The notes beneath the pieces were generated by a model. That model searched no databases and was not told the origin of the DNA. It saw only the letters and a program-made list of their open reading frames with translations. A stretch of 64,000 nt of DNA, from assembly GCA_019638255.1 (NCBI GenBank), contig JAHBUD010000002.1, positions 164,092 to 228,091 of the forward strand, given 5' to 3'. The position numbers and the translations under genes were made by a program. The stretch is from Cyclobacteriaceae bacterium. GTDB lineage: Bacteria; Bacteroidota; Bacteroidia; Cytophagales; Cyclobacteriaceae. Every line of letters starts with the position of its first letter. Within the stretch, counting starts at the first letter, position 1. Below are positions 1 through 64,000 of this stretch, piece after piece.

Positions 1-628
1 TTTGCGCATGATGCGCCAGGATGCCTACAGGCGTTTCGCTATAGCGCGCTTCAAGTATCACAGCACCCGCCCCATCGGCATAGATCATACTGTCTCGATC
101 GTGTGGATCACAGATACGTGAAAGTGTTTCTGCGCCTATCACCATCACCTTCTTCGCCATCCCGGATTTGATATAGAAGTCGGCCTGAATAACACCCTGT
201 AGCCAGCCGGCACATCCGAAAGGTAAATCATAACAAACCGTATCCGGATTTTTTATCTCCAGTTTCATTTTTACACGCGAAGCCAGTGCCGGAACAAAAT
301 CACTTCTACGATTGTCGGCCGCTACATCGCCAAAATTATGGGCAACAATAATGTAGTCGAGTGTTTCACCATCGATGCCGGAAGAATTAAGTGCATCTTG
401 TGCCGCCAGGTAGCCTATGTCAGATGCAACAAGATCATCTGTAACATACCTGCGTTCCAGTATGCCCGTTATCTCACTAAACTTTTGAATGATTTCTTCA
501 TTGGTGCGGTTTAAGCGCTGGCCATTCACTTCGAAAAATGAGTGATTCAGGAAATCGTCATTAGTAATTCGTTGTGTAGGAATATAACGGCCGGACCCGG
601 TAATGATCGAATAGATTTGTTCTTGCAT
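1..628 (-). CDS. fabH: 3-oxoacyl-ACP synthase III (FabH-like); C-terminal part cut by the window edge
   Basis: Not in the ORF track because it is open to the window edge. My reverse-strand translation from the ATG at 626-628 gives MQEQIYSIITGSGRYIPTQRITNDDF... It also contains the KAS III active-site context YDLPFGCAGWLQ. Confidence 0.75.
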   Translation of the reverse strand, partial: MQEQIYSIITGSGRYIPTQRITNDDFLNHSFFEVNGQRLNRTNEEIIQKFSEITGILERRYVTDDLVASDIGYLAAQDALNSSGIDGETLDYIIVAHNFGDVAADNRRSDFVPALASRVKMKLEIKNPDTVCYDLPFGCAGWLQGVIQADFYIKSGMAKKVMVIGAETLSRICDPHDRDSMIYADGAGAVILEARYSETPVGILAHHAQ

Positions 629-673
629 AGGTTTTTGGTCAGGCAAAGGTAACCCAATTGACTGCGGATACTA

Positions 674-687
674 CTGATCTTAATCAG
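674..687. promoter_or_regulatory. Perfect 5-4-5 palindrome CTGAT-CTTA-ATCAG, a Crp/Fnr-type operator candidate
   Basis: Read directly as ctaCTGATcttaATCAGtca. It is centred about 52 nt upstream of the FabH-like ATG. The same half-sites recur at 20872-20885 and 54891-54904. Confidence 0.45.
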
Positions 688-764
688 TCACTGCATAAAA
701 ACAGAATACAAACAGTTGTTAGTGATCGAATTTGAAATGTAATCGTTGAATAGTTGAAAAATAT

Positions 765-2069
765 CTACTGATTTTTCTGAAAAGTTTTCATCAAAAAATA
801 TACGATTGTGAAGAATACAAGAAAAATGATCACCGCAACGATTTCTTTCCATTCAAGGTTCGACAAGAACCAGCCTGTGGCCAGCAGTGCCAACACCGGT
901 ATGGTTAACCCACCAGGATTGATGTAAGCACCTTCCACCTCTCGCTTTCGCAATTTTATAGTAGCAGCAATCACACCTACATAAATAAGCAAAATAGAAG
1001 CACTTGATAACACAGCCAGTTGACGGAAACTACCGGAAATAGAATAGACAAAGCTGACGAAAGCATACAATAGTATTGAGAAGTGTGGTGTTGAAAATTT
1101 CGGATGAATCTTTGCAAAAATTGATGGCAGCAATCCATCGCGTGCAGCTGCATACGGTACGCGCGAAGACACGAACATATCACCACTAATCAGACCAAAA
1201 CAAGATACTGCCGCAGCCACAGACATTAAGACTAATCCCCGGCTACCAAAAACAACTGAAGCCACCGCAACCAATGGTGCCTCTTTTTGTTCGGCAAGAG
1301 CATCGCCCAATACACCTTGTGCCACTGCTTGTATCGACAGGTAAAAAAGAAAAACAATCACGACACCCAACAAAAGGCCGCGAGGTATGGTATAGGTTGG
1401 TCGTTTAATTTCACCAGTAGCTGACAGCGTTGCTTCCGCACCGCCTCCAAAAGCAAAAAACAAAATCAGTGATGCCTCACCTAACCGATGCCACGATGGC
1501 CATTCGGAAACATGAAGATTCTCGCTATTCATATGCGCTACCCCGAAAACAATAAGCAACAACAAGGGCACGAGCTTAAGTAGGGTAACACCTGTAACAA
1601 AGGCGGTACTTTCCTTACTTCCGCGTATGTTTAACCAACTTAAACCGGCAAATACAACCAGAAAGAAAAGTCCTCGAAAAACAGGATCACCAAGCTTAGG
1701 AAAAAATAATTCAAGGCTGTTGACCATTACATTAATCACAGCGGCATTCGCCAAGGTTGTGAAACCCAACCAAAAAATGGTATTGGTCAAAAAACCAGCC
1801 AACGGGCCAAAGGCTTCTTCGATGTAGGCATAAGCTCCACCGGAAGTTGAAATTTTTGTGCCTACTTCCACAAAGCACAACAACACCAACCCAAGCAAAG
1901 CCGTGCAAACAATATAGGCCAGGAAAGCCGAAGCGCCAATCGCTGTTGCCACCAAAGCAGGCAACGCAAAAATACCAGCCCCAATGGTCATGTTCACTGC
2001 ATTGATCGCCAACGTACGAACGCCAACTACACGTTTCAGTCCTTCATCGGGAGGGGTACTCATGGGCAA
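765..2069 (-). CDS. APC-family amino acid permease
   Basis: 434-aa ORF with about 12 hydrophobic segments and an N-terminus typical of amino acid/polyamine permeases (LKRVVGVRTLAINAVNMTIGAGIF). Confidence 0.8.
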   Translation of the reverse strand: MPMSTPPDEGLKRVVGVRTLAINAVNMTIGAGIFALPALVATAIGASAFLAYIVCTALLGLVLLCFVEVGTKISTSGGAYAYIEEAFGPLAGFLTNTIFWLGFTTLANAAVINVMVNSLELFFPKLGDPVFRGLFFLVVFAGLSWLNIRGSKESTAFVTGVTLLKLVPLLLLIVFGVAHMNSENLHVSEWPSWHRLGEASLILFFAFGGGAEATLSATGEIKRPTYTIPRGLLLGVVIVFLFYLSIQAVAQGVLGDALAEQKEAPLVAVASVVFGSRGLVLMSVAAAVSCFGLISGDMFVSSRVPYAAARDGLLPSIFAKIHPKFSTPHFSILLYAFVSFVYSISGSFRQLAVLSSASILLIYVGVIAATIKLRKREVEGAYINPGGLTIPVLALLATGWFLSNLEWKEIVAVIIFLVFFTIVYFLMKTFQKNQ

Positions 2070-2188
2070 AAGTTAAGGTTACTCAATAAAGGCAATAAAA
2101 TCCCAACCACCAACCGCTGGTGTAGGTCATGCCTAGTTTGATTGATAATAATGTTTAATATTACCTCCGTAAAACTTATCCATTAAAC

Positions 2189-5140
2189 ATGAAATCATTG
2201 CTAAGTAAAATTCTTGTTGTATCGATCCTGGCATTGGTGCATACCACCAACATTGCCCAGGATGTTAAACCCATCGCCTGGAAAGATATACCTGCGTGGA
2301 AATCCATTTCGCCATTCAGTGTAACCGTCTCACAGGATGGACAGTGGGTAGCCTATGCCCTACTTCCAGTAGATGGCGATGGTGAACTCATTGTTCAAAA
2401 AGTCAGGGGAACAGATAAGAAAACTTTTTCTATTGGAAACACCAGTTTTCCCTCCCTGTCTTTCTCTGAAGATGGCAAGTGGATAGCCTTTAAAGAATAT
2501 CCAAAAAATTCGGAACGTAAAGCCAATGCCAAAACACCCGGTAAGCAATTATTCGATAAGCTTCATGTTGTAGAATTGGCTACCAATAAAAAAACGGAAT
2601 ACGAAAAAGTGAACTCATTCTCCTTCAATGGAGAGCTTGGAAACCATATCGCTATTCATATTGCCAAAGAACGCAGCCCTGGAAGTAAACCCGATGATCC
2701 GAAAGGCTCTGATCTGTTGCTGGTTGAACTCGCTACAGGAAAAAGTCAGAACATTGGAAACGTTTCAGAATACGCATTTAACAAGAAGGGAGTGCTATTA
2801 GCCTATACCATTGATGCTACGAATCAATCCGGCAACGGACTGCACCTTTATACTATTGCATCAAAACAAACCCGCGTATTGGATAGTGATAAGGCAAAGT
2901 ATCAATCCATTAACTGGACTGAAGAAGGCGATGGACTTGCTGCACTGAAAATGGTGAAGGATAAAAAATTCAAGCAGGACAAAGGAAGCGTTATCGGTGT
3001 AAAGAATTTCACTGCCCCTTCTCCACTTGTTATTACGTATGAACCCGCTAAAGATTCGGTACGATTCCCCAAAGGCATGACGATCAGTCCAAATCGTAAA
3101 CCGATGTGGACAGAAGACCTGACAAGATTGTTGTTCGGCATTCATGATCAGGAATTGGCAAAAAAAGAAGATAAGAAATCAGACGATAAAGAAGCCCCGA
3201 AAGAATCGGATGCAGATAAGCTTGCAAAAATAAAAACCGACACCACCATCAAATCCATTGCCGATTTGCAAAAAGCCATTGCCAAACTGGAAACCAAGAA
3301 GCCGGAAGCCAAAGGCGATACATTAAAACCTGACATGACCATCTGGCATTGGCAGGATACACGTTTACAATCGCGGCAGCAGCGCCAGGAAACACAGGAT
3401 AAAAATTTCAGTTATTGGGGAATGTATGATGTGAGTACATCATCCTTCGTCAGGCTAAATGAGAGCACATTAAAAAATCTGGATATTATGCCGAAGCACC
3501 GGTATGCTATTGGTCAGGATAACAGTGCATATGAACTGGATAATGCATTGGATGGACAATCCTACACCGATGTATATGTAATCGATTTAAAAAGCGGATC
3601 AAAAACAAAAGTATTTGAAAAATTATACCTGCCGTCATTCTGGTCAAGCCCAAGATCATCACCTGACGGAACGAAATTTCTGTATGGAAAAGATGGGCAT
3701 TATTTTGTTTATGACATCGCAACGAAAAGCAATGTGAACATTACTGAAAAAGTTAAAACTTCTTTTGTCAACACAGAGGATGATCATAACGTAGTAAAGC
3801 CTCTCACACCGGTTGTTGGTTGGAGCAGTGATAGTAAATATGTTTTGCTTCGCGACTTATGGGACGTGTGGCAAGTGCCTGCGAATGGAAAAGAGGTTGC
3901 GATTAATCTTTCAGTAAACGGTAAGAAAGAGAAAATCCGTTATCAGAATCGCTATCAACTTGATCCGGACGAAAAAGGAATTGATCTTAAAAAACCTCAG
4001 TATGTGCGCATCTATGGGGAATGGAATAAAAAAAGTGGTATCGCACGACTTGAATCGGGTAAGGCAGGACTTGCACCTGGCGCAAAAAATTTACTATGGG
4101 AAGACTCCAACATTGGCCGTTTATTAAAAGCAAAAAAAGCTGACGTGTATATTTTTAGTCGCGAGAAGTTCAATCAGCCAACAGAATTCTTTGCTGCCGA
4201 TGCGCAATTGAAAAATGAAAATCAGGTAACTAAAAATGCTCCCGATGCAAACAAATATGCATGGTCGTCTGGCGTACAGTTGATTGATTATATTTCCGAC
4301 AAAGGCGATACCCTGCAAGGTGCATTGTTCTTGCCTGCCGGATATGAAAAGGGTAAAAAATATCCAACTGTAGTGTATTACTATGAGAAACTATCACAAA
4401 CCTTACACAGCTATAGTAGTCCTGGTTTTTCTGGCACCGGCTGGAATCCAAATGTTTATACCAGTAATGGGTATGCCGTGTTCATTCCAGACATTGTTTA
4501 TAAAATGGATGACCCGGGCATGTCGGCCGTATGGTGTGTGATGCCCGGTGTAAAGGCTGCTTTAAAGACGGGCGTAATTGATGAAAATAAAATAGGCATT
4601 CACGGGCATTCATGGGGTGGCTACCAAACTTGTTTTCTGATCACCCAAACAAACATGTTCAAAGCTGCTGCTGCGGGAGCTCCACTTACCAACATGGTAT
4701 CCATGTACGACTTAATTTACTGGAATACCGGTGGCGGAAACATGTCGATTTTTGAAGCTTCGCAAGGACGGTTTAAAGGAGCACCTTGGGAAAATTGGGA
4801 ATCGTATTTACGCAATTCACCGGTCTATCATGTTAAAAACGTAAACACCCCACTTCTGATGTTGCACAACGATAAAGATGGCGCAGTAGATTTTACACAA
4901 GGTATTGAGTACTACAATGCATTGCGCAGATTAAAGAAACCTGTAGTGATGATGCAGTATAAAGGCGAAAACCACGGACTTGCCAAACTTGAAAATCGGA
5001 AAGATTACTCCATGCGCATGATGGAATTTTTCGATTATCATCTAAAAGGCGCTGCCGCACCGGGTTGGCTGAAAGAAGGGGTTGATCACTTAAAACTAAA
5101 CGAGCATTTAACGGAGCGCGTGTTTGCAGAACAGGATTAG
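2189..5140 (+). CDS. S9 prolyl-oligopeptidase-family serine peptidase with a long N-terminal beta-propeller region
   Basis: 983-aa ORF with a signal peptide. The C-terminal alpha/beta-hydrolase part has the nucleophile motif GHSWGGY and a later DGAVD / H region. Confidence 0.85.
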   Translation: MKSLLSKILVVSILALVHTTNIAQDVKPIAWKDIPAWKSISPFSVTVSQDGQWVAYALLPVDGDGELIVQKVRGTDKKTFSIGNTSFPSLSFSEDGKWIAFKEYPKNSERKANAKTPGKQLFDKLHVVELATNKKTEYEKVNSFSFNGELGNHIAIHIAKERSPGSKPDDPKGSDLLLVELATGKSQNIGNVSEYAFNKKGVLLAYTIDATNQSGNGLHLYTIASKQTRVLDSDKAKYQSINWTEEGDGLAALKMVKDKKFKQDKGSVIGVKNFTAPSPLVITYEPAKDSVRFPKGMTISPNRKPMWTEDLTRLLFGIHDQELAKKEDKKSDDKEAPKESDADKLAKIKTDTTIKSIADLQKAIAKLETKKPEAKGDTLKPDMTIWHWQDTRLQSRQQRQETQDKNFSYWGMYDVSTSSFVRLNESTLKNLDIMPKHRYAIGQDNSAYELDNALDGQSYTDVYVIDLKSGSKTKVFEKLYLPSFWSSPRSSPDGTKFLYGKDGHYFVYDIATKSNVNITEKVKTSFVNTEDDHNVVKPLTPVVGWSSDSKYVLLRDLWDVWQVPANGKEVAINLSVNGKKEKIRYQNRYQLDPDEKGIDLKKPQYVRIYGEWNKKSGIARLESGKAGLAPGAKNLLWEDSNIGRLLKAKKADVYIFSREKFNQPTEFFAADAQLKNENQVTKNAPDANKYAWSSGVQLIDYISDKGDTLQGALFLPAGYEKGKKYPTVVYYYEKLSQTLHSYSSPGFSGTGWNPNVYTSNGYAVFIPDIVYKMDDPGMSAVWCVMPGVKAALKTGVIDENKIGIHGHSWGGYQTCFLITQTNMFKAAAAGAPLTNMVSMYDLIYWNTGGGNMSIFEASQGRFKGAPWENWESYLRNSPVYHVKNVNTPLLMLHNDKDGAVDFTQGIEYYNALRRLKKPVVMMQYKGENHGLAKLENRKDYSMRMMEFFDYHLKGAAAPGWLKEGVDHLKLNEHLTERVFAEQD

Positions 5141-5165
5141 GAATCACTTATCGAAATAATTTTAG

Positions 5166-5199
5166 AGAGGCAGGCCGAAAGCTTGCCTCTTTTATTTTA
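5166..5199. terminator. Stem-loop plus T-tract between convergent genes (bidirectional terminator candidate)
   Basis: AGAGGCAGGC-cgaaa-GCTTGCCTCT followed by TTTTATTTT. Confidence 0.6.
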
Positions 5200-6112
5200 T
5201 TGGGAGACTGTACACCAACCTCAGCGAGGTAATCAGTCCATTATCAAAGTTCACATTTTTAGGAGTTCGGTCATCACCAAAACGAATAATGCTGAACCGG
5301 AAATCCATTTTTTCATCAGCACTGTATTGTTCATACACCCGGCTTAAGGAATACCCGAAACGCACTTCAAGAAAAATATTGCCGGTTGTATTCCACCGGG
5401 CGAATAACGCCTCATCAATACTGTTGCGTTCGATATAGTCGCCTTTAAATTCCTCTTGCCCTAATCGATAGGTAGTAATAAATCCGAAATGACTGAAACC
5501 TGCCGTTAGTGTTTCATTCACCTTATAACTGATCTTCAGGTTTATCGGCATTAAACCCGTCATGCTCCACCGGTCATTTAATTGCCAATCCAAATAAACC
5601 AATGGCACAAGCAACGGCCCAAGCAATTCCTGATTATACAAGGCTCCAAAACGCATCAACAACCTTTCGTGATAACGGTGCTCGAATAAACCAATACCGC
5701 CAAGCTGCCAGCTTTTGCCATCGCTTCCCTTAAAATCCGACATGTATCGTGGCACAGCCAAAAGCTGGAAACCATTTCGTTCATTCAATTTCCGTACGAT
5801 ACCAGTTTGCAAAATAATTCCATGCATGCGCATAGCGGTGAGGTATTCTGTTGGCCTGACTTCCAAATCACTTGACACATTAAACCCGGAATAAGTGAAA
5901 TCATTATACCAGATTGTTTTCTCGCTGAACTTAATTGGCAACTTAAGGTTAACCAGCAAGTTGCTTTCAGTGGCTTTGCCATTGAGCGGTTCTTGATAGG
6001 AGGATGGCATGCCAACCATACCCACGATAGTAAAAATATCGATGGACGATTGAGCAAAGAGTGTCGTTGAAGCGAAAATCTCCAGCAGTATTAAGCAACT
6101 TCTAAACGTCAT
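5192..6112 (-). CDS. Hypothetical outer-membrane beta-barrel-like protein
   Basis: The ORF track gives 5192-6184. An internal ATG at 6110-6112 gives a clean signal peptide (MTFRSCLILLEIFASTTLFAQ). The rest shows an alternating aromatic/hydrophilic beta-strand pattern. Confidence 0.55.
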   Translation of the reverse strand: MTFRSCLILLEIFASTTLFAQSSIDIFTIVGMVGMPSSYQEPLNGKATESNLLVNLKLPIKFSEKTIWYNDFTYSGFNVSSDLEVRPTEYLTAMRMHGIILQTGIVRKLNERNGFQLLAVPRYMSDFKGSDGKSWQLGGIGLFEHRYHERLLMRFGALYNQELLGPLLVPLVYLDWQLNDRWSMTGLMPINLKISYKVNETLTAGFSHFGFITTYRLGQEEFKGDYIERNSIDEALFARWNTTGNIFLEVRFGYSLSRVYEQYSADEKMDFRFSIIRFGDDRTPKNVNFDNGLITSLRLVYSLPIK

Positions 6113-6196
6113 TACGATCAGTCTTAAACGAATAAGTACTGAAGGAATTAGGATCGCTTTAATTTTCGTATGGGGTATATCCATAACATGGAGTCT

Positions 6197-6679
6197 TTAT
6201 CCGTTCTGTTTCAGAAAACCCTCCAACCGTTTTCTTGTGGTGGCCTGCACTTTCTTACGGAAGAATGGAGTCCAGCCTAATAAAGTACCGGTTATGCCAA
6301 AGGCCATCCGCGCCCAGCGATAAAAATCAAATGTATCGGTGTGGGAAATTATTTTCCCTTCTTTAAAACCAAACGTTGCATCAATGATGTTGTGCACTCT
6401 TCTTCCAGTCAACGATAGAGTATAATATGCTTCCCAACGGGCTGATCCTTTCGCTTCATCTGCTTTTATAGTATTAAACTCCAACTTCCAATCACCGGGG
6501 TTTTTCTTTAGCGTATCAATCAACATACTCCACATGGCACCCACTTCATTTCCCTTCAGATCAGGAAAGGCCGGATCAGAAAATTTTACTTCCGGATGAT
6601 AGCAGGCTTTCATGCCCTCATCGTCAAGTTTACTAAAGCTGGTATAGAATTTCCGGATCAGGTCTTCGTTTCTATGCAT
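6197..6679 (-). CDS. NTF2/SnoaL-like fold protein
   Basis: 160-aa ORF. The N-terminal pattern LIRKFYTSFSKLDDEGMKACYHPEVKFSDPAF is typical of SnoaL-like proteins. Confidence 0.6.
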   Translation of the reverse strand: MHRNEDLIRKFYTSFSKLDDEGMKACYHPEVKFSDPAFPDLKGNEVGAMWSMLIDTLKKNPGDWKLEFNTIKADEAKGSARWEAYYTLSLTGRRVHNIIDATFGFKEGKIISHTDTFDFYRWARMAFGITGTLLGWTPFFRKKVQATTRKRLEGFLKQNG

Positions 6680-6786
6680 ACAGTAAAATTATTGATTACC
6701 ACAAGTCTGTGTTAACACAAATCAACCAAAAATTATAACGCTTTGATAAAGTACTAGCTGCTGGCCTTTGTCGACCCAGACCGGGG

Positions 6787-7257
6787 TCATAATGCTCTGA
6801 TGAAATACCAGCCCATAACCAAACAGACAACAAGCTTCATCAAGGTACTAAAAACAAAACCTATAAACGAACCCACTGCTGCGCGTAGTGCTTGCTCAGA
6901 CTGATTGGTTGCCAGAAGTTCACCGGCAAACGCACCCACAAACGGACCTGCTATAATTCCAATTGGGCCAAACCAAAAACCGGCTACAAGGCCCACCATA
7001 CAACCCCACATGCCATATTTACTGCCACCAAATTTTTTTGTTCCATAAATGGGCACCGCATAATCAAGCACAGCGATAACGATCACCACTAAAAGCCAGC
7101 TGACTAAAAATTTGATGGTAAAAGTAGGTTGCTCGCGCAATTGAAGAACCAGCAAGCCAACAAAACTAAGCGGTGGCCCTGGCACCAGTGGAATTACACT
7201 TCCCAGAATGCCGGCAATCATAAAACCGCAGGCCAATACAGTCCAAACTAAATCCAT
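6787..7257 (-). CDS. DUF456-family small membrane protein
   Basis: 156 aa with 4 hydrophobic segments and the motif GSVIPLVPGPPLSF. Confidence 0.6.
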   Translation of the reverse strand: MDLVWTVLACGFMIAGILGSVIPLVPGPPLSFVGLLVLQLREQPTFTIKFLVSWLLVVIVIAVLDYAVPIYGTKKFGGSKYGMWGCMVGLVAGFWFGPIGIIAGPFVGAFAGELLATNQSEQALRAAVGSFIGFVFSTLMKLVVCLVMGWYFIRAL

Positions 7258-7307
7258 ATTGAAATTGAATTTACTAAAAACAACAACGCGTTAAAAATTC
7301 AGCGGTT

Positions 7308-7323
7308 TATGACTAAAGTCATA
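7308..7323. promoter_or_regulatory. Perfect 6-4-6 palindrome TATGAC-TAAA-GTCATA upstream of the class II RNR gene
   Basis: Read directly. It is centred about 76 nt upstream of the ATG at 7392. The core TGAC-N4-GTCA also occurs at 34302-34313. Confidence 0.35.
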
Positions 7324-7391
7324 GCAACCTACCGTATGCGCTGCATACATTTCTACTTCGGAAGCAACCACTCACTTTTTAATCGTAAACT

Positions 7392-9242
7392 ATGAACCTT
7401 AACCAACAAGTACTCAGCGACCTAATCATCTACATGAAGTACGCCCGTTACCTGCCCGAACTAAAGCGCAGGGAAACGTGGGATGAAATTTGTGACCGGT
7501 ACCAGCACATGATGGTCGAGAAGTATCCTTTTCAACACGAAGAAATTATTGAGACCATGAAATGGGTACGACAGAAAAAAGTGTTACCCTCCATGCGCGC
7601 CATGCAGTTTGCCGGAACCGCCATTGCGCGGAACAACTCACGCATCTACAACTGTGCTTACCTTCCGGCAGACGATATCCGTGCATTTTCAGAAACAATG
7701 TTCCTGTTACTTGGCGGAACTGGCGTTGGGTACTCCGTACAATACCACCATGTTGAGAAACTCCCGCCCATTCACAAAGCTGAAAAACGAAGGAGATTTC
7801 TCATCGGTGATAGCCTGGAAGGCTGGGCCGATGCCATAAAAGTCTTACTCAAAGGTTATTTCGGCATCAGCGAATACATTCCGGAGTTTGACTACTCCGA
7901 CATTCGACCGAAAGGTGCACGCCTCGTAACAGCCGGTGGAAAAGCACCTGGCCCTGAACCGCTCAAAATATGTGTAGCGCACGTTCAGGCATTACTCGAC
8001 CGAAAAGAAAATGGCGAGAAACTCACACCCCTTGAATGTCACGACCTGATGTGCCACCTGGCCAATGCAGTGCTGGCAGGCGGAATCAGAAGGTCGGCTA
8101 TGATTTCACTCTTCTCGCATGGCGATGAAGAAATGCTCACCTGCAAGTACGGTAACTGGTGGGAGCTAAACGAACAACGTGGTCGCGCCAACAATTCAGT
8201 GGTGTTGCAACGGGATAACATCTCACAAACTGAATTTCTTGATCTCTGGAAAAAAATTGAACTCTCCGGTTCCGGTGAGCCGGGTTTCTATTTTACCAAT
8301 GACCTGGATTGGGGAACAAATCCGTGTTGCGAGATTGCACTTCGTCCATTCCAATTCTGCAACCTGTGCGAAGTAAACGTATCGGATGTGTATACACAGG
8401 ATGAACTTAATGCCCGTGCACGTGCTGCGGCTTATCTTGGCACGTTACAAGCGGGATTTACCGATTTTCACTACTTGCGTGAAATATGGAAAACCACTAC
8501 TGAGCAAGATGCCCTGATTGGCGTGGGCATGACAGGCATTGCCAGCGGTGCCGTTCAAAAACTGGATCTGAATGAAACCGCCCGGGAGGTTAAAAAAGTA
8601 AACCTTGAAGTTTCAGCCAAGATCGGGATACAGTTTGCTGCACGCACCACCACCATCAAACCTTCAGGCACTTCTTCGTTGGTGTTGGGCACATCATCGG
8701 GTATACATGCATGGCATAATGATTATTACATCAGGCGCTTACGCATTGGAAAGAATGAAGCCTTGTACGAATACCTGTGCATCGCTCATCCGGAGTTGTT
8801 GGAGGATGATCTGCTCAACAGCAAGCAGGCCATCATCTGTATTCCGCAAAAAGCACCCGAGGGCAGCATTCTGCGAACAGAACATGTTATGGATTTACTT
8901 GAGCGGATAAAAAAATTCAATGAAGAGTGGGTTCGAAAAGGCTTTCGCAGAGGAAGCAATGCCAACAATGTGTCGGCTACGGTATCCATTGAAGATGGTG
9001 ATTGGCAACGTGTGGGCGAATGGATGTGGGCAAACAAAGCATCCTACAATGGACTCAGTGTGTTGCCCTTCGATACGGGGAACTACAAACAAGCACCCTT
9101 CGAAGATATTACTAAAGAAAAATTCGTTGAACTCGAGAAGAGCCTGAAATCCATTGATCTCACAAATGTTTTCGAAACCGATGATGAAACCGATCATAAA
9201 GCTGAGGCCGCCTGTGCAGGTGGTGCATGTCAGGTTGTTTAA
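7392..9242 (+). CDS. nrdJ: Adenosylcobalamin-dependent class II ribonucleotide reductase, monomeric RTPR-like type
   Basis: 616 aa. Blocks collinear with Lactobacillus leichmannii RTPR as I recall it: ETWDE, IRPKGARLVTAGGKAPGPEPL, AGGIRRSA, RANNSV, GTNPCCEI...FCNL, TTIKPSGT. The C-terminal redox pair is CAGGACQVV. Confidence 0.85.
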   Translation: MNLNQQVLSDLIIYMKYARYLPELKRRETWDEICDRYQHMMVEKYPFQHEEIIETMKWVRQKKVLPSMRAMQFAGTAIARNNSRIYNCAYLPADDIRAFSETMFLLLGGTGVGYSVQYHHVEKLPPIHKAEKRRRFLIGDSLEGWADAIKVLLKGYFGISEYIPEFDYSDIRPKGARLVTAGGKAPGPEPLKICVAHVQALLDRKENGEKLTPLECHDLMCHLANAVLAGGIRRSAMISLFSHGDEEMLTCKYGNWWELNEQRGRANNSVVLQRDNISQTEFLDLWKKIELSGSGEPGFYFTNDLDWGTNPCCEIALRPFQFCNLCEVNVSDVYTQDELNARARAAAYLGTLQAGFTDFHYLREIWKTTTEQDALIGVGMTGIASGAVQKLDLNETAREVKKVNLEVSAKIGIQFAARTTTIKPSGTSSLVLGTSSGIHAWHNDYYIRRLRIGKNEALYEYLCIAHPELLEDDLLNSKQAIICIPQKAPEGSILRTEHVMDLLERIKKFNEEWVRKGFRRGSNANNVSATVSIEDGDWQRVGEWMWANKASYNGLSVLPFDTGNYKQAPFEDITKEKFVELEKSLKSIDLTNVFETDDETDHKAEAACAGGACQVV

Positions 9243-9275
9243 ACGAAACGAGTATGAATCTGATAGTTACTAGTC

Positions 9276-9299
9276 ATCGCCCCAAGTACTCGGGGCGAT
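9276..9299. terminator. 8-bp GC-rich hairpin after nrdJ
   Basis: ATCGCCCC-aagtactc-GGGGCGAT. Confidence 0.5.
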
Positions 9300-9323
9300 C
9301 CCTTTAAATGATTGAATCACGAG

Positions 9324-9365
9324 ATTCCGACTCAAGCCTGCCTGCTGGTCAGGCAGGGCCGGAAT
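9324..9365. terminator. Compound hairpin between convergent nrdJ and rnfA
   Basis: ATTCCG-actcaag-CCTGCCTG-ctggt-CAGGCAGG-gc-CGGAAT. Confidence 0.5.
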
Positions 9366-9414
9366 GACTTATGTAGTATGAAAGGATTATTGAGATGGCT
9401 CTGGTTAGAAAGCA

Positions 9415-9993
9415 TCAAACCAACCCGGCAAATCCCATAAACGCCATGGAAAGAATGCTGGCGGTGATTAACGCAGCTGGCACGCCTTTCATATACTCCG
9501 GTAAATCGGCACCATCGAGTTGCTCACGCAAACTGGAAAACAAAATGATCGCCAAGGTAAACCCTAACGCATTGGCGATGGCGAACACAACACTTTTTAT
9601 CAGGTTTAAATCCTGTTGCACTACCAGAATGGCCACCCCAAGGATAGCGCAGTTGGTTGTAATAAGCGGAAGATAAACACCCAATGCCTGGTATAAATCG
9701 GGGCTTACTTTTTTCATGATGATTTCAACAACCTGAACTAAAAATGCGATCACCAGGATATAGGTTATGGTTTGCATATACCCGATGTGGAAAGGAACCA
9801 GCAAATAGTGCTGGACCAGGTACGTAATGATGGTGGCGATGGTCATCACAAAAATAACTGCAGCCCCCATGCCTAATGCCGTTGAAGTATTTTTAGAAAC
9901 TCCCAGAAATGGGCAGATACCCAAAAATTTCGCCAGCACAATGTTGTTGATGAATATGGCCGATACAATAATGACGAGATAATCCATAGTCAT
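9415..9993 (-). CDS. rnfA: Rnf electron transport complex subunit A
   Basis: 192-aa polytopic protein of the RnfA/NqrE type (FINNIVLAKFLGICPFLGVS). It is the last gene of the rnf string. Confidence 0.9.
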   Translation of the reverse strand: MTMDYLVIIVSAIFINNIVLAKFLGICPFLGVSKNTSTALGMGAAVIFVMTIATIITYLVQHYLLVPFHIGYMQTITYILVIAFLVQVVEIIMKKVSPDLYQALGVYLPLITTNCAILGVAILVVQQDLNLIKSVVFAIANALGFTLAIILFSSLREQLDGADLPEYMKGVPAALITASILSMAFMGFAGLV

Positions 9994-9997
9994 TCAG

Positions 9998-10609
9998 TTA
10001 ACGTTTTATTCCAGCGCTTCGGTCTTTCAACCAATTCATCAATGCGATTAAAAAACCAAGTGAAATAAAGGCACCGGGTGCCAGGATAAACACCAACATG
10101 CCATCGCCTTCCATTAACCTGAATCCGAAAATGGAAAGGCTGCCCAACAGTTCGCGGATAGCGCCCAACAGCGTAAGGGCTAATGTAAAGCCAACGCCCA
10201 TGCCTAACCCATCCACTAAACTTGAAACCACTGTGTTTCGGGATGCAAAGGCCTCCGCCCTGCCCAACACAATACAGTTCACAACAATCAATGGAATAAA
10301 TAAACCAAGCTGTTCGTGTAAAGCCGGTGTATAGGCTTCCATTAACAACTGAACCATGGTAACAAAGGAAGCGATGATAACGATGAATGCCGGAATGCGA
10401 ACTTTATCAGGAATAAAATTTTTGATGAGTGAAACCACCAGGTTCGACATCACCAAGACAAAAACTGTAGCCACACCCATACCCAAACCATTGAATGCCG
10501 ATGAGGTAACACCCAGTGTTGGGCATAACCCCAGCAACAACACAAATACCGGGTTTTCCTTTACTAAACCTTTTATAAAATTTTCCTTATGACTCGTGTT
10601 ACTCATCAT
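9998..10609 (-). CDS. rnfE: Rnf electron transport complex subunit E
   Basis: 203-aa RnfE/NqrD-type protein (ENPVFVLLLGLCPTLGVT). Confidence 0.9.
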   Translation of the reverse strand: MMSNTSHKENFIKGLVKENPVFVLLLGLCPTLGVTSSAFNGLGMGVATVFVLVMSNLVVSLIKNFIPDKVRIPAFIVIIASFVTMVQLLMEAYTPALHEQLGLFIPLIVVNCIVLGRAEAFASRNTVVSSLVDGLGMGVGFTLALTLLGAIRELLGSLSIFGFRLMEGDGMLVFILAPGAFISLGFLIALMNWLKDRSAGIKR

Positions 10610-11180
10610 GTTTTACAGATTGAAAAGTTTCATAGGCCATTTGCACCGATTCGGAGAAGGCACGCGAACTGATGGTTGCACCGGTTATCGCATCCACTGC
10701 TCCCCCATCCTTCTTAACCTTAAGGTTTACCTTGCCGGGATTCTTTCCATAGTATTGATTAAGAAATGAAGGCAAAGTCATTTTTGATCCCAGTCCGGGA
10801 GTTTCCTTGTGCTCAAGAACTTGGATGCGGATAATGTTGCCAGCTTTGTCAAAACCAACCATCAGCCAGATGTCGCCACTATAACCCAAACCCGATTTTG
10901 TCTTTACCGCTGTTCCGATTCGCTTACCATTTCGCGTAGCAGGAAAAAATTCAAGGCTGTCTTTTCCATCCAATGTAACCACTTTATATTTTTCGGTTAC
11001 CGGATTATTATCATACCCTTCCACAACCGCCTCAATCGCTTTGAGCTGCCTCGCCATTTGTGCTTTGGCTATGGGTTCTTTGGTCCAATCAAAAACAAAA
11101 CCCAGTGACAGCGATCCTACAAAGGTGATTACCGCCAGGGTAACAATCAGATTGACAAATGATGATTTAGTTTTTGCCAT
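10599..11180 (-). CDS. rnfG: Rnf electron transport complex subunit G (FMN-binding)
   Basis: 193 aa with an N-terminal anchor and the covalent-FMN motif region DAITGATISSRA. Confidence 0.9.
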   Translation of the reverse strand: MAKTKSSFVNLIVTLAVITFVGSLSLGFVFDWTKEPIAKAQMARQLKAIEAVVEGYDNNPVTEKYKVVTLDGKDSLEFFPATRNGKRIGTAVKTKSGLGYSGDIWLMVGFDKAGNIIRIQVLEHKETPGLGSKMTLPSFLNQYYGKNPGKVNLKVKKDGGAVDAITGATISSRAFSESVQMAYETFQSVKHDE

Positions 11181-11181
11181 A

Positions 11182-12225
11182 CTACTTCGTTGAAGTCAAC
11201 TCTTTTTCAAGTTTTTCCTGATACGCTTTATGCCGTTGGGATTTAGATCCATAACGAGGTTGTTTCGCATACGAATTAATTATGGGCACAAAAGCATTCA
11301 TTATTAAAATAGCGAACGAAACGCCTTCCGGATAACTGCCGAATAAACGAATCACCACGGTTAGCACACCAATACCAACACCAAATACAATCATACCCCG
11401 ATGTGTAAAAGGTGATGTTACATAGTCGGTTGCCATAAATACAGCCCCTAACATGACGCCCCCTGTTAACAAATGAAACAATGGATTTGCAAAACGTGTG
11501 GGATCAACCAGCCAGAAAATCCCTGTCATCAAAGCAATTGTAATGAGCATAGAAACAGGGATATGCCAGGTGATAATTTTACGATAAAGCATGTAAATCA
11601 ATCCCAACAAAATCGCGAAGGCAGACATCTCCCCTAAACTTCCACCCTGAAGTCCAAAAAAGAAATCTGCATAGGAAGGCATTTGGTTCATCAGTTCAGG
11701 AACTGTATCACCAGCGCGGAGTCCATCTTTCAAAATGCCCAATGGCGTTGCGCTGGTGGTGGCATCTAACGACCATGTAGCACCCGCTTTAGGCCAGGAG
11801 GTCATCTCTACAGGAAACGACAATAACAAAAAGACCCGCCCGACAAGAGCAGGATTAAATGGATTATTTCCCAAGCCACCAAAACTCATTTTACCAATAC
11901 CGATAGCCACTGCACTGCCAATTAATATTATGTGCCAGGGTAAATTGGTTGGTACATTGAAGGCGAGTAACATTCCGGTGATGACGGCTGAGCCATCGTA
12001 AATGGAAGCCGGGCGTTTTAGCAGGTAGCGGGCAATCGAATATTCTATCACCACGCAGAAAAGTATGGCCAACAACGTTACGTATACTGCGCCTAAACCA
12101 AAATTATAAACAGAAAACACCAAAGCAGGAATCATAGCGATGATTACTCCGCGCATGATCTGTGGCACGGTTAAATCCGTATGAATATGCGGTGATGGTG
12201 AAACGGTGAGAAGTCCTGCACTCAT
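11182..12225 (-). CDS. rnfD: Rnf electron transport complex subunit D
   Basis: The ORF track gives 11182-12318. The internal ATG at 12223-12225 (MSAGLLTVSPSPHIH) forms an ATGA overlap with the rnfC stop, so it is the more likely start. Polytopic RnfD/NqrB type. Confidence 0.88.
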   Translation of the reverse strand: MSAGLLTVSPSPHIHTDLTVPQIMRGVIIAMIPALVFSVYNFGLGAVYVTLLAILFCVVIEYSIARYLLKRPASIYDGSAVITGMLLAFNVPTNLPWHIILIGSAVAIGIGKMSFGGLGNNPFNPALVGRVFLLLSFPVEMTSWPKAGATWSLDATTSATPLGILKDGLRAGDTVPELMNQMPSYADFFFGLQGGSLGEMSAFAILLGLIYMLYRKIITWHIPVSMLITIALMTGIFWLVDPTRFANPLFHLLTGGVMLGAVFMATDYVTSPFTHRGMIVFGVGIGVLTVVIRLFGSYPEGVSFAILIMNAFVPIINSYAKQPRYGSKSQRHKAYQEKLEKELTSTK

Positions 12226-13562
12226 ACGCTTTTCTGTTTTTTGAGCTGTGTTTTGCCTAATCGGATGTAATCCAGTATCGGGCGATTGGAAGGACAAACA
12301 AACGAACAGGATCCGCATTCAATACAATCCAGAATATGTTCCTCCTTAGCACGTTTATTATTTCCTTTTTTCGACATGATCAACAACCGGTATGGTTCAA
12401 GTCCCATCGGGCAGGCTTCAATACACTTTCCACAATGCACACAGTTATACACTTCAGATCGGCTTGCTTCATCTTTGGGGATAAGCAAAATACCTGATGT
12501 TCCTTTCGCTATGGGTACATCCAGATCGGCAATGGCTTTGCCCATCATGGGGCCACCACTAACAATCTTGCCGGTATCTTCCGGTACACCACCTGCAGCA
12601 ATCAGTAAATCGATAACCGGTGTACCAATCCGTACCAGAAAATTTGAAGGTTGTTTTACCGACTTACCGGTAACGGTGACTACCCTTTCGATGAGTGGTT
12701 TATTCTTTTGTACGGCCTCATAAACGGCATAGGTGGTTCCCACATTGTGAACGATAACCCCAACATCTGCCGGCAAACCACCCGAAGGTACTTCACGGTT
12801 CAGCAAGGCTTGAATCAATTGCTTCTCGCCCCCTTGAGGATAGTGTACTTCTAGCGCTTCTACACCTATGTGTTTTTCATTTTTCAATAGCTGTTGAAAA
12901 ATTTCAATGGCGTCTGCTTTATTATCTTCAATGCCAATAATGGCTTTCTGAACACCCAAAGCCTTCATCAGAATTTTTATACCAACAATAATTTCCTTTG
13001 GCTTCTCCAGCATCACGCGATGGTCAGCCGTGAGGTATGGTTCACACTCGACACCATTAATCAGTAAATGATCAATGTGTTTGCCCTCGGGTACACTTAG
13101 CTTAACATGTGATGGGAAAGCGGCACCACCCATTCCTACTACCCCAGCTTCCATTATGCGGGATACAATTTCTTTTGGGCTGAATTTAATTTCTTCAACA
13201 AGTGTATCCGTTCTGTCAATGGCCTCTTCCCAATCATCACCCTTTACACGGATATTAACAGCGGTGTGTTTAAACCCGGTACTGTCCATTACTTCTTCAA
13301 TCACACCGATACGACCCGAAACAGAGGAATGAATATTGGAGGAAACAAAGCCTTCATGGGTGGCAAGGATTTGCCCGGTTTTTACAATATCACCCCGCTG
13401 GACTACAATTTTTGCCGGTGCCCCGATATGCTGAATGATGGGTATGGTGACCATCTTAGGTAAAGACAATGGTGTAATGGCTACCTGTGCAGAAAGCTTG
13501 TTATCGTGGGGATGAATTCCTCCGGTTTTAAAGGTTTTATGCTTGTTTAGTCGCATCGCCAT
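12222..13562 (-). CDS. rnfC: Rnf electron transport complex subunit C (NADH-binding, 2x[4Fe-4S])
   Basis: 446 aa. It has two ferredoxin motifs, CVHCGKCIEACP and CIECGSCSFVCP, and the GMGGAAFP motif. Confidence 0.92.
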   Translation of the reverse strand: MAMRLNKHKTFKTGGIHPHDNKLSAQVAITPLSLPKMVTIPIIQHIGAPAKIVVQRGDIVKTGQILATHEGFVSSNIHSSVSGRIGVIEEVMDSTGFKHTAVNIRVKGDDWEEAIDRTDTLVEEIKFSPKEIVSRIMEAGVVGMGGAAFPSHVKLSVPEGKHIDHLLINGVECEPYLTADHRVMLEKPKEIIVGIKILMKALGVQKAIIGIEDNKADAIEIFQQLLKNEKHIGVEALEVHYPQGGEKQLIQALLNREVPSGGLPADVGVIVHNVGTTYAVYEAVQKNKPLIERVVTVTGKSVKQPSNFLVRIGTPVIDLLIAAGGVPEDTGKIVSGGPMMGKAIADLDVPIAKGTSGILLIPKDEASRSEVYNCVHCGKCIEACPMGLEPYRLLIMSKKGNNKRAKEEHILDCIECGSCSFVCPSNRPILDYIRLGKTQLKKQKSV

Positions 13563-14481
13563 TTTGTTGTTGGGCAGCCTGGGCTGCTAATTTTTCTTCT
13601 TCCTTTTTTTTACGTGCACGTTCTTCCAACCGAATTCTATGATCCGTAGCATGCTTGATTTTTTCATCGGGTACGTTAGCAGTAATGATGTTGCGCACAT
13701 CGCAGGTCTCCACACACTCCAGGCATAAGGTGCATTTCTCCGGATCAATAGCGGCCAGACTATTATTTATGGTAATAGCATCATACCGGCAAGCTTCGAA
13801 ACACTTCGCACAGCCGGAACATGCCACTGCACACTCTTTGCGTGCCGTACTGCCTTTCTCTTCATTGAGGCAAGCCACAAAAATGCGTTTGTTCTTTTTG
13901 CCTTTTGGCCAGAGTTCAAGAATATTTTTCGGACATTCCTTTACACAAGCATTGCAGGCTGTACAGTTATCTTCTATAACTACAGGCAGGCCAGTCTTCT
14001 CGTCCATGTACATGGCTTCGAAGTCGCACACATCAACACAATCGCCCATGCCCAGGCATCCGTAGGCGCAACCGGTATCACCACTGTAAAGGGTAGCGGC
14101 AATTTTACATGATTCCGCCCCATCATAGATGCTTGTTTTCTTGCGATGCTCAAATGAACCGGAGCAACGAACAACAGCAATGTAGGGATCGCGTTCTACC
14201 GCTGCGATGCCAAGAATTTCCGCCACTTGCTTCATCACCGCATTGCCGCCAACTGGACAGTGCAGCTCCTTTAAACTTTCGGCATCAACCACAGCCTTGG
14301 CAAAAGCCTTGCAACCGGGTTGTCCGCAACCTCCACAATTGGTGTTGGGTAATACATTTTCTACCGCACCAATACGCTCATCTTCTACCACCTGAAATTT
14401 TTGTGAAACGAGGTAGATGATGGCCGCTGCGAAAATTCCAAGCCCTGTTAAAATCAGTACGGTATTTAATAACACGGTCAT
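13537..14481 (-). CDS. rnfB: Rnf electron transport complex subunit B (polyferredoxin)
   Basis: 314 aa with an N-terminal anchor, CGGCGQPGC, and several CxxCxxCxxxC(P) motifs. Confidence 0.9.
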   Translation of the reverse strand: MTVLLNTVLILTGLGIFAAAIIYLVSQKFQVVEDERIGAVENVLPNTNCGGCGQPGCKAFAKAVVDAESLKELHCPVGGNAVMKQVAEILGIAAVERDPYIAVVRCSGSFEHRKKTSIYDGAESCKIAATLYSGDTGCAYGCLGMGDCVDVCDFEAMYMDEKTGLPVVIEDNCTACNACVKECPKNILELWPKGKKNKRIFVACLNEEKGSTARKECAVACSGCAKCFEACRYDAITINNSLAAIDPEKCTLCLECVETCDVRNIITANVPDEKIKHATDHRIRLEERARKKKEEEKLAAQAAQQQNGDATKQA

Positions 14482-14909
14482 CGCTTTAGGACTTCAAATT
14501 TGCAGGATTGATTAAAACGCTGGCGGATTAGATAGAGCATGCTGTAGTAGGGCACCAATACCAATACGGCCACAAGCCCGGCAACACCTTCATGAACATG
14601 GAAGGCCAGTGCCGTTATCATCGATGCCATAATCAATACGAAAGGTAAAGTATACATCCATGCTACCGCTGTAAAGCCTGCTGATGGTTTCATGCGTACC
14701 AGCACTTCATCACCAACCTGAAAGGTGTAGTCGGCACAAGGCACCTCCACCTCTCGTTGGGAAATATCGCGCAGCATGCATAAACTTTTATGGCACGATG
14801 AGCAACCGCCTGACCCAACCAACGCAATCTTCATCATGCCTTGGTTGAGTGAACTGATAAATCCCGGTTGCTCAATGTAGCTGGTCATACTATTAGGCTG
14901 TAGTTTCAA
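14478..14909 (-). CDS. rseC: RseC/MucC-family (SoxR-reducing-system) small membrane protein
   Basis: 143 aa. An N-terminal Cys cluster (GGCSSCHKSLC) is followed by two TM helices. The position directly upstream of rnfB is typical. An alternative start at 14888 (MTSYIEQPG) is possible. Confidence 0.7.
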   Translation of the reverse strand: MKLQPNSMTSYIEQPGFISSLNQGMMKIALVGSGGCSSCHKSLCMLRDISQREVEVPCADYTFQVGDEVLVRMKPSAGFTAVAWMYTLPFVLIMASMITALAFHVHEGVAGLVAVLVLVPYYSMLYLIRQRFNQSCKFEVLKR

Positions 14910-15954
14910 CTCCCATTCTCTTCCGCACTGGGTAATTGTTCAGCATCTGTAAACTGGTGCGAACAATTTCGCCCATGGTGTTGCACTTCAGAAAAGTGTC
15001 ATCACCGTAAAGTTCGGCTAATCCTTCGCGCAGCTGGTGTGTGTTCTCTATTGTCGAAAGCTCAACGTTTGCCATGGCATCCAGTAATGCCGTTAGCTGC
15101 ATCCCGGCTGCACGTACCCTGTTCAGCAGGCGCATGCGCTCCTCTTTCTGATATTGCAGCTCCAATACAACCGACATGGTTTTAAATCCCAGGTTTATGA
15201 TGGGACTATTCTCTTTAAAGAACTGCGGCATGTAAATGGTGTGGCTGCCCTCATAGCATTGCTGATCGAAATCAATAGCCCGAAGGCGGAAGTACAGCTC
15301 ATCAAAATCGGGTATAATCTCGACCACGAAGTTATCCTTGCGCATATCGCCCAATAATTGTACGAGGCAGCGCTCATTAAACTTTACAAACTCCTTGGCA
15401 ATACGAAGCGGATTGAAGGAATGATCCTCCTTAAGGTATTGATGAATAAAAGCATCGCCCGGTATGCCCTGAATATGCTCCTCGATAAACGTGTTGCCCG
15501 AGGTGAGGTAATTGATTTTGTTGGGTGACAGTTGGTGCTCCAATTCCATTCCATAGATGCGCGAAGCATCTGAACGCTTGATGTAGAAATAATCAAATAA
15601 ATCGTTAAGCTTGTTTACAATGCGTACGCGGAAAGGATGAGTGTTGGCATAAAGACAATAATCTACCCGATCGATGTATAAGTGATCAATCACTGAAGTA
15701 TCACCGGCAACTTTCAACTGTGCATAAACTTTTCGAAGAGCTTCGTGTAAATACGTCCGGTCTGATTCTGAATAAATCATGGTTTCCCAAAGTGTATCAC
15801 GACCTTGCTTATCAAACAGCGTGATGGCACCGCTTGATCGCAGTAAGTCTTGATAACTTATGGGCGCGTCAATTTCACGGTTTGTTGCAATCAGGTATTT
15901 TCTTAGCTGATCGCTAACTGGAAAGACGGGCTTTTTAAACCGGATGGCAGCCAT
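14893..15954 (-). CDS. Hypothetical protein with protein-kinase-like (RIO/Kdo-kinase-like) motif pattern
   Basis: 353-aa soluble ORF with no family I can name. It has YIKRSD, a hinge-like EEHIQGIPG, a catalytic-loop-like LGDMRKDNFVV, and a DFG-like AIDFDQ. Confidence 0.5.
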   Translation of the reverse strand: MAAIRFKKPVFPVSDQLRKYLIATNREIDAPISYQDLLRSSGAITLFDKQGRDTLWETMIYSESDRTYLHEALRKVYAQLKVAGDTSVIDHLYIDRVDYCLYANTHPFRVRIVNKLNDLFDYFYIKRSDASRIYGMELEHQLSPNKINYLTSGNTFIEEHIQGIPGDAFIHQYLKEDHSFNPLRIAKEFVKFNERCLVQLLGDMRKDNFVVEIIPDFDELYFRLRAIDFDQQCYEGSHTIYMPQFFKENSPIINLGFKTMSVVLELQYQKEERMRLLNRVRAAGMQLTALLDAMANVELSTIENTHQLREGLAELYGDDTFLKCNTMGEIVRTSLQMLNNYPVRKRMGVETTA

Positions 15955-15960
15955 AGTGCG

Positions 15961-16470
15961 CTACTGAAATTCAGATTTGATACTGGCCACCCATTTTTCA
16001 ATACGGCCTGCCGTCAGGTCTTTCTGATTGTCTTCATCGATCACAAGCCCTAAAAACTTTCCATCGTAAATACTTTTGGAGGCTTCAAAGTTGTAACCTT
16101 CCGTTGGCCACCAGCCCACCACCGTTACACCTTTGTCTTTAATGCGTTCATGGATAATACCCGGTGCATCAATAAAGGTGTCCGGATATCCATCGGCATC
16201 GCCCAGTCCAACATAGGCTATCTTTTTGCCGGCAAAATCAACATCGGCAAGCTCATCGATAAAGCTCTCCCAATCTTCCTGCAACTGGCCGATTTCCCAG
16301 GTAGGACATGCGAGAATCAGGTATGGGTAAGGTTGCATATCATCGGCTGTTGCCGAGTTTACGTTGTGCAACGCGGCTACATCTTCGCCACCGAGTTGCT
16401 TTTGAATTTCAGTAACTATACGTTCTGTGTTTCCTTCGGTAGAGCCATAAAAAATTCCAATTTTTGCCAT
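15961..16470 (-). CDS. fldA: Long-chain flavodoxin
   Basis: 169 aa with MAKIGIFYGSTEGNTE as the FMN phosphate loop, and a length typical of FldA. Confidence 0.9.
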   Translation of the reverse strand: MAKIGIFYGSTEGNTERIVTEIQKQLGGEDVAALHNVNSATADDMQPYPYLILACPTWEIGQLQEDWESFIDELADVDFAGKKIAYVGLGDADGYPDTFIDAPGIIHERIKDKGVTVVGWWPTEGYNFEASKSIYDGKFLGLVIDEDNQKDLTAGRIEKWVASIKSEFQ

Positions 16471-16509
16471 GATAATATCAATTAGGGGTTAATAATTATT
16501 TACTTCATT

Positions 16510-17556
16510 CTATTCCGCATGTTCATTCGGATCATGCAACTCACCGTGCTTCGGATGGTACTGCATAAATACTTCCGACCGCATGAGTATATCTACATAC
16601 TGTGCCCGCTTATAGGCAAACGGGTCAATCATATTTTCTTTGGATAACGCACCCTTAAAATCGTTGATGGAGGTGTATCCCTTTTTGTCCATCCATTGCT
16701 CCAGGTCATCCAGCATGGTTTCAAGCTGACTGATACCACGCTTATAGATAGCACTTACTACCTGAACGGCATCGGCTCCGGCCAACAACATTTTTACCAC
16801 ATCCGCACCGGAAAAAATTCCCGTGTTGCTGATGATGCTGGCATCAATCTTACTATACAGTAATCCGGCAAACCGTAAAGCCAGTCGGTTATCGTTTTCA
16901 CTACTGAAGTTATAGGGGAAATGATGCCCTTCCTTTTCAATATCAATATCGGGCTGGAACAAGCGGTTGAACAACACAAAACCTGAAGCACCAAGCTTAT
17001 CCATTTTTGAAATTACCGAAAGCGAATTGGTGTAAAACGGACTAAGCTTTACAATAACCGGAATACGAATGGCATGCTTTACTGCACGAAGGGTATCCAG
17101 TTGCCGCTGCACAATCGCTGCGCCATCGGCATCAAAGTCGAGTTCGCTGGCATAAAAATTCAATTCCAAAGCATCGATACCCGTTTCGGACATCTTCTGT
17201 GCATACTCCACCCACGTATCTTCATAAACACAATTCAAACTTCCGATTAAAGGAATGGAGATGGCATTTCGTGCCTGGCGCAATTTCAGCAAATGCTCAG
17301 AAGGACCACCATGTTTTAATTTTGGAAAGAATGATTCATGCTCAGCATCCCAGTTGCTGTATTTTTCATGAACATGTTCCATGTCGAGCGATTCGAGTTG
17401 AATCTGTTCCTCAAACAACGATTTATAAACGATGGCAGCAGCGCCTGCTTTTTCAAGTTTCACCAGGTTGTCCAGATCACTTACCAGGTTGCTTGCTCCA
17501 ACTACAATTGGGTTTTTTAAGGTTAACCCGCAGTATCTTGTTCTTAAGTCGGCCAT
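16510..17556 (-). CDS. Dihydroorotate dehydrogenase-like TIM-barrel flavoprotein (not a bona fide PyrD)
   Basis: 348 aa with a PyrD class 1-like N-terminus (GLTLKNPIVVGAS) and a C-terminal FMN-phosphate region (GIFSGADVVKMLLAGADAVQV). The catalytic N-x-S-C-P-N block is replaced by ELNFYASE. Confidence 0.75.
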   Translation of the reverse strand: MADLRTRYCGLTLKNPIVVGASNLVSDLDNLVKLEKAGAAAIVYKSLFEEQIQLESLDMEHVHEKYSNWDAEHESFFPKLKHGGPSEHLLKLRQARNAISIPLIGSLNCVYEDTWVEYAQKMSETGIDALELNFYASELDFDADGAAIVQRQLDTLRAVKHAIRIPVIVKLSPFYTNSLSVISKMDKLGASGFVLFNRLFQPDIDIEKEGHHFPYNFSSENDNRLALRFAGLLYSKIDASIISNTGIFSGADVVKMLLAGADAVQVVSAIYKRGISQLETMLDDLEQWMDKKGYTSINDFKGALSKENMIDPFAYKRAQYVDILMRSEVFMQYHPKHGELHDPNEHAE

Positions 17557-17567
17557 GGCTATTGCAT

Positions 17568-20500
17568 TTAAGAGGTTACTTGTTCAGATAAATGTAGAAT
17601 GTCCTTTGCGCGTTGCTCATTATCCCTTTTGGCCAGTTCGGTCAATCGTACGGCTTCTTCGGGATCAGAGAGGTTAAGTGTTTTGTACCGGATTTCTGCA
17701 TCCAGATAATCGTTGAAGTTAACGGCATCTTCTGTGGTAGGAACATCCCACGTAAACGGATTCTGACCATCGGCACGCAGATCAGGATTGAACCTGTACA
17801 TTGGCCAGTAACCACACTTCACGGCTTTCTCCGATTGCTTTTTAGCAAACTTCATGTCGTAGCCGTGCGCAATACAAGGTGAGTATGCGATTATAATAGA
17901 AGGACCATTATGTTTTTCAGCCTCCACAAAAGCAAGCGCTGTTTTTTCCCGATCCATGCCCATGTTAACTACCGCCACATAAGCATTGCCATAGGTAGTC
18001 ATCATGAGTCCGAGATTTTTCTTACCCATTTTTTTACCGTTGGATGCAAACTTGGCCACTGCACCACGAGGGGTTGCCTTGGAAGCCTGACCACCGGTGT
18101 TGGAATACACTTCGGTATCGAGCACGAGCAGGTTTACATTTCGGTTGGAGGCCATTACGTGATCAAGCCCGCTAAAGCCGATGTCGTAGGCCCAGCCATC
18201 GCCACCAAAAATCCATACACTCTTATCTACAAAATAATCCTGTAACTCAATTACTTTTTCGAGCAATGCCCTTTCTTCTTTACCAACAGTTTTTAATTCT
18301 GCTGCCAGCAAAGGCTTCAGGGCATCGGCATGGTCCTTTGCTTCATTCGTGTGTTCATTGAACAAGGCCAATGCCTTTTCAAGCGCTGACTTAACCTCAG
18401 GAGTTTTTACTTTCGGCAGTAAAGCTTCTGCATTTGTTTTGAGCTGTTTGCGGTTTGCATCTACTGCGAGCCGGATGCCAAAACCATATTCAGCATTGTC
18501 TTCAAATAATGAGTTGGCCCATGCAGGTCCTCTTCCCCTTTTATCTTTTGTATACGGTGTTAACGGGAAGGTTCCACCATAAATAGAAGTACAACCTGTA
18601 GCGTTGGCGATAATCATACGGTCGCCAAAAAGTTGTGTAGCCAGGTGGATGTAGGGTACTTCACCACAACCGGAACAGCTTGGAGGATATTCGAGATAGG
18701 GTTCAGCAATGTAAGGCTCTTGCACAAAAGGAAGTTTGTCAATCCAGGTGGCAGGATTGCCCGGCACGCCACGGTATTCAAGTTTTTTTGTACCGGTAGG
18801 CACCGCGCCATTCAACGGCATCAGCGATACCGGAATGTTATCACCTTTTAATCGTAGAATCGGATCCACCACCAGCCGTGCGAAATCATCGGAGCCAGCC
18901 GGAATCAATTCGGATATTTCAGCATACTTTTCAGACTCGGCAGGAACAGGCACCTCAATAATATTATCACAGGTTACATCAATAGCCTTCCAGTTCATCT
19001 CAATAATCTCACGGCCCTTCCGGGCGAACTGTTCTTCAATGTGCTCCTTAATCGTGGTAATTGCCTGTGCCTCCGGCAGTACACCCGACACTTTGAAAAA
19101 GGCTGTCTGCATTACAGAGTTGATTCTTCCTCCAAGGCCAACACTCTTGGCAATTTTGGAAGCATCAATGGCGTATACCTTAATTTTTTTCTTCCAGATT
19201 GTTTCCTGCATATCGCGGGTGAACAACCTGAAAATATTTTCAGGCTTTTGGCTGCTGTTGATCAGGAACGTACCCCCTTCGGTAATGCCCTCTAGAATAT
19301 CGTACTGGCCAATGTATTGTGGACGGTGCAAGGCAACAAAATCAACCTTATTCAACAAGTACTCCGATTGAATTGGATTTTTACCAAAACGCAAATGCGA
19401 AACAGTATACCCGCCTGATTTATTCGAATCATACTGGAAATAGCCTTGCACAAACAGATCGGTGCTATCGCCAATAATTTTAATGGCATTTTTATTGGCA
19501 CTCACCGTACCGTCTGAACCATAGCCCCAGAACTTGCAGCGTACAATACCTTCTTGTTCGGTATCAATCTCTTCTTTTACCGGTATGGATTTATGTGTCA
19601 CGTCATCGTTGATGCCTACGGTAAAACCATGCCAGCCATTATTATCGAGATGATCGAATACGGCTTTCACCAGCGATGGCGTAAATTCCTTTGAGGATAA
19701 ACCATATCGGCCTCCGATAATCTGAATGTCGGGCCGACTGCGAAGTGCTGCCACCACATCTAAAAAGAGGGGATCGCCTAACGCACCAGGTTCTTTCGTG
19801 CGATCAAGCACGGCTATTTTTTTAACGCCCTCGGGTATAACGGCAAGAAAATCTTCCAATGCAAATGGCCTGTACAGGCGAACCTTCACCGCGCCTACTT
19901 TTTCTCCATTGCGTGTTAGATAATTTATGGTCTCTTCTATGGTTTCAGTAGCTGATCCCATTGAAATCAGAATCTTTGTAGCGTTGGGGTCGCCTACATA
20001 TTCGTAAAGGTTGTAAGTCCTTCCGGTTTTCTTTGCGAACAATTCCATGTACTTCTTCACAACACCCGGGCACGCATCGTAATACTTATTCACCGTTTCT
20101 CGGCCTTGAAAATACACATCGGGGTTTTGCGCACCGACTTTGCATACCGGTGCTTCCGGCTTCAATGCGTGCTTACGAAATTCCTCAACATATTTCATGT
20201 CGAGCATGGATTTTAGATCACTGTAATCCAGCGGAATAATTTTTTGTATGGAATGCGAGGTGCGGAAGCCATCGAAAAAATGCAAGAAAGGAATTCTGGA
20301 TTCCAGCGTTGAAAGGTGTGCAATGGTTGCCATGTCCTGCGCTTCCTGCACATTACCCGATGATAACAAGGCAAAACCGGTTCCGCGTGTTGCCATTACA
20401 TCGGAGTGATCGCCAAATATCGATAGGGCCTGACAGGCCAATGAACGTGCCGAAACGTGAAATACTGTAGGAATCATTTCACCGGCAATCTTGAACATAT

Positions 20501-20798
20501 TGGGCACCATGAGCATCAGTCCTTGCGATGCCGTAAACGTGGTAGCCATAGCCCCACCCGACAGGGCACCATGAATGGCCCCGGCCGCTCCGGCTTCCGA
20601 TTGCATCTGCACAACATCTACAGATTCACCGAAAATATTTTTTCTGCCCTCTGCCGACCAGGCATCTGCCCGTTCGCCCATATCCGATGAAGGTGTAATC
20701 GGGTAAATGGCAGCCACTTCACTAAAGGCGTAGGCAATGTTGGCTACTGCCGTATTGCCATCGGTATTGATATACGCTGATTTTTTCTCTTTGGCCAT
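17568..20798 (-). CDS. nifJ: Pyruvate:ferredoxin/flavodoxin oxidoreductase (NifJ-type single-chain PFOR) lacking the ferredoxin domain
   Basis: 1076 aa with IYPITPSS, a TPP-binding GGDGWAYDIG...NTGGQ block and proximal-cluster cysteines (CSGCGE, ATGCTS, YSPCIAHG). No CxxCxxCxxxCP motif occurs anywhere in the protein. Confidence 0.9.
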   Translation of the reverse strand: MAKEKKSAYINTDGNTAVANIAYAFSEVAAIYPITPSSDMGERADAWSAEGRKNIFGESVDVVQMQSEAGAAGAIHGALSGGAMATTFTASQGLMLMVPNMFKIAGEMIPTVFHVSARSLACQALSIFGDHSDVMATRGTGFALLSSGNVQEAQDMATIAHLSTLESRIPFLHFFDGFRTSHSIQKIIPLDYSDLKSMLDMKYVEEFRKHALKPEAPVCKVGAQNPDVYFQGRETVNKYYDACPGVVKKYMELFAKKTGRTYNLYEYVGDPNATKILISMGSATETIEETINYLTRNGEKVGAVKVRLYRPFALEDFLAVIPEGVKKIAVLDRTKEPGALGDPLFLDVVAALRSRPDIQIIGGRYGLSSKEFTPSLVKAVFDHLDNNGWHGFTVGINDDVTHKSIPVKEEIDTEQEGIVRCKFWGYGSDGTVSANKNAIKIIGDSTDLFVQGYFQYDSNKSGGYTVSHLRFGKNPIQSEYLLNKVDFVALHRPQYIGQYDILEGITEGGTFLINSSQKPENIFRLFTRDMQETIWKKKIKVYAIDASKIAKSVGLGGRINSVMQTAFFKVSGVLPEAQAITTIKEHIEEQFARKGREIIEMNWKAIDVTCDNIIEVPVPAESEKYAEISELIPAGSDDFARLVVDPILRLKGDNIPVSLMPLNGAVPTGTKKLEYRGVPGNPATWIDKLPFVQEPYIAEPYLEYPPSCSGCGEVPYIHLATQLFGDRMIIANATGCTSIYGGTFPLTPYTKDKRGRGPAWANSLFEDNAEYGFGIRLAVDANRKQLKTNAEALLPKVKTPEVKSALEKALALFNEHTNEAKDHADALKPLLAAELKTVGKEERALLEKVIELQDYFVDKSVWIFGGDGWAYDIGFSGLDHVMASNRNVNLLVLDTEVYSNTGGQASKATPRGAVAKFASNGKKMGKKNLGLMMTTYGNAYVAVVNMGMDREKTALAFVEAEKHNGPSIIIAYSPCIAHGYDMKFAKKQSEKAVKCGYWPMYRFNPDLRADGQNPFTWDVPTTEDAVNFNDYLDAEIRYKTLNLSDPEEAVRLTELAKRDNEQRAKDILHLSEQVTS

Positions 20799-20871
20799 GA
20801 TGATAAAAGTTTAACGGGAGGAAGTTATCCCAATCGGTCACGCGGTTAGCTGTCGCTCATCACATGGAATG

Positions 20872-20885
20872 CTGATTTATATCAG
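20872..20885. promoter_or_regulatory. Perfect palindrome CTGAT-TTAT-ATCAG in the divergent nifJ / crp-fnr promoter region
   Basis: Read directly as aatgCTGATttatATCAGgtt. The centre is about 80 nt upstream of the nifJ ATG and about 100 nt upstream of the regulator ATG. Confidence 0.5.
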
Positions 20886-20978
20886 GTTGATGTAAAAACA
20901 TGTCGCTTCCACGCCTGATTGCAGAAAAGCAAGTTGAGTTTACCCAAGTAATCCCTAAATTTCAGTAATCATCGCCAC

Positions 20979-21575
20979 ATGATACCGGATAAAATATTGA
21001 CGCAATACCATGCACGCCTTGTACGTTTGCGCAAAGACCAGGTGCTTTTTGAGGAAGGCTCCAATGCCACTGACTATTTTCAGGTAGCAGAAGGCGAAGT
21101 GCGCATGTACATCCTCAATCATGAAGGGCAGGAATTTACCCAAGGTATTTTTCATGCCGGTGAGAGTTTTGGAGAACCTCCCTTGTTTGGAAATTTTGCT
21201 TACCCCAGCACTGCCGTTGCACTCACACCAGGGAGCGTTTGGCGCTTACCGAAAGTTGAATTTTTTGAGTTGCTTAAAAATAACTTCGACATCCACTTAA
21301 AATTGAACCACGTGCTTTGCAACCGGCTTCAATATAAGTCGATGATTCTCACCGAAATTTCATCGCACACACCGGAGCACCGATTAACCACCATATTAAA
21401 ATACCTCAAATCGAAAATTGCCCCTGAGTCGGAAACGGAGAAAATGATCATTCCCTATACCCGGCAACAATTGGCTGACATGACCAGCCTGCGGGTGGAG
21501 ACGGTTATACGCACCATTAAGCGCATGGAAAAGGAAGGCAAGGTAGAGTTGGAAGGGCATAAGATTTTGTTTTGA
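20979..21575 (+). CDS. Crp/Fnr-family transcriptional regulator (no N-terminal Cys cluster)
   Basis: 198 aa with a cNMP-binding-like beta-roll (GESFGEPPLF) and a C-terminal HTH. The recognition helix SLRVETVIRTIKRM matches the FNR-type E--xR pattern. Confidence 0.85.
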   Translation: MIPDKILTQYHARLVRLRKDQVLFEEGSNATDYFQVAEGEVRMYILNHEGQEFTQGIFHAGESFGEPPLFGNFAYPSTAVALTPGSVWRLPKVEFFELLKNNFDIHLKLNHVLCNRLQYKSMILTEISSHTPEHRLTTILKYLKSKIAPESETEKMIIPYTRQQLADMTSLRVETVIRTIKRMEKEGKVELEGHKILF

Positions 21576-21671
21576 CATAAAAACTCGTTTGAAGGGATAC
21601 CCACTATAGCACTTTTCCCAAGCCACTCCTGATGTTTCGGAAAAGGCATTCTTTGTGATTGTTTCTATTTA

Positions 21672-21699
21672 ATGAGACACCTCGTTTCTCGGTGTAACA
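21672..21699 (+). repeat. Copy A of a ~27-nt conserved stem-loop motif ATGAGRCACCTCGT..CTCGGTGTRACA
   Basis: ATGAGACACCTCGTTTCTCGGTGTAACA. It matches 57286-57312 at 24 of 28 aligned columns. Confidence 0.5.
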
Positions 21700-21796
21700 T
21701 TACTTTCAACGGATACTCAGTAAGCTTCTGTTAGGAGGTAAAATCAAATTTTTATTAACTTGGGATTTATGAAGGCAGAAACCTACAATATAGACT

Positions 21797-22006
21797 TTGG
21801 AATTCAGACAAATACTTGAATTAGTACGTCAATTACCTAAAAAAGAGAAAATAAGGTTGTCTAGGGAACTTGAAAAAGAGGTAATTGATCTAAAACTAAC
21901 ATCACTTCTTAAAGCATTTAACACTGACGAGCTTGATGAATCAACAATTAATCAGGAAGTGGAACAGGTAAGGGCAGAACTTTATGCCAAGCAAAAAGCC
22001 AAGTAA
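21797..22006 (+). CDS. Small antitoxin-like protein (addiction-module component type), TTG start
   Basis: 69-aa charged helical ORF that overlaps the downstream PIN gene by 23 nt. The context is AT-rich. Confidence 0.55.
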   Translation: MEFRQILELVRQLPKKEKIRLSRELEKEVIDLKLTSLLKAFNTDELDESTINQEVEQVRAELYAKQKAK

Positions 22007-22340
22007 AATCATTATTGATACAAATATCTGGATCAGTTTTCTGATTGGCAAAGAACTTCAATTTCTGAAAGATATTATTGTAAGCGAGGAAATAAAAATT
22101 GTTCTAACAGATCAATTAATCACCGAACCGAAACTCGTTACCTCCAGAAAAAAACTGCAGAAATATTTTGATCAAGATAAGGTGGCTGATCTAATCTCAC
22201 TTCTTGATATTATAGCATTAAAGATTCGAATCAAAAAAATCCCCTCCGTTTGTCGTGATCCGAAAGACGATTTTTTACTAGCATTATCAAAAGAAAGCAA
22301 AGCAAACTTCTTAGTGACCGGAGACAAAGGATCTACTTGA
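21984..22340 (+). CDS. PIN-domain toxin; the C-terminus appears truncated by a 1-nt frameshift
   Basis: IIIDTNIWISFLIG and LVTGDK are PIN hallmarks. The expected tail DLLDFQNFGNAQIVNVVKFRQLF is encoded in the +1 frame at 22330-22401. Confidence 0.7.
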   Translation: MPSKKPSKIIIDTNIWISFLIGKELQFLKDIIVSEEIKIVLTDQLITEPKLVTSRKKLQKYFDQDKVADLISLLDIIALKIRIKKIPSVCRDPKDDFLLALSKESKANFLVTGDKGST

Positions 22341-22427
22341 TTTTCAAAACTTTGGAAATGCACAAATAGTAAATGTTGTGAAATTTAGACAATTATTTTA
22401 GAGGTTCTGAATTTACAGTGCTAATCT

Positions 22428-23750
22428 ATGCTCTACTTCATCCTCAGCATCGTCATCCGAATAGCACTAAAAATATTTTATAAACGGATCACTATCCATG
22501 GTGTAGAAAATATTCCCAAACAAGGACCAATCATTGTTGTGGGCAATCACCCCAATACATTCATGGATCCCATACTGGCGGCTTTGATTATGCTGCCGCG
22601 CCAGGTACATTTTTTAGCGAACGGAAGCATCTTCAAAACCGGGATTGCACGTTGGGGATTGTCGTATCTAAACGCCATTCCTGTATATCGTAAGCAAGAT
22701 GAAATAAGCAATCGTGATGAAAAGAATCTGGCAGCCTTTCAAACCTGTTTTGATTTCCTCGGTTCAGGAGGCATCCTGCTGATCTTTCCGGAAGGCAACA
22801 GCATTAATGAACGCAAACTCCGGCCTATCAGAACCGGGACCGCCCGTATCGCACTCGGCACTCAGGATCAACATAATTTCAACCTTCCCCTCACGATTTT
22901 ACCTGTCGGGCTAAACTACTCCAACCCAACCCGCTTTCGTGAGTCTGTGGTGATTAACATTGGCCAATCGTTCACCGTGAACGAGTACCATGAACACTAT
23001 CAACGCGATTCCCAAGCGGCAGTGCTAAGCCTTACTGCTGACCTGCAACAACGCATGAGCGAATTGATTGTAGTTACCGATGATCGGGAAGAAGACGACC
23101 TGGTACGAAAAATTGAACTCATCTACAAAAAGCAGTTTGCATCCACTAACCGTCAACCCGAAATCAATCTTACACAGAACATTGTTAAAGCGGTTAATTA
23201 CTTCCAGGAACACAACCCTATGTTGGTGCGGGAGGTAAAAGAAAAAATTGATCAATATTTCAATACCATTAAAGAATTCAACATCAGCGATTACCTCGTT
23301 GAGAAATCTGAAGCGGTGGGGCGCACCAAGTTAGTCCGTTACCTGACTTACTTAGTAAGCGGCTTTCCGTTATACATCAGCGGACTTGTATTTAACTACA
23401 TTCCCTACAGTATTCCTGCTAAAATTGCCCGATGGATTTCAAGCGATGAAGAATACAAAGCCCCGATTATGATGACCTCCGGTATTTTTACTTTTCCGAT
23501 TTTTTATGGCTTAATACTTTTCCTTTCCTGGATTTTATTCTCCAGTACTTTAATTACGGTTACCTTAACCATTGTTATGCCGGTAAGCGGTCTTTTTGCA
23601 TTGCACTATTACAAGCGTTTAAAGAATTTCCGAAGCACACTAACCTACTATCAATATTTTAGAAAGAACAAAAGTATAATTGACTGGTTCACTCAGCAGC
23701 GGCAGGAAATAATTTCCTTGCTGGAAAGTGCCCGCTTCCAATACGAATAA
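22428..23750 (+). CDS. Lysophospholipid/glycerol-phosphate acyltransferase-family protein with a C-terminal membrane domain
   Basis: 440 aa with the acyltransferase blocks VGNHPNTFMDP and IFPEGNS, and C-terminal TM helices. Confidence 0.75.
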   Translation: MLYFILSIVIRIALKIFYKRITIHGVENIPKQGPIIVVGNHPNTFMDPILAALIMLPRQVHFLANGSIFKTGIARWGLSYLNAIPVYRKQDEISNRDEKNLAAFQTCFDFLGSGGILLIFPEGNSINERKLRPIRTGTARIALGTQDQHNFNLPLTILPVGLNYSNPTRFRESVVINIGQSFTVNEYHEHYQRDSQAAVLSLTADLQQRMSELIVVTDDREEDDLVRKIELIYKKQFASTNRQPEINLTQNIVKAVNYFQEHNPMLVREVKEKIDQYFNTIKEFNISDYLVEKSEAVGRTKLVRYLTYLVSGFPLYISGLVFNYIPYSIPAKIARWISSDEEYKAPIMMTSGIFTFPIFYGLILFLSWILFSSTLITVTLTIVMPVSGLFALHYYKRLKNFRSTLTYYQYFRKNKSIIDWFTQQRQEIISLLESARFQYE

Positions 23751-23760
23751 ACATTGTCGA

Positions 23761-24367
23761 ATGAACCTGCATTTACTTATTTTCTACTTTACCCTTAGCG
23801 TGTGCAGCGCACGAATCAAAGACTGTATACTTAAAAAACAGAAGGACAACATCAACGTATTACACCTGCACATCCGAAAACGAACGTTTTAAAACCCTGA
23901 AAGCAGAATTCACCATTTCCAACTCCACCATTAAAGAGCTGGAAAAGTTTATGTGGAATGTGAGCAATTATCCCGACTGGCAATACAACATGACCTCGGC
24001 TACTATACTCAGGAAGGACAGTGAAAAGGAAACTATGATTACCCGTTCAGAAATAGATGCTCCCTGGCCGGTGGAGAACCGAGAATTGATTGCACAGTTT
24101 TCGGTTAAAAATTTTTCTGATGCTGGTCACATTCAATTTACCGTAAAAAGTATTCCAAGCGATCATCCTCTAACAAAAGGACTGGTTCGTGTTCCATTCT
24201 CCCACGCACAGTGGGAAGTAAAAAAAGTTGATAACAATATAAATGTGGTCTATACCATGCGTATCGATCCGGGTGGCTCTGTGCCGCCTTGGCTGGTAAA
24301 CATGGCCATGGCCGAAGGTCCCTACATTTCATTTATCAACCTAAAGAAGCAGCTTGAGAAAAAATAA
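23761..24367 (+). pseudogene. START/SRPBCC-like lipid-binding protein, apparently frameshifted near 23858-23861
   Basis: The frame from ATG 23761 gives a signal peptide, MNLHLLIFYFTLSVCSA...KKQKDNINV, then stops at 23890-23892. The 23951-24367 ORF frame is open back to 23765. It continues the fold as YTCTSENERFKTLKAEFTISN... Confidence 0.55.
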
Positions 24368-24514
24368 GCAAATTTCGACAAGCTCAACCTGATGCGAGGA
24401 GTATTTGAGATGGCTTTAGATAATCAACACATTTTTTAAAATAAGCTACTCCCTGTCAAGGTTTGTTAATCAATTCTCCACTTTCTCTATTTTTACACAC
24501 TGTAAACATCACTT

Positions 24515-25009
24515 ATGGAACCACTTCATCTCAAAATACTTGAAACCGCCTTGGTACTTATTGGGTTGGTAATTCTTAGTTTTCTCATCAAACGAACCAT
24601 TCAAAAGATTGGAAACCGATACCACCTTCAAAAGGATCGTACTGCGTTTACCCTTAAGGTAATAACTATTGGTCTTTATCTGGCTGCTGCGGTCACATTG
24701 CTTTTTATTTGGGGTGTTGACCAGAACGAACTGGTGCTATTCCTATCTTCATTTATAGCTATTCTCGGCATTGCACTGTTCGCCCAATGGTCAATGCTCT
24801 CAAATGTTACCGCAAGTATTCTATTATTTGTGAGCCACCCGGCCAAAGTGGGTGACAGTATCAGCATCTTAGATAAGGACTACCCACTCACCGGAAAGAT
24901 TAAAGATATTGGCGCCTTTTTTACCATCATTGAAACTGAAGCAGATGAGGTCGTTACGATCCCAAATTCATTATTATTCCAAAAAGTGATCAAGGTGATT
25001 TCGCTATAA
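24515..25009 (+). CDS. Short MscS-like mechanosensitive channel-family protein
   Basis: 164 aa with 3 TM segments followed by an MscS beta-domain-like VGDSISILDKDYPLTGKIKDIGAFFTIIETEADEVVTIPNS. Confidence 0.65.
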   Translation: MEPLHLKILETALVLIGLVILSFLIKRTIQKIGNRYHLQKDRTAFTLKVITIGLYLAAAVTLLFIWGVDQNELVLFLSSFIAILGIALFAQWSMLSNVTASILLFVSHPAKVGDSISILDKDYPLTGKIKDIGAFFTIIETEADEVVTIPNSLLFQKVIKVISL

Positions 25010-25037
25010 AAAAAATAGTTCTCAAATAAATCTGGAG

Positions 25038-25415
25038 CTAGCTCCTATTTCCCAACAACCCCCTCTTATACTGAAACAAATCAGCTATGGAGAGGGCACG
25101 TGTTTTTACCTGGGTAGCATTGTATCCTTCAAAATGCACATCTACAGTTTTAGTAAACAATTCCAGCCAGCGGGTAAAATGTTCCTTGTTTATATTCAGA
25201 TGAATATGTTTGGCAAAAGGATTACCGTTATACGACATCTCGCCCAACACAATCGAAGCCCAAAAGTCGTACATAATGGGTAAGTGATTAGGCCAATCTA
25301 CATGGGAAAAAACCGGGGCCAGTAATTCATCTTGATTGACCTTTTCATAAAAACGGTCAACCAACAGTTTTACATCATCCCGTGTAGTAATATCCTTCCT
25401 GGTTTTACTCACCAT
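25038..25415 (-). CDS. Group III truncated haemoglobin-like globin
   Basis: 125 aa with FYEKV..D..L.PVF, W..H...MYDFW, Y.GNPF.KH and HF.RWLELF patterns. Confidence 0.7.
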   Translation of the reverse strand: MVSKTRKDITTRDDVKLLVDRFYEKVNQDELLAPVFSHVDWPNHLPIMYDFWASIVLGEMSYNGNPFAKHIHLNINKEHFTRWLELFTKTVDVHFEGYNATQVKTRALSIADLFQYKRGLLGNRS

Positions 25416-26611
25416 TTAACCAGTGCTGTTTTAATCTGTTTTGTTTCGGCATCTGTCCAGGCTGCCATCACGCCATCGTTAGCTTTGGTTAGTTGCGGAA
25501 AACCGCTGGCTCTTGCTGAGGATGAAGCAGCCACGGTTACGGGTTGCCCTATCTCTCCACGGCTGTTTACCTCAATAATTTTAATTTCCGATCCCTCCAT
25601 CCAGCTAACCAACGCACGGTTTTCTTCCAGCATTACCAAATCTACCCGTCCAATTGTCTCAGTTCTATCAACCCTGATAGGATCACCAAAAGTTTCTCCG
25701 CCATCAGCAGAGAATACCACATTAACTTCGCCCTCGTTTCGTGCCAGGGTAAACCAGGCTACCGCTACTTGGTTGCCTATAGCCTCGCATCGCGGTCCAT
25801 TCACCGGGCATCCATTGATTTCCCACCCATCCTGATAAACAGGCTTTGGTGTCGTCCACTTTCCATCAACCCAGCGCACGATAGAAATGTCACGGATTTC
25901 CTTATCAGAACGATCACGGTAGATGACTATCGGCCCATTGCTGGTAATGGCTGAGGTGGTCTGGCAACAATCGCATGTACGGGTATCAAGCTCCCACTCC
26001 TCCAGTTTCTTTCCATCTGAATTCAATACGGCAGATCGAAGGCTCATCATACCACGATGACCATGATCCGCATGGTTGGCACCATCCGCAGTAACGGTAT
26101 TGCGGCCATCCAACCACGAAACAAAAAAGTTTTCATCGTAAGGAATCCACGAAACAAAGCCATGCTCAGCTTGCTTGGCATCATCATGCAATAAAAAAGG
26201 AGTTGACCATGTTTTTCCATCAGGAGATGTGGCGACCTTTACATCATATGCAAACACATCCTCACCTGATTTCTCGAGGAAATGACTGATAAATTTTCCC
26301 TGATCATTGGAAATGGCCATCGGATAATCCGCCCAGTTAACAAACCAATCCGAGCCGCTGGCAATCACTTGTGGTTCACTCCATGCGTTGTTGTGCCAAA
26401 CTGCCAGCTTGAAAAAATTAAGGGTGTCCTCACGTTCTATCCATGATAATATAATCTTGCCATGCGCGTCTGTGAAGAGCCACGGTTCTCCTGAAAATTC
26501 ACGTGCCGGATTTTCAATTATGATAACCTCAGGAGACCGTGAAGAATCACAACTAATGACTGAGTACATAATGATGATGAGAAGAATCCACCGAAGGTTC
26601 ATAAATTTCAT
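25409..26611 (-). CDS. BNR/Asp-box beta-propeller lipoprotein (sialidase-fold family), function unknown
   Basis: 400 aa with a lipobox (VISC), Asp-boxes SPDGKTWS and SADGGETF, and a cysteine cluster CDCC...GCPVNGPRC. Its stop overlaps the globin start (ATGGTGA). Confidence 0.65.
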   Translation of the reverse strand: MKFMNLRWILLIIIMYSVISCDSSRSPEVIIIENPAREFSGEPWLFTDAHGKIILSWIEREDTLNFFKLAVWHNNAWSEPQVIASGSDWFVNWADYPMAISNDQGKFISHFLEKSGEDVFAYDVKVATSPDGKTWSTPFLLHDDAKQAEHGFVSWIPYDENFFVSWLDGRNTVTADGANHADHGHRGMMSLRSAVLNSDGKKLEEWELDTRTCDCCQTTSAITSNGPIVIYRDRSDKEIRDISIVRWVDGKWTTPKPVYQDGWEINGCPVNGPRCEAIGNQVAVAWFTLARNEGEVNVVFSADGGETFGDPIRVDRTETIGRVDLVMLEENRALVSWMEGSEIKIIEVNSRGEIGQPVTVAASSSARASGFPQLTKANDGVMAAWTDAETKQIKTALVKW

Positions 26612-26694
26612 GGAGGTGACAATTAAGAACGCAAGGTATCAATAAGGATAATTTCAAACAGCATTAATAGCGCAAATCATGTAACTATTAAACA

Positions 26695-27129
26695 CTACGG
26701 GTATACAAACCTAAAACTTAACCCGGTTACCACAAAGCTAACGGCCAATACCGTTGCCAGTATGATATGAAGCGCCAGTAAGGACAATTTCTCTGTTGTA
26801 AGCTTAGGTATAATAAAGAGCCGGGCATGCACCGCTAACCCAATAGTACCAAGCAGTAAACCAATTTTAATCCAGAGCAATACATGATGATGCGTGGCCA
26901 ATGAAAACCAATAGGAAAACGGTACATAGATCAATGCCATCCAGAAGCCGGTAACTACTTGTACCAACAGGGCTGGTATACCTACACGCTCATAATGCTT
27001 TTCAAAGTGTTGAATGATGCTGAGGTTTTTTGTTCGCAGGGCTGCGGGTAAAAAACCAATCGACAAGATCAGGTGTCCACCTGCCCAAACCGTTGCACCC
27101 AAAACATGAAAAAGCACCAACCACTTCAT
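26695..27129 (-). CDS. CopD-like 4-TM membrane protein
   Basis: 144 aa. The start HVLGATVWAGGHL is typical of the CopD C-terminal module as I recall it. It begins 2 nt after the nosY stop. Confidence 0.45.
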   Translation of the reverse strand: MKWLVLFHVLGATVWAGGHLILSIGFLPAALRTKNLSIIQHFEKHYERVGIPALLVQVVTGFWMALIYVPFSYWFSLATHHHVLLWIKIGLLLGTIGLAVHARLFIIPKLTTEKLSLLALHIILATVLAVSFVVTGLSFRFVYP

Positions 27130-27131
27130 CG

Positions 27132-27899
27132 TTACAAATCCTTGCGGCTAAAAATCCTCGTTGCACCCCATACCGGAAGGGTAATCCATAGGGCTAATAC
27201 AACTGATGAAAATATCAGCCCTCTGCTGCTACCGAAAAACTCTTTATAAAATGCACCGGTATAGCCCATTAATGCAGAAATATCCAACTGAAGTAGCATG
27301 AGTATCCGAGCCAGGTCAACCGGGTTGAGTGATATCAATGCCAGTGTAGCTTTTTCAAGCGGATAATCCATAAAGGTGTAGATGATCCACATCAACAGGC
27401 CATCATAAATCAAAGAAAAGTAAAACCAGAATAACAACGCCACGCCAATGGCTTTAGCTTTATCGCGGGTAAGCACCGAAGAAAGAAAGGCCAGTGAAAC
27501 AAAAACGAGTGTAAGCATAATGCCTGAATACAAGAGCGTAAATCCACTGGCATCGGCACCGTATAGAACCATCGGTAACCCCACCCCTGCCGTAAAAGCA
27601 AAACAAAGTGAAATGGCTACCGCGAAATATTCACTAAGAAATATGACCCTCCGATTTACGGGCTGCGATAGCATTAACTCAATAAACTCATACGAATTAT
27701 AAAAGTGAATGGTGCTGAAAACAATACTCACCAACGGCACCACCATCAACACAATATTCATCAAGCTTAAAATTACCTTACCGGTATCCGTATCAAGTTG
27801 AAACATGGCCACCGTACACAGCAACAGAAAGAGCGTGTAGAGCATAATAAACCGCGTTCGCAGGATATCGTAAAAAACATATTTAACAATTCTTACCAT
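27132..27899 (-). CDS. nosY: Nos maturation ABC transporter permease NosY
   Basis: 255-aa, 6-TM ABC-2-type permease directly after nosF in the nosDFY order. Confidence 0.85.
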   Translation of the reverse strand: MVRIVKYVFYDILRTRFIMLYTLFLLLCTVAMFQLDTDTGKVILSLMNIVLMVVPLVSIVFSTIHFYNSYEFIELMLSQPVNRRVIFLSEYFAVAISLCFAFTAGVGLPMVLYGADASGFTLLYSGIMLTLVFVSLAFLSSVLTRDKAKAIGVALLFWFYFSLIYDGLLMWIIYTFMDYPLEKATLALISLNPVDLARILMLLQLDISALMGYTGAFYKEFFGSSRGLIFSSVVLALWITLPVWGATRIFSRKDL

Positions 27900-27908
27900 G
27901 ATGTTGAT

Positions 27909-28652
27909 TTATTCATTGGTGGTGATCTTAACATCTACATGCTTTTCTTCCAGGCCTCGAATCAATTTGGCCATCGCTTTACCCAGCTTTTGTTCACTGG
28001 TAATATCTTTTAGCTCTTCAACGGAGTTGTTATACCGAACATGCCCTTCCTGAAGGTAAACCACTTCCGTGGAGAGCTCATCGAGGTCACTCATAATGTG
28101 TGAGGTAATGATGAGTAACTTTCCGGCTTCCTTTTCTTTAAGAATTTTTTCTTTCAGGATTTCTACTGACACCGGATCCAATCCAGCCGTGGGCTCATCT
28201 AAAAATAAAATGGGTGCGTGAAATAAAAAGGCCAATGCCGCACTTACTTTCTGGCGGGTTCCACCCGATAAGGTATGCATCCGCTTATCGAACATTCTAT
28301 CCAATCGGAAGGATTCAATCAATTCATCATCTACCAGCGGTGGATTGTTCCGGATGTTCCGCATCATATCAAACAACTGCCCGATGCGCATATTATCCGG
28401 GTACCGACCAATTTGTGGCATGTAACCAATCTTCTCCCGATAGTGCCAGTGATGCTTAATGATTTCGCCATCGACCACAATATTGCCCGAGGTAGGTATC
28501 ACCATACCCAACACACTTTTAATGAGCGTAGTTTTACCCGATCCGTTGGGGCCAATAAGCGCATACGATTTACCCGAAGCAAACTCAACACTTACTCCAT
28601 CCAGCGCCCACAGCTTTCCGAATTTCTTTTTAAGTTGTTGTATTGAGATCAT
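27909..28652 (-). CDS. nosF: Nos maturation ABC transporter ATPase NosF
   Basis: 247 aa with Walker A GPNGSGKT, the signature LSGGTRQK and Walker B LFLDEP. Confidence 0.9.
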   Translation of the reverse strand: MISIQQLKKKFGKLWALDGVSVEFASGKSYALIGPNGSGKTTLIKSVLGMVIPTSGNIVVDGEIIKHHWHYREKIGYMPQIGRYPDNMRIGQLFDMMRNIRNNPPLVDDELIESFRLDRMFDKRMHTLSGGTRQKVSAALAFLFHAPILFLDEPTAGLDPVSVEILKEKILKEKEAGKLLIITSHIMSDLDELSTEVVYLQEGHVRYNNSVEELKDITSEQKLGKAMAKLIRGLEEKHVDVKITTNE

Positions 28653-29898
28653 AAGGCTTCATGCTTGGATAGTCGTCTTTTAAATTTTCAGGGGTAACTG
28701 CCGGAAAAACTTTTTCAGCGCGGTCGAGCAGATAAACCAAAAAACTGCGCCATAATAGCACTGCAGTGGGTATACGTTCAACAATCATAGTATACATATT
28801 AACCGGGCGATGCGGCACATCGCCAATGCCATCGCGATTTAAATCATAACCCTGGTATTTATCCCAATAATTACGGTTGATGGTATTGAGTACAAGCGTT
28901 CCATTCGTGGCAAAATCGAACGTGTTGCGCTTGAAATTATTCCCGGTAAACGTATTGGCATCGCAGCTGGCTTGCAGTTTAATAGCCCAGCCGTTTTCCG
29001 AAAATAGATTTCCGGTAAACTCTGTGCGGCTTGTGCCCTCCATATAAATGGCTATGGTGTTTTGAATAAACCGGTTATTCAACACCTGGCTATCGCTGAT
29101 ATCTTTTAACAATAAACCATACACACTATTGCCCCAGTTTTTTTCGAATACATTATAAGTCATCTTAACGTTGCGCGTGTACATCACAGCAACACCGGCA
29201 CCATTCTCCCTGAAAATATTGTTATGATATTCATCATCATGCGAAAACATAAAGTGCAGACCATAACGCAGGTTATGCTCACTCAGGTTTCCTTCAATAA
29301 CGGATTGCGTTACAAACTCAAAGTAAATCCCGTCACGGTGCCCGCGAATGGTGTTTTTTCGGATGATAGCCTGTGAACATTGCCACAAGTGAATACCATT
29401 TCCGGTTTCGTACTCATTACGTACTGCGGCCTGAAAAACATTATCTTCGATAACACTGAACCCACTGTTTGACAAATGCACCCCGAAGAAAGTATTGATG
29501 AATTCGTTCTTACGGATTGTAAGGAAGTCGGCTTGCAAAGCCCCAATTCCAGCGAGATCCTTCATACTGGAGGTTCCGCTGTTCACGATTTTAAATCCTG
29601 CAATGGTAACATGCCTTGCGGCTACGGTAAATACTTCTGTTTTGTATTCTCCGTCAATCTCAGGCTTGCTTTCACCCAGCAACACCAGGGTCTTGTCAAC
29701 AATAATATTTCCTTCGCGGTAAATCCCGGGTTTCACGATAATCGTATCACCCGGAAGTGCTATAGCTATTGCCTGCCGGATACTTTTAATCTGCCCACCC
29801 GGCTGTACCACTATACTACCTGCCATTGTAGCGGCCGACAATAATAAGAGTGTGATGGTTGTATTTATTCGTATTGGATTCATTTTGCGTGGCGACAA
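28630..29898 (-). CDS. nosD: Periplasmic beta-helix copper-binding maturation protein NosD
   Basis: 422 aa with a signal peptide and repeated parallel-beta-helix units (N.F..N..GI.L). It sits between nosL and nosF. Confidence 0.88.
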   Translation of the reverse strand: MSPRKMNPIRINTTITLLLLSAATMAGSIVVQPGGQIKSIRQAIAIALPGDTIIVKPGIYREGNIIVDKTLVLLGESKPEIDGEYKTEVFTVAARHVTIAGFKIVNSGTSSMKDLAGIGALQADFLTIRKNEFINTFFGVHLSNSGFSVIEDNVFQAAVRNEYETGNGIHLWQCSQAIIRKNTIRGHRDGIYFEFVTQSVIEGNLSEHNLRYGLHFMFSHDDEYHNNIFRENGAGVAVMYTRNVKMTYNVFEKNWGNSVYGLLLKDISDSQVLNNRFIQNTIAIYMEGTSRTEFTGNLFSENGWAIKLQASCDANTFTGNNFKRNTFDFATNGTLVLNTINRNYWDKYQGYDLNRDGIGDVPHRPVNMYTMIVERIPTAVLLWRSFLVYLLDRAEKVFPAVTPENLKDDYPSMKPYDLNTTT

Positions 29899-29944
29899 AG
29901 TTCATCCTGAATATACTGCTTCAAATCAAACAGCAATATCAGGA

Positions 29945-30379
29945 CTATTTAAACTGTGTTGTCAATTCTCCCCAGGTAAGGTAAATACCGTTCCATTGCT
30001 TTTTATGTTCGTTCTTACTTTCATCCGTTTCAAAAGATGCCACCTGGCTAGCCATCGGGCTTCTTACTTCCGGAGATTTAATATAAAATGCTTCACCTGC
30101 ACCAATTAGTTTTTCGGGTTGGGCGTAATCAATCACGAGTTTATACGCTACGTCACGATCTTCGACATCTTCAGAGTCGATGAAACCGATCATGCAGTTC
30201 ACATCATCGAACTTGTATACTTTTCCTTTTGTCGTGACTACTTCTGCTCCAAAACGCTTATCCATTATGGTCATTTTACAAGCGTAGCATTGATCCTTAC
30301 CGAACACAATGGGTTCAGGTTTAACCTGGCAACCCAACAGTACAACAGCAGCAAAAAAAATAGTGGCAATTGTTTTCAT
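29945..30379 (-). CDS. nosL: Copper chaperone lipoprotein NosL
   Basis: 144 aa with the lipobox LLGC and the motif CYACKMTI. Confidence 0.85.
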   Translation of the reverse strand: MKTIATIFFAAVVLLGCQVKPEPIVFGKDQCYACKMTIMDKRFGAEVVTTKGKVYKFDDVNCMIGFIDSEDVEDRDVAYKLVIDYAQPEKLIGAGEAFYIKSPEVRSPMASQVASFETDESKNEHKKQWNGIYLTWGELTTQFK

Positions 30380-30963
30380 AACGATGCTGATTTTGGGTAT
30401 TTAAAAATTTCAAGTGCTAATACAGCCATTATCGCGAGGCCAACAACTAAAAATACCCACCCGCCAATATCAGGACCAGAAAATGCCGTAAAGTTCAGCA
30501 ATTGTTTTGTGCCAATAAGTGGAGGTTGGTAGGCCATACCAGGTACGACAATAGGCGCTGTGGGATCGAGGTTGTGCCCGTAGTCATAACCCCACAGGTA
30601 AAAGTCGACCAAGGCAGCAATACCGGTGGCTACAAACAACACGGTAAATGCAGCCAACATAAACCTACGGTTCGCCAGCGCGGTGAGTAGCCCAAAGCCA
30701 ATAAGTGCAACAACAATGTATTTCATGTATCCAAACTCAGGAAACATACTAACTTCAATATGCTTCATGCCGATGTAGTGATTCAACGCACTGATGATTT
30801 TAACATCGCCTGTCAGGTTATCAATCCAAATTTTCATTTCCAACCCTTCCGGATACTGTGGCGCCCACATCAATATTTGCCATAACGGTACAAAGAATGC
30901 ACTGACCATGGCCAGTGAAGCTATTGCGATGATGATGCGAGTCGATGTTTTTAACTTTTTCAT
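30376..30963 (-). CDS. nosB: Clade II nos-associated integral membrane protein (NosB-like)
   Basis: 195 aa with about 4 TM segments. It lies immediately downstream of nosZ, as in clade II clusters, and has an ATGA overlap with nosL. Confidence 0.6.
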   Translation of the reverse strand: MKKLKTSTRIIIAIASLAMVSAFFVPLWQILMWAPQYPEGLEMKIWIDNLTGDVKIISALNHYIGMKHIEVSMFPEFGYMKYIVVALIGFGLLTALANRRFMLAAFTVLFVATGIAALVDFYLWGYDYGHNLDPTAPIVVPGMAYQPPLIGTKQLLNFTAFSGPDIGGWVFLVVGLAIMAVLALEIFKYPKSASL

Positions 30964-30979
30964 AAGATCATACTTTGGT

Positions 30980-31030
30980 AAGCGCCCCTTCCCGATTCCG
31001 TTAGCGCAGAACGGGACTGGGCGCTTTTTT
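30980..31030. other. Long imperfect stem-loop in the nosZ-nosB intercistronic gap
   Basis: AAGCGCCCC...CCGTT-agcgcag-AACGG...GGGCGCTT, followed by TTTTT on the plus strand (antisense to the nos genes). Confidence 0.45.
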
Positions 31031-31069
31031 CAACCTGCAAACTATGGAAACGCAGGGTGGTCAGTGCCA

Positions 31070-33046
31070 CTATTTCTGGCCACCTGTATCTCCGGTTGAA
31101 AATTTCAACGGTGTGTTTGAACCTGCTGGCGATACACGTGCATAACCTTGCATTTCCTGGTGGAGTGCAGAACAGAAGTCTGTGCAATAAAAAGGCACTA
31201 CACCTGGTGTTAGCGGCTTCCACAACAAGGTCTGCGTTTCACCCGGCATAATCAGTATCTCAGCATTGGTAGCTCCTTTAATAGCAAAGCCGTGTGGTAC
31301 ATCCCAATCCTGTTCCAGGTTGGTTACATGGAAGTACACATTATCCCCAACACGAATGCCTTCAATGTTATCGGGTGTTAAGTGTGAACGAATGGCTGTC
31401 ATGTACACATGCACATCGTTTCCTTTACGCTCAACCCGAGCCATCTTTTCACCTTTAGCAGCATAAGGATGTTCGTTGTGTTCAATCGGGTAAATCTTTA
31501 CCGATTTATCCTTTATCAAACTGGCGGGTAATGCTTCGGCATAGTGTGGTTCACCAATGGTAGGAAAATCCAGCAGAAGCTGCATCTTGTCGCCCTCGAT
31601 GGAATAGAGTTGTGCACTTTGTGTCAGCTCAGGACCTGTAGGCAGGTAACGATCTTTGGTAATTTTATTATAGGCAATTACATACTTGCCATGTGGCTTT
31701 GCGGTTGGGCCGCCAGGTACGCATAAGTGACCAATAGAATAATAGGTAGGAACGCGGTCAAGTATCTCCAGTGTTTTAACATTCCACTTCACGATTTCAG
31801 ATGAAACAAAGAAAGAGGTGTAGGCATTTCCTTTAGCATCAAACTCAGTGTGCAAAGGGCCAAGACCTGGCTTCTTCACTTCACCGTGCAACGCTGATTC
31901 GTATCGGATTACCGGAATGCCATCAAAATCACCTTCATAGTCTTTATTGGTGATGGCAGTTTGGATTTTACCGAATGAGAACACCGGCATTACAGCCGCC
32001 AGCTTTCCACTGCCAACGATAAACTCACCACTTGGGTCAACATCGCAACCGTGTGGCGACTTAGGGCAAGGAATGAAGTAAACGATGTCGGGGAATTCCA
32101 TAACATCCAGAACAGTAACCTCTTCAATCATCTTACTGGTTGCTGAATGTGTCCTTTCATCGTACACATTGTGGGCATACTTAACTTTTTCTTTCTTGCC
32201 TTTACCTTGTGCCAGGTACTCTTCGGCTTTCTTCCAGTTCACGGCCATAATAAAATCCTTGTCGTTACGGGAAGCATTTACCTCCAACAAAGTATACGCT
32301 TGTTCGGTATTGTAGCAAGAGAAGAAAAACCATCCATGTGAGGGGCCTTTACCGGCACGGCTTAAATCGTAATTAAAGCCAGGAGTACGCAATTGAAATT
32401 CAATGTTCATGCGTCCGGTTTCTGGATTTACTTTTATGAAGGATATGGATCCTTTAAAATTTTCCTTGTACGAGCTAATCGGAACATCCCGGTTATCTCC
32501 TAATGGTATGCTGAATCGTGTACCTGCCACAACATACTCCGTGTTTTCTGTAATGAATGGCGATGAGTGATTACCACCGCTATTGGGTATCTCAATAATT
32601 TCTGCTGTGCGGAATGTTGTTAAATCGATACGGGCAACACGTGGCGTATTGTTGGCGTTACCAAACAACCAACGACCATCATGCTCACCTTTTGTTGTTG
32701 AAAGTGCCGGATGGTGCAGGTCATCCCATGGAATGTATCCATGCGAAGTCATCAGCATAGGCTTGGTTTCCTCGCTATATCCCCAACCGCTCATCGGGTC
32801 TTCTGAAAAAACCGGAATATTCCTGAACAAGCGGCCTGAAGGCAATCCGTAAACAGCCATCTGACCATTAAAACCTCCGGACACAAAATTGTAAAACTCG
32901 TCATACTGCCCCGGTGCAACGTATACTTTTGATGCTGCATCACCGGTGGTAACACCAACAGGGCCTTTGGGCTTGCAACTGTTTAGCACGATCAGCAAAG
33001 ACGCTATCGAAACCAACAGGATTATCCTACTTATTTTCATGGTCAT
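31070..33046 (-). CDS. nosZ: Nitrous-oxide reductase, clade II (Sec-dependent) NosZ
   Basis: 658 aa with the C-terminal CuA motif CTDFCSALHQEM. The N-terminus MTMKISRIILLVSIASLLIVLNSC has no twin-arginine motif and has a Cys at the cleavage region. Confidence 0.95.
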   Translation of the reverse strand: MTMKISRIILLVSIASLLIVLNSCKPKGPVGVTTGDAASKVYVAPGQYDEFYNFVSGGFNGQMAVYGLPSGRLFRNIPVFSEDPMSGWGYSEETKPMLMTSHGYIPWDDLHHPALSTTKGEHDGRWLFGNANNTPRVARIDLTTFRTAEIIEIPNSGGNHSSPFITENTEYVVAGTRFSIPLGDNRDVPISSYKENFKGSISFIKVNPETGRMNIEFQLRTPGFNYDLSRAGKGPSHGWFFFSCYNTEQAYTLLEVNASRNDKDFIMAVNWKKAEEYLAQGKGKKEKVKYAHNVYDERTHSATSKMIEEVTVLDVMEFPDIVYFIPCPKSPHGCDVDPSGEFIVGSGKLAAVMPVFSFGKIQTAITNKDYEGDFDGIPVIRYESALHGEVKKPGLGPLHTEFDAKGNAYTSFFVSSEIVKWNVKTLEILDRVPTYYSIGHLCVPGGPTAKPHGKYVIAYNKITKDRYLPTGPELTQSAQLYSIEGDKMQLLLDFPTIGEPHYAEALPASLIKDKSVKIYPIEHNEHPYAAKGEKMARVERKGNDVHVYMTAIRSHLTPDNIEGIRVGDNVYFHVTNLEQDWDVPHGFAIKGATNAEILIMPGETQTLLWKPLTPGVVPFYCTDFCSALHQEMQGYARVSPAGSNTPLKFSTGDTGGQK

Positions 33047-33068
33047 TATCGTTTAGTTATTGTTAGAT

Positions 33069-33614
33069 TTATTTTTTGTCTGGTGGAAGCAACACGGTGT
33101 CGATTACATATACTGTTCCGTTAGAAGCGCTTACCGATCCGATAACATTTGCTCCGTTAATGGTAATCTTACCATCAGCAGAAACATTCAAGGTCACATT
33201 ATCCAGGTTAACCTGATTTAAGGTCATGCCATCACGGATTTGCTCTTCCCGAATGTTGCCCACATACACATGGTACTCCAGTATATTCTGAAGTGTTTCC
33301 TTGTTTTCAGGCTTCACCAGGTTTTCAACCGTACCAGTTGGCAATTTTGCAAACGCATCATCAGTTGGCGCAAAAACAGTAAAGGGTCCGGCATTGGAAA
33401 GCGCATCCACATACTCGGCAGCCTGCAAAGCGGCAACCAATGTTTTATGCACGTTCGAGTTTACTGCGATGCGAACAACATCGGGTTTAGATGTCTCATC
33501 TTTAACCGTAGACTGGCCACCGCCAAGAGGTGCCGATGCAGTTTCCTGGCTGGCCGGTTGCTGCTGACCACAGGCCAACAGCAACAGTAAGGGTATTACT
33601 AGTAAGTATTTCAT
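33069..33614 (-). CDS. Fasciclin (FAS1) domain lipoprotein
   Basis: The ORF track gives 33069-33698. The internal ATG at 33612-33614 gives the lipoprotein signal MKYLLVIPLLLLLACG. FAS1 motifs are GPFTVFAPTDDAF and the C-terminal NGTVYVIDTVLLP. Confidence 0.85.
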   Translation of the reverse strand: MKYLLVIPLLLLLACGQQQPASQETASAPLGGGQSTVKDETSKPDVVRIAVNSNVHKTLVAALQAAEYVDALSNAGPFTVFAPTDDAFAKLPTGTVENLVKPENKETLQNILEYHVYVGNIREEQIRDGMTLNQVNLDNVTLNVSADGKITINGANVIGSVSASNGTVYVIDTVLLPPDKK

Positions 33615-33633
33615 ATAGACTGGGTTTTGGTGA

Positions 33634-34095
33634 TTATTTCTCGCCATCATTTTGACGCATAAACTCCAGAATGTCGCGTGCATCGCCAATGGATACATTC
33701 TGGTTAGGCATGCGCATCAAGCACAGCTCCAGTAACTTTTGAGCTTCTTCGTCCTCATCCAGCATCACATCCACGTTGGTGATCATGTTCATGATCCATT
33801 CCGGTTTTCTGCGCTTGGTTATATCCTGGAAACCGGGTCCTACTACACGTTGATCGTCAAGCTTATGACATGCTGAACACTTCATTTCATAAATATCCAG
33901 GCCTCGTTGAACCCGCTCGGCATCCAAAGGATTATGAAGGGTAACATTCTTTACCTGTCCGATTCCTTTAGTAGGGTCTGTCACTTCTTCAACAGCGCTT
34001 TTCATAGCACCGGTAGTCTCGCTTACCTGAGGTTTATCTGGAGCACAAGCCGCCAGTATAGCAGCGGCAACAAGAACAGTCATCAGCTTTTTCAT
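33634..34095 (-). CDS. Monohaem c-type cytochrome lipoprotein (nos-cluster cytochrome)
   Basis: 153 aa with the signal/lipobox LAAC and a single CSACH haem motif. It is the first gene of the nos string. Confidence 0.85.
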   Translation of the reverse strand: MKKLMTVLVAAAILAACAPDKPQVSETTGAMKSAVEEVTDPTKGIGQVKNVTLHNPLDAERVQRGLDIYEMKCSACHKLDDQRVVGPGFQDITKRRKPEWIMNMITNVDVMLDEDEEAQKLLELCLMRMPNQNVSIGDARDILEFMRQNDGEK

Positions 34096-34196
34096 AGTTA
34101 TATAGGATTTAGTTTGCAGTTGCGGTTTGGTTTAAATTATGCACAAGGTATGCCCGTGGTTACCTTGACCTATATGACCCCAATCATAAAGAGCGT

Positions 34197-34210
34197 TTGA
34201 TTTTTATCAC
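34197..34210. promoter_or_regulatory. FNR-like box TTGAT-TTTT-ATCAC upstream of the nos gene string
   Basis: Read directly. It is centred about 108 nt upstream of the cytochrome c ATG and matches 9 of 10 positions of TTGAT-N4-ATCAA. Confidence 0.45.
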
Positions 34211-34327
34211 ATGTAAAAGCAGCGAGAATATCCAGAATTGGAGATTTTTGTTCCTTGTGTCAATCAAGAATTACGATTCTTAAAGAGAATGTGAACTTCA
34301 CTGACAAAAGTCAGTAATCGAAAATTT

Positions 34328-34513
34328 TTAAAGGGACTGCTGCTTTTTCGCTGAAGAGGATTTTTTATCCCCTTTCTTATCCTCAAACAGCATGCGTACC
34401 GAAGGTGTGTACGTATCATCATACTGGCCACTCTTCATGCTCCAGTAAAAGATAAGCAGAAAAATTATGGCGATGGAAAGACTGATCGATATGAGCAGGA
34501 TGATAATTAACAT
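34328..34513 (-). CDS. ccoS: cbb3-type cytochrome oxidase assembly protein CcoS
   Basis: 61 aa with one TM helix followed by WSMKSGQYDD. Confidence 0.85.
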   Translation of the reverse strand: MLIIILLISISLSIAIIFLLIFYWSMKSGQYDDTYTPSVRMLFEDKKGDKKSSSAKKQQSL

Positions 34514-34517
34514 GATC

Positions 34518-36944
34518 TCAGGATAATGGGTTGACTTTTAATTTCCTGGCGGCCGCTACGTTAACGGCCACAGTAGTAAACACCACAACGCTAATGCTGC
34601 TGAGCGGCATTAGTATGGCTGCCACCAACGGAGTGAGATGCCCCGAAACCGCAAAGCTTAATGCAATGGCATTATACATGAACGAAAGCACAAAGCCAGC
34701 TTTAACAATGGTGGTAGCTGACTTGGCCAAGGCTAAAAACCGGTCGAGTAAGCCGATTTGGTCACCCTGAAGAATCCCATCGCATGCAGGTGTAAAAACA
34801 CCGGTATCATCCGTTACGGCAATACCCACATCGCTTTGTTTTAATGCACCGGAATCATTCAGGCCATCGCCCAACATCATCACCTTCTTACCGCCATGTT
34901 GAAGATTACTGATGTAATTCAACTTGTCGTGCGGACTTTGTTTAAAAAGTAGTTGAGCAGTTGGATGAAATAATGTACTCATCAGCACCTTATCAGCTTT
35001 ACTGTCCCCCGAAAGCATCGCCTCACATTTCTCACCCAACCGGCTCAACATGCCCTGTATATTTTTTCGCACCGCTGTACGAATGCTAAAATACCCTCGC
35101 ACATCATCATTCACCGAAACAAACACAGTTGATGACAGATCGTCCATATTTTCATGGAAGTTTGTAAACTGTGCAGAGCCAATGCGAATGTACGATCCGC
35201 CTATAGTACCTTCTATACCTTTCGCGGAAATCTCTTTAAAATCTTTTACTTGTTTAGTTGGTTGCTTCGGTGTATTCGCATGCACTAATTTGCTGAGCGG
35301 ATGCGTAGAGTATCCTGTAAGGATATTAACCCAACCCATTTCCTGATCAGAAAGTTCACCAGTAAATTCTATTTCAGGATCACTTCCATGGGTAACCGTT
35401 CCGGTTTTATCGAAAACCACTGCATTGATGGAAGCCATACGTTCAATCACATCAGCATTTTTGAGGTATAGATTATGGCGGCCAAATACACGTAACATAT
35501 TACCATAGGTAAAAGGCGTGGTTAATGCCAGAGCACATGGGCATGCCACTATTAATACTGATGTGATGATTAACCAAACCTGCGATGCATCTGTAACATA
35601 CCAATACGTGGCCGTAACCAGCGACAACCCCAGTATTACCCAGGTGAATCTTCTGGCCGCGCGATCAATCAATCGCTTATACTTGCTCTCCTCCGGCTTT
35701 TGAAATACATCTTTATTCCACAAGCTGGTTAAATGGCTTTGAGAGGTTTTCTTCTCTACCACAAGTTTCACCGGCTGGCCGATAAGCTTACCTCCGGCAT
35801 AAACCAATTCGCCTGGCTTCACCAAGGTGGGCTTTGATTCACCGGTAACAAAACTGTAATCGATGAAGGCTTGCTCATCCAGCAGCATACTATCGGCCGG
35901 AACAATTTCCATGTTACGGATCTTAACCTGATCGCCTTTGGCAAGATTATAAACAACAACCGGCTCCCATTCTTCCTCTACCGAAACAGTTTGCTTTTTC
36001 AATCGAAGTACAGCCAATGGAAAATAGGATTTGAAGTCACGGTCGAACGCAAGGCTTTCATAGGTTTTGTTTTGAAACCATCGGCCGATCAAAAGGAAGA
36101 ATACCAACCCGGTAAATGAATCCATATAACCAGGGCCGTAGCCGGTAACAATGTCCCATACGCTACGAAGAAATAAAGCTACAAGACCAACCGCTATCGG
36201 AACATCAATGTTGATTTGACGCTGCCGGAAACTCTTCCAGGCGGATGATAAATAATCGATATCACTATAGAGGAACACCGGAACGGATAGCAAAATATTT
36301 AGCCACGAAAACACATGGATCAATGAACCATCAGCAACTTTGTCCAGCCCAAGGTACTCAGGGAAGCTGAGCAACATTACATTACCGAAACAGAAACCTG
36401 CAACTGACAATTTCAACAGAAGCGATTTGTCGTATGTTGTGGTTGTGCCTTTCTTCTCCTCCGAATCCAACTTAATGGATGGAGCATACCCCAATGAGGC
36501 CATCAGCTTGGCCACACTGCTGAGGGTAACTGAATCCGGCTTAAAATCCACCGTAACCGATTTTTGAACGAAGTTTACCTCCGACCGAAGTATACCGGGT
36601 TTTAGTTTCTGAAGATTTTCAAGCAACCAAATGCAAGATACGCAGTGGATAGCTGGTACATAAAAACGCACCCGCGCGAATTCACTCGAGTCGAAGGAAA
36701 GGAGTTTCTTGCGGATTTCCTTTTCATCCAGGTATGCATACGTCTCTTCTGATACATACCTTAACTGCGTACCCGGATTCTTTTCCAGCGCATAGTACTC
36801 ACACAAATCATTCGAGCTTAATATTTCATAAACCGTCTGACAGCCATAACAACAAAAGGGTTTATCATCTTTCCAAAGTGAATCATCACAAGATTCACCA
36901 CAGTGATAACAGGCCAGATCAGTTTGTACAAGGGTTTCCATCAA
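34518..36944 (-). CDS. ccoI: Copper-translocating P1B-type ATPase, CcoI/FixI type
   Basis: 808 aa with an N-terminal CYHCGESC...FCCYGCQTVYEIL, the TM motif CPC, DKTGT and GDGLNDS. ccoS follows it. Confidence 0.9.
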   Translation of the reverse strand: MMETLVQTDLACYHCGESCDDSLWKDDKPFCCYGCQTVYEILSSNDLCEYYALEKNPGTQLRYVSEETYAYLDEKEIRKKLLSFDSSEFARVRFYVPAIHCVSCIWLLENLQKLKPGILRSEVNFVQKSVTVDFKPDSVTLSSVAKLMASLGYAPSIKLDSEEKKGTTTTYDKSLLLKLSVAGFCFGNVMLLSFPEYLGLDKVADGSLIHVFSWLNILLSVPVFLYSDIDYLSSAWKSFRQRQINIDVPIAVGLVALFLRSVWDIVTGYGPGYMDSFTGLVFFLLIGRWFQNKTYESLAFDRDFKSYFPLAVLRLKKQTVSVEEEWEPVVVYNLAKGDQVKIRNMEIVPADSMLLDEQAFIDYSFVTGESKPTLVKPGELVYAGGKLIGQPVKLVVEKKTSQSHLTSLWNKDVFQKPEESKYKRLIDRAARRFTWVILGLSLVTATYWYVTDASQVWLIITSVLIVACPCALALTTPFTYGNMLRVFGRHNLYLKNADVIERMASINAVVFDKTGTVTHGSDPEIEFTGELSDQEMGWVNILTGYSTHPLSKLVHANTPKQPTKQVKDFKEISAKGIEGTIGGSYIRIGSAQFTNFHENMDDLSSTVFVSVNDDVRGYFSIRTAVRKNIQGMLSRLGEKCEAMLSGDSKADKVLMSTLFHPTAQLLFKQSPHDKLNYISNLQHGGKKVMMLGDGLNDSGALKQSDVGIAVTDDTGVFTPACDGILQGDQIGLLDRFLALAKSATTIVKAGFVLSFMYNAIALSFAVSGHLTPLVAAILMPLSSISVVVFTTVAVNVAAARKLKVNPLS

Positions 36945-36986
36945 ACGTTATTCGTGATGTCAGCTAAAAAAAGATACATCAAAAAA

Positions 36987-37826
36987 TTATTTTTTTATGG
37001 AGTATGTCCAGATCGGGCACTCAACATGATTCACTACATCCTCCGCGACACTGCCGCTAAAGAAGTGTGCTAATCCTTTTCGCCCATGGGTGCCCATGGC
37101 AATCATATCAGCACCGATGTCCTGCGTAAAATTATTGACTCCGGCTTCTTCATAAGGATCATTGAACACATTAATGGTGTAGTCCTTCAGCATAAACCGC
37201 TTGGCAAAAGCGTTCAGCCGCTTTAGGGTAATGGTATCGCGTGTAAAGTTTGTGGGGGTGTTAATCCACACAATGTGCAGTTTCGCCTTAAAGAAATTTT
37301 GTAAGGCTTTTACCTTAAGCACAAGATCCTCCTGGTTTTCTGTGTTAAGGGTATTCGGAAATACGATGTTCTTGATCGATAATGCCTTCGTATATTTTTT
37401 AATAGCGATTACCGGTACCGGTGAGTTGCGTACCATTTTTTCAGCATTTGATCCGATCAGTACTTCGCGAACACCACTGGCGCCCCTTGTACCCATCACC
37501 ACCAAATCAATATTCTTATCGCTTATGTAGTCAAAAAGCATGCGTGTTACCGGACCAAAGATCACTTTGTTCTCCAGTTTCACTTTACCAGTTACATACT
37601 TCTCACGCATCTTCTTAAACTGTTTCTCCGCCTTTTCCCTTAACTCCTTGAACAAAGCTTCTTCAAAGGCCACAACTGGCATAAGTACGGAATCATGCAA
37701 TACGGGAACCTCCACCACATTGATCAAATGAATTTCTCCTTTGGATTGAGCGGCAATATCTAACGCGAAACGAAAAGCGCTTACGGCTTGCTCGGAGAAG
37801 TCGCAGGGAACAAGTATTTTTTTCAT
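36987..37826 (-). CDS. Tandem-domain universal stress protein
   Basis: 279 aa with two UspA-like halves, each ending in G(T/S)xGxxG...GSV/GSN motifs. Confidence 0.85.
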   Translation of the reverse strand: MKKILVPCDFSEQAVSAFRFALDIAAQSKGEIHLINVVEVPVLHDSVLMPVVAFEEALFKELREKAEKQFKKMREKYVTGKVKLENKVIFGPVTRMLFDYISDKNIDLVVMGTRGASGVREVLIGSNAEKMVRNSPVPVIAIKKYTKALSIKNIVFPNTLNTENQEDLVLKVKALQNFFKAKLHIVWINTPTNFTRDTITLKRLNAFAKRFMLKDYTINVFNDPYEEAGVNNFTQDIGADMIAMGTHGRKGLAHFFSGSVAEDVVNHVECPIWTYSIKK

Positions 37827-37902
37827 GACCTTCGGGGATTACTTTCAATAGTAAAATTACCTGCTTAAGTTCTGAATTTCGTGACGGTAATCATAGCTAA
37901 AA

Positions 37903-37916
37903 CTGATTAAAATCAC
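37903..37916. promoter_or_regulatory. FNR-like box CTGAT-TAAA-ATCAC upstream of usp-ccoI-ccoS
   Basis: Read directly. It is centred about 83 nt upstream of the usp ATG. Confidence 0.4.
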
Positions 37917-37986
37917 GGTAAAGATGCCAACCAGTCTGTTTAAGCAAACAAAAAATCGGTTATCCAGAGCAAAGAGAACTGCTTTG

Positions 37987-38886
37987 CTAGGCAAGGACCT
38001 GACCAAGCCCAAATAAAATAACAAAAAGCAGGGTGGATAACGCCATTTGTTTAAGGTAGGGATCAAGTTCGTGTGTTGCCTTTTTTTGTACCGCCATGCC
38101 GTTGCGGATAAAGAGCGGAAGGGTAAACAAAAACAGCAATTGCCAGCCTGAGTGGTAGCTTAAAAAAACATAAATAAACGCAGCCAAAAGCCCACCTATC
38201 AGCAAAAACCAATGGTAAGCTGTTGCCTTTTCTTTGCCTATGCGAACCGGGATAGAAAATTTACCAGCTACTCTATCCGATTCGATGTCGCGTATATTGT
38301 TGATGTTGAGTACACCCATTGAGAAAAGGCCACAACTTAGTGCGGGTAGTACTTGCAGTGGATTAACCTGCTGCGTGAACAAGTAAAGTGAGCCAAGAAC
38401 GCCAACCAATCCGAAAAATATGAGTACCGAAAAATCGCCTAACCCGATGTACCCGTACGGCTTCTTACCAACGGTGTAAGCCACTGCAGCCAAAATACTT
38501 AGCAACCCCAAACAAAAGAAAAACAAAAAAGCATTCCAGTTGAGGCCAAATGATAGGATGAGCAAGGCTATACCGCTAACCAGGCATAACGCAACAAATA
38601 CAATCAATGCATTGCGCATCTGCGCAGGAGTGATTGCACCAGATTGAACGGCACGCTGAGGACCCTTTCGGCCATCATGATCGGCACCATGAACAGAATC
38701 ACCATAATCGTTGGCCAAATTGGAAAGTATCTGAAGCAACACGGTAGTGATTGCACAGAGAAGAAAAATATCTGTTCGAAAAGCGCCCTGCGAAGCAGCC
38801 AGGAAACCTCCCATACCGATGCACGCCAAGGCCAATGGCAAGGTTCTTAAACGGAAGGCGCTGATCCAAGGCTTGATGTTCTCCAT
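37987..38886 (-). CDS. menA: 1,4-dihydroxy-2-naphthoate polyprenyltransferase
   Basis: 299-aa UbiA-family protein with the NDYGD motif and the typical MenA N-terminus (WISAFRLRTLPLA). Confidence 0.85.
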   Translation of the reverse strand: MENIKPWISAFRLRTLPLALACIGMGGFLAASQGAFRTDIFLLCAITTVLLQILSNLANDYGDSVHGADHDGRKGPQRAVQSGAITPAQMRNALIVFVALCLVSGIALLILSFGLNWNAFLFFFCLGLLSILAAVAYTVGKKPYGYIGLGDFSVLIFFGLVGVLGSLYLFTQQVNPLQVLPALSCGLFSMGVLNINNIRDIESDRVAGKFSIPVRIGKEKATAYHWFLLIGGLLAAFIYVFLSYHSGWQLLFLFTLPLFIRNGMAVQKKATHELDPYLKQMALSTLLFVILFGLGQVLA

Positions 38887-38902
38887 TCGGGTACAAAAAT
38901 AA

Positions 38903-39307
38903 TTATTTATTCCTCAAGGCATCTATCGAATACCGACCCGGACCGATCAGAAAAATAGCGAGGTATGGAATCAAAAACGATATGGCATGTTCTCGCTCTA
39001 TAATGGTTTGACCGGAATGGGCATAAAAAGTTGCTACCAGCATGGTAATAATAGATGGAATAAGCGCAAAACGGGTAAAAAGTCCGAAAACAATAAAAAC
39101 CGGACAAACCAATTCTCCGAAGATGGTAAGGCTTAAGGAAGCGGGGCTTCCAATATGAAAGGGATCGGGGAATGACGCTGCGCGTTCCTCAAAGCCGGTA
39201 AATTTCTTCCAGCCGTAGTGCATCATAAACAGGCCAGAAAAAAGCCGAAGTAAAAGAACTCCGGCATCAATCGAAAAAGGTTTAATACTGAGTAATCTCC
39301 TGAACAC
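38903..39307 (-). CDS. DoxX-family membrane protein
   Basis: 134 aa with 4 TM segments and the LLRLFSGLFMMHYGWKKF pattern. Confidence 0.75.
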   Translation of the reverse strand: MFRRLLSIKPFSIDAGVLLLRLFSGLFMMHYGWKKFTGFEERAASFPDPFHIGSPASLSLTIFGELVCPVFIVFGLFTRFALIPSIITMLVATFYAHSGQTIIEREHAISFLIPYLAIFLIGPGRYSIDALRNK

Positions 39308-39312
39308 TATTC

Positions 39313-39867
39313 TTACAGAATTTTATCCATAATAGGCTTTTCATAAGCCTTTACATTTGAGTTAAAAAAAGTAACAGTGGTACCGTCTTCACTGACCAGG
39401 TATTTGGCAAAGTTCCAATCGGGAGTTTTGCCTGTTTTTGCTTCCAGCCATTTGTAAAGCGGATGCTTCTCCTTTCCCTTCACCGATATTTTTTCGAACA
39501 TTTGGAAAGTAACGCCATAGTTGCGCTCACAGAATTCAGCAATATCCTCATTGGTGCCGGGCTCCTGCCATAAAAAATTGTTAGCCGGAAAGCCAAGCAC
39601 CACTACATCATTGGCATGTTCCTCATGTAGCTTTTGTAAATCGGCATATTGTGGCGTTTTACCGCATTTCGATGCTGTATTTACAACCAACAACTTCTTC
39701 CCTTTGTATTGCGAAAAATCAATTTCTCGTCCGCTCAGATCGGCTATCTTAAAATCATAGATTGAGCCTGTGGCCTGTAATGGTTCAGATTTCGAAAGTT
39801 TGTTCGATAAGAATGCGGCTAATCCCATAGCGATAACAGTGAAGAGTATGATCTTAGTTAATTTCAT
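39313..39867 (-). CDS. Glutathione peroxidase (Cys-type) with an N-terminal signal/anchor
   Basis: 184 aa with VNTASKCGKTPQY and FPANNFLWQEPG motifs. Confidence 0.88.
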   Translation of the reverse strand: MKLTKIILFTVIAMGLAAFLSNKLSKSEPLQATGSIYDFKIADLSGREIDFSQYKGKKLLVVNTASKCGKTPQYADLQKLHEEHANDVVVLGFPANNFLWQEPGTNEDIAEFCERNYGVTFQMFEKISVKGKEKHPLYKWLEAKTGKTPDWNFAKYLVSEDGTTVTFFNSNVKAYEKPIMDKIL

Positions 39868-40351
39868 CCAGTATTTGCTTATCCATCGGACTCACCTTTG
39901 AAGCAAAAAACTTCACGGTGCCATCAGGCTTGACAAGGTATTTACAAAAATTCCAGGAAGGTTCACTTCCAGTTTTCTCTTTTAGAAATTTATAAAGTGC
40001 ATGCTGATCATCACCCTTTACCGAGATTTTTTCAAACATCTGAAACTTCACACCATAATTTTTCTGACAAAACTCGGCAATCTCCAGATTGGAGCCCGGC
40101 TCCTGTCCGCCAAAGTTGTTGGCCGGAAAACCCAACACCACAACCTTGTCGCCATATTGCTCATGCAGTTTTTCCAGGTCGGCATACTGCGGAGTGTAAC
40201 CGCACTTGGAGGCTACGTTAACAATCAATAAAGTTTTGCCTTTGTATTTGGCAAAGTCAATTTGATCACCATCAATGGAGTTCATTTTGAAATCGTAAAT
40301 TGAAGAATTGCTCATAATAAAGGAAAGAAAAATAGCAAATACGGTTTTCAT
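39854..40351 (-). CDS. Glutathione peroxidase (Cys-type), tandem paralog
   Basis: 165 aa with VNVASKCGYTPQY and FPANNFGGQEPG. It overlaps the next paralog by 14 nt. Confidence 0.88.
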   Translation of the reverse strand: MKTVFAIFLSFIMSNSSIYDFKMNSIDGDQIDFAKYKGKTLLIVNVASKCGYTPQYADLEKLHEQYGDKVVVLGFPANNFGGQEPGSNLEIAEFCQKNYGVKFQMFEKISVKGDDQHALYKFLKEKTGSEPSWNFCKYLVKPDGTVKFFASKVSPMDKQILDEIN

Positions 40352-40422
40352 AACTTTTTAGTTTAGCAATATAGAAACAAGTGTACAAGTAAAATTGTTT
40401 CGAGCCTTGAAGTTCGGACTTT

Positions 40423-40953
40423 TTACCTGATTATCGGGTCAGAAATGCGAAAAATATACACCGCATTATCCCTGTATACGGTTTGTTTTTCGATGCTCAT
40501 TCCATTTTTAATGGCCACTTTTTGTGATGGTAGGTTCGAAAGACTGATGATCGAAATTAATGATGGGGTCAATTTATTTTTAAACGCGTAGGCTTTACAC
40601 TGTTGAGCAGCCTCAATGGCGTAACCTTTGTTCCAGAATTCAGGCAGTAAGGAATATGCAATTTCCAGCTCCTGCTTTTCATCCACTTCCTGAACCAGTA
40701 AGCCTGCGTGGCCAACCAAACGTCCGGACGACTTTTCAATCAGTGCGTTCATACCGCCAAGGTCGTGGGCATACCGATGGAATTGTTTTTCATACCACTT
40801 GGCACAAGCGTCCTCAGGCGTTTGCTTCTCCTCTACCCAATGAAGTCGTGTCAGCGGGTCTTTGAAGAACTCAAGCCAGTCATCGAAATCTGATGACTTG
40901 ATTGATCGAAAAATCAGTCGTTCGGATTGCTGGTTTTGGAGAAGGTATTTCAT
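40423..40953 (-). CDS. GNAT-family N-acetyltransferase (RimJ/RimL-like)
   Basis: 176 aa. The length, an acetyl-CoA-binding-like WNKGYAIEAA region and the overall GNAT pattern support the call. Confidence 0.75.
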   Translation of the reverse strand: MKYLLQNQQSERLIFRSIKSSDFDDWLEFFKDPLTRLHWVEEKQTPEDACAKWYEKQFHRYAHDLGGMNALIEKSSGRLVGHAGLLVQEVDEKQELEIAYSLLPEFWNKGYAIEAAQQCKAYAFKNKLTPSLISIISLSNLPSQKVAIKNGMSIEKQTVYRDNAVYIFRISDPIIR

Positions 40954-41014
40954 TACAAATTTTTTACCGCTGAGGTCGCAGAGAATTCGTATAGGGCCAC
41001 AGAGCTTAAATAAA

Positions 41015-42802
41015 TCACATCCGTTCCGGAACGCGAATACCCAATAAACCCATGGCGTGCTTAATTACATGCGCCACCACTTCACTCATGGCAATCCTGA
41101 ATTTCAATTTCGACTGATCGGCCTCATTGAAAATAGGAATGGTCTGATAAAATTGGTTGTAGGTCTTCGCCAGTTCGTAGGCATAGTTGGCAATTACCGC
41201 AGGCGAATACAGGTTAGCTGCTTCCAGAACTTTTTGTTCGTATGTAGTAAGCAGATAGAGTATGTCGCGCTCGGATGGCTCCAGTGAGGCAACGTTACTT
41301 AAATCGTTAGCCTGCGCTGAAATATTCATTGTAGCTGCTTTGCGCAAAATGGCCTTGATGCGGGCATGCGTGTATTGTATGAACGGGCCGGTAAAACCTT
41401 GCAATTGAATTGACTCATTCGGATCGAAGAGCATGCGCTTTTTCGGATCAACTTTCAGCAAGAAGAATTTAAGTGCACCAAGACCGATCATTTCGAACAA
41501 TTCATCCGCTTCAGCCTTACTTAAGCCTTCAATCTTGCCAAGTTCCCGTGTTTGCTTTTCGGCTTCTTCAATCATTTCAGTCATCAGGTCATCAGCATCC
41601 ACCACCGTGCCCTCACGACTTTTCATTTTGCCCGTTGGCAAATCGACCATACCGTACGACAGGTGATAACATTTCTTTGCCCATTCGTAGCCAAGCCTGC
41701 CCAATATCAAGAACAATACTTTAAAGTGATACTCCTGCTCATTGCCCACCGTGTAAACCTGCCCTTCAATTTTTGGGAAATCGCGGAAACGCAAAATAGC
41801 CGTACCGATGTCCTGTGTCATGTACACAGATGTTCCGTCTGAACGCAACAATACTTTCTGATCCAATCCATCGGAAGTAAGATCAACCCAAATGGAACCA
41901 TCCTCTTTTTTGAAGAAAACCTCAGCATCAACCCCTTTTAATACTTCTTCTTTTCCCAATAAATATGTGTCCGATTCATAATAGAGTTTATCAAAATCAA
42001 CACCCATCTTCTTGTAGGTAGCATTGAAACCAGAATACACCCATCCGTTCATCATCTTCCACAATGCCACGGTTTCCGAATCTTTTGCTTCCCACTTGCG
42101 CAGCATATCAACAGCCAGTTGCATAATGGGCGCCTGCTTCTCGGCCTCTTCCTGACTTACTCCTTTATCCGTTAGCTCTTTTACCTGCGCTTTAAAATTT
42201 TTATCGAACGTTACATAATACTTTCCAACCAGGTGATCGCCTTTTATACCACTGCTTTCTGGTGTTTCATCGTTTCCATAAAGTTTCCATGCAGCCATCG
42301 ACTTGCATATATGTATACCACGATCGTTGATGATCTGTACCTTATGCACGTTGTAGCCGCAAGTTTTATATAATTCCGATACACTGTAACCTAAAAAATT
42401 ATTTCGTAAATGACCGAGGTGCAGCGGCTTGTTTGTATTCGGTGACGAATACTCCACCATGATTTCCTTACCATTAGCTGCAAGCTGCCCGTATTGCTGA
42501 TTGGCGTAAACCGAAGCAAAAACATTAGCCCACACGTTATCTGCTACAACAAGGTTTAGAAAGCCCTTTACCACATTAAACCGGGCGATCATTCCAGAAT
42601 GTGCCACCAGATAGTTGCCGATGGCATTGGCAGTTTCCTCCGGTTTCAGTTTAGATACTTTGGTAAGCGGAAAACAAACCAACGTATGGGAACCTTCAAA
42701 TTCCTGGTTGGTTGGCTGAAGCTGAAGTTGCTCAACAGATTGATTAAACAAGCTTTTTACAGCTTTTTGTATTTCTGCTCGTAAAGTTTGGTCAAGATTC
42801 AT
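41015..42802 (-). CDS. argS: Arginine--tRNA ligase
   Basis: 595 aa with the class I HIGH variant PLHLGHLRN and the typical ArgS C-terminal anticodon-binding end (...VPERM). Confidence 0.93.
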   Translation of the reverse strand: MNLDQTLRAEIQKAVKSLFNQSVEQLQLQPTNQEFEGSHTLVCFPLTKVSKLKPEETANAIGNYLVAHSGMIARFNVVKGFLNLVVADNVWANVFASVYANQQYGQLAANGKEIMVEYSSPNTNKPLHLGHLRNNFLGYSVSELYKTCGYNVHKVQIINDRGIHICKSMAAWKLYGNDETPESSGIKGDHLVGKYYVTFDKNFKAQVKELTDKGVSQEEAEKQAPIMQLAVDMLRKWEAKDSETVALWKMMNGWVYSGFNATYKKMGVDFDKLYYESDTYLLGKEEVLKGVDAEVFFKKEDGSIWVDLTSDGLDQKVLLRSDGTSVYMTQDIGTAILRFRDFPKIEGQVYTVGNEQEYHFKVLFLILGRLGYEWAKKCYHLSYGMVDLPTGKMKSREGTVVDADDLMTEMIEEAEKQTRELGKIEGLSKAEADELFEMIGLGALKFFLLKVDPKKRMLFDPNESIQLQGFTGPFIQYTHARIKAILRKAATMNISAQANDLSNVASLEPSERDILYLLTTYEQKVLEAANLYSPAVIANYAYELAKTYNQFYQTIPIFNEADQSKLKFRIAMSEVVAHVIKHAMGLLGIRVPERM

Positions 42803-42826
42803 AGGAGACTAAAGTATTAAGATGTA

Positions 42827-42862
42827 AGTAGTAAGATTGGGGGCATCGTGTGTCTTACTACT
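42827..42862. terminator. 10-bp hairpin between the deoxyhypusine-synthase-like gene and argS
   Basis: AGTAGTAAGA-16 nt-TCTTACTACT. There is no clear U-tract. Confidence 0.35.
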
Positions 42863-42882
42863 AACGTCTTGCGTCCTAACGA

Positions 42883-43860
42883 TTACATGTCAAGGATGTA
42901 TGCAAAAATCAAAGGTGCCACAATCGTAGCATCCGACTCAATAATATATTTCGGTGTATCAATGCTGAGTTTGCCCCACGTAATTTTTTCATTTGGCACC
43001 GCACCTGAATAAGAACCATACGAAGTAGTGCTATCGCTGATCTGGCAGAAGTAGCTCCAGAACGGAACGCCATCGCGCTCCAGATCCTGATGTAACATAG
43101 GCACTACGCAAATCGGAAAATCACCAGCAATACCGCCACCGATCTGGAAGAAACCTATCCCATCCTTTCCAGCGTTTTCAGTGTACCAATCGGCTAACCA
43201 AACCATATATTCAATACCACTCTTCATGGTAGAGGCTTTCAACTCACCGGTTACACAGTATGACGCAAAGATGTTACCCATGGTAGAATCTTCCCAACCC
43301 GGAACAACCATTGGTAAGTTCTTTTCAGCAGCTGCAATCATCCACGAATTTTTCGGGTCGATTTCATAGTACTGCTTCAAGTCACCGCTGTTCAGCAAAC
43401 GGAACATGAACTCGTGCGGGAACAACCGCTCGCCCTTATCTTCCGCATCTTTCCACACTCTAAACAAATGAGCCTGCAATCTGCGAAAGGCTTCTTCTTC
43501 CGGAATACAGGTATCGGTAACCCGGTTCAGGTGGTTTTGTAAAAGATCCCACTCCTGTTCAGGTGTAAGATCGCGGTAGTTCGGTATTCTGCGATAGTGC
43601 GAGTGCGCCACCAGGTTCATAATGTCCTCTTCCAGGTTGGCACCTGTGCAGGAAATTATATGAACTTTATTCTGGCGAATCATTTCGGCAAAACTAATTC
43701 CAAGCTCGCCTGTACTCATGGCACCGGCCAGGGTCACCATCATTTTCTTGCCTTCAGCAAGGTGCTTTTTATATCCTTTGGCGGCATCCACAAGGGCTGC
43801 TGCGTTAAAGTGGAGGTAATGCTTTTCAATAAATGCTGAAATAGGACGGTTTTGGCTCAT
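42883..43860 (-). CDS. Deoxyhypusine synthase-family protein (bacterial homospermidine-synthase-like)
   Basis: The ORF track gives 42883-43920. The likely start is the ATG at 43858-43860 (MSQNRPISAF). The DHS-like blocks TLAGAMSTGELG and GGGIAGDFP are present. Confidence 0.8.
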   Translation of the reverse strand: MSQNRPISAFIEKHYLHFNAAALVDAAKGYKKHLAEGKKMMVTLAGAMSTGELGISFAEMIRQNKVHIISCTGANLEEDIMNLVAHSHYRRIPNYRDLTPEQEWDLLQNHLNRVTDTCIPEEEAFRRLQAHLFRVWKDAEDKGERLFPHEFMFRLLNSGDLKQYYEIDPKNSWMIAAAEKNLPMVVPGWEDSTMGNIFASYCVTGELKASTMKSGIEYMVWLADWYTENAGKDGIGFFQIGGGIAGDFPICVVPMLHQDLERDGVPFWSYFCQISDSTTSYGSYSGAVPNEKITWGKLSIDTPKYIIESDATIVAPLIFAYILDM

Positions 43861-43949
43861 GGTTCGCTGAATTTTTATGGGTGCGAAAATACAGAAACAT
43901 AACCAAACTGGTCTTGCCAATGATGATTTTTGAATACCAGAGTTTTGGA

Positions 43950-44912
43950 TTATTCCACCGTTACCGGGCGGCTAATAATAGATTTTGCTGTTGCTTCCAG
44001 AATTTCAAAAGCATTTTCAGCCATTTGATTCTGGCTGTCGAGTGTTGGGTTTACCTCTACAATTTCCCAGGCTACCAATTTCGGACTCTTGGCTAACTCA
44101 ACATTCAAGGTCTTGGCTTCGTCTACCGTTAACCCATTGGGCACAGGTGTTCCGGTGCCACTGGAAATACGGCTATCCAAACTATCCACATCAAACGAAA
44201 CATAGATTTGATCACAGTGGTCCAGCATCTGCAACGCCTTCGTTGCAATAACGGAAGCACCGAATTTTTTCACTTCTTCTGTTTCGATGAAGTTGATGTT
44301 GTGTTTATTGATCAGGTAGTTTTCGGGTTTCTCCAAATCGCGCACCGCGATATAGACGATGTCTTCCGGATAGATTTTTGCGCCCGGCATACCCACATTT
44401 TTTATCTGTTCCCAGTACTCCAGTGTTTCACCCCGCGGATCATTAACCTTGCATTCCAGGTTATCGAGCCCACAAGCCATGGCCAAGGGCATACCGTGCA
44501 TATTTCCAGATGGTGTTGTAAAAGGTGTATGTATATCCGCATGTGCGTCAATCCAGATTACCCCCAGGCGCGCACCGGGATTAGACTTTTTAATTCCGGC
44601 TATGGTGCCATAGGCCGTGCTGTGATCACCGGCCAGAATCAACGGAAAGAAATCATCCCAAATGGTTTCATAAACCTCCAAGCAAACCCGCTCTTCCATA
44701 ATCATTACGCCATCAATAAACTTGGCATAAGCGTGCTTGGCGCCATCGAATAATAGCTCGTTTACATGCTCAACTTCGATGGATTCGTGCTGTTTGAAAA
44801 AATCGGACTTCAGGTCAAGGCTGGCAATTTTCAATGCCTCAACCCCTAAGCTGGCCCCGCGGGTACCCGCCCCAATCTCTGACTTAACTTCTATGATCTT
44901 AATAGACTTCAC
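43950..44912 (-). CDS. Arginase-family (ureohydrolase) Mn enzyme
   Basis: 320 aa with LAGDHSTAYG, WIDAHADIHT, SGNMHGMPLA and SFDVDSLD motifs. The arginase versus agmatinase specificity is not resolved. Confidence 0.8.
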   Translation of the reverse strand: MKSIKIIEVKSEIGAGTRGASLGVEALKIASLDLKSDFFKQHESIEVEHVNELLFDGAKHAYAKFIDGVMIMEERVCLEVYETIWDDFFPLILAGDHSTAYGTIAGIKKSNPGARLGVIWIDAHADIHTPFTTPSGNMHGMPLAMACGLDNLECKVNDPRGETLEYWEQIKNVGMPGAKIYPEDIVYIAVRDLEKPENYLINKHNINFIETEEVKKFGASVIATKALQMLDHCDQIYVSFDVDSLDSRISSGTGTPVPNGLTVDEAKTLNVELAKSPKLVAWEIVEVNPTLDSQNQMAENAFEILEATAKSIISRPVTVE

Positions 44913-45217
44913 AACAAACAGGAATTAAATAAATCGTTAATAAACAAAACCGAAAAATGCCCGAAAGAATAATAACCGCCCAAACTTAGAAGTCGGGCAA
45001 GGCACGTAACCCGATGTAAATCAGGTCGAAGAGGGCATTGGATTGGCGATTTATCATGATGTTAATGCATTGCAAAGATGGCAAATTTATGGCAATATTG
45101 CACTCCTTTTATGGATTGGATAAGCGTTGGTTGGCTGATATGATGATCAACAAACTCCATACAAAAAGACCAGGTTATTTACTTGATTTACGCTAATACT
45201 GAATCACTGAATCAGAA

Positions 45218-46615
45218 ATGAAAAGCTACCGCGAACTGATTGAACAAACCTTCGAATTCCCCCAAAAAGAGTTTAAGGTACGCGACCACGAATTATTATT
45301 CAACGATGTACCGCTGATGGAAATCATCAAGCAGTATGGCACTCCGCTTAAGCTCACCTACCTGCCACGCATCAGCGAAAATATCCGGTATGCCAAAGCC
45401 ACTTTCCAGGCGGCTATGGAAAAATTTAAGTACAACGGCACTTATACCTATTGTTATTGTACCAAATCTTCGCACTTCTCCTTTGTACTGGAAGAAGCGC
45501 TGAAAAACGATGTACACATTGAAACATCTTCATCGTTCGACATCCCAATCGTGAGAAGTTTGTTCGACCGGGGAAGGATCAGTAAAGACACCTACATCAT
45601 TTGCAACGGTTTTAAAATGCCACTATACCGGCAGTACATTACTGAACTCCTGAATGATGGTTTCAGCAATTGCATTCCGATACTGGATAACCTGAGTGAA
45701 ATAGATTACTATGAAGCCAAAGCCAATGGGCCCTACAGGGTTGGTATAAGGGTAGCTGCCGATGAAGAACCTAAATTTGAATTCTATACATCACGTTTAG
45801 GCATACGGTATAGCGACATCAATGGGTTTTATAGAGATAAAATTGAAAAGAGTGAAAAGGCATCTTTAAAAATGCTTCACTTCTTTATCAACACAGGCAT
45901 AAAAGACACAGCCTACTATTGGAGTGAATTGAGCCGCTTCATTTTCAAATATTGCGAGCTTAAAAAGATTTGTCCTTCGCTTGACTCAATTGATATTGGC
46001 GGTGGCTTCCCGATTAAACAATCCCTCACGTTCCACTACGATTACAAATACATGATCGAGCAAATTGTGGAAAACATCAAATGGATTTGCGATAAGAATA
46101 ATGTACCGGTGCCCAACATCTTTACCGAGTTTGGAAGCTTTACCGTGGGCGAAAGCGGAGCGGTGTTGTATAGCCTGGTGGATCAAAAACTACAAAACGA
46201 TAAAGAGTTGTGGTATATGATTGATGGTTCATTCATTACGCATCTGCCCGATGCCTGGGGTATGAATCAAAAGTATATTTTGCTTGCCCTGAATAAATGG
46301 GATGATCCTTTTCACAAAGTGAATATTGGGGGCCTTACCTGCGATAGCCATGATTATTACAATTCCGAAGCGCACACAGGAGAAGTTTTCTTACCGATGA
46401 TCAACGATGAAGAACCGTTGTTCATTGGTTTCTTCCATACGGGTGCTTATCAGGAATCGTTAGGTGGTTATGGCGGTATTCAGCATTGTTTGATACCGGC
46501 ACCGAAGCATGTGTTGATTGACCGGAATGAGGACGGTGAAATTTCAACCCGGTTATTTTCACCGGAACAAACCCAGGAGAGCATGCTCAAGGTATTGGGC
46601 TACCCAGCTTCATAG
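45218..46615 (+). CDS. PLP-dependent (fold type III) arginine decarboxylase-like enzyme
   Basis: 465 aa with an Orn/DAP/Arg decarboxylase-like pattern (YCTKS, IDIGGGFP, GAYQESLGG). Confidence 0.75.
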   Translation: MKSYRELIEQTFEFPQKEFKVRDHELLFNDVPLMEIIKQYGTPLKLTYLPRISENIRYAKATFQAAMEKFKYNGTYTYCYCTKSSHFSFVLEEALKNDVHIETSSSFDIPIVRSLFDRGRISKDTYIICNGFKMPLYRQYITELLNDGFSNCIPILDNLSEIDYYEAKANGPYRVGIRVAADEEPKFEFYTSRLGIRYSDINGFYRDKIEKSEKASLKMLHFFINTGIKDTAYYWSELSRFIFKYCELKKICPSLDSIDIGGGFPIKQSLTFHYDYKYMIEQIVENIKWICDKNNVPVPNIFTEFGSFTVGESGAVLYSLVDQKLQNDKELWYMIDGSFITHLPDAWGMNQKYILLALNKWDDPFHKVNIGGLTCDSHDYYNSEAHTGEVFLPMINDEEPLFIGFFHTGAYQESLGGYGGIQHCLIPAPKHVLIDRNEDGEISTRLFSPEQTQESMLKVLGYPAS

Positions 46616-46633
46616 CTACAATTGATACTATGT

Positions 46634-46667
46634 AAAAAGGCCCCCGACTATTCGGAGGCCTTTTTTT
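46634..46667. terminator. Bidirectional intrinsic terminator
   Basis: AAAAAGGCCCCCGA-ctat-TCGGAGGCCTTTTTTT between convergent genes. Confidence 0.7.
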
Positions 46668-46690
46668 ATTAGACTAGCTGGTGAAAAAAA

Positions 46691-48064
46691 CTAGAAGGAA
46701 ATGGCACCTTGAATAACAAAGCCCTTGAAGTTACCTTGATAGAAACGGTTGTTTGCACCGGCATCCGGGAAACCATCATAATTCTGATTTACATACTCAC
46801 CTTTGAGCAACACATTCTTTGTTACGAACCATCCACCACCAATGGATAGCCGATCAATAGTTACATCATATTGTGTACCTGCACTGGCTGCTGTAACACC
46901 ATCAGCCACTGTTGCATTTAAAGTGATGTAACGGCCTCCAAAATAAAACTTCTCATTCTTGCCAAACCGATAAAGGGCTTCAGCGGCAAACTGGTCAGCT
47001 TTGCGATCGTCTATTGCTGGACGAGCAGGGTTGGTTCCCTCTCCATTTTCAAATTGATTTGCTCCTTTTGCAAATTCAAGGGTACCGAATACTTCAAGTC
47101 CACTGAATTTTACAAAGGGGTTAACCATAAAGGTTGTAACGTTATCGCGGAAGCCGGGGTTAAATCGGCCAGAAGTATAGTTACCGGTAACGGTCACAGG
47201 AGCGTTATCCATTACAAACTGGTAATTTGATCCGGTTCTGTCACCTCCAAAAATGGTGTTGCTCGCAGAAGATGCGGTGGTATAAAATGAGCCGGTTAAA
47301 CGAACACGGAGATTATCTTGCAGTTGTTTATCAAAACCTACTTTACCATAAATTGCTGGTTTGCGCTTTGCACCTTCGGGCTGTGAAGGGGCAGAAACGT
47401 TACCTTGAATTTCGCCATCGGTCATGGCAATCATCGTGATGATACCATTTTTTTGCCAGTACAACTCAGCACCGATTTCAGTAGTAAAAGCATCCATGAT
47501 GTTATTTTCTATCCATGGGTTTTGTAAAGTATGACCACCATCGCTCCTGCGGAAGTGTGCATCACCGTAGTTAATCTCCATGTGCCCTACTCTCAAGGTT
47601 AAATTTTTCCACAGGTTATCCATAAATTCGCTGTTGAGGAAGGTAACTTTATCTACTTGCAGATAACCACCCTTTACCCAAAATTCATTATGGTGATGTG
47701 AAGCCATGTAGGACACCAGATTTAACCGTACACCATCGTACAACTGCACATCAATATTCAGGTTGGCTTGAGCCAGCGGAAAACCTCCACCCATTTCATA
47801 TAGGTTGGCAGCCGGAATAGATGAGGCGGTTAATCCATTACTATGCTTTAGGTTTTGATAACCTTGTGTAAAGCCTGCACCAATTCGCAGCTTAAAACCA
47901 TCATAACCAACGGTATCTTCTTTAGTTGTTTCGAAAACATTAATACCGGTTTTATCATACGGACGGAAGTATTGAATGGCCGGTTGTTGGGCCATAACAC
48001 TCAAGCTAAAAACCATCAGCATTACAATGCTTAACAGTTTTATTTTAGTGACATTAGTTTTCAT
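46691..48064 (-). CDS. Outer-membrane porin-like beta-barrel protein
   Basis: 457 aa with a signal peptide, an alternating beta-strand pattern and a C-terminal ...GAISF aromatic terminus. Confidence 0.6.
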   Translation of the reverse strand: MKTNVTKIKLLSIVMLMVFSLSVMAQQPAIQYFRPYDKTGINVFETTKEDTVGYDGFKLRIGAGFTQGYQNLKHSNGLTASSIPAANLYEMGGGFPLAQANLNIDVQLYDGVRLNLVSYMASHHHNEFWVKGGYLQVDKVTFLNSEFMDNLWKNLTLRVGHMEINYGDAHFRRSDGGHTLQNPWIENNIMDAFTTEIGAELYWQKNGIITMIAMTDGEIQGNVSAPSQPEGAKRKPAIYGKVGFDKQLQDNLRVRLTGSFYTTASSASNTIFGGDRTGSNYQFVMDNAPVTVTGNYTSGRFNPGFRDNVTTFMVNPFVKFSGLEVFGTLEFAKGANQFENGEGTNPARPAIDDRKADQFAAEALYRFGKNEKFYFGGRYITLNATVADGVTAASAGTQYDVTIDRLSIGGGWFVTKNVLLKGEYVNQNYDGFPDAGANNRFYQGNFKGFVIQGAISF

Positions 48065-48112
48065 ATGTGTTTGTGTTAAAGGTTTGTTTTTAAAATTTAT
48101 TTTGATTTGAAA

Positions 48113-48691
48113 TTATTTAGCAGGTGTAAGGGTAATGTCGAATTTTACGGTTACTTCTTCGCCAACTTTTATAGTTCCCATCATGGCGGTTGGGGGCACC
48201 ATGTTCCAATCCTTCATATTAAGTGTATGCGATCCGGTAATCTGCACATCACCATTGGCAAGTACTTTGGCTTTGGCGCTCAGTTCTATCGGTTTCGTGG
48301 TTCCGGCCATGCTCAAATTACCGGTTGCCACTACGGTAAATTCACCACTACCTGAAATTTTTGCTGCGCCAAGCTTGTATTGAATAGTGGGATTCTTCTC
48401 AGAATTAAAGGCCTCATAAGTTTTGTTGTCCATGGTTTTGCCTTTAGTACTTTTTATGCCGGTTACTGGCATTTTCACCACTACATCCTTTATGGTGGTT
48501 AGTTGGTTACCGTCAAGGGTTAGTGCTCCACTGCCCTCTACCTGAGTAACCTCCGATTCCCATTCGTGGAGGGTGGAGCTACCCGTTACTGACATTTTAA
48601 TGGTTTTACTCTTGTAGGCTACCTGAGCATTACCAAAGTATGGTAGAAACAATAATGCCAGTAGAATGAGTTTTAGCGGCTTGATTTTCAT
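48113..48691 (-). CDS. YceI-family periplasmic polyisoprenoid-binding protein
   Basis: 192 aa with a signal peptide and a YceI-like pattern (S.I.F...ST.H.W.G...). Confidence 0.7.
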   Translation of the reverse strand: MKIKPLKLILLALLFLPYFGNAQVAYKSKTIKMSVTGSSTLHEWESEVTQVEGSGALTLDGNQLTTIKDVVVKMPVTGIKSTKGKTMDNKTYEAFNSEKNPTIQYKLGAAKISGSGEFTVVATGNLSMAGTTKPIELSAKAKVLANGDVQITGSHTLNMKDWNMVPPTAMMGTIKVGEEVTVKFDITLTPAK

Positions 48692-49029
48692 CTGGTTTTG
48701 TTTGTTGGTTCTGTTTTCAAGGGTAAAAGTATTGCGGGTAAAAAATTAAATTATTGATTCACGTCACAACTCTAGGTGACTTTAATCAGTCTGAATGATG
48801 GAATGGTTGTGCTTAAAATCAAAGAGAATTAAGTGGATTTAACCCTTGTTAGCAAGCATATCGTGAAACATTCACCTAGCACATGGTTGGTCACAACGGA
48901 AAAAATTTAGAAGCCAAACTATGAAATGTGCCCATCAACCTATTTAACATGCATATTCATTGATACTATAGATTTTTTTATCAACTTAGTCCTGCTACTT
49001 TCAGAGTCCTATTTCAAACCGTGCTCGTC

Positions 49030-50181
49030 ATGAATCAGAAGTTACTTTTTATCTCAGCCTTGGGGGTATTGTTATTAAACCAGCGGTGCTCATCTCCTGA
49101 ATCACAACCAACGCAGCTGCAACAGCTTAGTGTTGTTAAGGTGTTGCAACAGGATGTTCCGTTGGAAAAGGATTTCGTTGGTCAGGTTTATGGACAAAGT
49201 GATATTACCATCAGGGCAAGAGTAGATGGTTTTTTGCAAGGCATACATTTTCAAGAAGGCACTATTGTGCAAAAAAACCAATTACTATATACCATCGATG
49301 AGGTTCCTTATCGTGTCGAGGTTGCCCGAATGGAAAGCCAGCTGAGTGAAGCACGCGTGCGGGCGGTAAATGCCGGCAACGAACTGGAACGACTTCGCCC
49401 GCTGGTTGCCACCAGTGCCATCAGCGTTAGTGACTATGATGCTGCCGTTGCCAGCAAGGGTTCTGCTGACGAGATGGTGAAAGCAGCACGGTCTGCCGTG
49501 GAACTTTCCAAAATCAACCTGGGCTATTGCAGGATTACCTCACCGATAACCGGGCTGATCGGCAAAAGCGAGGCGAAAGTAGGTGAATATGTAGGCAGGT
49601 TTCCAAATCCTGTAATTCTTAATACAGTGTCATCCACTGACAGTATTGTTGTAGATTTTTTTCTGAACGAACGTGATTACTTTCAACTTTCACAGTCATA
49701 CAGAAACATGACTCCCGAAGAAAGGAGAAACTCAAAAAGTACCAGTCCGTTTTATTTGATACTCAGTGATGGTTCAATATTTCCGCATGCAGGCCGCTTC
49801 AATTTTATTGACCGTGGAATAAATCCGGGAACGGCATCCATTCTTTTACAAGCCATTTTTCCAAATCCCGATCGCGTCATCAGGCCGGGGCAGTTTGCAA
49901 GGGTTCGTGTAACCATGTCAACAGCCAGCAATGCATTGCTTATCCCCCAGCGCTGCACCATAGAGGTGCAAGGTGAGTTCTTTGTTTTTGTGGTGGATGA
50001 AAACGGAGTCATCAACAAGCAAAGCGTAGGTGTTCAAAGTCCCTTCCGTGATTATTATGTTATTCAATCAGGCATCAAAGCCGGTGACAAAATATTGATG
50101 GACGGATTACTGAGGGCTCAGTCGGGTATGCAGATAGATCCGCAAGTGGTAGAGTTTCAATCAAAAGCAAATCCTCAATAG
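49030..50181 (+). CDS. RND efflux periplasmic adaptor (membrane fusion protein)
   Basis: HlyD/AcrA-like barrel-sandwich and coiled-coil pattern. The ORF track starts at GTG 49021. The ATG at 49030 (MNQKLLF) is more likely. Confidence 0.85.
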   Translation: MNQKLLFISALGVLLLNQRCSSPESQPTQLQQLSVVKVLQQDVPLEKDFVGQVYGQSDITIRARVDGFLQGIHFQEGTIVQKNQLLYTIDEVPYRVEVARMESQLSEARVRAVNAGNELERLRPLVATSAISVSDYDAAVASKGSADEMVKAARSAVELSKINLGYCRITSPITGLIGKSEAKVGEYVGRFPNPVILNTVSSTDSIVVDFFLNERDYFQLSQSYRNMTPEERRNSKSTSPFYLILSDGSIFPHAGRFNFIDRGINPGTASILLQAIFPNPDRVIRPGQFARVRVTMSTASNALLIPQRCTIEVQGEFFVFVVDENGVINKQSVGVQSPFRDYYVIQSGIKAGDKILMDGLLRAQSGMQIDPQVVEFQSKANPQ

Positions 50182-50184
50182 GCC

Positions 50185-53100
50185 ATGAAGCATATCTTTT
50201 TTGTTCGCAGGCCTATCGTTGCCATTGTCATCGCTATATTCACTGTTATTGCCGGAGTTGTTTCGCTTGATACGCTTCCCATTGAGCAATATCCTGATAT
50301 TACCCCGCCCGTAGTGCAGGTACGCGCACGGTATACGGGTGCAAACTCTACTAACGTTGAGCAATCGGTTGCCACTCCGCTTGAGCAACAGATTAACGGA
50401 GTTGAAAACATGATTTATATGCAGAGCACCAACAGCAACGATGGCTCCATGCGCCTGCAGGTAACTTTTGATGTTGGTACCGATCCGGACATGAATACTG
50501 TTTTCACACAAAACCGTGTTGCTGCAGCTATCTCTCAATTGCCGGATGAAGTAAACCGTATGGGCGTGACAACGCAAAAAGCAATGCCCAACATTCTTAT
50601 GCTCCTTACGCTGACTTCGCCAAAGGAAACCTACGATATGAAGTTTCTGGGTAACTACGCCAACATTAATATTATAGACCAGTTGGCGCGGATACCGGGT
50701 GTAGGGAGAGCCTTGGTGGTGGGTGCCAGCGATTACTCCATGCGCATTTGGGTAAAGCCAGATAAACTGGCCAGCATGGGTATTACCATTCCCGAAATTA
50801 TGGGGGCCATCAGGGCACAAAACATCATCATACCTGGTGGACGGTTTGGCGCAGAGCCGGCACCTCCGGGAACTGAATTCACATACACCGTTCTGCTGCC
50901 GGAGCGACTGAACAGTGAGGAGTCGTTTGGAAAAATTGTTGTGCGTAACAATCCCGATGGCAGCCAGGTATTGATGCATGACATTGCCCGTGTGGAATTA
51001 GGCACTGAACGTTACACAAACATCACCCGGTCTAATGATAAAGAGAGTGCGGCAATATTTATTTATCAATCTCCAGGAAGCAATGCAGTAGTGGTTGCTG
51101 ATGAAATACTAGCCACCATGGAACGCCTAAAACAGAACTTCCCCGAAGATGTGCTATACTCCGTTGCACTTGATTCTACCATGCCCATCAGGCGAGGCAT
51201 CGAGGAAATTATTGAAACCCTGATCATCGCACTTTTACTGGTTATTTTGGTTGTGTTTGTTTTTATTCAGGACTGGCGAGCCACCGTTATCCCTACGATG
51301 GCCATCCCGGTTTCCTTGATTGGTACTTTCATTCTTTTCCCCGTGCTGGGATTTAGCATCAATACACTTTCGCTGCTCGGGTTGGTATTAGCCATAGGCA
51401 TTGTGGTAGATGATGCCATTGTAGTGGTTGAAGCGGTTCAAACCAAAATGGAAGGCGGCATGAATGCCAAGGATGCCACCACCGAAGCAATGAAAGAAGT
51501 AACTGCTCCTATCATCGCAACCAGTTTGGTGCTCGTAGCCGTATTTGTTCCGGTTATTGCCATACCCGGTATTACAGGAAGTTTGTATCAGGAGTTTGCC
51601 ATTACCATTGCTGTTTCGGTAATCATTTCCAGTATCAATGCGCTTAGCCTTAGTCCTGCGCTTTGCAGCCTCATGTTGCGAAGCAAGGAAGAAGGAAGTA
51701 TACAAAACTGGAGATTCTTTAAATGGTTCAACCGTGTTTTTGATAAAAGTACAACCGGTTACACAGGCTATACACATATCATAACCAGTAAAGTAAAAAG
51801 AGGTGTTGCTTTTATTGGGGTTACCCTTGTTGCAGCCTTGCTCATTGGCGCAAAGCTTCCCGGTGGTTTTATTCCTGAAGAAGATCAGGGTTACCTCTTT
51901 TTAGGCTTGCAATTACCCAACGCCAGCAGCCTTCAGCGCACGGACGAAGTTGCCAGACAAGTAGAGACTGTGCTAAAAAGTTTTCCGGAAATAGAAAAGG
52001 TAACGTGTGCGGTGGGTTATAACATGATAGCCGATGCCATGAGTACCAATGCAGCATTCATGTTCTTATCGTTAAAAGATTGGGATGAACGCGAAGGCGT
52101 AACAGCCGCACAATTAGCACGCAAAGTGAACATGGCATTGCGAAGCGTAACACAAGCACAGGTTTTTGCTTTTGGCCCGCCCGCTATACCGGGTTTAGGC
52201 ACAGGCTCCGGTTTCAGTATTATGATACAAGACCGTGTGGGCAGCAGCCCCTTGCATCTACAGGAGCAAACACGGGCATTCATACAGGCTGCTGTTCAGC
52301 GACCGGAAATAGGTCGTGCCAATACCCAGTTTCAGGCACAAGTACCTGAAAGACGAGTAGATATTGATGTAGACAAAGTGATGAAAGCAGGTGTTAACCT
52401 CAACGATATCTACCAAACATTCGGAGCATTTTTGGGCGGTGCTTATGTAAATGACTTCCCAAAATTCGGACGTATTTACAGAACCTTCATTCAGTCAGAA
52501 CCCGAATACAGATTGGATGAATCCGGGCTGGATTTATTTTTTGTTAAGAATAGAGATGGAGAAATGGTACCCATCAGTGCATTTGTAACCGTGAACAGGG
52601 CCAGCGGACCAGAGTACACCAACCGGTTCAACCTGTTCAGAAGCGCAGAAGTTACGGGCGTACCGGCAGCCGGTTACAGTTCCGCGCAAGCTTTAAAGGC
52701 TTTAGAGGAAGTTGCTGCAGAAGTGTTGAGCAACGACATGACCTACAGTTGGAACGCGATGAGCTTCCAGGAGAAAAAAGCCTCTGGCTCGGCCGGTGTT
52801 ATTTTCGCCATGTCACTGTTGTTTGTTTTCCTGATTCTTGCTGCCCAGTATGAAAGCTGGAGTCTTCCGTTGAGTATTCTGCTGGGCACACCCTTCGCTT
52901 TGTTTGGAGCATTTTTGTTTCTTATGCTGGCCCGCATTTTCAGCGAAAGCTTTGAGAACAATGTGTTTGCACAAATCAGTTTGGTTATGCTCATCGCCAT
53001 GGCAGCTAAAAACGCCATTCTTATTATCGAGTTTGCAAAATTAAAGTTTGATGAAGGCTTGTCATTATTTGATGCTTCAGTTGAGTCGGCTAAGCTTCGT

Positions 53101-53331
53101 TTTCGTCCGATTTTAATGACGGCCTTCTCATTTATTCTCGGCATTTTACCTTTAGTGCTCGCCAGCGGTGCAGGTGCAGAAGCTCGTAAAGTAATGGGGA
53201 TGACCTTACTGGGAGGAATGCTTATAGCCACCCTCCTTGGTGTTTTTATGTATCCCATGTTGTTTTACTTCATCGGCAAGTCCTTTGGTTATGAAAAGCA
53301 ACGCGATAACCTTAACGCCACGAAATCATGA
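50185..53331 (+). CDS. RND efflux permease (AcrB/HAE1-like)
   Basis: 1048 aa with 12 TM segments and two large loops, starting FFVRRPIVAIVIAIF. Confidence 0.92.
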   Translation: MKHIFFVRRPIVAIVIAIFTVIAGVVSLDTLPIEQYPDITPPVVQVRARYTGANSTNVEQSVATPLEQQINGVENMIYMQSTNSNDGSMRLQVTFDVGTDPDMNTVFTQNRVAAAISQLPDEVNRMGVTTQKAMPNILMLLTLTSPKETYDMKFLGNYANINIIDQLARIPGVGRALVVGASDYSMRIWVKPDKLASMGITIPEIMGAIRAQNIIIPGGRFGAEPAPPGTEFTYTVLLPERLNSEESFGKIVVRNNPDGSQVLMHDIARVELGTERYTNITRSNDKESAAIFIYQSPGSNAVVVADEILATMERLKQNFPEDVLYSVALDSTMPIRRGIEEIIETLIIALLLVILVVFVFIQDWRATVIPTMAIPVSLIGTFILFPVLGFSINTLSLLGLVLAIGIVVDDAIVVVEAVQTKMEGGMNAKDATTEAMKEVTAPIIATSLVLVAVFVPVIAIPGITGSLYQEFAITIAVSVIISSINALSLSPALCSLMLRSKEEGSIQNWRFFKWFNRVFDKSTTGYTGYTHIITSKVKRGVAFIGVTLVAALLIGAKLPGGFIPEEDQGYLFLGLQLPNASSLQRTDEVARQVETVLKSFPEIEKVTCAVGYNMIADAMSTNAAFMFLSLKDWDEREGVTAAQLARKVNMALRSVTQAQVFAFGPPAIPGLGTGSGFSIMIQDRVGSSPLHLQEQTRAFIQAAVQRPEIGRANTQFQAQVPERRVDIDVDKVMKAGVNLNDIYQTFGAFLGGAYVNDFPKFGRIYRTFIQSEPEYRLDESGLDLFFVKNRDGEMVPISAFVTVNRASGPEYTNRFNLFRSAEVTGVPAAGYSSAQALKALEEVAAEVLSNDMTYSWNAMSFQEKKASGSAGVIFAMSLLFVFLILAAQYESWSLPLSILLGTPFALFGAFLFLMLARIFSESFENNVFAQISLVMLIAMAAKNAILIIEFAKLKFDEGLSLFDASVESAKLRFRPILMTAFSFILGILPLVLASGAGAEARKVMGMTLLGGMLIATLLGVFMYPMLFYFIGKSFGYEKQRDNLNATKS

Positions 53332-54740
53332 TGAGCAGAAGACTGACCATTATTGCCCTGTTGGCATTATTGACCGTTGCCTGCAAAGTAGGAAAAAACT
53401 ACAGGGGCGCGACAATCGATGTACCGTTAGCGTTTAGCCAGCGTGAATTATCGCCCGGCATCGAAAAAATAAAAGTAGACACCATTGTTGTAAGTGATAC
53501 AATAGGCATTCAATGGTGGACTATCTACAACGATCCCATACTCGATAGCCTGATACAAAGAGCCCTGAATCATAACCGCAGCGCGCAGATTGCAGCAGAG
53601 AGTATTGTGCAGGCGCGAATTTCCCTGCAAATCCAAAAAGCAGATTTCGGCCCTCAACTAAACATTGGCGGTTCTGGGGAATACAGCACCTTGTTGATTA
53701 ATCAAATTATAGATGCAAACACCCTGTTTATTGGCCAAAGCTCAGCCTTTTGGGAAATTGATATTTGGGGAAGGTTGCAAAGACTTTCAGAGGCAGCGCG
53801 TAACGAATGGCTGGCAAGCGAAGCCGGTTATCGCGCCATGATGATGAGCCTCATCAGTGATGTAACCACTACGTACTTCTTGTTGCTTGAGACGCGTGAA
53901 AACCTGGCGATAGCTCAACGAAACCTGGCGCTTCGCGACAGTATGCTTGGTATTATTGAACAACGCTTTGCGCGAGGTATTGTTCCTAAAATTGATGTAA
54001 ACCAGGCACAGATACAATTGGCCATTGCTGCAACAGCAGTACCGCAAAACAGAAGAAGGGAAATACAACTGCAAAATACTTTGTGTGTGCTGATCGGATC
54101 AAATCCAACGCATATACCCACACCCATACCCTTGGCTGCGCAAAACAGTCAGCTGGGAATTGAAATTTACCAACCGCGCGAAATTGTTAAGCGCAGACCG
54201 GATATCGTAGCTGCAGAATATCAGTTAATTGCTCAAAATGCCCGGGTTGGCGCTGCGCAGGCAAATCGTCTACCCACGTTAAGTCTGTTCGGCAACATCG
54301 GTTTCGTGGGCAGCACGGCTCCCGATTTTAGCGTTCAGAATCCACTTTACCAGTTTGGTTTGCAATTGGGTGGGCCGCTTTTTTATTGGGGCAAGCTTAA
54401 AAGAGCTACCTGGATTGAAGAAAGCCGGAAGCTTCAGGCGCAATACGCTTACGAAAATGCCGTACTCTACGCTGTAAAAGAAATTGAAGATGTGCTGATT
54501 GAATTAAAAACACTGCAGGAAGAAATTGAAATTGCAGAATACCGAAGGGATGCCGCTTTAAATGCGCAGTTGCTTAGCGGCAGCCGTTATAGCCAAGGCG
54601 TTACCAGCTACCTGGAATACCTGGAATCGCAACGGCAGGCCTTTGATGCAGAACTAATCTTAACCCGCACGCGTCAGCAATTTTTGAGTGCCAAAATGCG
54701 CTTGTATAAAGTTTTGGGAGGTGGAAAGCTTATAAAATGA
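53328..54740 (+). CDS. RND efflux outer-membrane factor lipoprotein (NodT/TolC family)
   Basis: 470 aa with the lipobox LTVAC and a duplicated TolC-like repeat. It has an ATGA overlap with the permease gene. Confidence 0.88.
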   Translation: MMSRRLTIIALLALLTVACKVGKNYRGATIDVPLAFSQRELSPGIEKIKVDTIVVSDTIGIQWWTIYNDPILDSLIQRALNHNRSAQIAAESIVQARISLQIQKADFGPQLNIGGSGEYSTLLINQIIDANTLFIGQSSAFWEIDIWGRLQRLSEAARNEWLASEAGYRAMMMSLISDVTTTYFLLLETRENLAIAQRNLALRDSMLGIIEQRFARGIVPKIDVNQAQIQLAIAATAVPQNRRREIQLQNTLCVLIGSNPTHIPTPIPLAAQNSQLGIEIYQPREIVKRRPDIVAAEYQLIAQNARVGAAQANRLPTLSLFGNIGFVGSTAPDFSVQNPLYQFGLQLGGPLFYWGKLKRATWIEESRKLQAQYAYENAVLYAVKEIEDVLIELKTLQEEIEIAEYRRDAALNAQLLSGSRYSQGVTSYLEYLESQRQAFDAELILTRTRQQFLSAKMRLYKVLGGGKLIK

Positions 54741-54868
54741 TTTTCGATCAACTGTGCCAAGTGTTGTAATTTGGTATATACATAAAGCACAAGAAAATTT
54801 CTGATGCTTAAAAAATCTCTTCTGGCGTAATGCATGTTTCTAAAACCATGTGGATACCCATCATCTCC

Positions 54869-54882
54869 TTGAGAAATATCAA
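54869..54882. promoter_or_regulatory. FNR-like box TTGAG-AAAT-ATCAA
   Basis: Read directly. It matches 9 of 10 positions of TTGAT-N4-ATCAA. Its centre lies 22 bp from the perfect CTGAT box at 54891-54904. Confidence 0.35.
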
Positions 54883-54890
54883 GGTATAGT

Positions 54891-54904
54891 CTGATTATTA
54901 TCAG
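54891..54904. promoter_or_regulatory. Perfect palindrome CTGAT-TATT-ATCAG upstream of the EF-G paralog
   Basis: Read directly as tagtCTGATtattATCAGgtg. It is centred about 160 nt upstream of the ATG at 55058. Confidence 0.45.
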
Positions 54905-55057
54905 GTGTAAAACACAATAAACCTGGCTAAATCGAATCATTGTAATATTCCTTTTAGTTAAAAAATTCTATTCTACCACCTCGGGTTAAATGAGTCTTTT
55001 GGTTATATTCATTCTCCATTCCGAAAATCTTCATTCCCGCGCTAAATTTTTCATACC

Positions 55058-57184
55058 ATGAAAGTATATGACGAAAAACACCTGAAAAACATCGCCCTGT
55101 TGGGAGCCCCGAAAAGCGGCAAGACACTACTTGCCGAAGACATGATTTTTGAAGCGGGTATTACACACCGCAGAGGCACCATTGAAGGAAAGAACACCGT
55201 TTCCGACTACCACGAAATTGAACAAGAGCGTGGCAACTCCATCTTCGCTACTGTACTCCATACGGAATGGCACGATTACAAAATCAATATTATTGATACA
55301 CCCGGTTTTGATGATTTTTCGGGTGAAATGATTTCAGCGTTGCGCGTGGCCGACACCTGCGTAGTGGTTATAAATGCGCAGCACGGTGTTGAAGTCAGTA
55401 CGGAGTTGATCTGGAATTATGCCGATCAGTTTAACAAGCCAGTACTATTTGCTATCAACCAGGTCGATCACCCGAAATCAAATTTTGACCAGGCGCTTGA
55501 ATCCTTAAAGCAAACTTTCGGCAACCCGGTAACGCAAATGCAGTATCCCGTAAACCAAGGCGAAGGCTTTGATGCCATCATCGACTTACTAAAAATGGTG
55601 ATGTATAAATTTCCAGCGGAAGGTGGTAAGCCCGAGAAGCTTCCCATTCCGGAAAGCGAAAAAGAAAAAGCCAACCGGTTGCACAATGAACTGGTGGAGA
55701 AAGCTGCCGAGAATGATGAGAAGCTCATGGAAAAATATTTTGAGCAAGGCACACTCGATGAAGATGAAATGCGGCAAGGACTAAAACTGGGCATGATCCA
55801 TCACGATGTATTCCCAGTGTTCGTCATGTCGGCCAAGAAAAATATGGGCAGCGGAAGGATGATGGGATTTATTGACAACGTAGCGCCCACTCCGCTCGAA
55901 GCAAAGCCTGAGACTACCATTGATGATAAAGAAATACCCTACGATCCCACTCAGCCCACGGCACTCTTTGTATTTAAAACACACCTTGAGCCCAACCTGG
56001 GAAGGCTTACCTTCTTTAAGGTAATTTCGGGTGAGGTTACGTCATCTTCTGAACTGATTAACAGTCAAACCGGTGCAGTTGAAAAATTCCATCAACTCTT
56101 TATTATGGATGGTAAAGCACGCAACCCGGTGGATAAACTTGTGGTGGGTGATATTGGTGCTACCCTGAAACTAAAAGACACTTACACCAATCAAACCCTC
56201 CATGCCAAAGGTTTTGAAGTAACGATTAAACCCATTGAATATCCCCAACCGCGCATCCGCACTGCGGTGATTGCACAAAGTAAAGGCGAAGATGAAAAAA
56301 TTGGTGAAGTACTGAACAAAATTCACCAGGAAGACCCCACCATTAACGTAGGCTATTCGCGCGAACTCCGGCAAATGATTATTGAAGCGCAAGGCGAAAT
56401 GCACCTTGCTGTTTGCAAATGGTACCTCGAAAATGTTTATAAACTTCATGTTGACTTTATATCCCCACGCATTTCGTATCGCGAAACCATTCGCAAACCT
56501 GCTCAGGCGGTATACCGTCACAAAAAACAATCCGGTGGTGCCGGCCAGTTTGGTGAAGTGCATTTAAAAATTGAACCCTACTACGAAGGCATGCCCGAGC
56601 CTACTGAGTTTCCGGTGCGCGGCAAAGAAGTTACCGACCTGGAGTGGGGTGGCAAGCTGGTATTCTACAACTGTATTGTTGGTGGTGTCATCGATGCGCG
56701 CTTCATTCCATCGATCCAGAAAGGGGTGATGGAAAAAATGGAGCAGGGACCCATTACGGGTTCATACGTTCGCGATGTGCGTGTGATGGTATATGATGGC
56801 AAAATGCATCCGGTCGATTCAAACGACATATCCTTTAAAATTGCCGGTATGATGGCATTCAAGGAAGCCTTTATGAATGCAGAGCCCATTTTACTCGAAC
56901 CTATTTACGATCTCGAAATACAGGTGCCGGAAGAAATTATGGGCGAAGTGATGGGCGATTTGCAAACCCGTAGGTCAATGATCCTGGGCATTGATTCCAA
57001 GGGAAAACATCAAATCATTAACGCCCGCACTCCGTTGGCTGAACTTGATCGCTACTCCACAACCTTGCGTTCATTATCGCAAGGGCGTGCCAGTTTCGCG
57101 CAACGCTTTACGGAGTTTGCACAGGTGCCTTTTGAAATCCAACAAAAGCTCGCGAAGGAACTTCACGAAGTTGAAATGGCCTGA
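55058..57184 (+). CDS. Elongation factor G paralog (EF-G2-like) with degenerate GTPase motifs
   Basis: 708 aa with five-domain EF-G collinearity. G1 is GAPKSGKT, G3 is DTPGF (the catalytic His is replaced by Phe), and G4 is NQVD instead of NKxD. Confidence 0.85.
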   Translation: MKVYDEKHLKNIALLGAPKSGKTLLAEDMIFEAGITHRRGTIEGKNTVSDYHEIEQERGNSIFATVLHTEWHDYKINIIDTPGFDDFSGEMISALRVADTCVVVINAQHGVEVSTELIWNYADQFNKPVLFAINQVDHPKSNFDQALESLKQTFGNPVTQMQYPVNQGEGFDAIIDLLKMVMYKFPAEGGKPEKLPIPESEKEKANRLHNELVEKAAENDEKLMEKYFEQGTLDEDEMRQGLKLGMIHHDVFPVFVMSAKKNMGSGRMMGFIDNVAPTPLEAKPETTIDDKEIPYDPTQPTALFVFKTHLEPNLGRLTFFKVISGEVTSSSELINSQTGAVEKFHQLFIMDGKARNPVDKLVVGDIGATLKLKDTYTNQTLHAKGFEVTIKPIEYPQPRIRTAVIAQSKGEDEKIGEVLNKIHQEDPTINVGYSRELRQMIIEAQGEMHLAVCKWYLENVYKLHVDFISPRISYRETIRKPAQAVYRHKKQSGGAGQFGEVHLKIEPYYEGMPEPTEFPVRGKEVTDLEWGGKLVFYNCIVGGVIDARFIPSIQKGVMEKMEQGPITGSYVRDVRVMVYDGKMHPVDSNDISFKIAGMMAFKEAFMNAEPILLEPIYDLEIQVPEEIMGEVMGDLQTRRSMILGIDSKGKHQIINARTPLAELDRYSTTLRSLSQGRASFAQRFTEFAQVPFEIQQKLAKELHEVEMA

Positions 57185-57206
57185 TTTATTTTAATTACTT
57201 CTAATC

Positions 57207-57241
57207 AAAGGTATCCTGAAGAAAATGGGATACCTTTTTTT
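57207..57241 (+). terminator. Intrinsic terminator after the EF-G paralog
   Basis: AAAGGTATCC-tgaagaaaatg-GGATACCTTT followed by a T-run. Confidence 0.75.
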
Positions 57242-57285
57242 CTTACCCAGGAAAAGAATACTCCGATTTCATTAATGATAAATAT

Positions 57286-57312
57286 ATGAGGCACCTCGTC
57301 CTCGGTGTGACA
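57286..57312 (+). repeat. Copy B of the ~27-nt conserved stem-loop motif
   Basis: ATGAGGCACCTCGTCCTCGGTGTGACA. Compare 21672-21699. Confidence 0.5.
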
Positions 57313-57389
57313 AAACAATCCTATAAGCAAGGGTTAAAACACAAGCATGCAAACTCTCTTCATATCATAGCCTGATGTAAGTGGCATCA

Positions 57390-57908
57390 TTAAACAATCA
57401 CTTTTGAGGGCAGTATTCCATAGGTAGTCTTCAATATCCTTCCTACTACACGATAGTAGTCGTCATGAAAGGGAAAAACTATAGTCTCACTGTTTTCTAT
57501 GTTATGTATATCAACAAATCGCTTAGTCGATAAAAAAATAAAGATATTGACTTCATCACGATCAATTTGGGGCAATTCCAACTCATCAATTAACCTGACT
57601 TTCCCATAACGCCCAATTTCATACAATCCAAATCGCTTAACATCTTTGAAATTTATTTTCTCCTTTTTGAAAATAGTGATGTATTTAATGTAATCAGGCC
57701 CAACTCTCAATCTATTAATTAAGCTTCCCTGAATGAGTAAAATAAAAAATAGAAAAGGTAAAATAAGGAAAACTGCATACCAATATGGCGTCTGATCAAA
57801 GAGTATATACACTAAGTAAACTGAAGGAGCAATTAAAAAAATCAAAGTGAAAAACTGAGTTGATCTTTCAAAGCGTGTTGTTTTGAATTCCCGATAACCA
57901 GTAGACAT
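57390..57908 (-). CDS. Hypothetical 2-TM membrane protein (AT-rich orphan)
   Basis: 172-aa ORF with two adjacent TM helices followed by a soluble beta-rich tail. It is visibly more AT-rich than its neighbours. Confidence 0.5.
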   Translation of the reverse strand: MSTGYREFKTTRFERSTQFFTLIFLIAPSVYLVYILFDQTPYWYAVFLILPFLFFILLIQGSLINRLRVGPDYIKYITIFKKEKINFKDVKRFGLYEIGRYGKVRLIDELELPQIDRDEVNIFIFLSTKRFVDIHNIENSETIVFPFHDDYYRVVGRILKTTYGILPSKVIV

Positions 57909-57927
57909 TTAATTAATTATCATATTG

Positions 57928-60081
57928 TCACTTCAACGTCAGCTCATCAACAATATGCTTTGCGCCACCCAACTTATCGATGCACCACAGCACATACCTT
58001 ATGTCCACACAAATGGTGCGGTTAAAATCTTTGTCAAAGGCAATCTTGTGGCTTAGCGCTTCATAGTTGCCATCAAACGCCAGTCCGATCAGTTCGCCAT
58101 TGCCGTTCAGCACCGGTGAGCCTGAGTTACCACCGGTAATATCGTTGGTAGTAATGAAGTTCACCACCAGGTCGTTGGTGCGCGCGTCCTTGTATGTGCC
58201 AAAGTCATTTTTTCTGGCGGCTTCCAACAGTTCTTTCGGTAAATCAAACTCGTAGTCGCCCGGCTTGTATTTCTCCAACACGCCTTTCATCGTACACACA
58301 TAATCATACGATACTGCATCGCGCGGACGGTATGGTTTTACACTGCCATAGCTCAGGCGCATGGTAAAGTTCGCATCGGGGTACATGGTTTTGCCGGGGT
58401 TCATTTCGCGCACACCCTTCAGGTACAGTCGGCTTAAATCGTTGTTGCGGTGCGTAAACTCGGTGAAGGTTGGTGTAAAACGGGTGTTGAAATTTTTTAC
58501 AAAAGCCGAAACGTAGGCATAGGCCGGATCGGCCCGCAGGGCTGCCACATCGGGCTTGGCCATGAAAGCATCCCAACGGGCATCGTCAAACACCATGGTT
58601 TTTGAAAACACCTCGGCTGCAAACTTCTTATACGTGGCCTCATCGCTCAAATCGCCATAGCCGGTGCGCAGGCGGGTATAAAATTCAGCGGGGTGCTGTG
58701 CCGATTCAATATCATGATAATACATGCGGCAAGTGGCTGCCAGTATCTGTTCATCGGATGCCTTATTTTCATTTTGCAGAAACATAGTGCGTGTGCGCTT
58801 CAGGCTTTCTGTAACCCTGGCAATTTCATCAGTCGAGGGAGTTTCGCGCGTAAGCGCGTTTTCAAGCGCCTGCCATGACGCAGCATAGGTTGCCAGTGGT
58901 GAGCCGAGTATACCTTCATTCATGTAAATGCGGTGCTTCGCATACGGCCACCAGGCTTTGTACGCTTTTTCATACTCTGCAAAAACATTTTCGTAGTCGG
59001 CTTTTCCTTTAGCCCATTGAATAAACTTTTCTTCCGCTGCCCTCTTCTGACCGAACACATCATACTTCAACAACTGCTGTGCTTCTCCGTCAAAAAATTT
59101 CCAGTAGTTGGCAATGGCCGCATAGCTGGAAGCTAACTGCAGTCGCACGGCATCGCTTTTCTTCATCTGTTCAAACATCAGCTTTAAGCGAACATCACGC
59201 AGGTTAACAATGGCTGGATTTTCAATTTCGGTTTTGATTTTTACACCGAGCGAAGTTTCGTAGCGGTTGGTGCTTCCGGGGTAACCGAAAATCATGGCAT
59301 AGTCATTTTCCTTCACCCCTTTGGTGGATACGTTCAGGTAGTACTTCGGCTTGTAAGGTACGTTGTCGGGTGCATAGGCTGTTGCCTTGCCATCTTTGCT
59401 CATGTACACACGGAACACGGCAAAGTCACCGGTGTGGCGAGGCCACTCCCAGTTGTCGGTATCGCCACCAAACTTGCCGATGCTTTCAGGCGGTGTACCC
59501 ACCAGGCGAACATCGCGGTAACGCTGATAGACAAAAAGCAAATACTGGTTGTTGCGAAAAAAAGGAGCAACCCGCGCTTCCAGGTCGCTTCCATCGGTTG
59601 TGCGCTTTACAATTTCATTGGATATGCTTTGGAGTTTAGTGGCCCGTTCGGCACCGCTCAATCCTTTCAGGGCATCTTCAACTTCTTTGGTAACATCTTC
59701 AATGCGCACTAAGAACTGCACCGACAAGGAAGGCGCTGAAATTTCTTCGGCTCGTGTTTTGGCGTAGAAGCCATCGCGCAAATAATTATTGTCCACTGAA
59801 CTGGCTGCAGCAATGGCCGAATACCCGCAGTGGTGGTTGGTAAAAAGTAACCCTTCACGGCTTACAATCTCACCGGTACAGCCACCGCCAAAAATTACAA
59901 TGGCATCTTTAACCGAGGGTTTATTCAGGCTGTACAGTTGCTCTTTGTTGAGTTTCAATCCCATCTTTACCATGTCGTTATATACCTGGTCGCCCAGCAT
60001 GTACAATAACCACATGCCTTCATCGGCACGGACGAAACTAAATACCAACACAAAAAGAAGGGAGAGCATGCGCTTTTTCAT
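57928..60081 (-). CDS. S46-family dipeptidyl-peptidase (DPP7/DPP11-like)
   Basis: 717 aa. The signal peptide is followed by ADEGMWL. The catalytic His region is TNHHCG and the catalytic Ser region is GGNSGSPV. Confidence 0.9.
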   Translation of the reverse strand: MKKRMLSLLFVLVFSFVRADEGMWLLYMLGDQVYNDMVKMGLKLNKEQLYSLNKPSVKDAIVIFGGGCTGEIVSREGLLFTNHHCGYSAIAAASSVDNNYLRDGFYAKTRAEEISAPSLSVQFLVRIEDVTKEVEDALKGLSGAERATKLQSISNEIVKRTTDGSDLEARVAPFFRNNQYLLFVYQRYRDVRLVGTPPESIGKFGGDTDNWEWPRHTGDFAVFRVYMSKDGKATAYAPDNVPYKPKYYLNVSTKGVKENDYAMIFGYPGSTNRYETSLGVKIKTEIENPAIVNLRDVRLKLMFEQMKKSDAVRLQLASSYAAIANYWKFFDGEAQQLLKYDVFGQKRAAEEKFIQWAKGKADYENVFAEYEKAYKAWWPYAKHRIYMNEGILGSPLATYAASWQALENALTRETPSTDEIARVTESLKRTRTMFLQNENKASDEQILAATCRMYYHDIESAQHPAEFYTRLRTGYGDLSDEATYKKFAAEVFSKTMVFDDARWDAFMAKPDVAALRADPAYAYVSAFVKNFNTRFTPTFTEFTHRNNDLSRLYLKGVREMNPGKTMYPDANFTMRLSYGSVKPYRPRDAVSYDYVCTMKGVLEKYKPGDYEFDLPKELLEAARKNDFGTYKDARTNDLVVNFITTNDITGGNSGSPVLNGNGELIGLAFDGNYEALSHKIAFDKDFNRTICVDIRYVLWCIDKLGGAKHIVDELTLK

Positions 60082-60181
60082 AGCTGCAAAAATTTTAGTG
60101 CGTACTAAAGTTAAACATAAGTATGCGAGTACGAAAACAATAAAACAGGAAAGGAATTATACCTTTGCATCCTTAATTGAT

Positions 60182-60631
60182 ATGGCTTCTTTTGAACAAA
60201 ATATGAATATGCGAATCGGCAGTCTATTAGCAATAATTTTGTTTACTATGAATACCTACCCGCTTTGGGCACAACAGGGAGCTATACCCTTGACCAATGC
60301 ATCAGTAAAAGGTATTGCTGTTTATGGTAAACCGGTCGACAACCAAACGCGGTGCGTACACTGGCATTCACCCCTCGACATCATTGCCATTAAATTCTAC
60401 TGCTGCGACCAATATTTTCCCTGCTATTCTTGTCATGAAGAAACCGCTGATCATGCTGCTACGGTATGGCCGAAAAAAGAATTTGACAAAAAGGCTATCC
60501 TCTGTGGTGTATGCGGTCACGAACTGACCGTTAACGAGTACATGCAATGCAACAACAACTGCCCGAAATGCAACTCACCTTTTAATCCAGGTTGTAAAAA
60601 TCATTATCACCTGTATTTTGAAACTGAATAA
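60182..60631 (+). CDS. CHY zinc-finger-family protein with an N-terminal hydrophobic signal-like segment
   Basis: This is the C-terminal part of track ORF 59789-60631. Only the region after MASFEQNMNMRIGSLLAIILF is free of the antisense peptidase gene. It carries the CHY-type Cys/His pattern CVHWH...CCDQYFPCYSCHEE...CGVCGH...CPKC. The start is uncertain (60182, 60203 or 60209). Confidence 0.65.
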   Translation: MASFEQNMNMRIGSLLAIILFTMNTYPLWAQQGAIPLTNASVKGIAVYGKPVDNQTRCVHWHSPLDIIAIKFYCCDQYFPCYSCHEETADHAATVWPKKEFDKKAILCGVCGHELTVNEYMQCNNNCPKCNSPFNPGCKNHYHLYFETE

Positions 60632-60704
60632 ATCAAATATCAAGTTCAAGGTTTAAAATTCAAGATTCAAAGTCCTAAGTCCAAACAACTAAGTCCCAAG
60701 AAAT

Positions 60705-62627
60705 TTGACCTCCACCGAAGAACTATACAAAACCCTTGAATTGCTTCGCGATGAACGCAATGCTGACCTGGAGCAATACAAACAAAAAGTAATGCTGCTC
60801 CCACTCAGCCGAAAAACAAAAGAAGGCAAAAGCTGGTATCCGGTTAAACTCAGGCGGCATTATATCGGCACGGGTGAAAGGTTGATCATTGAAATTGAAC
60901 GCACGCAACACCTTAATCAGGCGCATGTATTTCAATCCGCAAAAGTGGTGAATGTGTTTTGTAACGCACACAACACACCGGAGAAAGAACACATGGGCGG
61001 TGTAATCAATTATGTGCGCGACAATACCATGGTGATAACGCTCAACAGCGATGATTTACCCGATTGGATTGACGACCCATTGCTTGGCGTGGATGTTATG
61101 TTTGATGAGATGACCTACCGCGAAATGGAGTTTGCACTGAAGGAAGTGATTAAAGCGGATAAAAGTCGGGTAGCAGAACTGAGAGAAATATTGCTTGGTT
61201 ACCGGTTGCCGGTTGCCAGTCGCCAGTTACCGGCAACAGGCGACTGGAAACCGGTGACCGATTTAAACGCAAGTCAGCAGGAAGCACTGCAAAAGATTTT
61301 AAACAGCGATGATGTTGCGATTATTCACGGGCCTCCTGGCACCGGAAAAACTACCACTCTGGTAGAAGCGATAAAAGTTACGGTAAAGGAAGAGAAACAG
61401 GTGTTGGTTACAGCACCCAGCAACGCAGCGGTTGATTTGTTGGTTGATAAACTCAGTGAAGCGGGATTGAATGTACTGCGCATCGGGCACCCGGCACGCG
61501 TTACCGAACAAACGCTTAGCAAAACACTGGATGCCCGTATCGCCATGCACGAACATTTCCGTGAGTTGCGAAACATGCGCAGGCGCATGGAGCAGTTGAA
61601 AGACATGGCGTTTAAATACAAGCGCGAATTCGGTTACTCCGAACGCCAACAACGAAAGCTTTTGGTGCAGGAAGCGAAAGCCCTCAAAGCTGATGCAGAT
61701 GTACTGGAGTTTTACATTGTCAATGATCTGTTACAAAACAGTGAAATTATTGCGTGCACGTTGGTAGGCGCTTCACATCCTACCCTTCGCGGCAAGCGTT
61801 ACAAAACTGTTTTTATTGATGAAGCTGCACAAGCACTGGAGCCTGCATGCTGGATACCGATTTTACGGGCCGAACGTGTGGTGCTGGCAGGCGATCACCA
61901 CCAACTGCCGCCAACGGTAAAATCGTTTGAAGCAGGAAAAGCAGGTTTATCAAAAACACTTTTCGAAAAATGCATTCAGCACCATCCGCAAACTGCGCTG
62001 ATGTTGCAAACGCAATACCGCATGCACGAAGACATCATGCGTTTTTCGGCTAATTATTTTTACGAGAACAAACTGCTGGCTGATGCCTCCGTTGCCACTA
62101 CCCTGCTGGAGCCCGGTATGTTGCCTTTCGATTTTATTGACACAGCCGGTTGCGGGTTTACCGAAGCGCAGGATACTGAAACATTAAGTCGTTACAACGA
62201 GGAAGAAGCACTGTTCCTGATCCGGCAAGTGGAGAAACTGATTCTTCATGTTGGTGTGGACCATTGGAATTTCTCCATTGGCATCATTACACCCTACAGC
62301 GCGCAGGTAGAACGGTTGATCAAATTGGCTGAACAATCGGAAGAGCTCTCAACCTTAGCCTCATTCATCACCATCAACACGGTGGATGCCTTTCAAGGAC
62401 AAGAGCGCGATGTGATTGCCATTAGCTTAGTTCGCTCAAACGAAAAAAGTGAAGTGGGATTTTTAGGCGACATCAGGCGTGTAAATGTGGCCATGACGCG
62501 GGCAAAGAAAAAACTGATTATGGTTGGCGACAGTGCTACATTGGGTTCGCACCCTTTTTACATTGATTTGCTAGAACACGTGCAGCAAAAAGGTTTTTAT
62601 AAAAGCGTTTGGGATTTGATGGGTTAA
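60705..62627 (+). CDS. SF1 helicase of the Upf1/DNA2/IGHMBP2-like family
   Basis: 640 aa with a TTG start, Walker A GPPGTGKT, motif II IDEAAQ, LAGDHHQLPPT and QYRMH. Confidence 0.85.
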   Translation: MTSTEELYKTLELLRDERNADLEQYKQKVMLLPLSRKTKEGKSWYPVKLRRHYIGTGERLIIEIERTQHLNQAHVFQSAKVVNVFCNAHNTPEKEHMGGVINYVRDNTMVITLNSDDLPDWIDDPLLGVDVMFDEMTYREMEFALKEVIKADKSRVAELREILLGYRLPVASRQLPATGDWKPVTDLNASQQEALQKILNSDDVAIIHGPPGTGKTTTLVEAIKVTVKEEKQVLVTAPSNAAVDLLVDKLSEAGLNVLRIGHPARVTEQTLSKTLDARIAMHEHFRELRNMRRRMEQLKDMAFKYKREFGYSERQQRKLLVQEAKALKADADVLEFYIVNDLLQNSEIIACTLVGASHPTLRGKRYKTVFIDEAAQALEPACWIPILRAERVVLAGDHHQLPPTVKSFEAGKAGLSKTLFEKCIQHHPQTALMLQTQYRMHEDIMRFSANYFYENKLLADASVATTLLEPGMLPFDFIDTAGCGFTEAQDTETLSRYNEEEALFLIRQVEKLILHVGVDHWNFSIGIITPYSAQVERLIKLAEQSEELSTLASFITINTVDAFQGQERDVIAISLVRSNEKSEVGFLGDIRRVNVAMTRAKKKLIMVGDSATLGSHPFYIDLLEHVQQKGFYKSVWDLMG

Positions 62628-64000
62628 GCAGAAGCCGTAGCTTTTGAGCGATGGGGAAGAAAAATCTCAACTGAAGTACCAAGTTGAAATGTGCTGGACA
62701 ATTTCACTTTACCCATTAACTTATCCACAACCTTCTTTACTATGTATAGCCCAAGTCCGTTGCCCTTAGAACGCTCGTTGGCACGGAAATACATATCAAA
62801 CACCTTGTCGATGTATTGCTCCTCTATTCCCCATCCCTGGTCTTCAACAATCAATGTCAGGCCTTTCCCATCGGCTGATGCTGAAAGATTGACAACAGAA
62901 CCGGGGTAGGAAAACATGATCGAATTCTCCAGTAAATTCTCTACAATTACCCTGATAAGGGCAGGGTAAGAGTAAAATGAATAGGCACTTGCAACATTTG
63001 TCGTAACCCGGATTTCATGGTTTTTTATTTCACTGGATAAATTTTCCTGTGCTGTTACAAAAACTTCATCCATGTAAATTTCCTTATAAATCAACTCTGC
63101 CGACCCGACATCGCTTACAGATTGAAGCTTAATGAGCATTTTGTCGAGGCTACGGGCAGTCTGGTTTACTTTTTCAAAAAGGCTCACAGCATTTTCATCT
63201 TTGATTGTAACCTTGGCAACTTCTGCAAGCCCCATAAACGTAGTAAGCGGGCGCCTGAAATCATGCGATGACCTGTAAAAGAAAGTGTCCAACTCTTTAT
63301 AGGCCTGCTTCAACTCGCGTGTGCGCAACTCAACCGTTGATTCAAGTTCTTCATTGATACGAAGTATTGTATGATTCGAAAGCTGAAGCTCTTCCGATTG
63401 CGCTTGTATCTCTTCGTTTTGTTCCTGAATATGGAAGTTTAATGACCTTACCTTCTTATAATTCCTGTAAACAATAAAACCGGCCACAAGTGTAAAAAGA
63501 AGTATAGCGAGGCCAAAAGCAATGGCAATCCGCTGTTGCCGCAAACGACTTTCGCTAATCAAAAGGGCAGCATCGCGCAGTTCTTTATCCTTGTTAAGCA
63601 ATTCAATTTGTTGATTTTTCTGTAGCAGTGTGTATTCACTCTGCAAGCTTGCTATGCGGTTTGCAAGCGAGGAACTATAAAGCGAGTCGCTTAACTGAAT
63701 ATATAGTTTATAGTATCCGGCACTCTTTTCAGAATTTCCCATCAAACTGGCAAGTGTTGCCTTTTCCCGATAAATATCACGCAGGGATTGAGTAAAGTTG
63801 GACTTTTGGGCGAGCGCTTCAGCAACTTTCAGGTGTTCACTGGCTCTTGCATAGTCCTTAAGTTTGATGTACACCTGCCCTAGCGAAAGATTGCACCAAA
63901 CAATTCCGATATCATTCTTCGCTTCAGTTTCAAGTGCCAGGCTTTGTAATTGATAGGCGATCGATTCGCTGAATTTACCCTGAAGGCTCATTAAGTGTCC
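62624..64000 (-). CDS. TPR-containing sensor histidine kinase; the N-terminus probably lies beyond the window
   Basis: TPR-like repeats are followed by one TM segment, a coiled coil, the H-box SHDFRRPL, and N/G boxes (GNGLGLYIV). The reading frame remains open to position 64000. Confidence 0.85.
   Translation of the reverse strand, partial: GHLMSLQGKFSESIAYQLQSLALETEAKNDIGIVWCNLSLGQVYIKLKDYARASEHLKVAEALAQKSNFTQSLRDIYREKATLASLMGNSEKSAGYYKLYIQLSDSLYSSSLANRIASLQSEYTLLQKNQQIELLNKDKELRDAALLISESRLRQQRIAIAFGLAILLFTLVAGFIVYRNYKKVRSLNFHIQEQNEEIQAQSEELQLSNHTILRINEELESTVELRTRELKQAYKELDTFFYRSSHDFRRPLTTFMGLAEVAKVTIKDENAVSLFEKVNQTARSLDKMLIKLQSVSDVGSAELIYKEIYMDEVFVTAQENLSSEIKNHEIRVTTNVASAYSFYSYPALIRVIVENLLENSIMFSYPGSVVNLSASADGKGLTLIVEDQGWGIEEQYIDKVFDMYFRANERSKGNGLGLYIVKKVVDKLMGKVKLSSTFQLGTSVEIFLPHRSKATASA

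Follow-up and report, generated by a model that had tools for sequence, protein, structure and literature searches.

A candidate Crp/Fnr-box-controlled operon of a Cyclobacteriaceae bacterium combines a PFOR lacking domain V with an Rnf complex

Klebsiella NifJ and NifF represent one of the described systems closest to the locus presented here, with a single-chain NifJ-type pyruvate:ferredoxin/flavodoxin oxidoreductase (PFOR) and a dedicated flavodoxin gene, as found here. However, Klebsiella NifJ keeps domain V, the electron sink is nitrogenase, and its operon is not known to include a dihydroorotate dehydrogenase (DHOD)-like partner, kinase or Rnf. In Prevotella and Bacteroides a full-length PFOR with three clusters, whose gene lies at another place in the genome, uses ferredoxin as the carrier. 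The route from PFOR through ferredoxin or flavodoxin to Rnf and NAD is established in anaerobic Bacteroidota, and the Rnf of Prevotella oxidises PFOR-derived ferredoxin and reduces NAD (PMC10542786). Our locus has the same scheme of a low-potential source, a carrier and an NAD+-reducing, ion-pumping Rnf sink, and the same rseC-rnfBCDGEA operon layout (PMC10542786), but here source, carrier and sink are found in one gene string, the carrier is a flavodoxin, the PFOR has no domain V and there are two extra proteins. We are inclined, with slightly more confidence than doubt, to see in this string (contained in a window of 64,000 nucleotides from the contig JAHBUD010000002.1) a Crp/Fnr-box-controlled operon that fuses two separable modules and leads electrons from the trimmed PFOR via flavodoxin to Rnf. 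This would be a new variant of the known PFOR-Rnf pathway, with a trimmed PFOR, a DHOD-like protein, a flavodoxin and a kinase-like protein added to a standard Rnf, and it offers a setting in which several uncharacterised proteins can be tested.

The string covers positions 9415-20798 of the minus strand and is made up of eleven tightly packed genes with gaps of 39 nt at most, as described in a first-pass annotation of this DNA. The names given there to the genes agreed with the curated models (Pfam and NCBIfam), which confirmed the six Rnf subunits, RseC, the long-chain flavodoxin and the NifJ-type PFOR. From the 5' end, the PFOR (17568-20798), the DHOD-like flavoprotein (16510-17556), the flavodoxin (15961-16470) and the kinase-like protein (14893-15954) are followed by an RseC/MucC-family membrane protein (Pfam RseC_MucC, 75.4 bits), RnfB (13537-14481, 314 aa, poly-ferredoxin type; TIGR01944 108.1 bits, cut-off 68.7; Pfam FeS and several Fer4), RnfC (12222-13562; TIGR01945 550.8 bits, cut-off 245.95), RnfD (TIGR01946 377.4 bits, cut-off 207), RnfG (10599-11180; TIGR01947 153.1 bits, cut-off 102), RnfE (9998-10609; TIGR01948 269.7 bits, cut-off 213.4) and RnfA (9415-9993; TIGR01943 279.3 bits, cut-off 229.3). 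The open reading frame of RseC, the usual first gene in Bacteroidota rnf operons, spans 14478-14909 and has two candidate starts, an ATG at 14888, 4 nt past the stop of the kinase-like gene, and an overlapping TTG at 14909; the ATG is more likely (14478-14888). For RnfD (frame 11182-12318) the start was set at the ATGA junction with rnfC, already annotated and reading gcgtATGAgtg at about 12225-12222, which results in a gene at 11182-12225. The gaps of 11, 39 and 6 nt were exact as annotated, but the remaining junctions are not all overlaps as had been claimed, since rnfD and rnfG are 1 nt apart and rnfE and rnfA 4 nt apart. The hairpins noticed downstream correspond to two stem-loops on the minus strand (9276-9364, fold energy -49.9 kcal/mol, z = -2.68) located between the convergent rnfA and a class-II-RNR-like gene, likely a bidirectional terminator. 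The packing is tight enough to be compatible with a single transcript, and the eleven genes are probably a real operon, predicted to be co-transcribed, that runs from pyruvate through flavodoxin to Rnf. Additional promoters may lie within the coding sequences.

Upstream of the string, 87 nt before the ATG of the PFOR, there is a Crp/Fnr-type operator (CTGATATAAATCAG, CTGAT-ATAA-ATCAG, 20872-20885) that fits the strict box TGAYN4RTCA. It had been described as a perfect palindrome, which is true of the 5-nt arms but not of the spacer ATAA. Of 57 related loci, 51 have the same strict box at -71 to -101 of the PFOR start, where the background rate is 0.013 per 90 nt, which confirms a conserved putative operator ahead of the string. 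Where the kinase-like gene is the head of the operon (loci L020 and L021) or stands alone (L067), the box appears at about -87 of this gene instead. The Crp/Fnr box thus precedes the first gene, whichever gene this is, implying one promoter for the genes downstream. The window contains 17 matches to the box (4.4 +/- 2.1 expected), and boxes are located in the intergenic regions ahead of the nos cluster, the Usp/P-type ATPase genes and the class II RNR, so that the relationship with the nos cluster proposed in the first-pass annotation is maintained. The NosZ of this cluster (31070-33046) is, as annotated, of the Sec-dependent clade II type (TIGR04246 934 bits, cut-off 625). The divergent gene upstream (20979-21575, plus strand, 198 aa) does code for a Crp/Fnr-family regulator with Pfam domains cNMP_binding and HTH_Crp_2. 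This regulator has a single Cys and no FNR cysteine cluster, the CRP, FixK and Fnr models match it only weakly, and among the related genomes just L001 and L002, the closest ones, keep its divergent arrangement.

A way to assess the unity of the string is to follow its parts through related genomes. The first four genes (PFOR, DHOD-like, flavodoxin, kinase-like) were contiguous in 67 of the 77 usable Cytophagales loci. Among 70 loci scored for RseC-Rnf, it was found directly next to this cassette in 34, nearby in 2 and absent from this position in another 34, and the adjacency requires at least nine gains or losses on the tree. The self-contained module of the first-pass annotation, for which contiguity from nifJ to rseC-rnf in relatives had been proposed as a check, is therefore conserved only in part; the four-gene cassette holds together, but about one in two of the related species-level genomes has the Rnf half joined to it. 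The synteny is two-tiered, and the string consists of separable modules rather than one indivisible conserved unit. Half of the related genomes have no rnf next to the PFOR cassette, which therefore works without such a neighbour. All this could be taken to mean that two independent units are mere neighbours, the cassette as a general flavodoxin supply and RseC-Rnf as housekeeping redox balancing, brought together by frequent rearrangement. Along these lines, a 3' fragment of RnfA directly behind the kinase-like gene in L008 is a deletion scar, a GH97 gene is inserted between cassette and RseC-Rnf in L023 and L024, the cassettes devoid of Rnf stop at convergent nuoLMN, korAB-like or unrelated genes, and in L020 and L021 RseC-rnfBCDGEA has the kinase-like gene alone in front. 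Nevertheless, we consider this explanation rather unlikely. In the 34 linked loci RseC-Rnf follows the kinase-like gene without a spacer, the start of RnfB being 413-613 nt past its end, so that a promoter or terminator would not fit into the junction (4 nt or an overlap here). Moreover, the linkage recurs across many lineages, the position of the Crp/Fnr box implies a single promoter, and reduced flavodoxin is the natural substrate of Rnf. The fused operon that we prefer would combine a first module found across Cytophagales (trimmed PFOR, DHOD-like FMN protein, dedicated long-chain flavodoxin and a putative PI3K-like atypical kinase) with a second one that corresponds to the standard Bacteroidota rseC-rnfBCDGEA operon.

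The PFOR (1076 aa) matches TIGR02176 in two stretches (1485.6 bits, cut-off 911) and contains the Pfam domains POR_N, PFOR_II, POR, EKR and TPP_enzyme_C, while no Fer4 was detected in it by Pfam search. When aligned to the PFOR of M. thermoacetica (6cin), residue 687 corresponds to residue 683 of the chain and residue 692 to residue 793, i.e., about 110 residues are missing. The motif CxxCxxCxxxCP, present twice in the NifJ of Methylovirgula and Phenylobacterium, does not occur. The enzyme has lost the whole of domain V (the ferredoxin module with two [4Fe-4S] clusters), and only the proximal cluster remains. Outside the gap it is approximately 60% identical to three-cluster PFORs. The CxxC of the proximal cluster (residue 708) and the GDG motif of TPP binding are kept and the orthologues share 72-91% identity, pointing to a functional PFOR enzyme. 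None of the complete orthologues detected in related Cytophagales has domain V (1068-1108 codons from stop to stop, compared to 1195-1234 aa elsewhere). The first-pass annotation had assigned the PFOR its role by established function, but this enzyme is non-canonical and, with domain V missing, such reasoning does not simply apply to the exit of the electrons. OFORs with a single cluster and no domain V, such as that of Sulfolobus tokodaii, reduce the external carrier directly from one [4Fe-4S] per catalytic unit (PMC5020499). These archaeal or aerobic two-subunit enzymes are (alpha-beta)2 and belong to another lineage, whereas here a fused NifJ-type chain has had domain V precisely excised.

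The gene immediately downstream encodes a DHOD-like FMN TIM-barrel protein of the NF005741/PRK07565 family (372.8 bits, cut-off 303). A true dihydroorotate dehydrogenase was rejected, since all such models scored far under their cut-offs. The protein retains the Lys and Asn motifs of the FMN site (VKLSP and LFNR) and has YASE in the place of SCPN, the catalytic-cysteine motif of DHOD B, that is, the catalytic residue is lost. In Cyanobacteria and Alphaproteobacteria, genes of this family come right after nifJ, and in Propionibacterium the gene is reportedly co-transcribed with the PFOR (PMC7650540). This recurrent position in several phyla identifies the DHOD-like protein as a conserved, cross-phylum partner of PFOR and not an incidental member of the string. 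Triads of GltD-like, nifJ and DHOD-like genes exist in Propionibacterium (PMC7650540), Methylovirgula, Phenylobacterium and Xanthobacter. As here, nifJ is followed at once by a PRK07565 gene without the catalytic cysteine, but the PFORs are of full length (1195-1203 aa) and a gene for a GltD/NfnB-like NAD(P)-binding Fe-S flavoprotein precedes them; one of these loci runs on into a [NiFe]-hydrogenase cluster. In the Cytophagales version, flavodoxin, the kinase-like gene and sometimes Rnf replace the GltD-like gene. The partner is also found with PFORs of full length and so must be more than a substitute for domain V. The carrier itself is a long-chain flavodoxin of the FldA type (169 aa; TIGR01752 flav_long 222.4 bits, cut-off 146.75; Pfam Flavodoxin_1). 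Two [4Fe-4S] clusters lost per PFOR subunit and an iron-free flavodoxin in the cassette might suggest an iron-sparing or oxygen-tolerant set and no energy module, in which a one-cluster PFOR and flavin carriers sustain pyruvate oxidation at scarce iron or with oxygen. The pair of nifJ and DHOD-like genes occurs in oxygen-exposed lineages (Cyanobacteria, Methylovirgula, Xanthobacter, Phenylobacterium), and induction of flavodoxin under iron limitation is known from Bacteroidota (PMC10434189). Still, the operator belongs to the Crp/Fnr type that the nos and Usp genes share, no Fur-type box was noticed and Rnf is very rich in iron, with many Fer4 domains in RnfB and RnfC, making this explanation very unlikely as an alternative, although it is compatible with the fused operon and does not exclude it.

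According to the route that we favour, the Crp/Fnr-type regulon would be switched on, together with clade II nos, Usp and the Cu-ATPase, and the trimmed PFOR would oxidise pyruvate. Electrons would pass from its sole proximal [4Fe-4S] to flavodoxin, directly or via the DHOD-like FMN protein, and Rnf would oxidise the reduced flavodoxin, reduce NAD+ and export Na+ or H+. The kinase-like protein may be a regulatory or accessory part of the same regulon. What counts against this direction is that Rnf is reversible and that aerobes often run it from NADH to ferredoxin or flavodoxin, as is the case in aerobic diazotrophs. We regard it as quite unlikely that Rnf works in reverse here, with NADH plus the ion gradient filling, alongside PFOR, a low-potential flavodoxin pool under oxygen limitation for radical-SAM or other activases, redox-sensor reduction or pyruvate synthesis. 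It is true that RseC is present in the string and that rsxABCDGE of E. coli, with rseC, reduces the sensor SoxR. The host also respires, with a clade II NosZ, and related loci have complex I beside the cassette, so that NADH would be plentiful and an extra coupling site less needed. However, the PFOR of the same operon already yields reduced flavodoxin from pyruvate (about -500 mV), encoding in one transcript, besides this source, another that consumes energy would be less economical, the string encodes no obvious flavodoxin-consuming enzyme, and the anaerobic Bacteroidota studied work from ferredoxin to NAD (PMC10542786).

The kinase-like protein (353 aa) belongs to an unnamed Bacteroidota family and gave no sequence matches in Pfam, NCBIfam or PDB. 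Its AF2 model, obtained with an alignment of 64 sequences, is confident (pLDDT 89.2, pTM 0.88). The best Foldseek match is the PI3K Vps34 (E 2e-5, probability 1.0, TMq 0.38-0.42), and protein kinases and pseudokinases rank next. Model and matches support the kinase fold suggested in the first-pass annotation. The invariant residues are K126 (FY[IV]K), D203/N208 (GDMRxxN) and D228 (IDFD), which in the model are placed at the expected beta3, catalytic-loop and DFG positions. On the basis of this model we confidently predict a protein-kinase-like (PKL) fold, closest to the PI3K/PI4K catalytic domain, with conserved catalytic motifs. The bilobal PKL fold and the beta3 Lys are common to PI3K/PI4K and other atypical PKL enzymes, and the GD-x4-N loop and the metal-binding motif IDFD resemble the GDRHxxN and IDFG of PI3K/PI4K-type enzymes. 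In contrast to these, there is no detectable sequence homology, the TM-scores are just 0.25-0.42 and the protein has an N-terminal region of its own of about 100 aa. In Flavobacteriaceae and one further Bacteroidota genome the gene stands alone, so that its link to PFOR is clade-specific.

The region 9415-20798 holds eleven ORFs on the minus strand, coding for PFOR, a DHOD-like FMN protein (DHODL, 16510-17556), a flavodoxin, a kinase-like protein of 353 aa (14893-15954), RseC and RnfBCDGEA. The first three spacings are 11 nt (PFOR and the DHOD-like gene), 39 nt (the latter and the flavodoxin) and 6 nt (flavodoxin and kinase-like gene). The kinase-like gene and rseC are 4 nt apart if rseC starts at the ATG at 14888, which is the more plausible case, and overlap by 17 nt if it starts at a TTG. 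Further on, rseC and rnfB overlap by 4 nt and rnfB and rnfC by 26 nt, rnfC and rnfD meet at an ATGA junction, rnfD and rnfG are 1 nt apart, rnfG and rnfE overlap by 11 nt and rnfE and rnfA are 4 nt apart. Two strong stem-loops (9276-9364) separate rnfA from the convergent gene, and a divergent gene for a 198-aa Crp/Fnr-family protein (20979-21575, plus strand) is found upstream. The first-pass annotation had described one uninterrupted gene string with these borders and, when ORFs, spacings, stem-loops and divergent regulator were checked, it proved accurate except for small details. All terminator-like matches within the string fall inside coding sequence. A sigma-70 promoter scan, whose coverage does not extend to Bacteroidota promoters, gave 26 sites against 26.2 expected. 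The Rfam search of 9000-22500 (E <= 1) detected no riboswitch and no other RNA family, and an FMN or TPP riboswitch leader is therefore absent from this interval. We infer that the eleven genes are co-transcribed.

The most conspicuous component of the string is the PFOR itself. It matches the NifJ-type model TIGR02176 (1485.6 bits, cut-off 911.35), with the match split in two pieces, and Pfam identified POR_N, PFOR_II, POR, EKR and TPP_enzyme_C (domains I, II, III, IV and VI are present) and no Fer4 domain. In the alignment with the PFOR of M. thermoacetica, residue 687 corresponds to 683 of the reference chain and residue 692 to 793, so that about 110 residues are missing. A three-way alignment with the NifJ proteins of Methylovirgula and Phenylobacterium placed both CxxCxxCxxxCP motifs where the window PFOR has a gap, some 110-125 residues long; the window PFOR has none of these motifs, whereas the alphaproteobacterial proteins have two. 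The two [4Fe-4S] motifs of domain V, which would bring the enzyme to three clusters in all, are thus lacking. Given the alignment gap and the missing Fer4 domain and motifs, this PFOR has lost precisely domain V, i.e. the two-cluster ferredoxin module. Read in translation, the proximal-cluster C708xxC711 is kept together with 'ATGCTS' and 'SPCIAHG', as is the TPP motif ('GGDGWAYDIG...NTGGQ'). All complete PFOR orthologues in related genomes have 1068-1108 codons from stop to stop and align as a single HSP each, with 72-91% identity. Since every one of them is equally short, the loss is not an artefact of assembly. Single-cluster OFORs without domain V pass electrons directly to external carriers (PMC5020499). 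The literature that we searched contains no description of a NifJ without domain V, of a single-cluster NifJ-type PFOR, or of this operon.

The second gene of the string encodes a protein that matches NF005741, 'dihydroorotate dehydrogenase-like protein', with 372.8 bits (cut-off 303), and all true DHOD models fail on it (97 bits at most, against cut-offs of about 270). The active-site stretch 'ELNISCPN' of L. lactis DHOD B corresponds to 'ELNFYASE' in the window protein, which has neither the catalytic cysteine nor the Asn next to it and retains the FMN-site motifs VKLSP and LFNR. The same pattern was found among nine aligned members from four phyla, all without the catalytic Cys/Ser and all with the K of 'VKLSP' and the N of 'FNR'. 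With the catalytic base missing and the true DHOD models below their cut-offs, its identity as a class 1 dihydroorotate dehydrogenase was rejected.

A way to approach the role of this protein is to look at its neighbours in other phyla. In Methylovirgula, Phenylobacterium, Xanthobacter and an 889-kb metagenomic contig (L095) the gene order is GltD-like, nifJ, DHOD-like, where the GltD-like partner is an NAD(P)-binding Fe-S flavoprotein and NifJ has 1195-1203 aa with Fer4. In L095 (742-12127) a group-3-like [NiFe]-hydrogenase cluster comes after the triad (a Fer4 protein, a cNMP-binding protein, an NAD_binding_1/DHODB_Fe-S_bind protein, small and large subunits and HycI), suggesting that the nifJ-DHODL core serves there in a module leading from pyruvate to H2 or NAD(P)H. 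In Nostoc and in three more contigs, of which two are cyanobacterial by gene content, the DHOD-like gene follows nifJ, and in a short Logan contig the ORF upstream of this gene is a PFOR C-terminus. No adjacent PFOR was found in the records of Acaryochloris, Stanieria, Methylocella, Parabacteroides and Bacteroides finegoldii. In two PLSDB 'plasmids' of Parabacteroides distasonis and B. finegoldii (L086 and L097) the DHOD-like gene adjoins a YggS-family gene; both records contain the housekeeping genes serS, glnS and folC and are probably chromosomal fragments.

The DHOD-like protein is a widespread companion of PFOR whose function is uncharacterised, and to our knowledge this holds for the whole, widely annotated family. 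As it also pairs with full-length, Fer4-containing PFORs, we have rejected a role as sole substitute for domain V; the association is older than the loss of the domain and cannot be explained simply in this way. The contexts across phyla suggest a general pattern, in which nifJ and the DHOD-like gene are the core and the electron sink varies, being a GltD-like NAD(P)+ reductase, a hydrogenase or flavodoxin combined with Rnf. For the string in the window, a rival explanation is a role in sparing iron or tolerating oxygen, which would draw on the two clusters lost from its PFOR. The only match in the literature was a remark on GltD-like and DHOD-like genes flanking PFOR in Propionibacterium, where McCubbin et al. 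found the two co-transcribed and co-regulated with PFOR (PMC7650540).

Downstream components are more conventional. The flavodoxin matches the long-chain model TIGR01752 over residues 3-169 of 169 (222.4 bits, cut-off 146.75) and RseC matches Pfam RseC_MucC. The six Rnf subunits form one predicted operon, the layout of which is standard, and every one scores above its NCBIfam cut-off (RnfA 279.3 bits against 229.3, RnfB 108.1 against 68.7, RnfC 550.8 against 245.95, RnfD 377.4 against 207, RnfG 153.1 against 102 and RnfE 269.7 against 213.4). The potential of pyruvate oxidation by PFOR is close to -500 mV, that of the flavodoxin hydroquinone couple about -420 to -450 mV and that of NAD+ -320 mV, and Rnf stores the difference as an ion gradient. 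In the mechanism that we propose, a regulon would turn on the single transcript, and electrons would leave the trimmed PFOR at its exposed proximal cluster for a flavin carrier, putatively the co-encoded flavodoxin, reached directly or via the DHOD-like FMN protein. Rnf would then oxidise the flavodoxin, reducing NAD+ and pumping ions, and the NADH would feed a respiratory chain that ends in N2O or low oxygen. A rival explanation has Rnf working in reverse, filling a reductive pool of flavodoxin. During fermentation in Prevotella it is ferredoxin that Rnf oxidises and NAD that it reduces (PMC10542786), which is the direction preferred here.

The first-pass annotation had seen in the string a candidate self-contained module leading from pyruvate to an ion gradient, and had proposed contiguity in related Bacteroidota as a check. 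We have scanned species-representative genomes and obtained at least 80 loci of Cytophagales (Cyclobacteriaceae, Flammeovirgaceae, Roseivirgaceae, Ohtaekwangia, Chryseolinea and Flexithrix dorotheae), in which synteny was scored by tblastn of the eleven proteins and a neighbour-joining (NJ) tree of the kinase-like protein. The contiguity held for the first part of the string: DHOD-like and flavodoxin genes precede the kinase-like gene in 67 of the 77 usable loci (missing in six, not scorable in four), and in these 67 PFOR comes first wherever the contig extends far enough. It did not hold equally for the second part: in 34 loci rseC-rnfBCDGEA comes right after the kinase-like gene, and in another 34 it is missing there. 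In two loci (L023 and L024) rseC-rnf follows after a 2.2-kb insertion, a GH97 glycoside hydrolase gene (11081-13225 in L023, same position in L024). The attachment of Rnf requires a minimum of nine state changes on the NJ tree. One locus, L008, has right after the kinase-like gene (11148-11294) a 49-aa fragment that is 92% identical to the C-terminus of RnfA, and nothing of rseC through rnfE, which has the look of a deletion scar left where the string lost Rnf secondarily.

Where Rnf is missing, the string stops at convergent nuoLMN (the end of complex I), a KorAB-like OFOR of two subunits or unrelated genes. Flexithrix dorotheae DSM 6795 (L073) is one carrier of the four-gene cassette of PFOR, DHODL, flavodoxin and kinase-like genes that has no rnf next to it. 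Convergent KorAB-like or nuoL/M/N genes often come after the cassette in such loci, as in L054 (11131-14021), L040, L047 and L080 and in L013 (11189-16014) and L049; the KorAB-like 2-oxoacid:ferredoxin oxidoreductase subunits have 615 and 348 aa. The reverse situation, the kinase-like gene followed by rseC-rnf without the PFOR cassette, appears in L021 and probably in L020, whereas L067, Zunongwangia and a Bacteroidota genome of 6.7 Mb have the kinase-like gene alone. This two-tier synteny, with its nine or more state changes, leads us to conclude that the eleven-gene string is a recurrent, evolutionarily labile fusion of two modules, with the kinase-like gene at the seam. The loci in which either half stands without the other are also what would be expected from the rival explanation of independent modules that merely adjoin, and the repeated direct attachment of rseC-rnf speaks for the fusion.

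The 353-aa protein at this seam has no Pfam (E <= 10) or NCBIfam match, and a search of the PDB with the single sequence and with a profile gave nothing at E <= 10 (profile), so that by sequence it belongs to none of the kinase families described in these resources. Its sequence is 100% identical to that of a hypothetical protein from a Cyclobacteriaceae MAG, which assigns the window to a Cytophagales bacterium. It has more than 8000 relatives in a word-indexed search and 559 clusters at 50% identity in an exhaustive one, the named members coming from Cytophagales and Flavobacteriaceae. FY[IV]K, GDMRxxN and IDFDQQ are invariant motifs of the family, with K126, D203, N208 and D228 unchanged among 64 sequences, down to 33% identity. 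A first AF2 model from 30 close homologues was not usable (pLDDT 56) and was replaced by one built on the 64-sequence alignment (33-86% identity), with pLDDT 89.2 and pTM 0.88. The top Foldseek match in the PDB was the Vps34 PI3-kinase (E 2e-5, TMq up to 0.42); behind it came dozens of domains from protein kinases and pseudokinases, and H. pylori CtkA. There were 34 matches at E <= 1e-3, nearly all to domains of protein kinases, lipid kinases or pseudokinases; most of the probabilities were 0.9-1.0, and the TM-scores were only 0.2-0.42. In the model the invariant Lys is on a beta-strand before a helix with conserved Glu residues, GDMRxxN comes after a long helix, like the catalytic loop after alpha-E in kinases, and IDFD follows a beta-hairpin, like the DFG motif. 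By analogy, K126 would be the beta3 Lys, D203 and N208 would belong to the catalytic loop and D228 would be the DFG-type Asp. The model and its matches back the kinase fold suspected from the sequence, and the modelled protein looks catalytically competent, though the TM-scores are low.

Among the homologues P0301, P0303, P0329, P0371 and P0383, several from Flavobacteriaceae bear the UniRef name 'RNA ligase' and one JGI entry is called 'glycerol-3-phosphate cytidylyltransferase-like'; neither name finds support in Pfam, NCBIfam or the fold, and both were discarded. A PFOR-specific accessory was likewise rejected, as the protein stands alone in Zunongwangia and another Bacteroidota genome and heads rseC-rnf in L020 and L021. 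These observations define an unnamed, strongly conserved kinase-like family of Bacteroidota without a Pfam entry, for which a regulon context is now available.

In the most far-reaching reading, trimmed PFOR, DHODL and flavodoxin could form a new electron exit, in which a flavin relay replaces domain V, the internal Fe-S wire. This exit would be iron-sparing, possibly more oxygen-tolerant and controlled by an unrecognised PI3K-like bacterial kinase, and the nifJ-DHODL pair would act, in at least four phyla, as a conserved core of two proteins with differing sinks (GltD-like NAD(P)+ reductase, [NiFe]-hydrogenase, flavodoxin with Rnf). We consider this combined reading rather unlikely. The pathway logic and the standard rnf operon are already known. 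In Cytophagales, the fixed tie of a PFOR lacking domain V to a flavodoxin and to a family of PI3K-like kinases appears undescribed in the literature searched, as does the breadth of the nifJ-DHODL pairing. PFOR and Rnf are central in anaerobic energy conservation and have been studied mostly in strict anaerobes; here they occur in respiring, N2O-reducing Cytophagales, organisms common in soil and wastewater. A single-cluster NifJ-type PFOR is a natural experiment on the electron exit and on the limits of oxygen and iron dependence, and the role of the DHOD-like protein, a nifJ neighbour across phyla without the DHOD catalytic residue, is directly testable. The finding opens clear experiments and does not overturn current understanding.

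The ATG of PFOR is preceded, at a distance of 87 nt, by the palindrome CTGATATAAATCAG. A strict TGAYN4RTCA box was found at -71 to -101 in 51 of the 57 related loci with upstream sequence, and as the background is 0.013 per 90 nt, less than one of the 57 would be expected by chance. Where the kinase-like gene leads, the box precedes it, at -88 in L021 and -87 in L020, and it is found at -86 before the stand-alone gene of L067; it tracks the first gene of the operon. Kinase-like loci of Flavobacteriaceae lack it. Only the two closest genomes share the divergent regulator gene. Its product has one Cys and no FNR cluster motif, and matches CRP, FixK and Fnr models weakly (Fnr 42 bits, cut-off 228). 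Without the N-terminal Cys cluster for a [4Fe-4S] centre, a classical oxygen-sensing FNR was rejected, and the sequence assigns the protein to the Crp/Fnr superfamily only.

The window contains 17 TGAYN4RTCA boxes against 4.4 +/- 2.1 expected (0 of 100 shuffles reached 17), and the intergenic ones are often tandem pairs 22-23 nt apart, a distribution that points to a sizeable regulon. Boxes at 34175, 34198 and 34302 (34175-34313) precede the nos cluster (25409-34095, minus strand), in which a cytochrome c and a fasciclin-domain protein are encoded upstream of nosZ. The operator-like boxes that the first-pass annotation had seen in common between string and nos cluster are thus well supported, and its assignment of the N2O reductase to clade II agrees with NosZ being of the Sec-dependent type. 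The cluster also has NosL, NosD, an ABC ATPase and a CopD-like protein, and two ORFs of 195 aa (30376-30963) and 400 aa (25409-26611) without a family match. The common box joins carbon oxidation by PFOR/Rnf and N2O respiration in one predicted regulon, which bears on forecasting when such bacteria act as N2O sinks; a Crp/Fnr box regulon shared with clade II nos appears undescribed in the literature searched.

Other boxes lie at 37882 and 37904 (37882-37915), upstream of a tandem-Usp gene and the Cu-type P-type ATPase gene that comes after it, at 48755 and 48777 (48755-48788), between YceI and an RND efflux operon, and at 54892 (54892-54903), before the gene of a Bacteroidota-type EF-G2 paralogue (55058-57184, plus strand; NF058620, 1040 bits, cut-off 1000). 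In B. thetaiotaomicron EF-G2 is under a Crp-family regulator during carbon limitation, and by analogy the boxes may respond to the energy or carbon state of the cell and not to oxygen. Finally, the box at 7310 (7310-7321) lies between DUF456 and a class-II-RNR-like gene, which is the one convergent with rnfA (7392-9242, plus strand). The 616-aa product of this gene resembles an adenosylcobalamin-dependent ribonucleotide reductase, scoring below the cut-off of TIGR02505 (245.8 against 340) and being shorter than this 724-position model.

Follow-up and report, generated by a model that had tools for sequence, protein, structure and literature searches.

A single-chain pyruvate:ferredoxin oxidoreductase lacking domain V, encoded in a flavodoxin- and Rnf-linked gene cassette of a Cyclobacteriaceae bacterium

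The gene cassette and its surroundings

The window analysed here is a 64,000-nucleotide stretch from a Cyclobacteriaceae bacterium, a member of the Cytophagales that respires N2O and is facultatively microaerobic, among the soil and water Bacteroidota. Its minus strand encodes a single-chain pyruvate:ferredoxin oxidoreductase (PFOR) of the NifJ type (17568..20798; 1076 aa), in which Pfam, TIGR02176 and alignment to PDB entries identify domains I-II-III-IV-VI and no domain V, hence the term V-less PFOR. The next gene on this strand starts 11 nt after the PFOR stop codon and encodes a 348-aa DHOD-like FMN TIM-barrel protein of the PRK07565 family (16510..17556; NF005741, 372.8 bits). It is followed by the gene for a 169-aa long-chain flavodoxin (15961..16470, minus strand), a proposed electron acceptor, whose match to TIGR01752 (flav_long) scores 222.4 bits against a cutoff of 146.75 and covers residues 3-169 of 169. 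The fourth gene (14893..15954, minus strand) encodes a conserved hypothetical protein of 353 aa, which usually holds this place in the cassette and possibly has a kinase-like fold. It has no match in Pfam or NCBIfam, and a profile search against PDB sequences was also empty; its AF2 model (pLDDT 58.6) returned weak Foldseek matches to PI3K and protein kinases, with E values of at least 0.014.

The cassette of the window runs on into rnfBCDGEA, a continuation absent from the initial annotation. The gene for an RseC/MucC-like small membrane protein (14478..14909, minus strand; PF04246, 75 bits) overlaps the genes upstream and downstream of it, and the six rnf genes, all on the minus strand and assigned by Pfam and NCBIfam, are rnfB (13537-14481; FeS and Fer4), rnfC (12222-13562; Complex1_51K and RnfC_N), rnfD (11182-12318; NQR2_RnfD_RnfE), rnfG (10599-11180; FMN_bind), rnfE (9998-10609; Rnf-Nqr) and rnfA (9415-9993; Rnf-Nqr). 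The Rnf complex is complete: RnfA-E and RnfG are all encoded within 9415-14481, by genes that overlap or abut. From PFOR to rnfA all genes lie on one strand, with gaps of at most 39 nt or overlaps. A Crp/Fnr-family regulator is encoded divergently (20979..21575, plus strand; cNMP_binding and HTH_Crp_2), and ∼80 nt upstream of the PFOR start codon lies the palindrome CTGAT-N4-ATCAG (20873..20884), a candidate Crp/Fnr box. Its core, TGAT-N4-ATCA, occurs ten times in the window (1.75 expected) and is also found upstream of PFOR at loci L006 and L081.

All Bacteroidota V-less members lie in the same cassette of PFOR, DHOD-like protein and long-chain flavodoxin, with the flavodoxin gene in the same position in L001-L004, L006, L081 and the contig of P0117. 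Among the V-less loci, rnf genes adjoin the PFOR in the window, L002 and L006 alone; downstream in L081 and on the contig of P0117, their place is taken by nuo genes and a two-subunit OFOR. In the case of the V-less PFOR from an Alkalispirochaeta MAG (L005), the 8 kb upstream and the 2 kb downstream contain neither a flavodoxin nor a DHOD-like nor an rnf gene.

Loss of domain V and its phylogenetic spread

The PFOR open reading frame matches the Pfam families POR_N, PFOR_II, POR, EKR and TPP_enzyme_C, all in one chain, and a Pfam search of the protein returned no Fer4 family. The match to TIGR02176 reaches 1485.6 bits (cutoff 911.35) and is split into two stretches; against the two-subunit OFOR families, the best scores fall far under those families' cutoffs. 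Apart from domain V, the protein is a member of the NifJ-type single-chain family (TIGR02176). When compared with PDB sequences by phmmer, residues 12-687 correspond to residues 6-683 of Moorella PFOR (6cin) and residues 692-1070 to residues 793-1168, leaving 6cin 684-792 without a counterpart. The matched parts of Desulfovibrio africanus PFOR (1b0p) are 5-685 and 799-1166. Both alignments (1260 bits to 6cin, 1214 bits to 1b0p) are colinear, their aligned parts are free of internal gaps, and both skip ∼110 residues, so that domain V is gone without a residual motif: its ∼110 residues, with both CxxCxxCxxxCP motifs, are cleanly absent at residues 687-692. The initial annotation had proposed exactly such a single-chain enzyme without the 2x[4Fe-4S] domain, and domain families, TIGR02176 and the two structural references agree with it.

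It had also reported that the 1076-aa protein contains no CxxCxxCxxxCP motif. A six-frame scan of the whole window bears this out, finding the motif CxxCxxCxxxC[P] nowhere outside RnfB and RnfC; domain V is therefore neither hidden in another frame nor present as a separate small ORF in the window, and both ideas were discarded. The junction itself (residues 675-708; 18675..18776, minus strand), delimited by MAFFT alignment and column conservation, reads YRGVPGNPATWIDKLPFVQEPYIAEPYLEYPPSC, in agreement with the sequence first quoted. Domain IV ends in ...EYRGVPGNPATWI and, as had been described, runs nearly straight into the CxxC of the TPP domain, with only the short conserved linker KLPFVQEPYIAEPYLEYPPS before the first proximal-cluster cysteine. 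The deletion boundaries are identical in the window and L001-L006 when aligned with the V-retaining L011-L014 and others. Of the junction columns, 66% are at least 90% conserved, as against 68% protein-wide.

The core of domain VI (17874..18677, minus strand) holds the four proximal [4Fe-4S] ligands and the GDG...N TPP/Mg motif. The ligands are C708 and C711 (CSGCGE), C736 (ATGCTS) and C975 (YSPCIAHG); all four, already listed as retained in the initial annotation, do not vary among 42 V-less homologues, and neither does the GDGW TPP motif (G865-G868). Mean column identity in this alignment is 82%. An AF2 model of the PFOR, built on a shallow alignment of only these 42 close homologues, has a mean pLDDT of 57.8 and a pTM of 0.44, values too low for judging whether the cluster is exposed or covered by the conserved linker. 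From its sequence, the V-less PFOR is predicted to reduce a low-potential acceptor in a reaction that depends on pyruvate and CoA.

The best-matching protein clusters, at least 120 in number and 77-92% identical, are all 1064-1092 aa long and have no Fer4 Pfam match. They come from NCBI, JGI, ENA and Logan assemblies and belong mainly to Cyclobacteriaceae, Ohtaekwangia and Imperialibacter. The same deletion boundaries recur in six independent genome assemblies. This breadth, together with the conserved junction, points to purifying selection on the V-less form. An assembly or sequencing deletion, or a decaying pseudogene, has only the unusual length of the protein in its favour and is exceedingly improbable: the architecture is shared by those clusters from four assembly sources and by six independent genome loci, the reading frame is intact, the ligands are invariant at 82% mean column identity, and the junction is conserved. 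The assembly artefact was rejected on these grounds. Database entries for the V-less proteins read plainly 'pyruvate:ferredoxin (flavodoxin) oxidoreductase', with no indication of the missing domain.

In a neighbour-joining tree (unbootstrapped), the V-less PFORs group as a single clade, share the same boundaries and nest among normal PFORs; the clade takes in the Alkalispirochaeta MAG (L005), and its nearest V-retaining relative is L012. The pattern within the clade is one of single origin, and a single in-frame deletion of the internal ferredoxin domain in an ancestor would account for it. A search with the Alkalispirochaeta protein found no further V-less relatives of its type among the metagenome matches listed, so that the reality of a non-Bacteroidota V-less branch rests on one MAG contig. 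Domain V is kept in 79 of the 80 metagenome loci listed; the exception, L082, has lost both cysteine motifs of the domain, a second, independent loss. Among representatives clustered at 50% identity, most short matches keep domain V and instead lack the helical insert of domain VI, and P0412 is the sole short match with a degenerate domain V stub. Together with the V-less clade, L082 and P0412 suggest that domain V was lost independently at least three times. The 50% set gives no picture of how widely the V-less form is distributed, as V-less sequences are apparently grouped there under V-retaining representatives.

Electron exit from the proximal cluster

With the V-less architecture, electrons would have to leave the proximal cluster by a route other than domain V, and a structural precedent exists in the OFORs of Sulfolobus (PMC5020499). 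In StOFOR1 and StOFOR2 of Sulfolobus tokodaii, which are built without domain V, the only cluster sits close to the surface of a large pocket formed between domains III and VI, into which an external ferredoxin has been modelled (PMC5020499). The initial annotation named two candidate acceptors, the DHOD-like flavoprotein and the flavodoxin, and the two fared differently. Flavodoxin has gained ground: its gene lies beside the V-less PFOR in eight of eight Bacteroidota contexts (seven sequenced loci, namely the window, L001-L004, L006 and L081, plus the gene table of P0117) and beside a V-retaining PFOR in 1 of 153 loci (1/74 genome loci; 0/79 metagenome loci listed). An adjacent flavodoxin gene is a specific trait of the V-less clade in Bacteroidota. 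The natural PFOR-flavodoxin fusion proteins P0404 and P0393 show that flavodoxin is a direct partner of PFOR elsewhere. The DHOD-like protein has lost ground as a specific substitute for domain V, being found beside V-retaining PFORs in at least five phyla and absent next to the V-less PFOR of L005.

The reading we prefer, at a probability of about one half, is that of a functional NifJ-like pyruvate:acceptor oxidoreductase of the homodimer type that was left with the proximal [4Fe-4S] cluster alone once domain V had been excised, and whose electrons pass to flavodoxin and then to Rnf. Pyruvate decarboxylation on TPP and formation of acetyl-CoA would proceed as in other PFORs, to judge from the intact domains I, III and VI, and the two electrons would exit singly via the lone cluster. 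By analogy with the Sulfolobus OFORs, the loss of domain V should leave this cluster close to the surface of a pocket flanked by domains III and VI. An external carrier could then dock directly in the vacated pocket, most likely the long-chain flavodoxin encoded two genes downstream. Reduced flavodoxin would probably be re-oxidised by the Rnf complex of the same operon, with NADH and an ion gradient as the products. Taken together, these steps would make up an iron-sparing pyruvate:flavodoxin oxidoreductase module with 4 Fe per monomer instead of 12 Fe, for which ferredoxin is dispensable; the conserved loss and the flavodoxin neighbour make the Bacteroidota enzyme look like a low-iron variant that feeds a flavin carrier directly. 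Counted against this reading are L005, with none of the three partner genes nearby, and Rnf, which is not always adjacent. The DHOD-like gene, though tightly linked, has no role in it.

The DHOD-like protein matches the family model NF005741 ('DHOD-like protein'), not the PyrD equivalog. Its ELNFYASE segment aligns with ELNISCPN of the DHOD 5ksw, the catalytic cysteine being replaced, and six members of the PFOR-linked family from across phyla share neither a conserved cysteine nor a conserved Cys/Ser base in the ELNxSCPN loop. A true DHOD function was rejected, since the catalytic base is missing, and the family is not a pyrimidine enzyme. The gene is present in every Bacteroidota V-less locus and also stands beside ∼11% of V-retaining PFORs (5/74 genome loci; 12/79 metagenome loci listed), in phyla and groups that include Verrucomicrobiota, Chlorobiota, Bryobacteraceae, Actinomycetota and Bacteroidales, and it is thus no dedicated replacement for domain V. 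The open-access literature yielded no description of this family beyond one speculative remark on Propionibacterium, where PFOR is flanked by GltD-like and DHOD-like genes and joint action is postulated (PMC7650540).

A bound subunit is one alternative role for this flavoprotein: seated at the former domain V site, it would receive the electrons of the proximal cluster on its FMN, which would serve as a two-electron buffer and hand them on to flavodoxin or another substrate. In class 1B DHOD and dihydropyrimidine dehydrogenase, a homologous FMN barrel does swap electrons with a partner Fe-S cluster, and the short 11-nt spacing, the constant linkage in Bacteroidota and the lack of catalytic or conserved cysteines all fit such a role. 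So do L082, whose independent loss of the domain V cysteine motifs is likewise accompanied by a DHOD-like gene directly downstream, and the cooperation postulated in Propionibacterium. Still, its occurrence beside V-retaining PFORs implies a role older than, and independent of, the loss of domain V; L012, the nearest V-retaining relative, already has the gene, L005 lacks it nearby, none of the six long PFOR fusion proteins examined joins PFOR to a DHOD-like protein, and at 38 kDa the protein is three times as large as domain V. We regard the bound subunit as doubtful. An extension of it, that V-less PFOR, DHOD-like FMN barrel and flavodoxin, perhaps with the kinase-like 353-aa protein, make up an undescribed all-flavin electron-exit system, with the barrel buffering two electrons at the lost ferredoxin site and the DHOD-like family an uncharacterised general PFOR partner in at least six phyla, is speculative and unlikely. 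Were it true, the complex would be iron-sparing and possibly more oxygen-tolerant, supplying largely aerobic Cytophagales with low-potential reductant, here into Rnf.

The carrier might instead be a free 2x[4Fe-4S] ferredoxin encoded at another genomic site, or RnfB through its polyferredoxin part, docking in trans in the manner of the delta subunit in four-subunit PFORs while flavodoxin and the DHOD-like protein serve other ends. Halobacterium-type OFORs without domain V use a free ferredoxin. RnfB is long (314 aa) with several Fer4 stretches, and the L005 PFOR has no flavin-protein neighbour. The Sulfolobus OFORs that lack domain V also use a free ferredoxin (PMC5020499). Against this, no PorD-like or small ferredoxin ORF lies within the 64-kb window, flavodoxin linkage is strict and clade-specific in the Bacteroidota, and adjacency to Rnf is not constant; docking of a ferredoxin in trans is quite unlikely.

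Comparison with known enzymes and significance

With the NifJ-type PFORs of D. africanus (1B0P) and Moorella thermoacetica (6CIN), the V-less PFOR shares the single chain, the order I-II-III-IV-...-VI, the TPP motif and the four proximal cysteines; in comparison with the D. africanus enzyme it also lacks domain VII of that type. The Sulfolobus OFORs resemble it in having only the proximal [4Fe-4S] cluster and no intramolecular ferredoxin, and direct docking of a carrier beside domain VI is expected in both. They are, however, (alpha-beta)2 enzymes of another OFOR lineage, with the order III-I-II plus VI and no domain IV, whereas the V-less PFOR is one 1076-aa chain in NifJ order that keeps domain IV (EKR). 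This difference in lineage and domain layout implies that the loss of domain V is convergent.

Flavodoxin is the physiological one-electron acceptor of PFOR in Klebsiella (NifJ/NifF) and Helicobacter (PFOR/FldA). In these systems and in the fusions P0404 and P0393, the two genes are linked or fused, as they are linked in the V-less cassette. Unlike the V-less PFOR, these enzymes keep a two-cluster domain or subunit, so that flavodoxin docks there at the distal, not the proximal, cluster. The DHOD-like protein shares the PF01180 FMN TIM-barrel, beside an Fe-S enzyme, with dihydropyrimidine dehydrogenase and class 1B DHOD; it differs from them in the replaced catalytic cysteine and in lacking both an Fe-S domain within the protein and, in the window, a gene for a GltD- or PyrK-like partner.

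In the open-access literature we found no single-chain PFOR described as lacking domain V, an absence that is not proof. To our knowledge, the single-chain PFORs studied structurally or electrochemically are all three-cluster enzymes, and the internal ferredoxin domain counts among the defining features of the type. A natural, conserved one-cluster PFOR offers a ready test of the part that domain V plays in rate, reversibility, radical lifetime and oxygen sensitivity. Convergent loss of the domain extends to bacteria as well as aerobic archaea. The analysis also brings to light an uncharacterised flavoprotein, the DHOD-like protein, whose gene is linked to that of PFOR in many phyla. For the environmental, N2O-respiring Bacteroidota, the one-cluster enzyme suggests a route of iron economy, in which 4 Fe and flavodoxin may do the work of 12 Fe and ferredoxin.

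A single-chain PFOR without its ferredoxin domain

The gene at 17568-20798 (minus strand) encodes a 1076-residue NifJ-type PFOR that passes the cutoff of the NCBIfam PFOR equivalog TIGR02176 (1485.6 bits, cutoff 911; two match stretches), yet lacks the two-cluster domain V, one of the features by which textbooks define such enzymes. A Pfam search of the whole protein detects POR_N (22-251), PFOR_II (273-363), POR (427-607), EKR (632-678) and TPP_enzyme_C (858-970), and no Fer4-type family. In alignments to solved structures, residues 12-687 correspond to 6-683 of the Moorella enzyme (6cin) and 692-1070 to 793-1168, and the matched ranges of the D. africanus enzyme (1b0p) are 5-685 and 799-1166. 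The missing segment of ∼110 residues is therefore exactly the intramolecular ferredoxin domain V, with a short linker in its place. The initial annotation, which described a single-chain PFOR without the 2x[4Fe-4S] domain and proposed both the Fer4 search and these alignments, is borne out by them; the sequence it quoted for 18675-18776 agrees with translated residues 675-708, YRGVPGNPATWIDKLPFVQEPYIAEPYLEYPPSC. The CxxCxxCxxxC[P] motif, sought in all six frames of the 64-kb window, occurs in RnfB and RnfC alone, which rules out a domain V masked by a frameshift or encoded nearby as a separate delta-like ORF.

An assembly artefact or pseudogene is refuted by the breadth and conservation of the family. 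The best matches in a protein-database search form at least 120 clusters, 77-92% identical to the window PFOR, all of 1064-1092 residues with the same five Pfam domains and no Fer4; they stem from NCBI, JGI, ENA and Logan assemblies, with Cyclobacteriaceae, Bacteroidota and Bacteroidia MAGs and Imperialibacter as named sources. When one genome per species was scanned, six of the 80 best PFOR loci proved to lack domain V (‘V-less’): L001-L004 and L006, from Cyclobacteriaceae, Ohtaekwangia or Bacteroidetes MAGs, and L005, from an Alkalispirochaeta MAG (65% identity). The remaining 74 include no further full-length PFOR without a Fer4 motif, nearly all having both. The deletion boundaries are identical in all seven V-less sequences of a multiple alignment, so the assembly deletion once considered as a refutation does not hold. 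Across 42 V-less homologues (mean column identity 82%), the proximal-cluster cysteines, earlier reported as retained, are invariant (C708, C711, C736 and C975), as is the TPP/Mg motif GDGW...DTEVYSNTGGQ. Conservation reaches 90% or more at 66% of the junction positions (676-707), compared with 68% over the whole protein; domain IV and the domain VI helical insert are both less conserved than the junction, which is therefore constrained and no neutral scar.

Public databases annotate the best-matching V-less clusters as ordinary PFORs, and a full-text search of the open-access literature found no published account of a single-chain V-less PFOR. A 2025 survey of PFOR redox properties treats single-polypeptide PFORs as three-cluster enzymes, within an OFOR family of one to three clusters overall (PMC12337175).

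The gene cassette and its flavoproteins

The PFOR gene opens a same-strand array with gaps of at most 39 nt or overlaps, followed on the minus strand by genes for a DHOD-like protein (16510-17556), a long-chain flavodoxin (15961-16470), a 353-residue protein (14893-15954) and an RseC-like protein (14478-14909), and finally by rnfB, rnfC, rnfD, rnfG, rnfE and rnfA (9415-14481), a full set of Rnf subunits. The PFOR/DHOD-like/flavodoxin core recurs in L001-L004, L006, the TARA Imperialibacter scaffold L081 and the contig of the database protein P0117; the 353-residue gene comes next in every one but the P0117 contig. The rnf genes follow the cassette in the window, L002 and L006. They are absent after the L001 cassette, where the flank is long enough to show them; the L003 and L004 flanks stop inside or just past the 353-residue gene. 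L081 and the P0117 contig carry a convergent two-subunit OFOR and nuoLMN in place of rnf. This KorAB-like OFOR (L081 15988-18878, minus strand; 615 and 348 residues) likewise has no ferredoxin domain.

The 353-residue protein matches no Pfam or NCBIfam model and belongs to a very large ‘hypothetical protein’ family (8000 matches), whose invariant GDMRxDN and IDFDQ motifs are reminiscent of the catalytic loop of kinases and of a DFG-like motif. Its AF2 model is poor; Foldseek matches it weakly, at E no lower than 0.014, to protein kinases and to PI3K Vps34. Perhaps the protein is an atypical kinase with a regulatory role in the PFOR module.

Flavodoxin adjacency is specific to the Bacteroidota V-less clade. 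It holds in eight of eight contexts, seven being sequenced loci and the P0117 contig being counted from its gene table only. Near PFORs that keep domain V, a flavodoxin gene occurs in one of 74 genome loci (L058, at a distance of 5 kb) and in none of the 79 metagenome loci listed. The Alkalispirochaeta PFOR (L005) stands alone among genes for a histidine kinase, a glycosidase and a glycosyltransferase, with no flavin-protein partner among the genes nearby.

The DHOD-like protein is not a true PyrD: it scores 372.8 bits against NF005741 (‘dihydroorotate dehydrogenase-like protein’), far under every true PyrD equivalog, and reaches only E 1e-9 against DHOD 1B-type structures. The catalytic loop ELNISCPN is replaced by ELNFYASE, so the cysteine base is absent. 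Six PFOR-linked members from five phyla have an invariant SLFEEQ motif and an ELN(F/I)(Y/F) loop in common; no cysteine is conserved among them, and the family thus has no Fe-S cluster of its own. In class 1B DHOD and dihydropyrimidine dehydrogenase, the FMN of the homologous barrel swaps electrons with a partner's Fe-S cluster. Most probably, the DHOD-like protein is an FMN protein whose redox function is linked to PFOR.

Linkage of this gene is not specific to V-less PFORs. It lies beside PFORs with domain V in Verrucomicrobiota (L012), Chlorobiota (L068), Bryobacteraceae (L070), Actinomycetota (L071) and Bacteroidales (L075), with the other neighbours unrelated, and beside 12 of the 79 such metagenome loci listed (L104, L111, L115, L119, L122, L131, L133, L134, L150, L151 and L152 among them): ∼11% of the sampled PFOR loci keeping domain V. 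Its occurrence next to PFOR genes in at least five phyla makes the family (PRK07565) look like a common partner of PFOR that is still uncharacterised. A Propionibacterium pan-genome study reported a PFOR between GltD-like and DHOD-like genes, for which it postulated joint action (PMC7650540); the database protein P0362 is a PFOR fused to a GltD-like module (Fer4_20 and Pyr_redox_2).

Proposed electron exit from the proximal cluster

Crystal structures of the Sulfolobus tokodaii OFORs, which have no domain V, show a sole cluster equivalent to the proximal one near the surface of a large pocket edged by domains III and VI, into which the cognate ferredoxin was modelled by superposition on D. africanus domain V (PMC5020499). 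By analogy, excision of domain V would expose the proximal cluster of the V-less PFOR to an external carrier, here probably the long-chain flavodoxin. Electrons would pass from pyruvate through PFOR, flavodoxin and Rnf to NAD+, with ion translocation; the iron cost per PFOR monomer would fall from 12 to 4 Fe, and ferredoxin would become dispensable. Rnf coupling is presumed for the window organism and is not universal in the V-less clade. In function the V-less PFOR is expected to be similar to the (alpha-beta)2 OFORs with one cluster that aerobic archaea possess. It lies outside that lineage because it is a single chain, ordered I-II-III-IV-VI, with a domain IV, which makes the resemblance convergent.

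Flavodoxin is most likely the electron carrier, by this analogy, because its linkage is strict and clade-specific and because PFOR is naturally fused to flavodoxin (P0404 and P0393), flavodiiron-like (ODP and flavodoxin) or CPR (PNO type) modules elsewhere. These fusions and the GltD-like one come from six distant PFOR representatives (P0362, P0404, P0393, P0390, P0375 and P0365). The weak points are the tightly linked DHOD-like gene, which is left without a role, and L005, without a flavin partner nearby. The DHOD-like protein could instead be a bound acceptor that replaces domain V as a two-electron FMN buffer, mechanistically attractive because a one-cluster enzyme stores only one of the two electrons. 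In its favour are the spacing of 11 nt between its gene and PFOR and the metagenome PFOR L082, which has lost the domain V cysteine motifs and adjoins a DHOD-like gene. This is nevertheless rather unlikely, since members of the family are also found beside normal PFORs, among them the nearest relative with domain V, and none lies beside L005. Less probable still is docking in trans of a free ferredoxin encoded elsewhere, or of RnfB itself. The two acceptors proposed in the initial annotation thus part ways: flavodoxin gains from the contrast of 8/8 with 1/74 and 0/79, and the DHOD-like protein loses ground.

Origin and setting of the V-less PFOR

In an unbootstrapped neighbour-joining tree of 75 full-length PFORs, built on columns common to all, the V-less sequences including L005 form a single clade, nested among domain-V-keeping PFORs of Verrucomicrobiota, Victivallaceae and Spirochaetia (L011-L014). 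The simplest reading would be a single excision in an ancestor, vertical inheritance within Cytophagales thereafter, and possible lateral transfer; the branch outside Bacteroidota is supported by a single MAG contig (L005). The PFOR of L082 (contig WNGL01031265.1, 3514-6996; ∼1138 residues) has lost both cysteine motifs in frame, retains the C-terminal tail of domain V (…IPVSCPAKDKQQVGRKAINMA…) and is directly followed by the DHOD-like gene; either domain V was lost a second time, independently, or the contig is artefactual. P0412 (L162, 8001-11177) is a PFOR-like protein of 1058 residues (40% identity) with a degenerate domain V stub, CETCPLQQEGCDGVAC, and no EKR domain. Its gene lies within a glycyl-radical-enzyme bacterial microcompartment locus, with a PFL-like enzyme and activase, BMC shell proteins, EutN, aldehyde dehydrogenase, Fe-ADH and PTAC. 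Both look like independent reductions of domain V.

A Crp/Fnr-family regulator (20979-21575, plus strand) lies divergently upstream of PFOR; a PIN-domain toxin gene (TIGR00305; 21984-22340, plus strand) stands between it and an acyltransferase gene. The palindrome TGAT-N4-ATCA occurs 10 times in the window against 1.75 expected. Three copies (20873-20884, 34198-34209 and 37904-37915) precede start codons by 80-110 nt, namely those of the PFOR operon (∼80 nt), the nos operon (cytochrome c gene) and a tandem-Usp gene, suggesting a common Crp/Fnr-type regulon, perhaps controlled by this regulator. The clade-II-type nitrous-oxide reductase cluster (27132-34095, minus strand) comprises cytochrome c, a fasciclin protein, nosZ (31070-33046), nosD, nosF and nosY, and 34518-36944 (minus strand) encodes a P-type Cu-ATPase whose N-terminal domain is CcoI-like. 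Probably the organism is microaerobic or reduces N2O without denitrifying; the nos cluster, Cu-ATPase and candidate palindrome are consistent with low-oxygen expression of PFOR.

The chemistry of the V-less PFOR is expected to be conventional. As a natural experiment, the enzyme offers a clean view of what domain V does, and its cassette points to an uncharacterised family of PFOR-associated flavoproteins.

Follow-up and report, generated by a model that had tools for sequence, protein, structure and literature searches.

The window analysed here is a 64,000-nt stretch (C2:164092-228091) of a 4.2-Mb, 5-contig assembly (G000) of a Cyclobacteriaceae bacterium, which the names of its homologues assign to an uncultured Cyclobacteriaceae/Flammeovirgaceae genus. 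On the minus strand, at 17568..20798, it carries a gene for a pyruvate:flavodoxin/ferredoxin oxidoreductase (PFOR; 1076 aa; TIGR02176, 1485 bits). This is the first gene of a string that runs from PFOR through a DHOD-like gene and a flavodoxin to rnfBCDGEA, and extends down to 9415. Divergently from PFOR, on the plus strand, lies a gene (20979..21575) for a 198-aa regulator of the Crp/Fnr superfamily, having a cNMP-type beta-barrel (cNMP_binding PF00027, 9e-21) and a C-terminal Crp-type HTH (HTH_Crp_2 PF13545, 7e-9). The regulator gene has a -7-like element of its own, TAAATTTC (20956-20963), upstream of the ATG at 20979.

The palindrome between PFOR and the regulator

An earlier note on this DNA had described a perfect CTGAT-N4-ATCAG palindrome between the PFOR and Crp/Fnr genes, and a pattern match bore this out: CTGATTTATATCAG occupies positions 20872-20885. 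Measured from its centre at 20878.5, the start codon of PFOR is 80.5 nt away and that of the regulator gene 100.5 nt, in agreement with the distances of ~80 nt (nifJ) and ~100 nt given previously. We found CTGATNNNNATCAG as a perfect match three times in the window, at 674-687 (CTGATCTTAATCAG), at 20872-20885 and at 54891-54904 (CTGATTATTATCAG), and all three copies are intergenic. In 100 dinucleotide-preserving shuffles of the window, the mean was 0.03 matches and three were never reached. This is consistent with the previous estimate of ~0.06 and with the claim that three intergenic copies are not accidental. When one mismatch was allowed, 12 sites were found in the window compared to 1.7 expected. 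The proposed assignment to FNR/CRP-family operators with 5-4-5 geometry also held, as the TGA-N6-TCA core is present in all three copies and in the orthologous sites.

The 198-aa regulator contains the recognition helix RVETVIRT (SLRVETVIRTIKRME) with the FNR-type E-x-x-x-R pattern, as had been pointed out, and the VETVIR helix is invariant in 112 orthologues. The absence of the FNR N-terminal Cys cluster was likewise observed, C114 being the sole Cys. FNR binds its [4Fe-4S] oxygen sensor through four Cys, those of the N-terminal cluster and a central one. With one Cys and no N-terminal cluster, the protein cannot hold such a sensor and so is not FNR proper. H106, C114 and H134 are invariant in the family and are candidate ligand or redox residues. 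Among PDB entries the best match is DNR (E 8e-14), and CRP, FNR and FixK2 are also matched.

Genome-wide distribution and promoter architecture of the box

Coding and intergenic DNA were separated with a simple codon-usage ORF picker that left 8.5% of the genome intergenic; this picker over-extends start codons, which makes the partition crude. We observed 18 perfect copies of CTGAT-N4-ATCAG in the 4.2 Mb, against ~4.8 expected from base composition. Eleven of these are intergenic and seven are coding, so that the genome-wide search with an intergenic-enrichment check, suggested in the earlier note, came out in favour of the motif (16.8-fold denser in intergenic DNA). For TGAYNNNNRTCA, 105 intergenic and 267 coding matches were obtained (density ratio 4.2). 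Control patterns, namely the palindromes TGAA..TTCA and TCAT..ATGA and versions having N3/N5 spacers, gave density ratios of 0.7-1.8 in the same genome. A position weight matrix (PWM), the source of which was orthologous sites pre-selected by a TGA-N6-TCA regular expression, yielded 42 intergenic versus 17 coding matches at scores of at least 15 (density ratio 26), and the intergenic enrichment climbed steadily with the score. MTGAYWWWWRTCAK was found 23 times in intergenic and three times in coding DNA, and exceeded its own reversed control in 33 of 33 genus genomes.

The outer base of the intergenic boxes is A in 38%, C in 30%, T in 21% and G in 11% of the cases. Enrichment in intergenic DNA increases in the order TTGAT..ATCAA (4.5-fold), ATGAT..ATCAT (9.7-fold) and CTGAT..ATCAG (16.8-fold). 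These boxes share with FNR/FixK operators the TGA-N6-TCA core in 5-4-5 geometry as well as a regulon-scale, promoter-biased occurrence, and do not keep the outer T of the FNR class (TTGAT...ATCAA). Ten fixed positions, as specified previously, turned out to be too strict, since the outer C/G and the inner T/A vary among orthologous promoters. As these promoters keep the position of the box and not its ten bases, the conserved unit is nTGAy-N4-rTCAn, a box of the FNR/FixK type.

The distance from the box centre to the first base of the -7 element, TAnnTTTG, peaks at 29-30 and 51 nt upstream. Fifteen matches lie at 28-31 nt (control mean 5.5), and another 15 at 50-52 nt (mean of 3.9 and maximum of 11 in the controls). 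Roughly, these two distances would suit a class II and a class I activator, whose usual places are about -41.5 and -61.5 from the transcription start. Partner boxes beside strong boxes, scanned over a range of 14-40 bp, were located at 22-23 bp in 13 out of 14 instances.

The PFOR promoter was examined against this architecture. Box 1, the palindrome at 20872..20885, has a PWM score of 18.4 and is joint top among the intergenic boxes of the genome scoring at least 13. A degenerate box 2 (20850..20863; GTGATGAGCGACAG on the gene strand, minus) lies 22 bp nearer PFOR; its right half reads GACA in place of rTCA, which is a core mismatch, and its score is under the threshold. The pattern nTGAT-N4-GACAG of box 2 is kept in all five short-PFOR promoters (L029-L033). 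A putative -7 element, TAACTTCC (20820..20827, minus, on the gene strand), follows 30 nt past the centre of box 2 and 52 nt past that of box 1. It is invariant in the same five promoters and has two mismatches to TAnnTTTG. From the -7 element of the regulator gene, the palindrome is ~77 nt away, a distance that is not canonical. As the tandem phasing fits the PFOR -7 element and the distance to that of the regulator is non-canonical, the palindrome is predicted to serve PFOR rather than the regulator gene. In the short-type PFOR promoters the orthologous box reads CTGACATAAATCAT (L031-L033), whereas the promoter of a second PFOR type (1204 aa) has (G/A)TGATTTC(C/T)(G/A)TCAG, and in both types the box is found at -73 to -87. 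Footprinting of orthologous promoters, which had been put forward as a check, agreed with the proposal as to position: the PFOR box is kept while its spacer and outer bases vary.

Other promoters in the window have a similar organization. The copy at 674..687 is upstream of a FabH-like KAS III gene (2-646, minus), where the centre of the box is 29.5 nt away from TACCTTTG (the reverse complement of 644-651), a -7 element that fits perfectly. Seven genomes of the genus, the present one among them, keep both this box and the TACCTTTG element, at -46 to -53. The copy at 54891-54904 belongs to a tandem (54869..54904), in which it lies 22 bp from TTGAGAAATATCAA (54869-54882), upstream of the EF-G2 gene (55058-57184, plus; NF058620 match). 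Tandem boxes were found in 15 of 22 EF-G2 promoters of the genus, at a spacing of exactly 22 bp (such as CTGATGGTAGTCAG with TTGATTTAAATCAT). Another 22 bp on there is a third half-site, and it is with this position that the perfect copy of the present genome aligns.

A further tandem, CGTGACGGTAATCATA and ACTGATTAAAATCACG at 22 bp from each other (37880..37917), has downstream of it a tandem universal stress protein gene (USP; 36987-37826, minus; checked against Pfam) and a gene for a ccoI-type P-type ATPase (34518-36944). In all 29 genus loci that we read, the upstream box of this USP-ccoI promoter is present with scores of 11.3-18.4, at about -80 in 28 of them and at -124 in L119. The second box, 22 bp nearer the gene, scores at least 11 in 15 loci, and is lower-scoring but visible in others (e.g. 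G022, G042 and G018). Two boxes (34196-34211 and 34300-34315) are upstream of a cytochrome c gene (33634-34095, minus) that heads a clade II nos cluster (nosZ, 31070-33046), and the nos promoters of relatives also carry boxes. The box TATGACTAAAGTCATA (7308..7323) is situated between a DUF456 gene (6787-7257, minus) and a class II ribonucleotide reductase (RNR) gene, nrdJ (7392-9242, plus), with a -7-like TACATTTC 30 nt from the box on the RNR side. Finally, GGTGACTTTAATCAGT (48775..48790) lies upstream of a YceI-like gene (48113-48691, minus), where a weaker partner box is found 22 bp from it.

We considered whether the palindrome might be no protein operator at all, and instead have arisen by chance or as a small dispersed repeat, a hairpin terminator or an RNA element. 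Every copy can fold into a 5-6 bp hairpin, and three of the 11 intergenic perfect copies are just downstream of another gene. However, the hairpins are weak (-4.4 to -6.1 kcal/mol), and comparison of the flanks among the perfect copies revealed no similarity, which argues against a dispersed repeat; the repeat and terminator readings were rejected on these grounds. The three copies in the window against 0.03 expected, the 26-fold intergenic enrichment increasing with PWM score, the position kept in orthologous promoters while spacer and outer bases vary, and the fixed -7 phasing together with the 22-bp partner rule also stand against a non-operator origin, which we regard as highly improbable. 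The intergenic enrichment, combined with the lack of shared flanks and the weak hairpins, makes the palindrome a putative operator.

In the whole genome, 69 intergenic boxes have a PWM score of at least 13. The genes preceded by boxes include ccoNO (cbb3 oxidase), Dcu (anaerobic C4-dicarboxylate transporter), PPDK, GTP-PEPCK, a 2-oxoacid:acceptor oxidoreductase, type III SQR, NqrF and a NuoEF-like flavoprotein. At least six universal stress proteins are also box-preceded, as judged by eye from N-terminal similarity, the Pfam check being for 36987-37826 only. A 97-aa gene, for which there was no NCBIfam match, was read as a ribosome hibernation factor; for other genes, inspection by eye pointed to KatG and to a LysR-type (OxyR-like) regulator. 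Within the window, nrdJ, clade II nos, USP-ccoI, YceI, PFOR-Rnf and EF-G2 are box-linked. The motif, its enrichment, conservation and phasing, and the genes that make up the regulon are direct observations; from them, ~50-70 intergenic boxes are predicted to mark a typical FNR/FixK low-oxygen regulon.

Candidate readers of the box

Besides the 198-aa regulator, the genome encodes two further Crp-type proteins. One of them is a REC-cNMP-HTH hybrid of 353 aa with the helix SESVIR (REC-Crp; C2:150237-151298), 12.8 kb left of the window, which was found in 32 of the 33 genus genomes. A histidine kinase gene (C2:148915-150240) directly precedes it. The PAS domain of this kinase matches the haem-PAS of Bradyrhizobium japonicum FixL (phmmer E 2.6e-16), with PERYRSQH aligned to PEPDRSRH and GVGRD to GIGRI. 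We take these motifs to hold the FixL proximal His and distal Arg (FG loop / G strand), and both residues of a FixL-type haem-PAS thus appear aligned in the kinase. Ohtaekwangia, Chryseolinea, Dawidia, Fulvivirga, Runella, Dyadobacter and others also have the kinase/REC-Crp pair, with the PAS kinase kept in 58 of the 64 loci of full length. Across the Cytophagales, 47 of 66 diverse loci carry nTGAyTTTTrTCAn shortly before the kinase gene, compared to 5.4% of random windows.

The divergent PFOR/regulator arrangement was seen only in one small clade of four genomes (G000, G010, G006 and G041). Elsewhere, the gene for the 198-aa regulator comes after the class II RNR gene, or adjoins nosF/nosY and genes for an OsmC-like protein and a truncated globin. 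On all 12 contigs that contain it together with the nos cytochrome c gene, 7-20 kb separate the two. A box at class II distance precedes the regulator gene itself in at least 10 orthologues (L002-4 and L016-21 among them).

The earlier note had taken the adjacent regulator as the binder of the palindrome. Its FNR-type helix supports this, but the USP-ccoI and nos boxes persist in five genomes devoid of the regulator (G007, G018, G022, G042 and G023), and the adjacency is restricted to one clade. Since the boxes are kept where the regulator is absent, and REC-Crp is near-universal with a box at the kinase gene, the adjacent regulator is not the only candidate. In its strongest form, the adjacency argument would make the box the operator of the 198-aa regulator alone, for autoregulation and a private regulon of PFOR, the FabH-like gene and EF-G2. 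This would account for the location of the box between the divergent genes, the orthologue-invariant VETVIR helix, the boxes before the regulator's own gene in those orthologues, and the presence of the regulator in all checkable PFOR-bearing genomes, as well as for the fact that EF-G2 boxes follow its presence. It does not account for the boxes in the five genomes without the regulator, where the box pattern exceeds the control as it does in every genus genome, nor for the box before the FixL-like kinase/REC-Crp operon of genera well removed from this one, nor for PFOR adjacency being confined to one clade. We consider this possibility quite unlikely. From these comparisons, the 198-aa regulator is a plausible predicted binder and probably not the main one, and the REC-Crp hybrid is most likely the primary predicted binder.

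The case for the 198-aa regulator as a reader, weaker than that for the hybrid, draws on its invariant helix, its best solved relative DNR and the EF-G2 promoters. EF-G2 boxes were found in 15 of 15 genomes with a copy of the regulator at least 76% identical, in none of four genomes without it and in none of three with a 67-72% identical copy. The co-occurrence has a Fisher value of ~0.005, yet it represents only about two independent phylogenetic events. Only one further EF-G2 genome was available at the order level (G034); of the two regulators it encodes just REC-Crp, and one degenerate box is seen there, at class II distance. Per-genome box counts in the genus, 6-18 without the regulator versus 6-44 with it, gave no clean separation.

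These data also bear on the reading that REC-Crp is the only reader, the 198-aa regulator being a mere target that binds another motif or at least not these boxes. Consistent with it, the hybrid is near-universal in the genus with a box at its kinase gene across families, the core regulon boxes are independent of the 198-aa regulator, and the box in this genome is phased to PFOR and not to the regulator gene. On the other hand, the 198-aa protein bears the same E-x-V-I-R signature in its V-E-T-x-x-R helix, and FNR/FixK/DNR-type proteins with this helix all read TTGA-N6-TCAA. No other over-represented palindrome was noticed near the orthologues of the 198-aa regulator, and EF-G2 boxes are absent where it is absent. 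On balance we find this reading unlikely, although it deserves more weight than sole control by the 198-aa regulator.

We therefore favour, as rather probable, a reading in which the palindrome is a FNR/FixK-type activator operator of a genus-wide low-oxygen/energy-limitation regulon, having REC-Crp as the primary and the 198-aa regulator as a second-tier reader. Here we infer the assignment of protein to DNA, activation over repression, and the oxygen signal. In the proposed mechanism, the FixL-type haem-PAS kinase would sense low oxygen and phosphorylate REC-Crp; it is this kinase, as the presumed phosphorylator, that suggests oxygen as the signal. Phosphorylated REC-Crp would then bind single or tandem boxes and turn transcription on. 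At the PFOR promoter, two Crp/Fnr-type dimers could occupy boxes 1 and 2 on one face of the DNA and recruit RNA polymerase, so that PFOR-flavodoxin-Rnf would be transcribed. The readers of the box would be proteins with an E-x-V-I-R recognition helix. The 198-aa regulator, being box-controlled in most relatives and nos-linked, probably forms a second tier on shared boxes and may bring PFOR and EF-G2 into the regulon. A more specific version is less likely than not: the 198-aa protein may be a previously undescribed, nos-linked second-tier sensor of the Cytophagales (of NO, N2O or redox via H106/C114/H134) that shares the REC-Crp operator and has captured the ferredoxin-domain-less PFOR-flavodoxin-Rnf and EF-G2 in one clade.

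One genome, G022, is without both candidate regulators and retains the boxes. Either the assembly (95% complete) misses the regulators, or a third Crp paralogue reads the box. Such a paralogue, with the helix SREVISR, was found by a survey of the Crp family in genomes without the 198-aa regulator, and it is a possible additional reader.

Comparison with known systems

The system most resembles two known cascades, FixL-FixJ-FixK2(-NnrR) in Bradyrhizobium/Sinorhizobium and ANR-to-DNR in Pseudomonas aeruginosa. Like FixL-FixJ-FixK2, the present system has a haem-PAS oxygen-sensor kinase on top, as judged from the PAS match to FixL; unlike it, there is no separate FixJ, and the receiver domain is fused to the Crp/Fnr module. 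As in the FixK2 and DNR cascades, the Crp/Fnr-type proteins are Cys-less and the box resembles TTGA(T/C)-N4-(G/A)TCAA, and the two regulator tiers on one common box proposed here are reminiscent of FixK2-NnrR and ANR-DNR. FixK-type regulators are cofactor-less and switched on by an oxygen-sensing two-component system; a comparable arrangement may exist here, given the class II-distance boxes before orthologous regulator genes and the FixL-like kinase with REC-Crp. DNR/NnrR-type proteins sense NO through haem and are linked to N-oxide reductase genes; the 198-aa regulator has the linkage to nos, and DNR is its best PDB match, though only at E 8e-14. The targets shared with FixK and ANR are cbb3 oxidase, universal stress proteins and N-oxide reductases. 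The FnrL/FixK core regulons of PMC2908626 are the published set for comparison. The differences from the FixK/ANR systems are an outer position preferring A or C over T, the strict 22-23 bp tandem rule, the Bacteroidota -7 TAnnTTTG promoters, and the inclusion of PFOR-Rnf and EF-G2 among the targets.

With Escherichia coli FNR (TTGAT-N4-ATCAA), the system has in common the 5-4-5 repeat with its TGA-N6-TCA core, the V-E-T-x-x-R helix, the class II- and class I-like positions, and anaerobic targets such as Dcu and PFOR-type enzymes. It differs in that the 198-aa regulator lacks the Cys cluster and has Ile for Ser212 of the helix, and in that the box does not keep the outer T.

The link to EF-G2 prompted a comparison with Cur (BT4338/MalR), a Crp/Fnr-like master regulator of Bacteroides that directly activates fusA2, which encodes EF-G2 (PMC6989115, PMC10294740). 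The Cur consensus is wwwTATGTTnTAnAACATAwww (PMC6989115). Cur is likewise a Bacteroidota Crp/Fnr-like regulator without cAMP, with a 5-4-5-like palindrome before the EF-G2 gene, but it responds to carbon limitation, whereas the regulon described here looks oxygen-linked. The core of its operator, ATGTT-N4-AACAT, occurs once in intergenic and 10 times in coding DNA of this genome and is thus not enriched. On reading the EF-G2 leader, which carries TGAy-N4-rTCA boxes, we saw no Cur operator TATGTTnTAnAACATA. We rejected the box as a Cur operator, because the consensus differs and the core is not enriched. EF-G2 of Bacteroides is reported to be without GTPase activity.

Nss-type regulators (NssA/B/C of Wolinella and NssR of Campylobacter) mediate N-oxide responses including those of clade II nos. 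Compared by description, they are also Crp/Fnr proteins without the Cys cluster tied to N-oxide respiration genes; they belong to a different phylum, and their published boxes are reported to differ.

Aerobic and micro-aerobic Bacteroidota are major carriers of clade II nosZ, the N2O sink. Our literature search found no experimentally described oxygen- or N2O-responsive transcription factor in aerobic or micro-aerobic Bacteroidota, and nothing relevant on a Bacteroidota FNR/FixK-type system or on clade II nos regulation. Taken alone, the palindrome is ordinary for a box of the FNR/FixK class; its value comes from the system that it exposes, a proposed uncharacterised variant of the oxygen-response circuit in which it is placed to drive the PFOR-Rnf operon.

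The locus defines a testable circuit composed of an operator, a 22-bp tandem architecture with set spacing to the -7 element, two candidate regulators and ~50-70 predicted promoters. The predicted regulon would join N2O reductase, cbb3 oxidase, class II RNR, stress proteins, the unusual electron route of PFOR-Rnf and EF-G2, an alternative elongation factor, under one signal. Crp/Fnr-type control of EF-G2 appears to recur in the Cytophagales through an operator other than that of Cur, and probably with another signal. If the 198-aa regulator is indeed a nos-linked sensor that captured PFOR-flavodoxin-Rnf and EF-G2, falling oxygen would rewire translation, pyruvate oxidation and N2O respiration jointly, which would be a hypoxic counterpart of the Cur-EF-G2 control in gut Bacteroides.

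Genomic partners of the 198-aa regulator

We compared the neighbourhoods of the 198-aa Crp/Fnr-family regulator (window 20979-21575) across relatives and observed that its conserved linkage is to the clade II nos cluster (window 25038-34095 here) or to the class II RNR gene, and not to the divergent PFOR gene. On all 12 contigs carrying both, the regulator lies 7-20 kb from the nos cluster. One relative, G019, has three paralogues of the regulator, two of which adjoin its two nos clusters.

Paired boxes and box-linked genes

Secondary copies of the box, the predicted FNR/FixK-type operator nTGAy-N4-rTCAn, are offset from the strong copies only by 22-23 bp (window 37880-37917, 54869-54904 and 20850-20885, and other promoters of the source genome). 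In many cases the partner's spacer is GC-rich and its sequence more degenerate than that of the strong box.

Two further sites are at window 45010-45025 and 45313-45328. A near-box, CCCGATGTAAATCAGG, is present in the divergent promoter of an arginase-family gene and a PLP-decarboxylase (polyamine) gene, and a high-scoring box falls just within the PLP-decarboxylase ORF as called, whose start codon may therefore be mis-called. Outside the window, a box-linked sulfide:quinone reductase gene (C1:2332672-2333922) matches NF049943, a profile named 'type III SQR, selenoprotein subtype'; this copy may use Sec or Cys.

Also outside the window, an 894-nt stretch (C2:162744-163637) flanked by ccoNO and the FabH-like gene (window 2-646, minus strand) lacks a convincing ORF and ends in a hairpin and T-run. 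It could encode a small RNA or, in a 67-aa ORF, a short membrane peptide. The FabH-like orthologue of G010 (L249, G010:C9:106050-107132) has one in-frame TAG.

Other candidate readers of the box

A putative FixL-type haem-PAS histidine kinase gene, followed by that of a REC-cNMP-HTH(Crp) hybrid response regulator, lies to the left of the window, 12.8-15.2 kb from its first base (C2:148915-151298), with the box ACTGATTTTTGTCATA upstream (C2:148907). Both the pair and this box are kept across Cytophagales and in other Bacteroidota.

The third Crp-family paralogue of the source genome (C1:2309252-2309869) carries RVVVSR, without Glu. SREVISR is found in this paralogue in G022 (L276), G007 (L279) and G042 (L280), all three devoid of the 198-aa regulator. 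The difference could reflect specificity drift or functional replacement.
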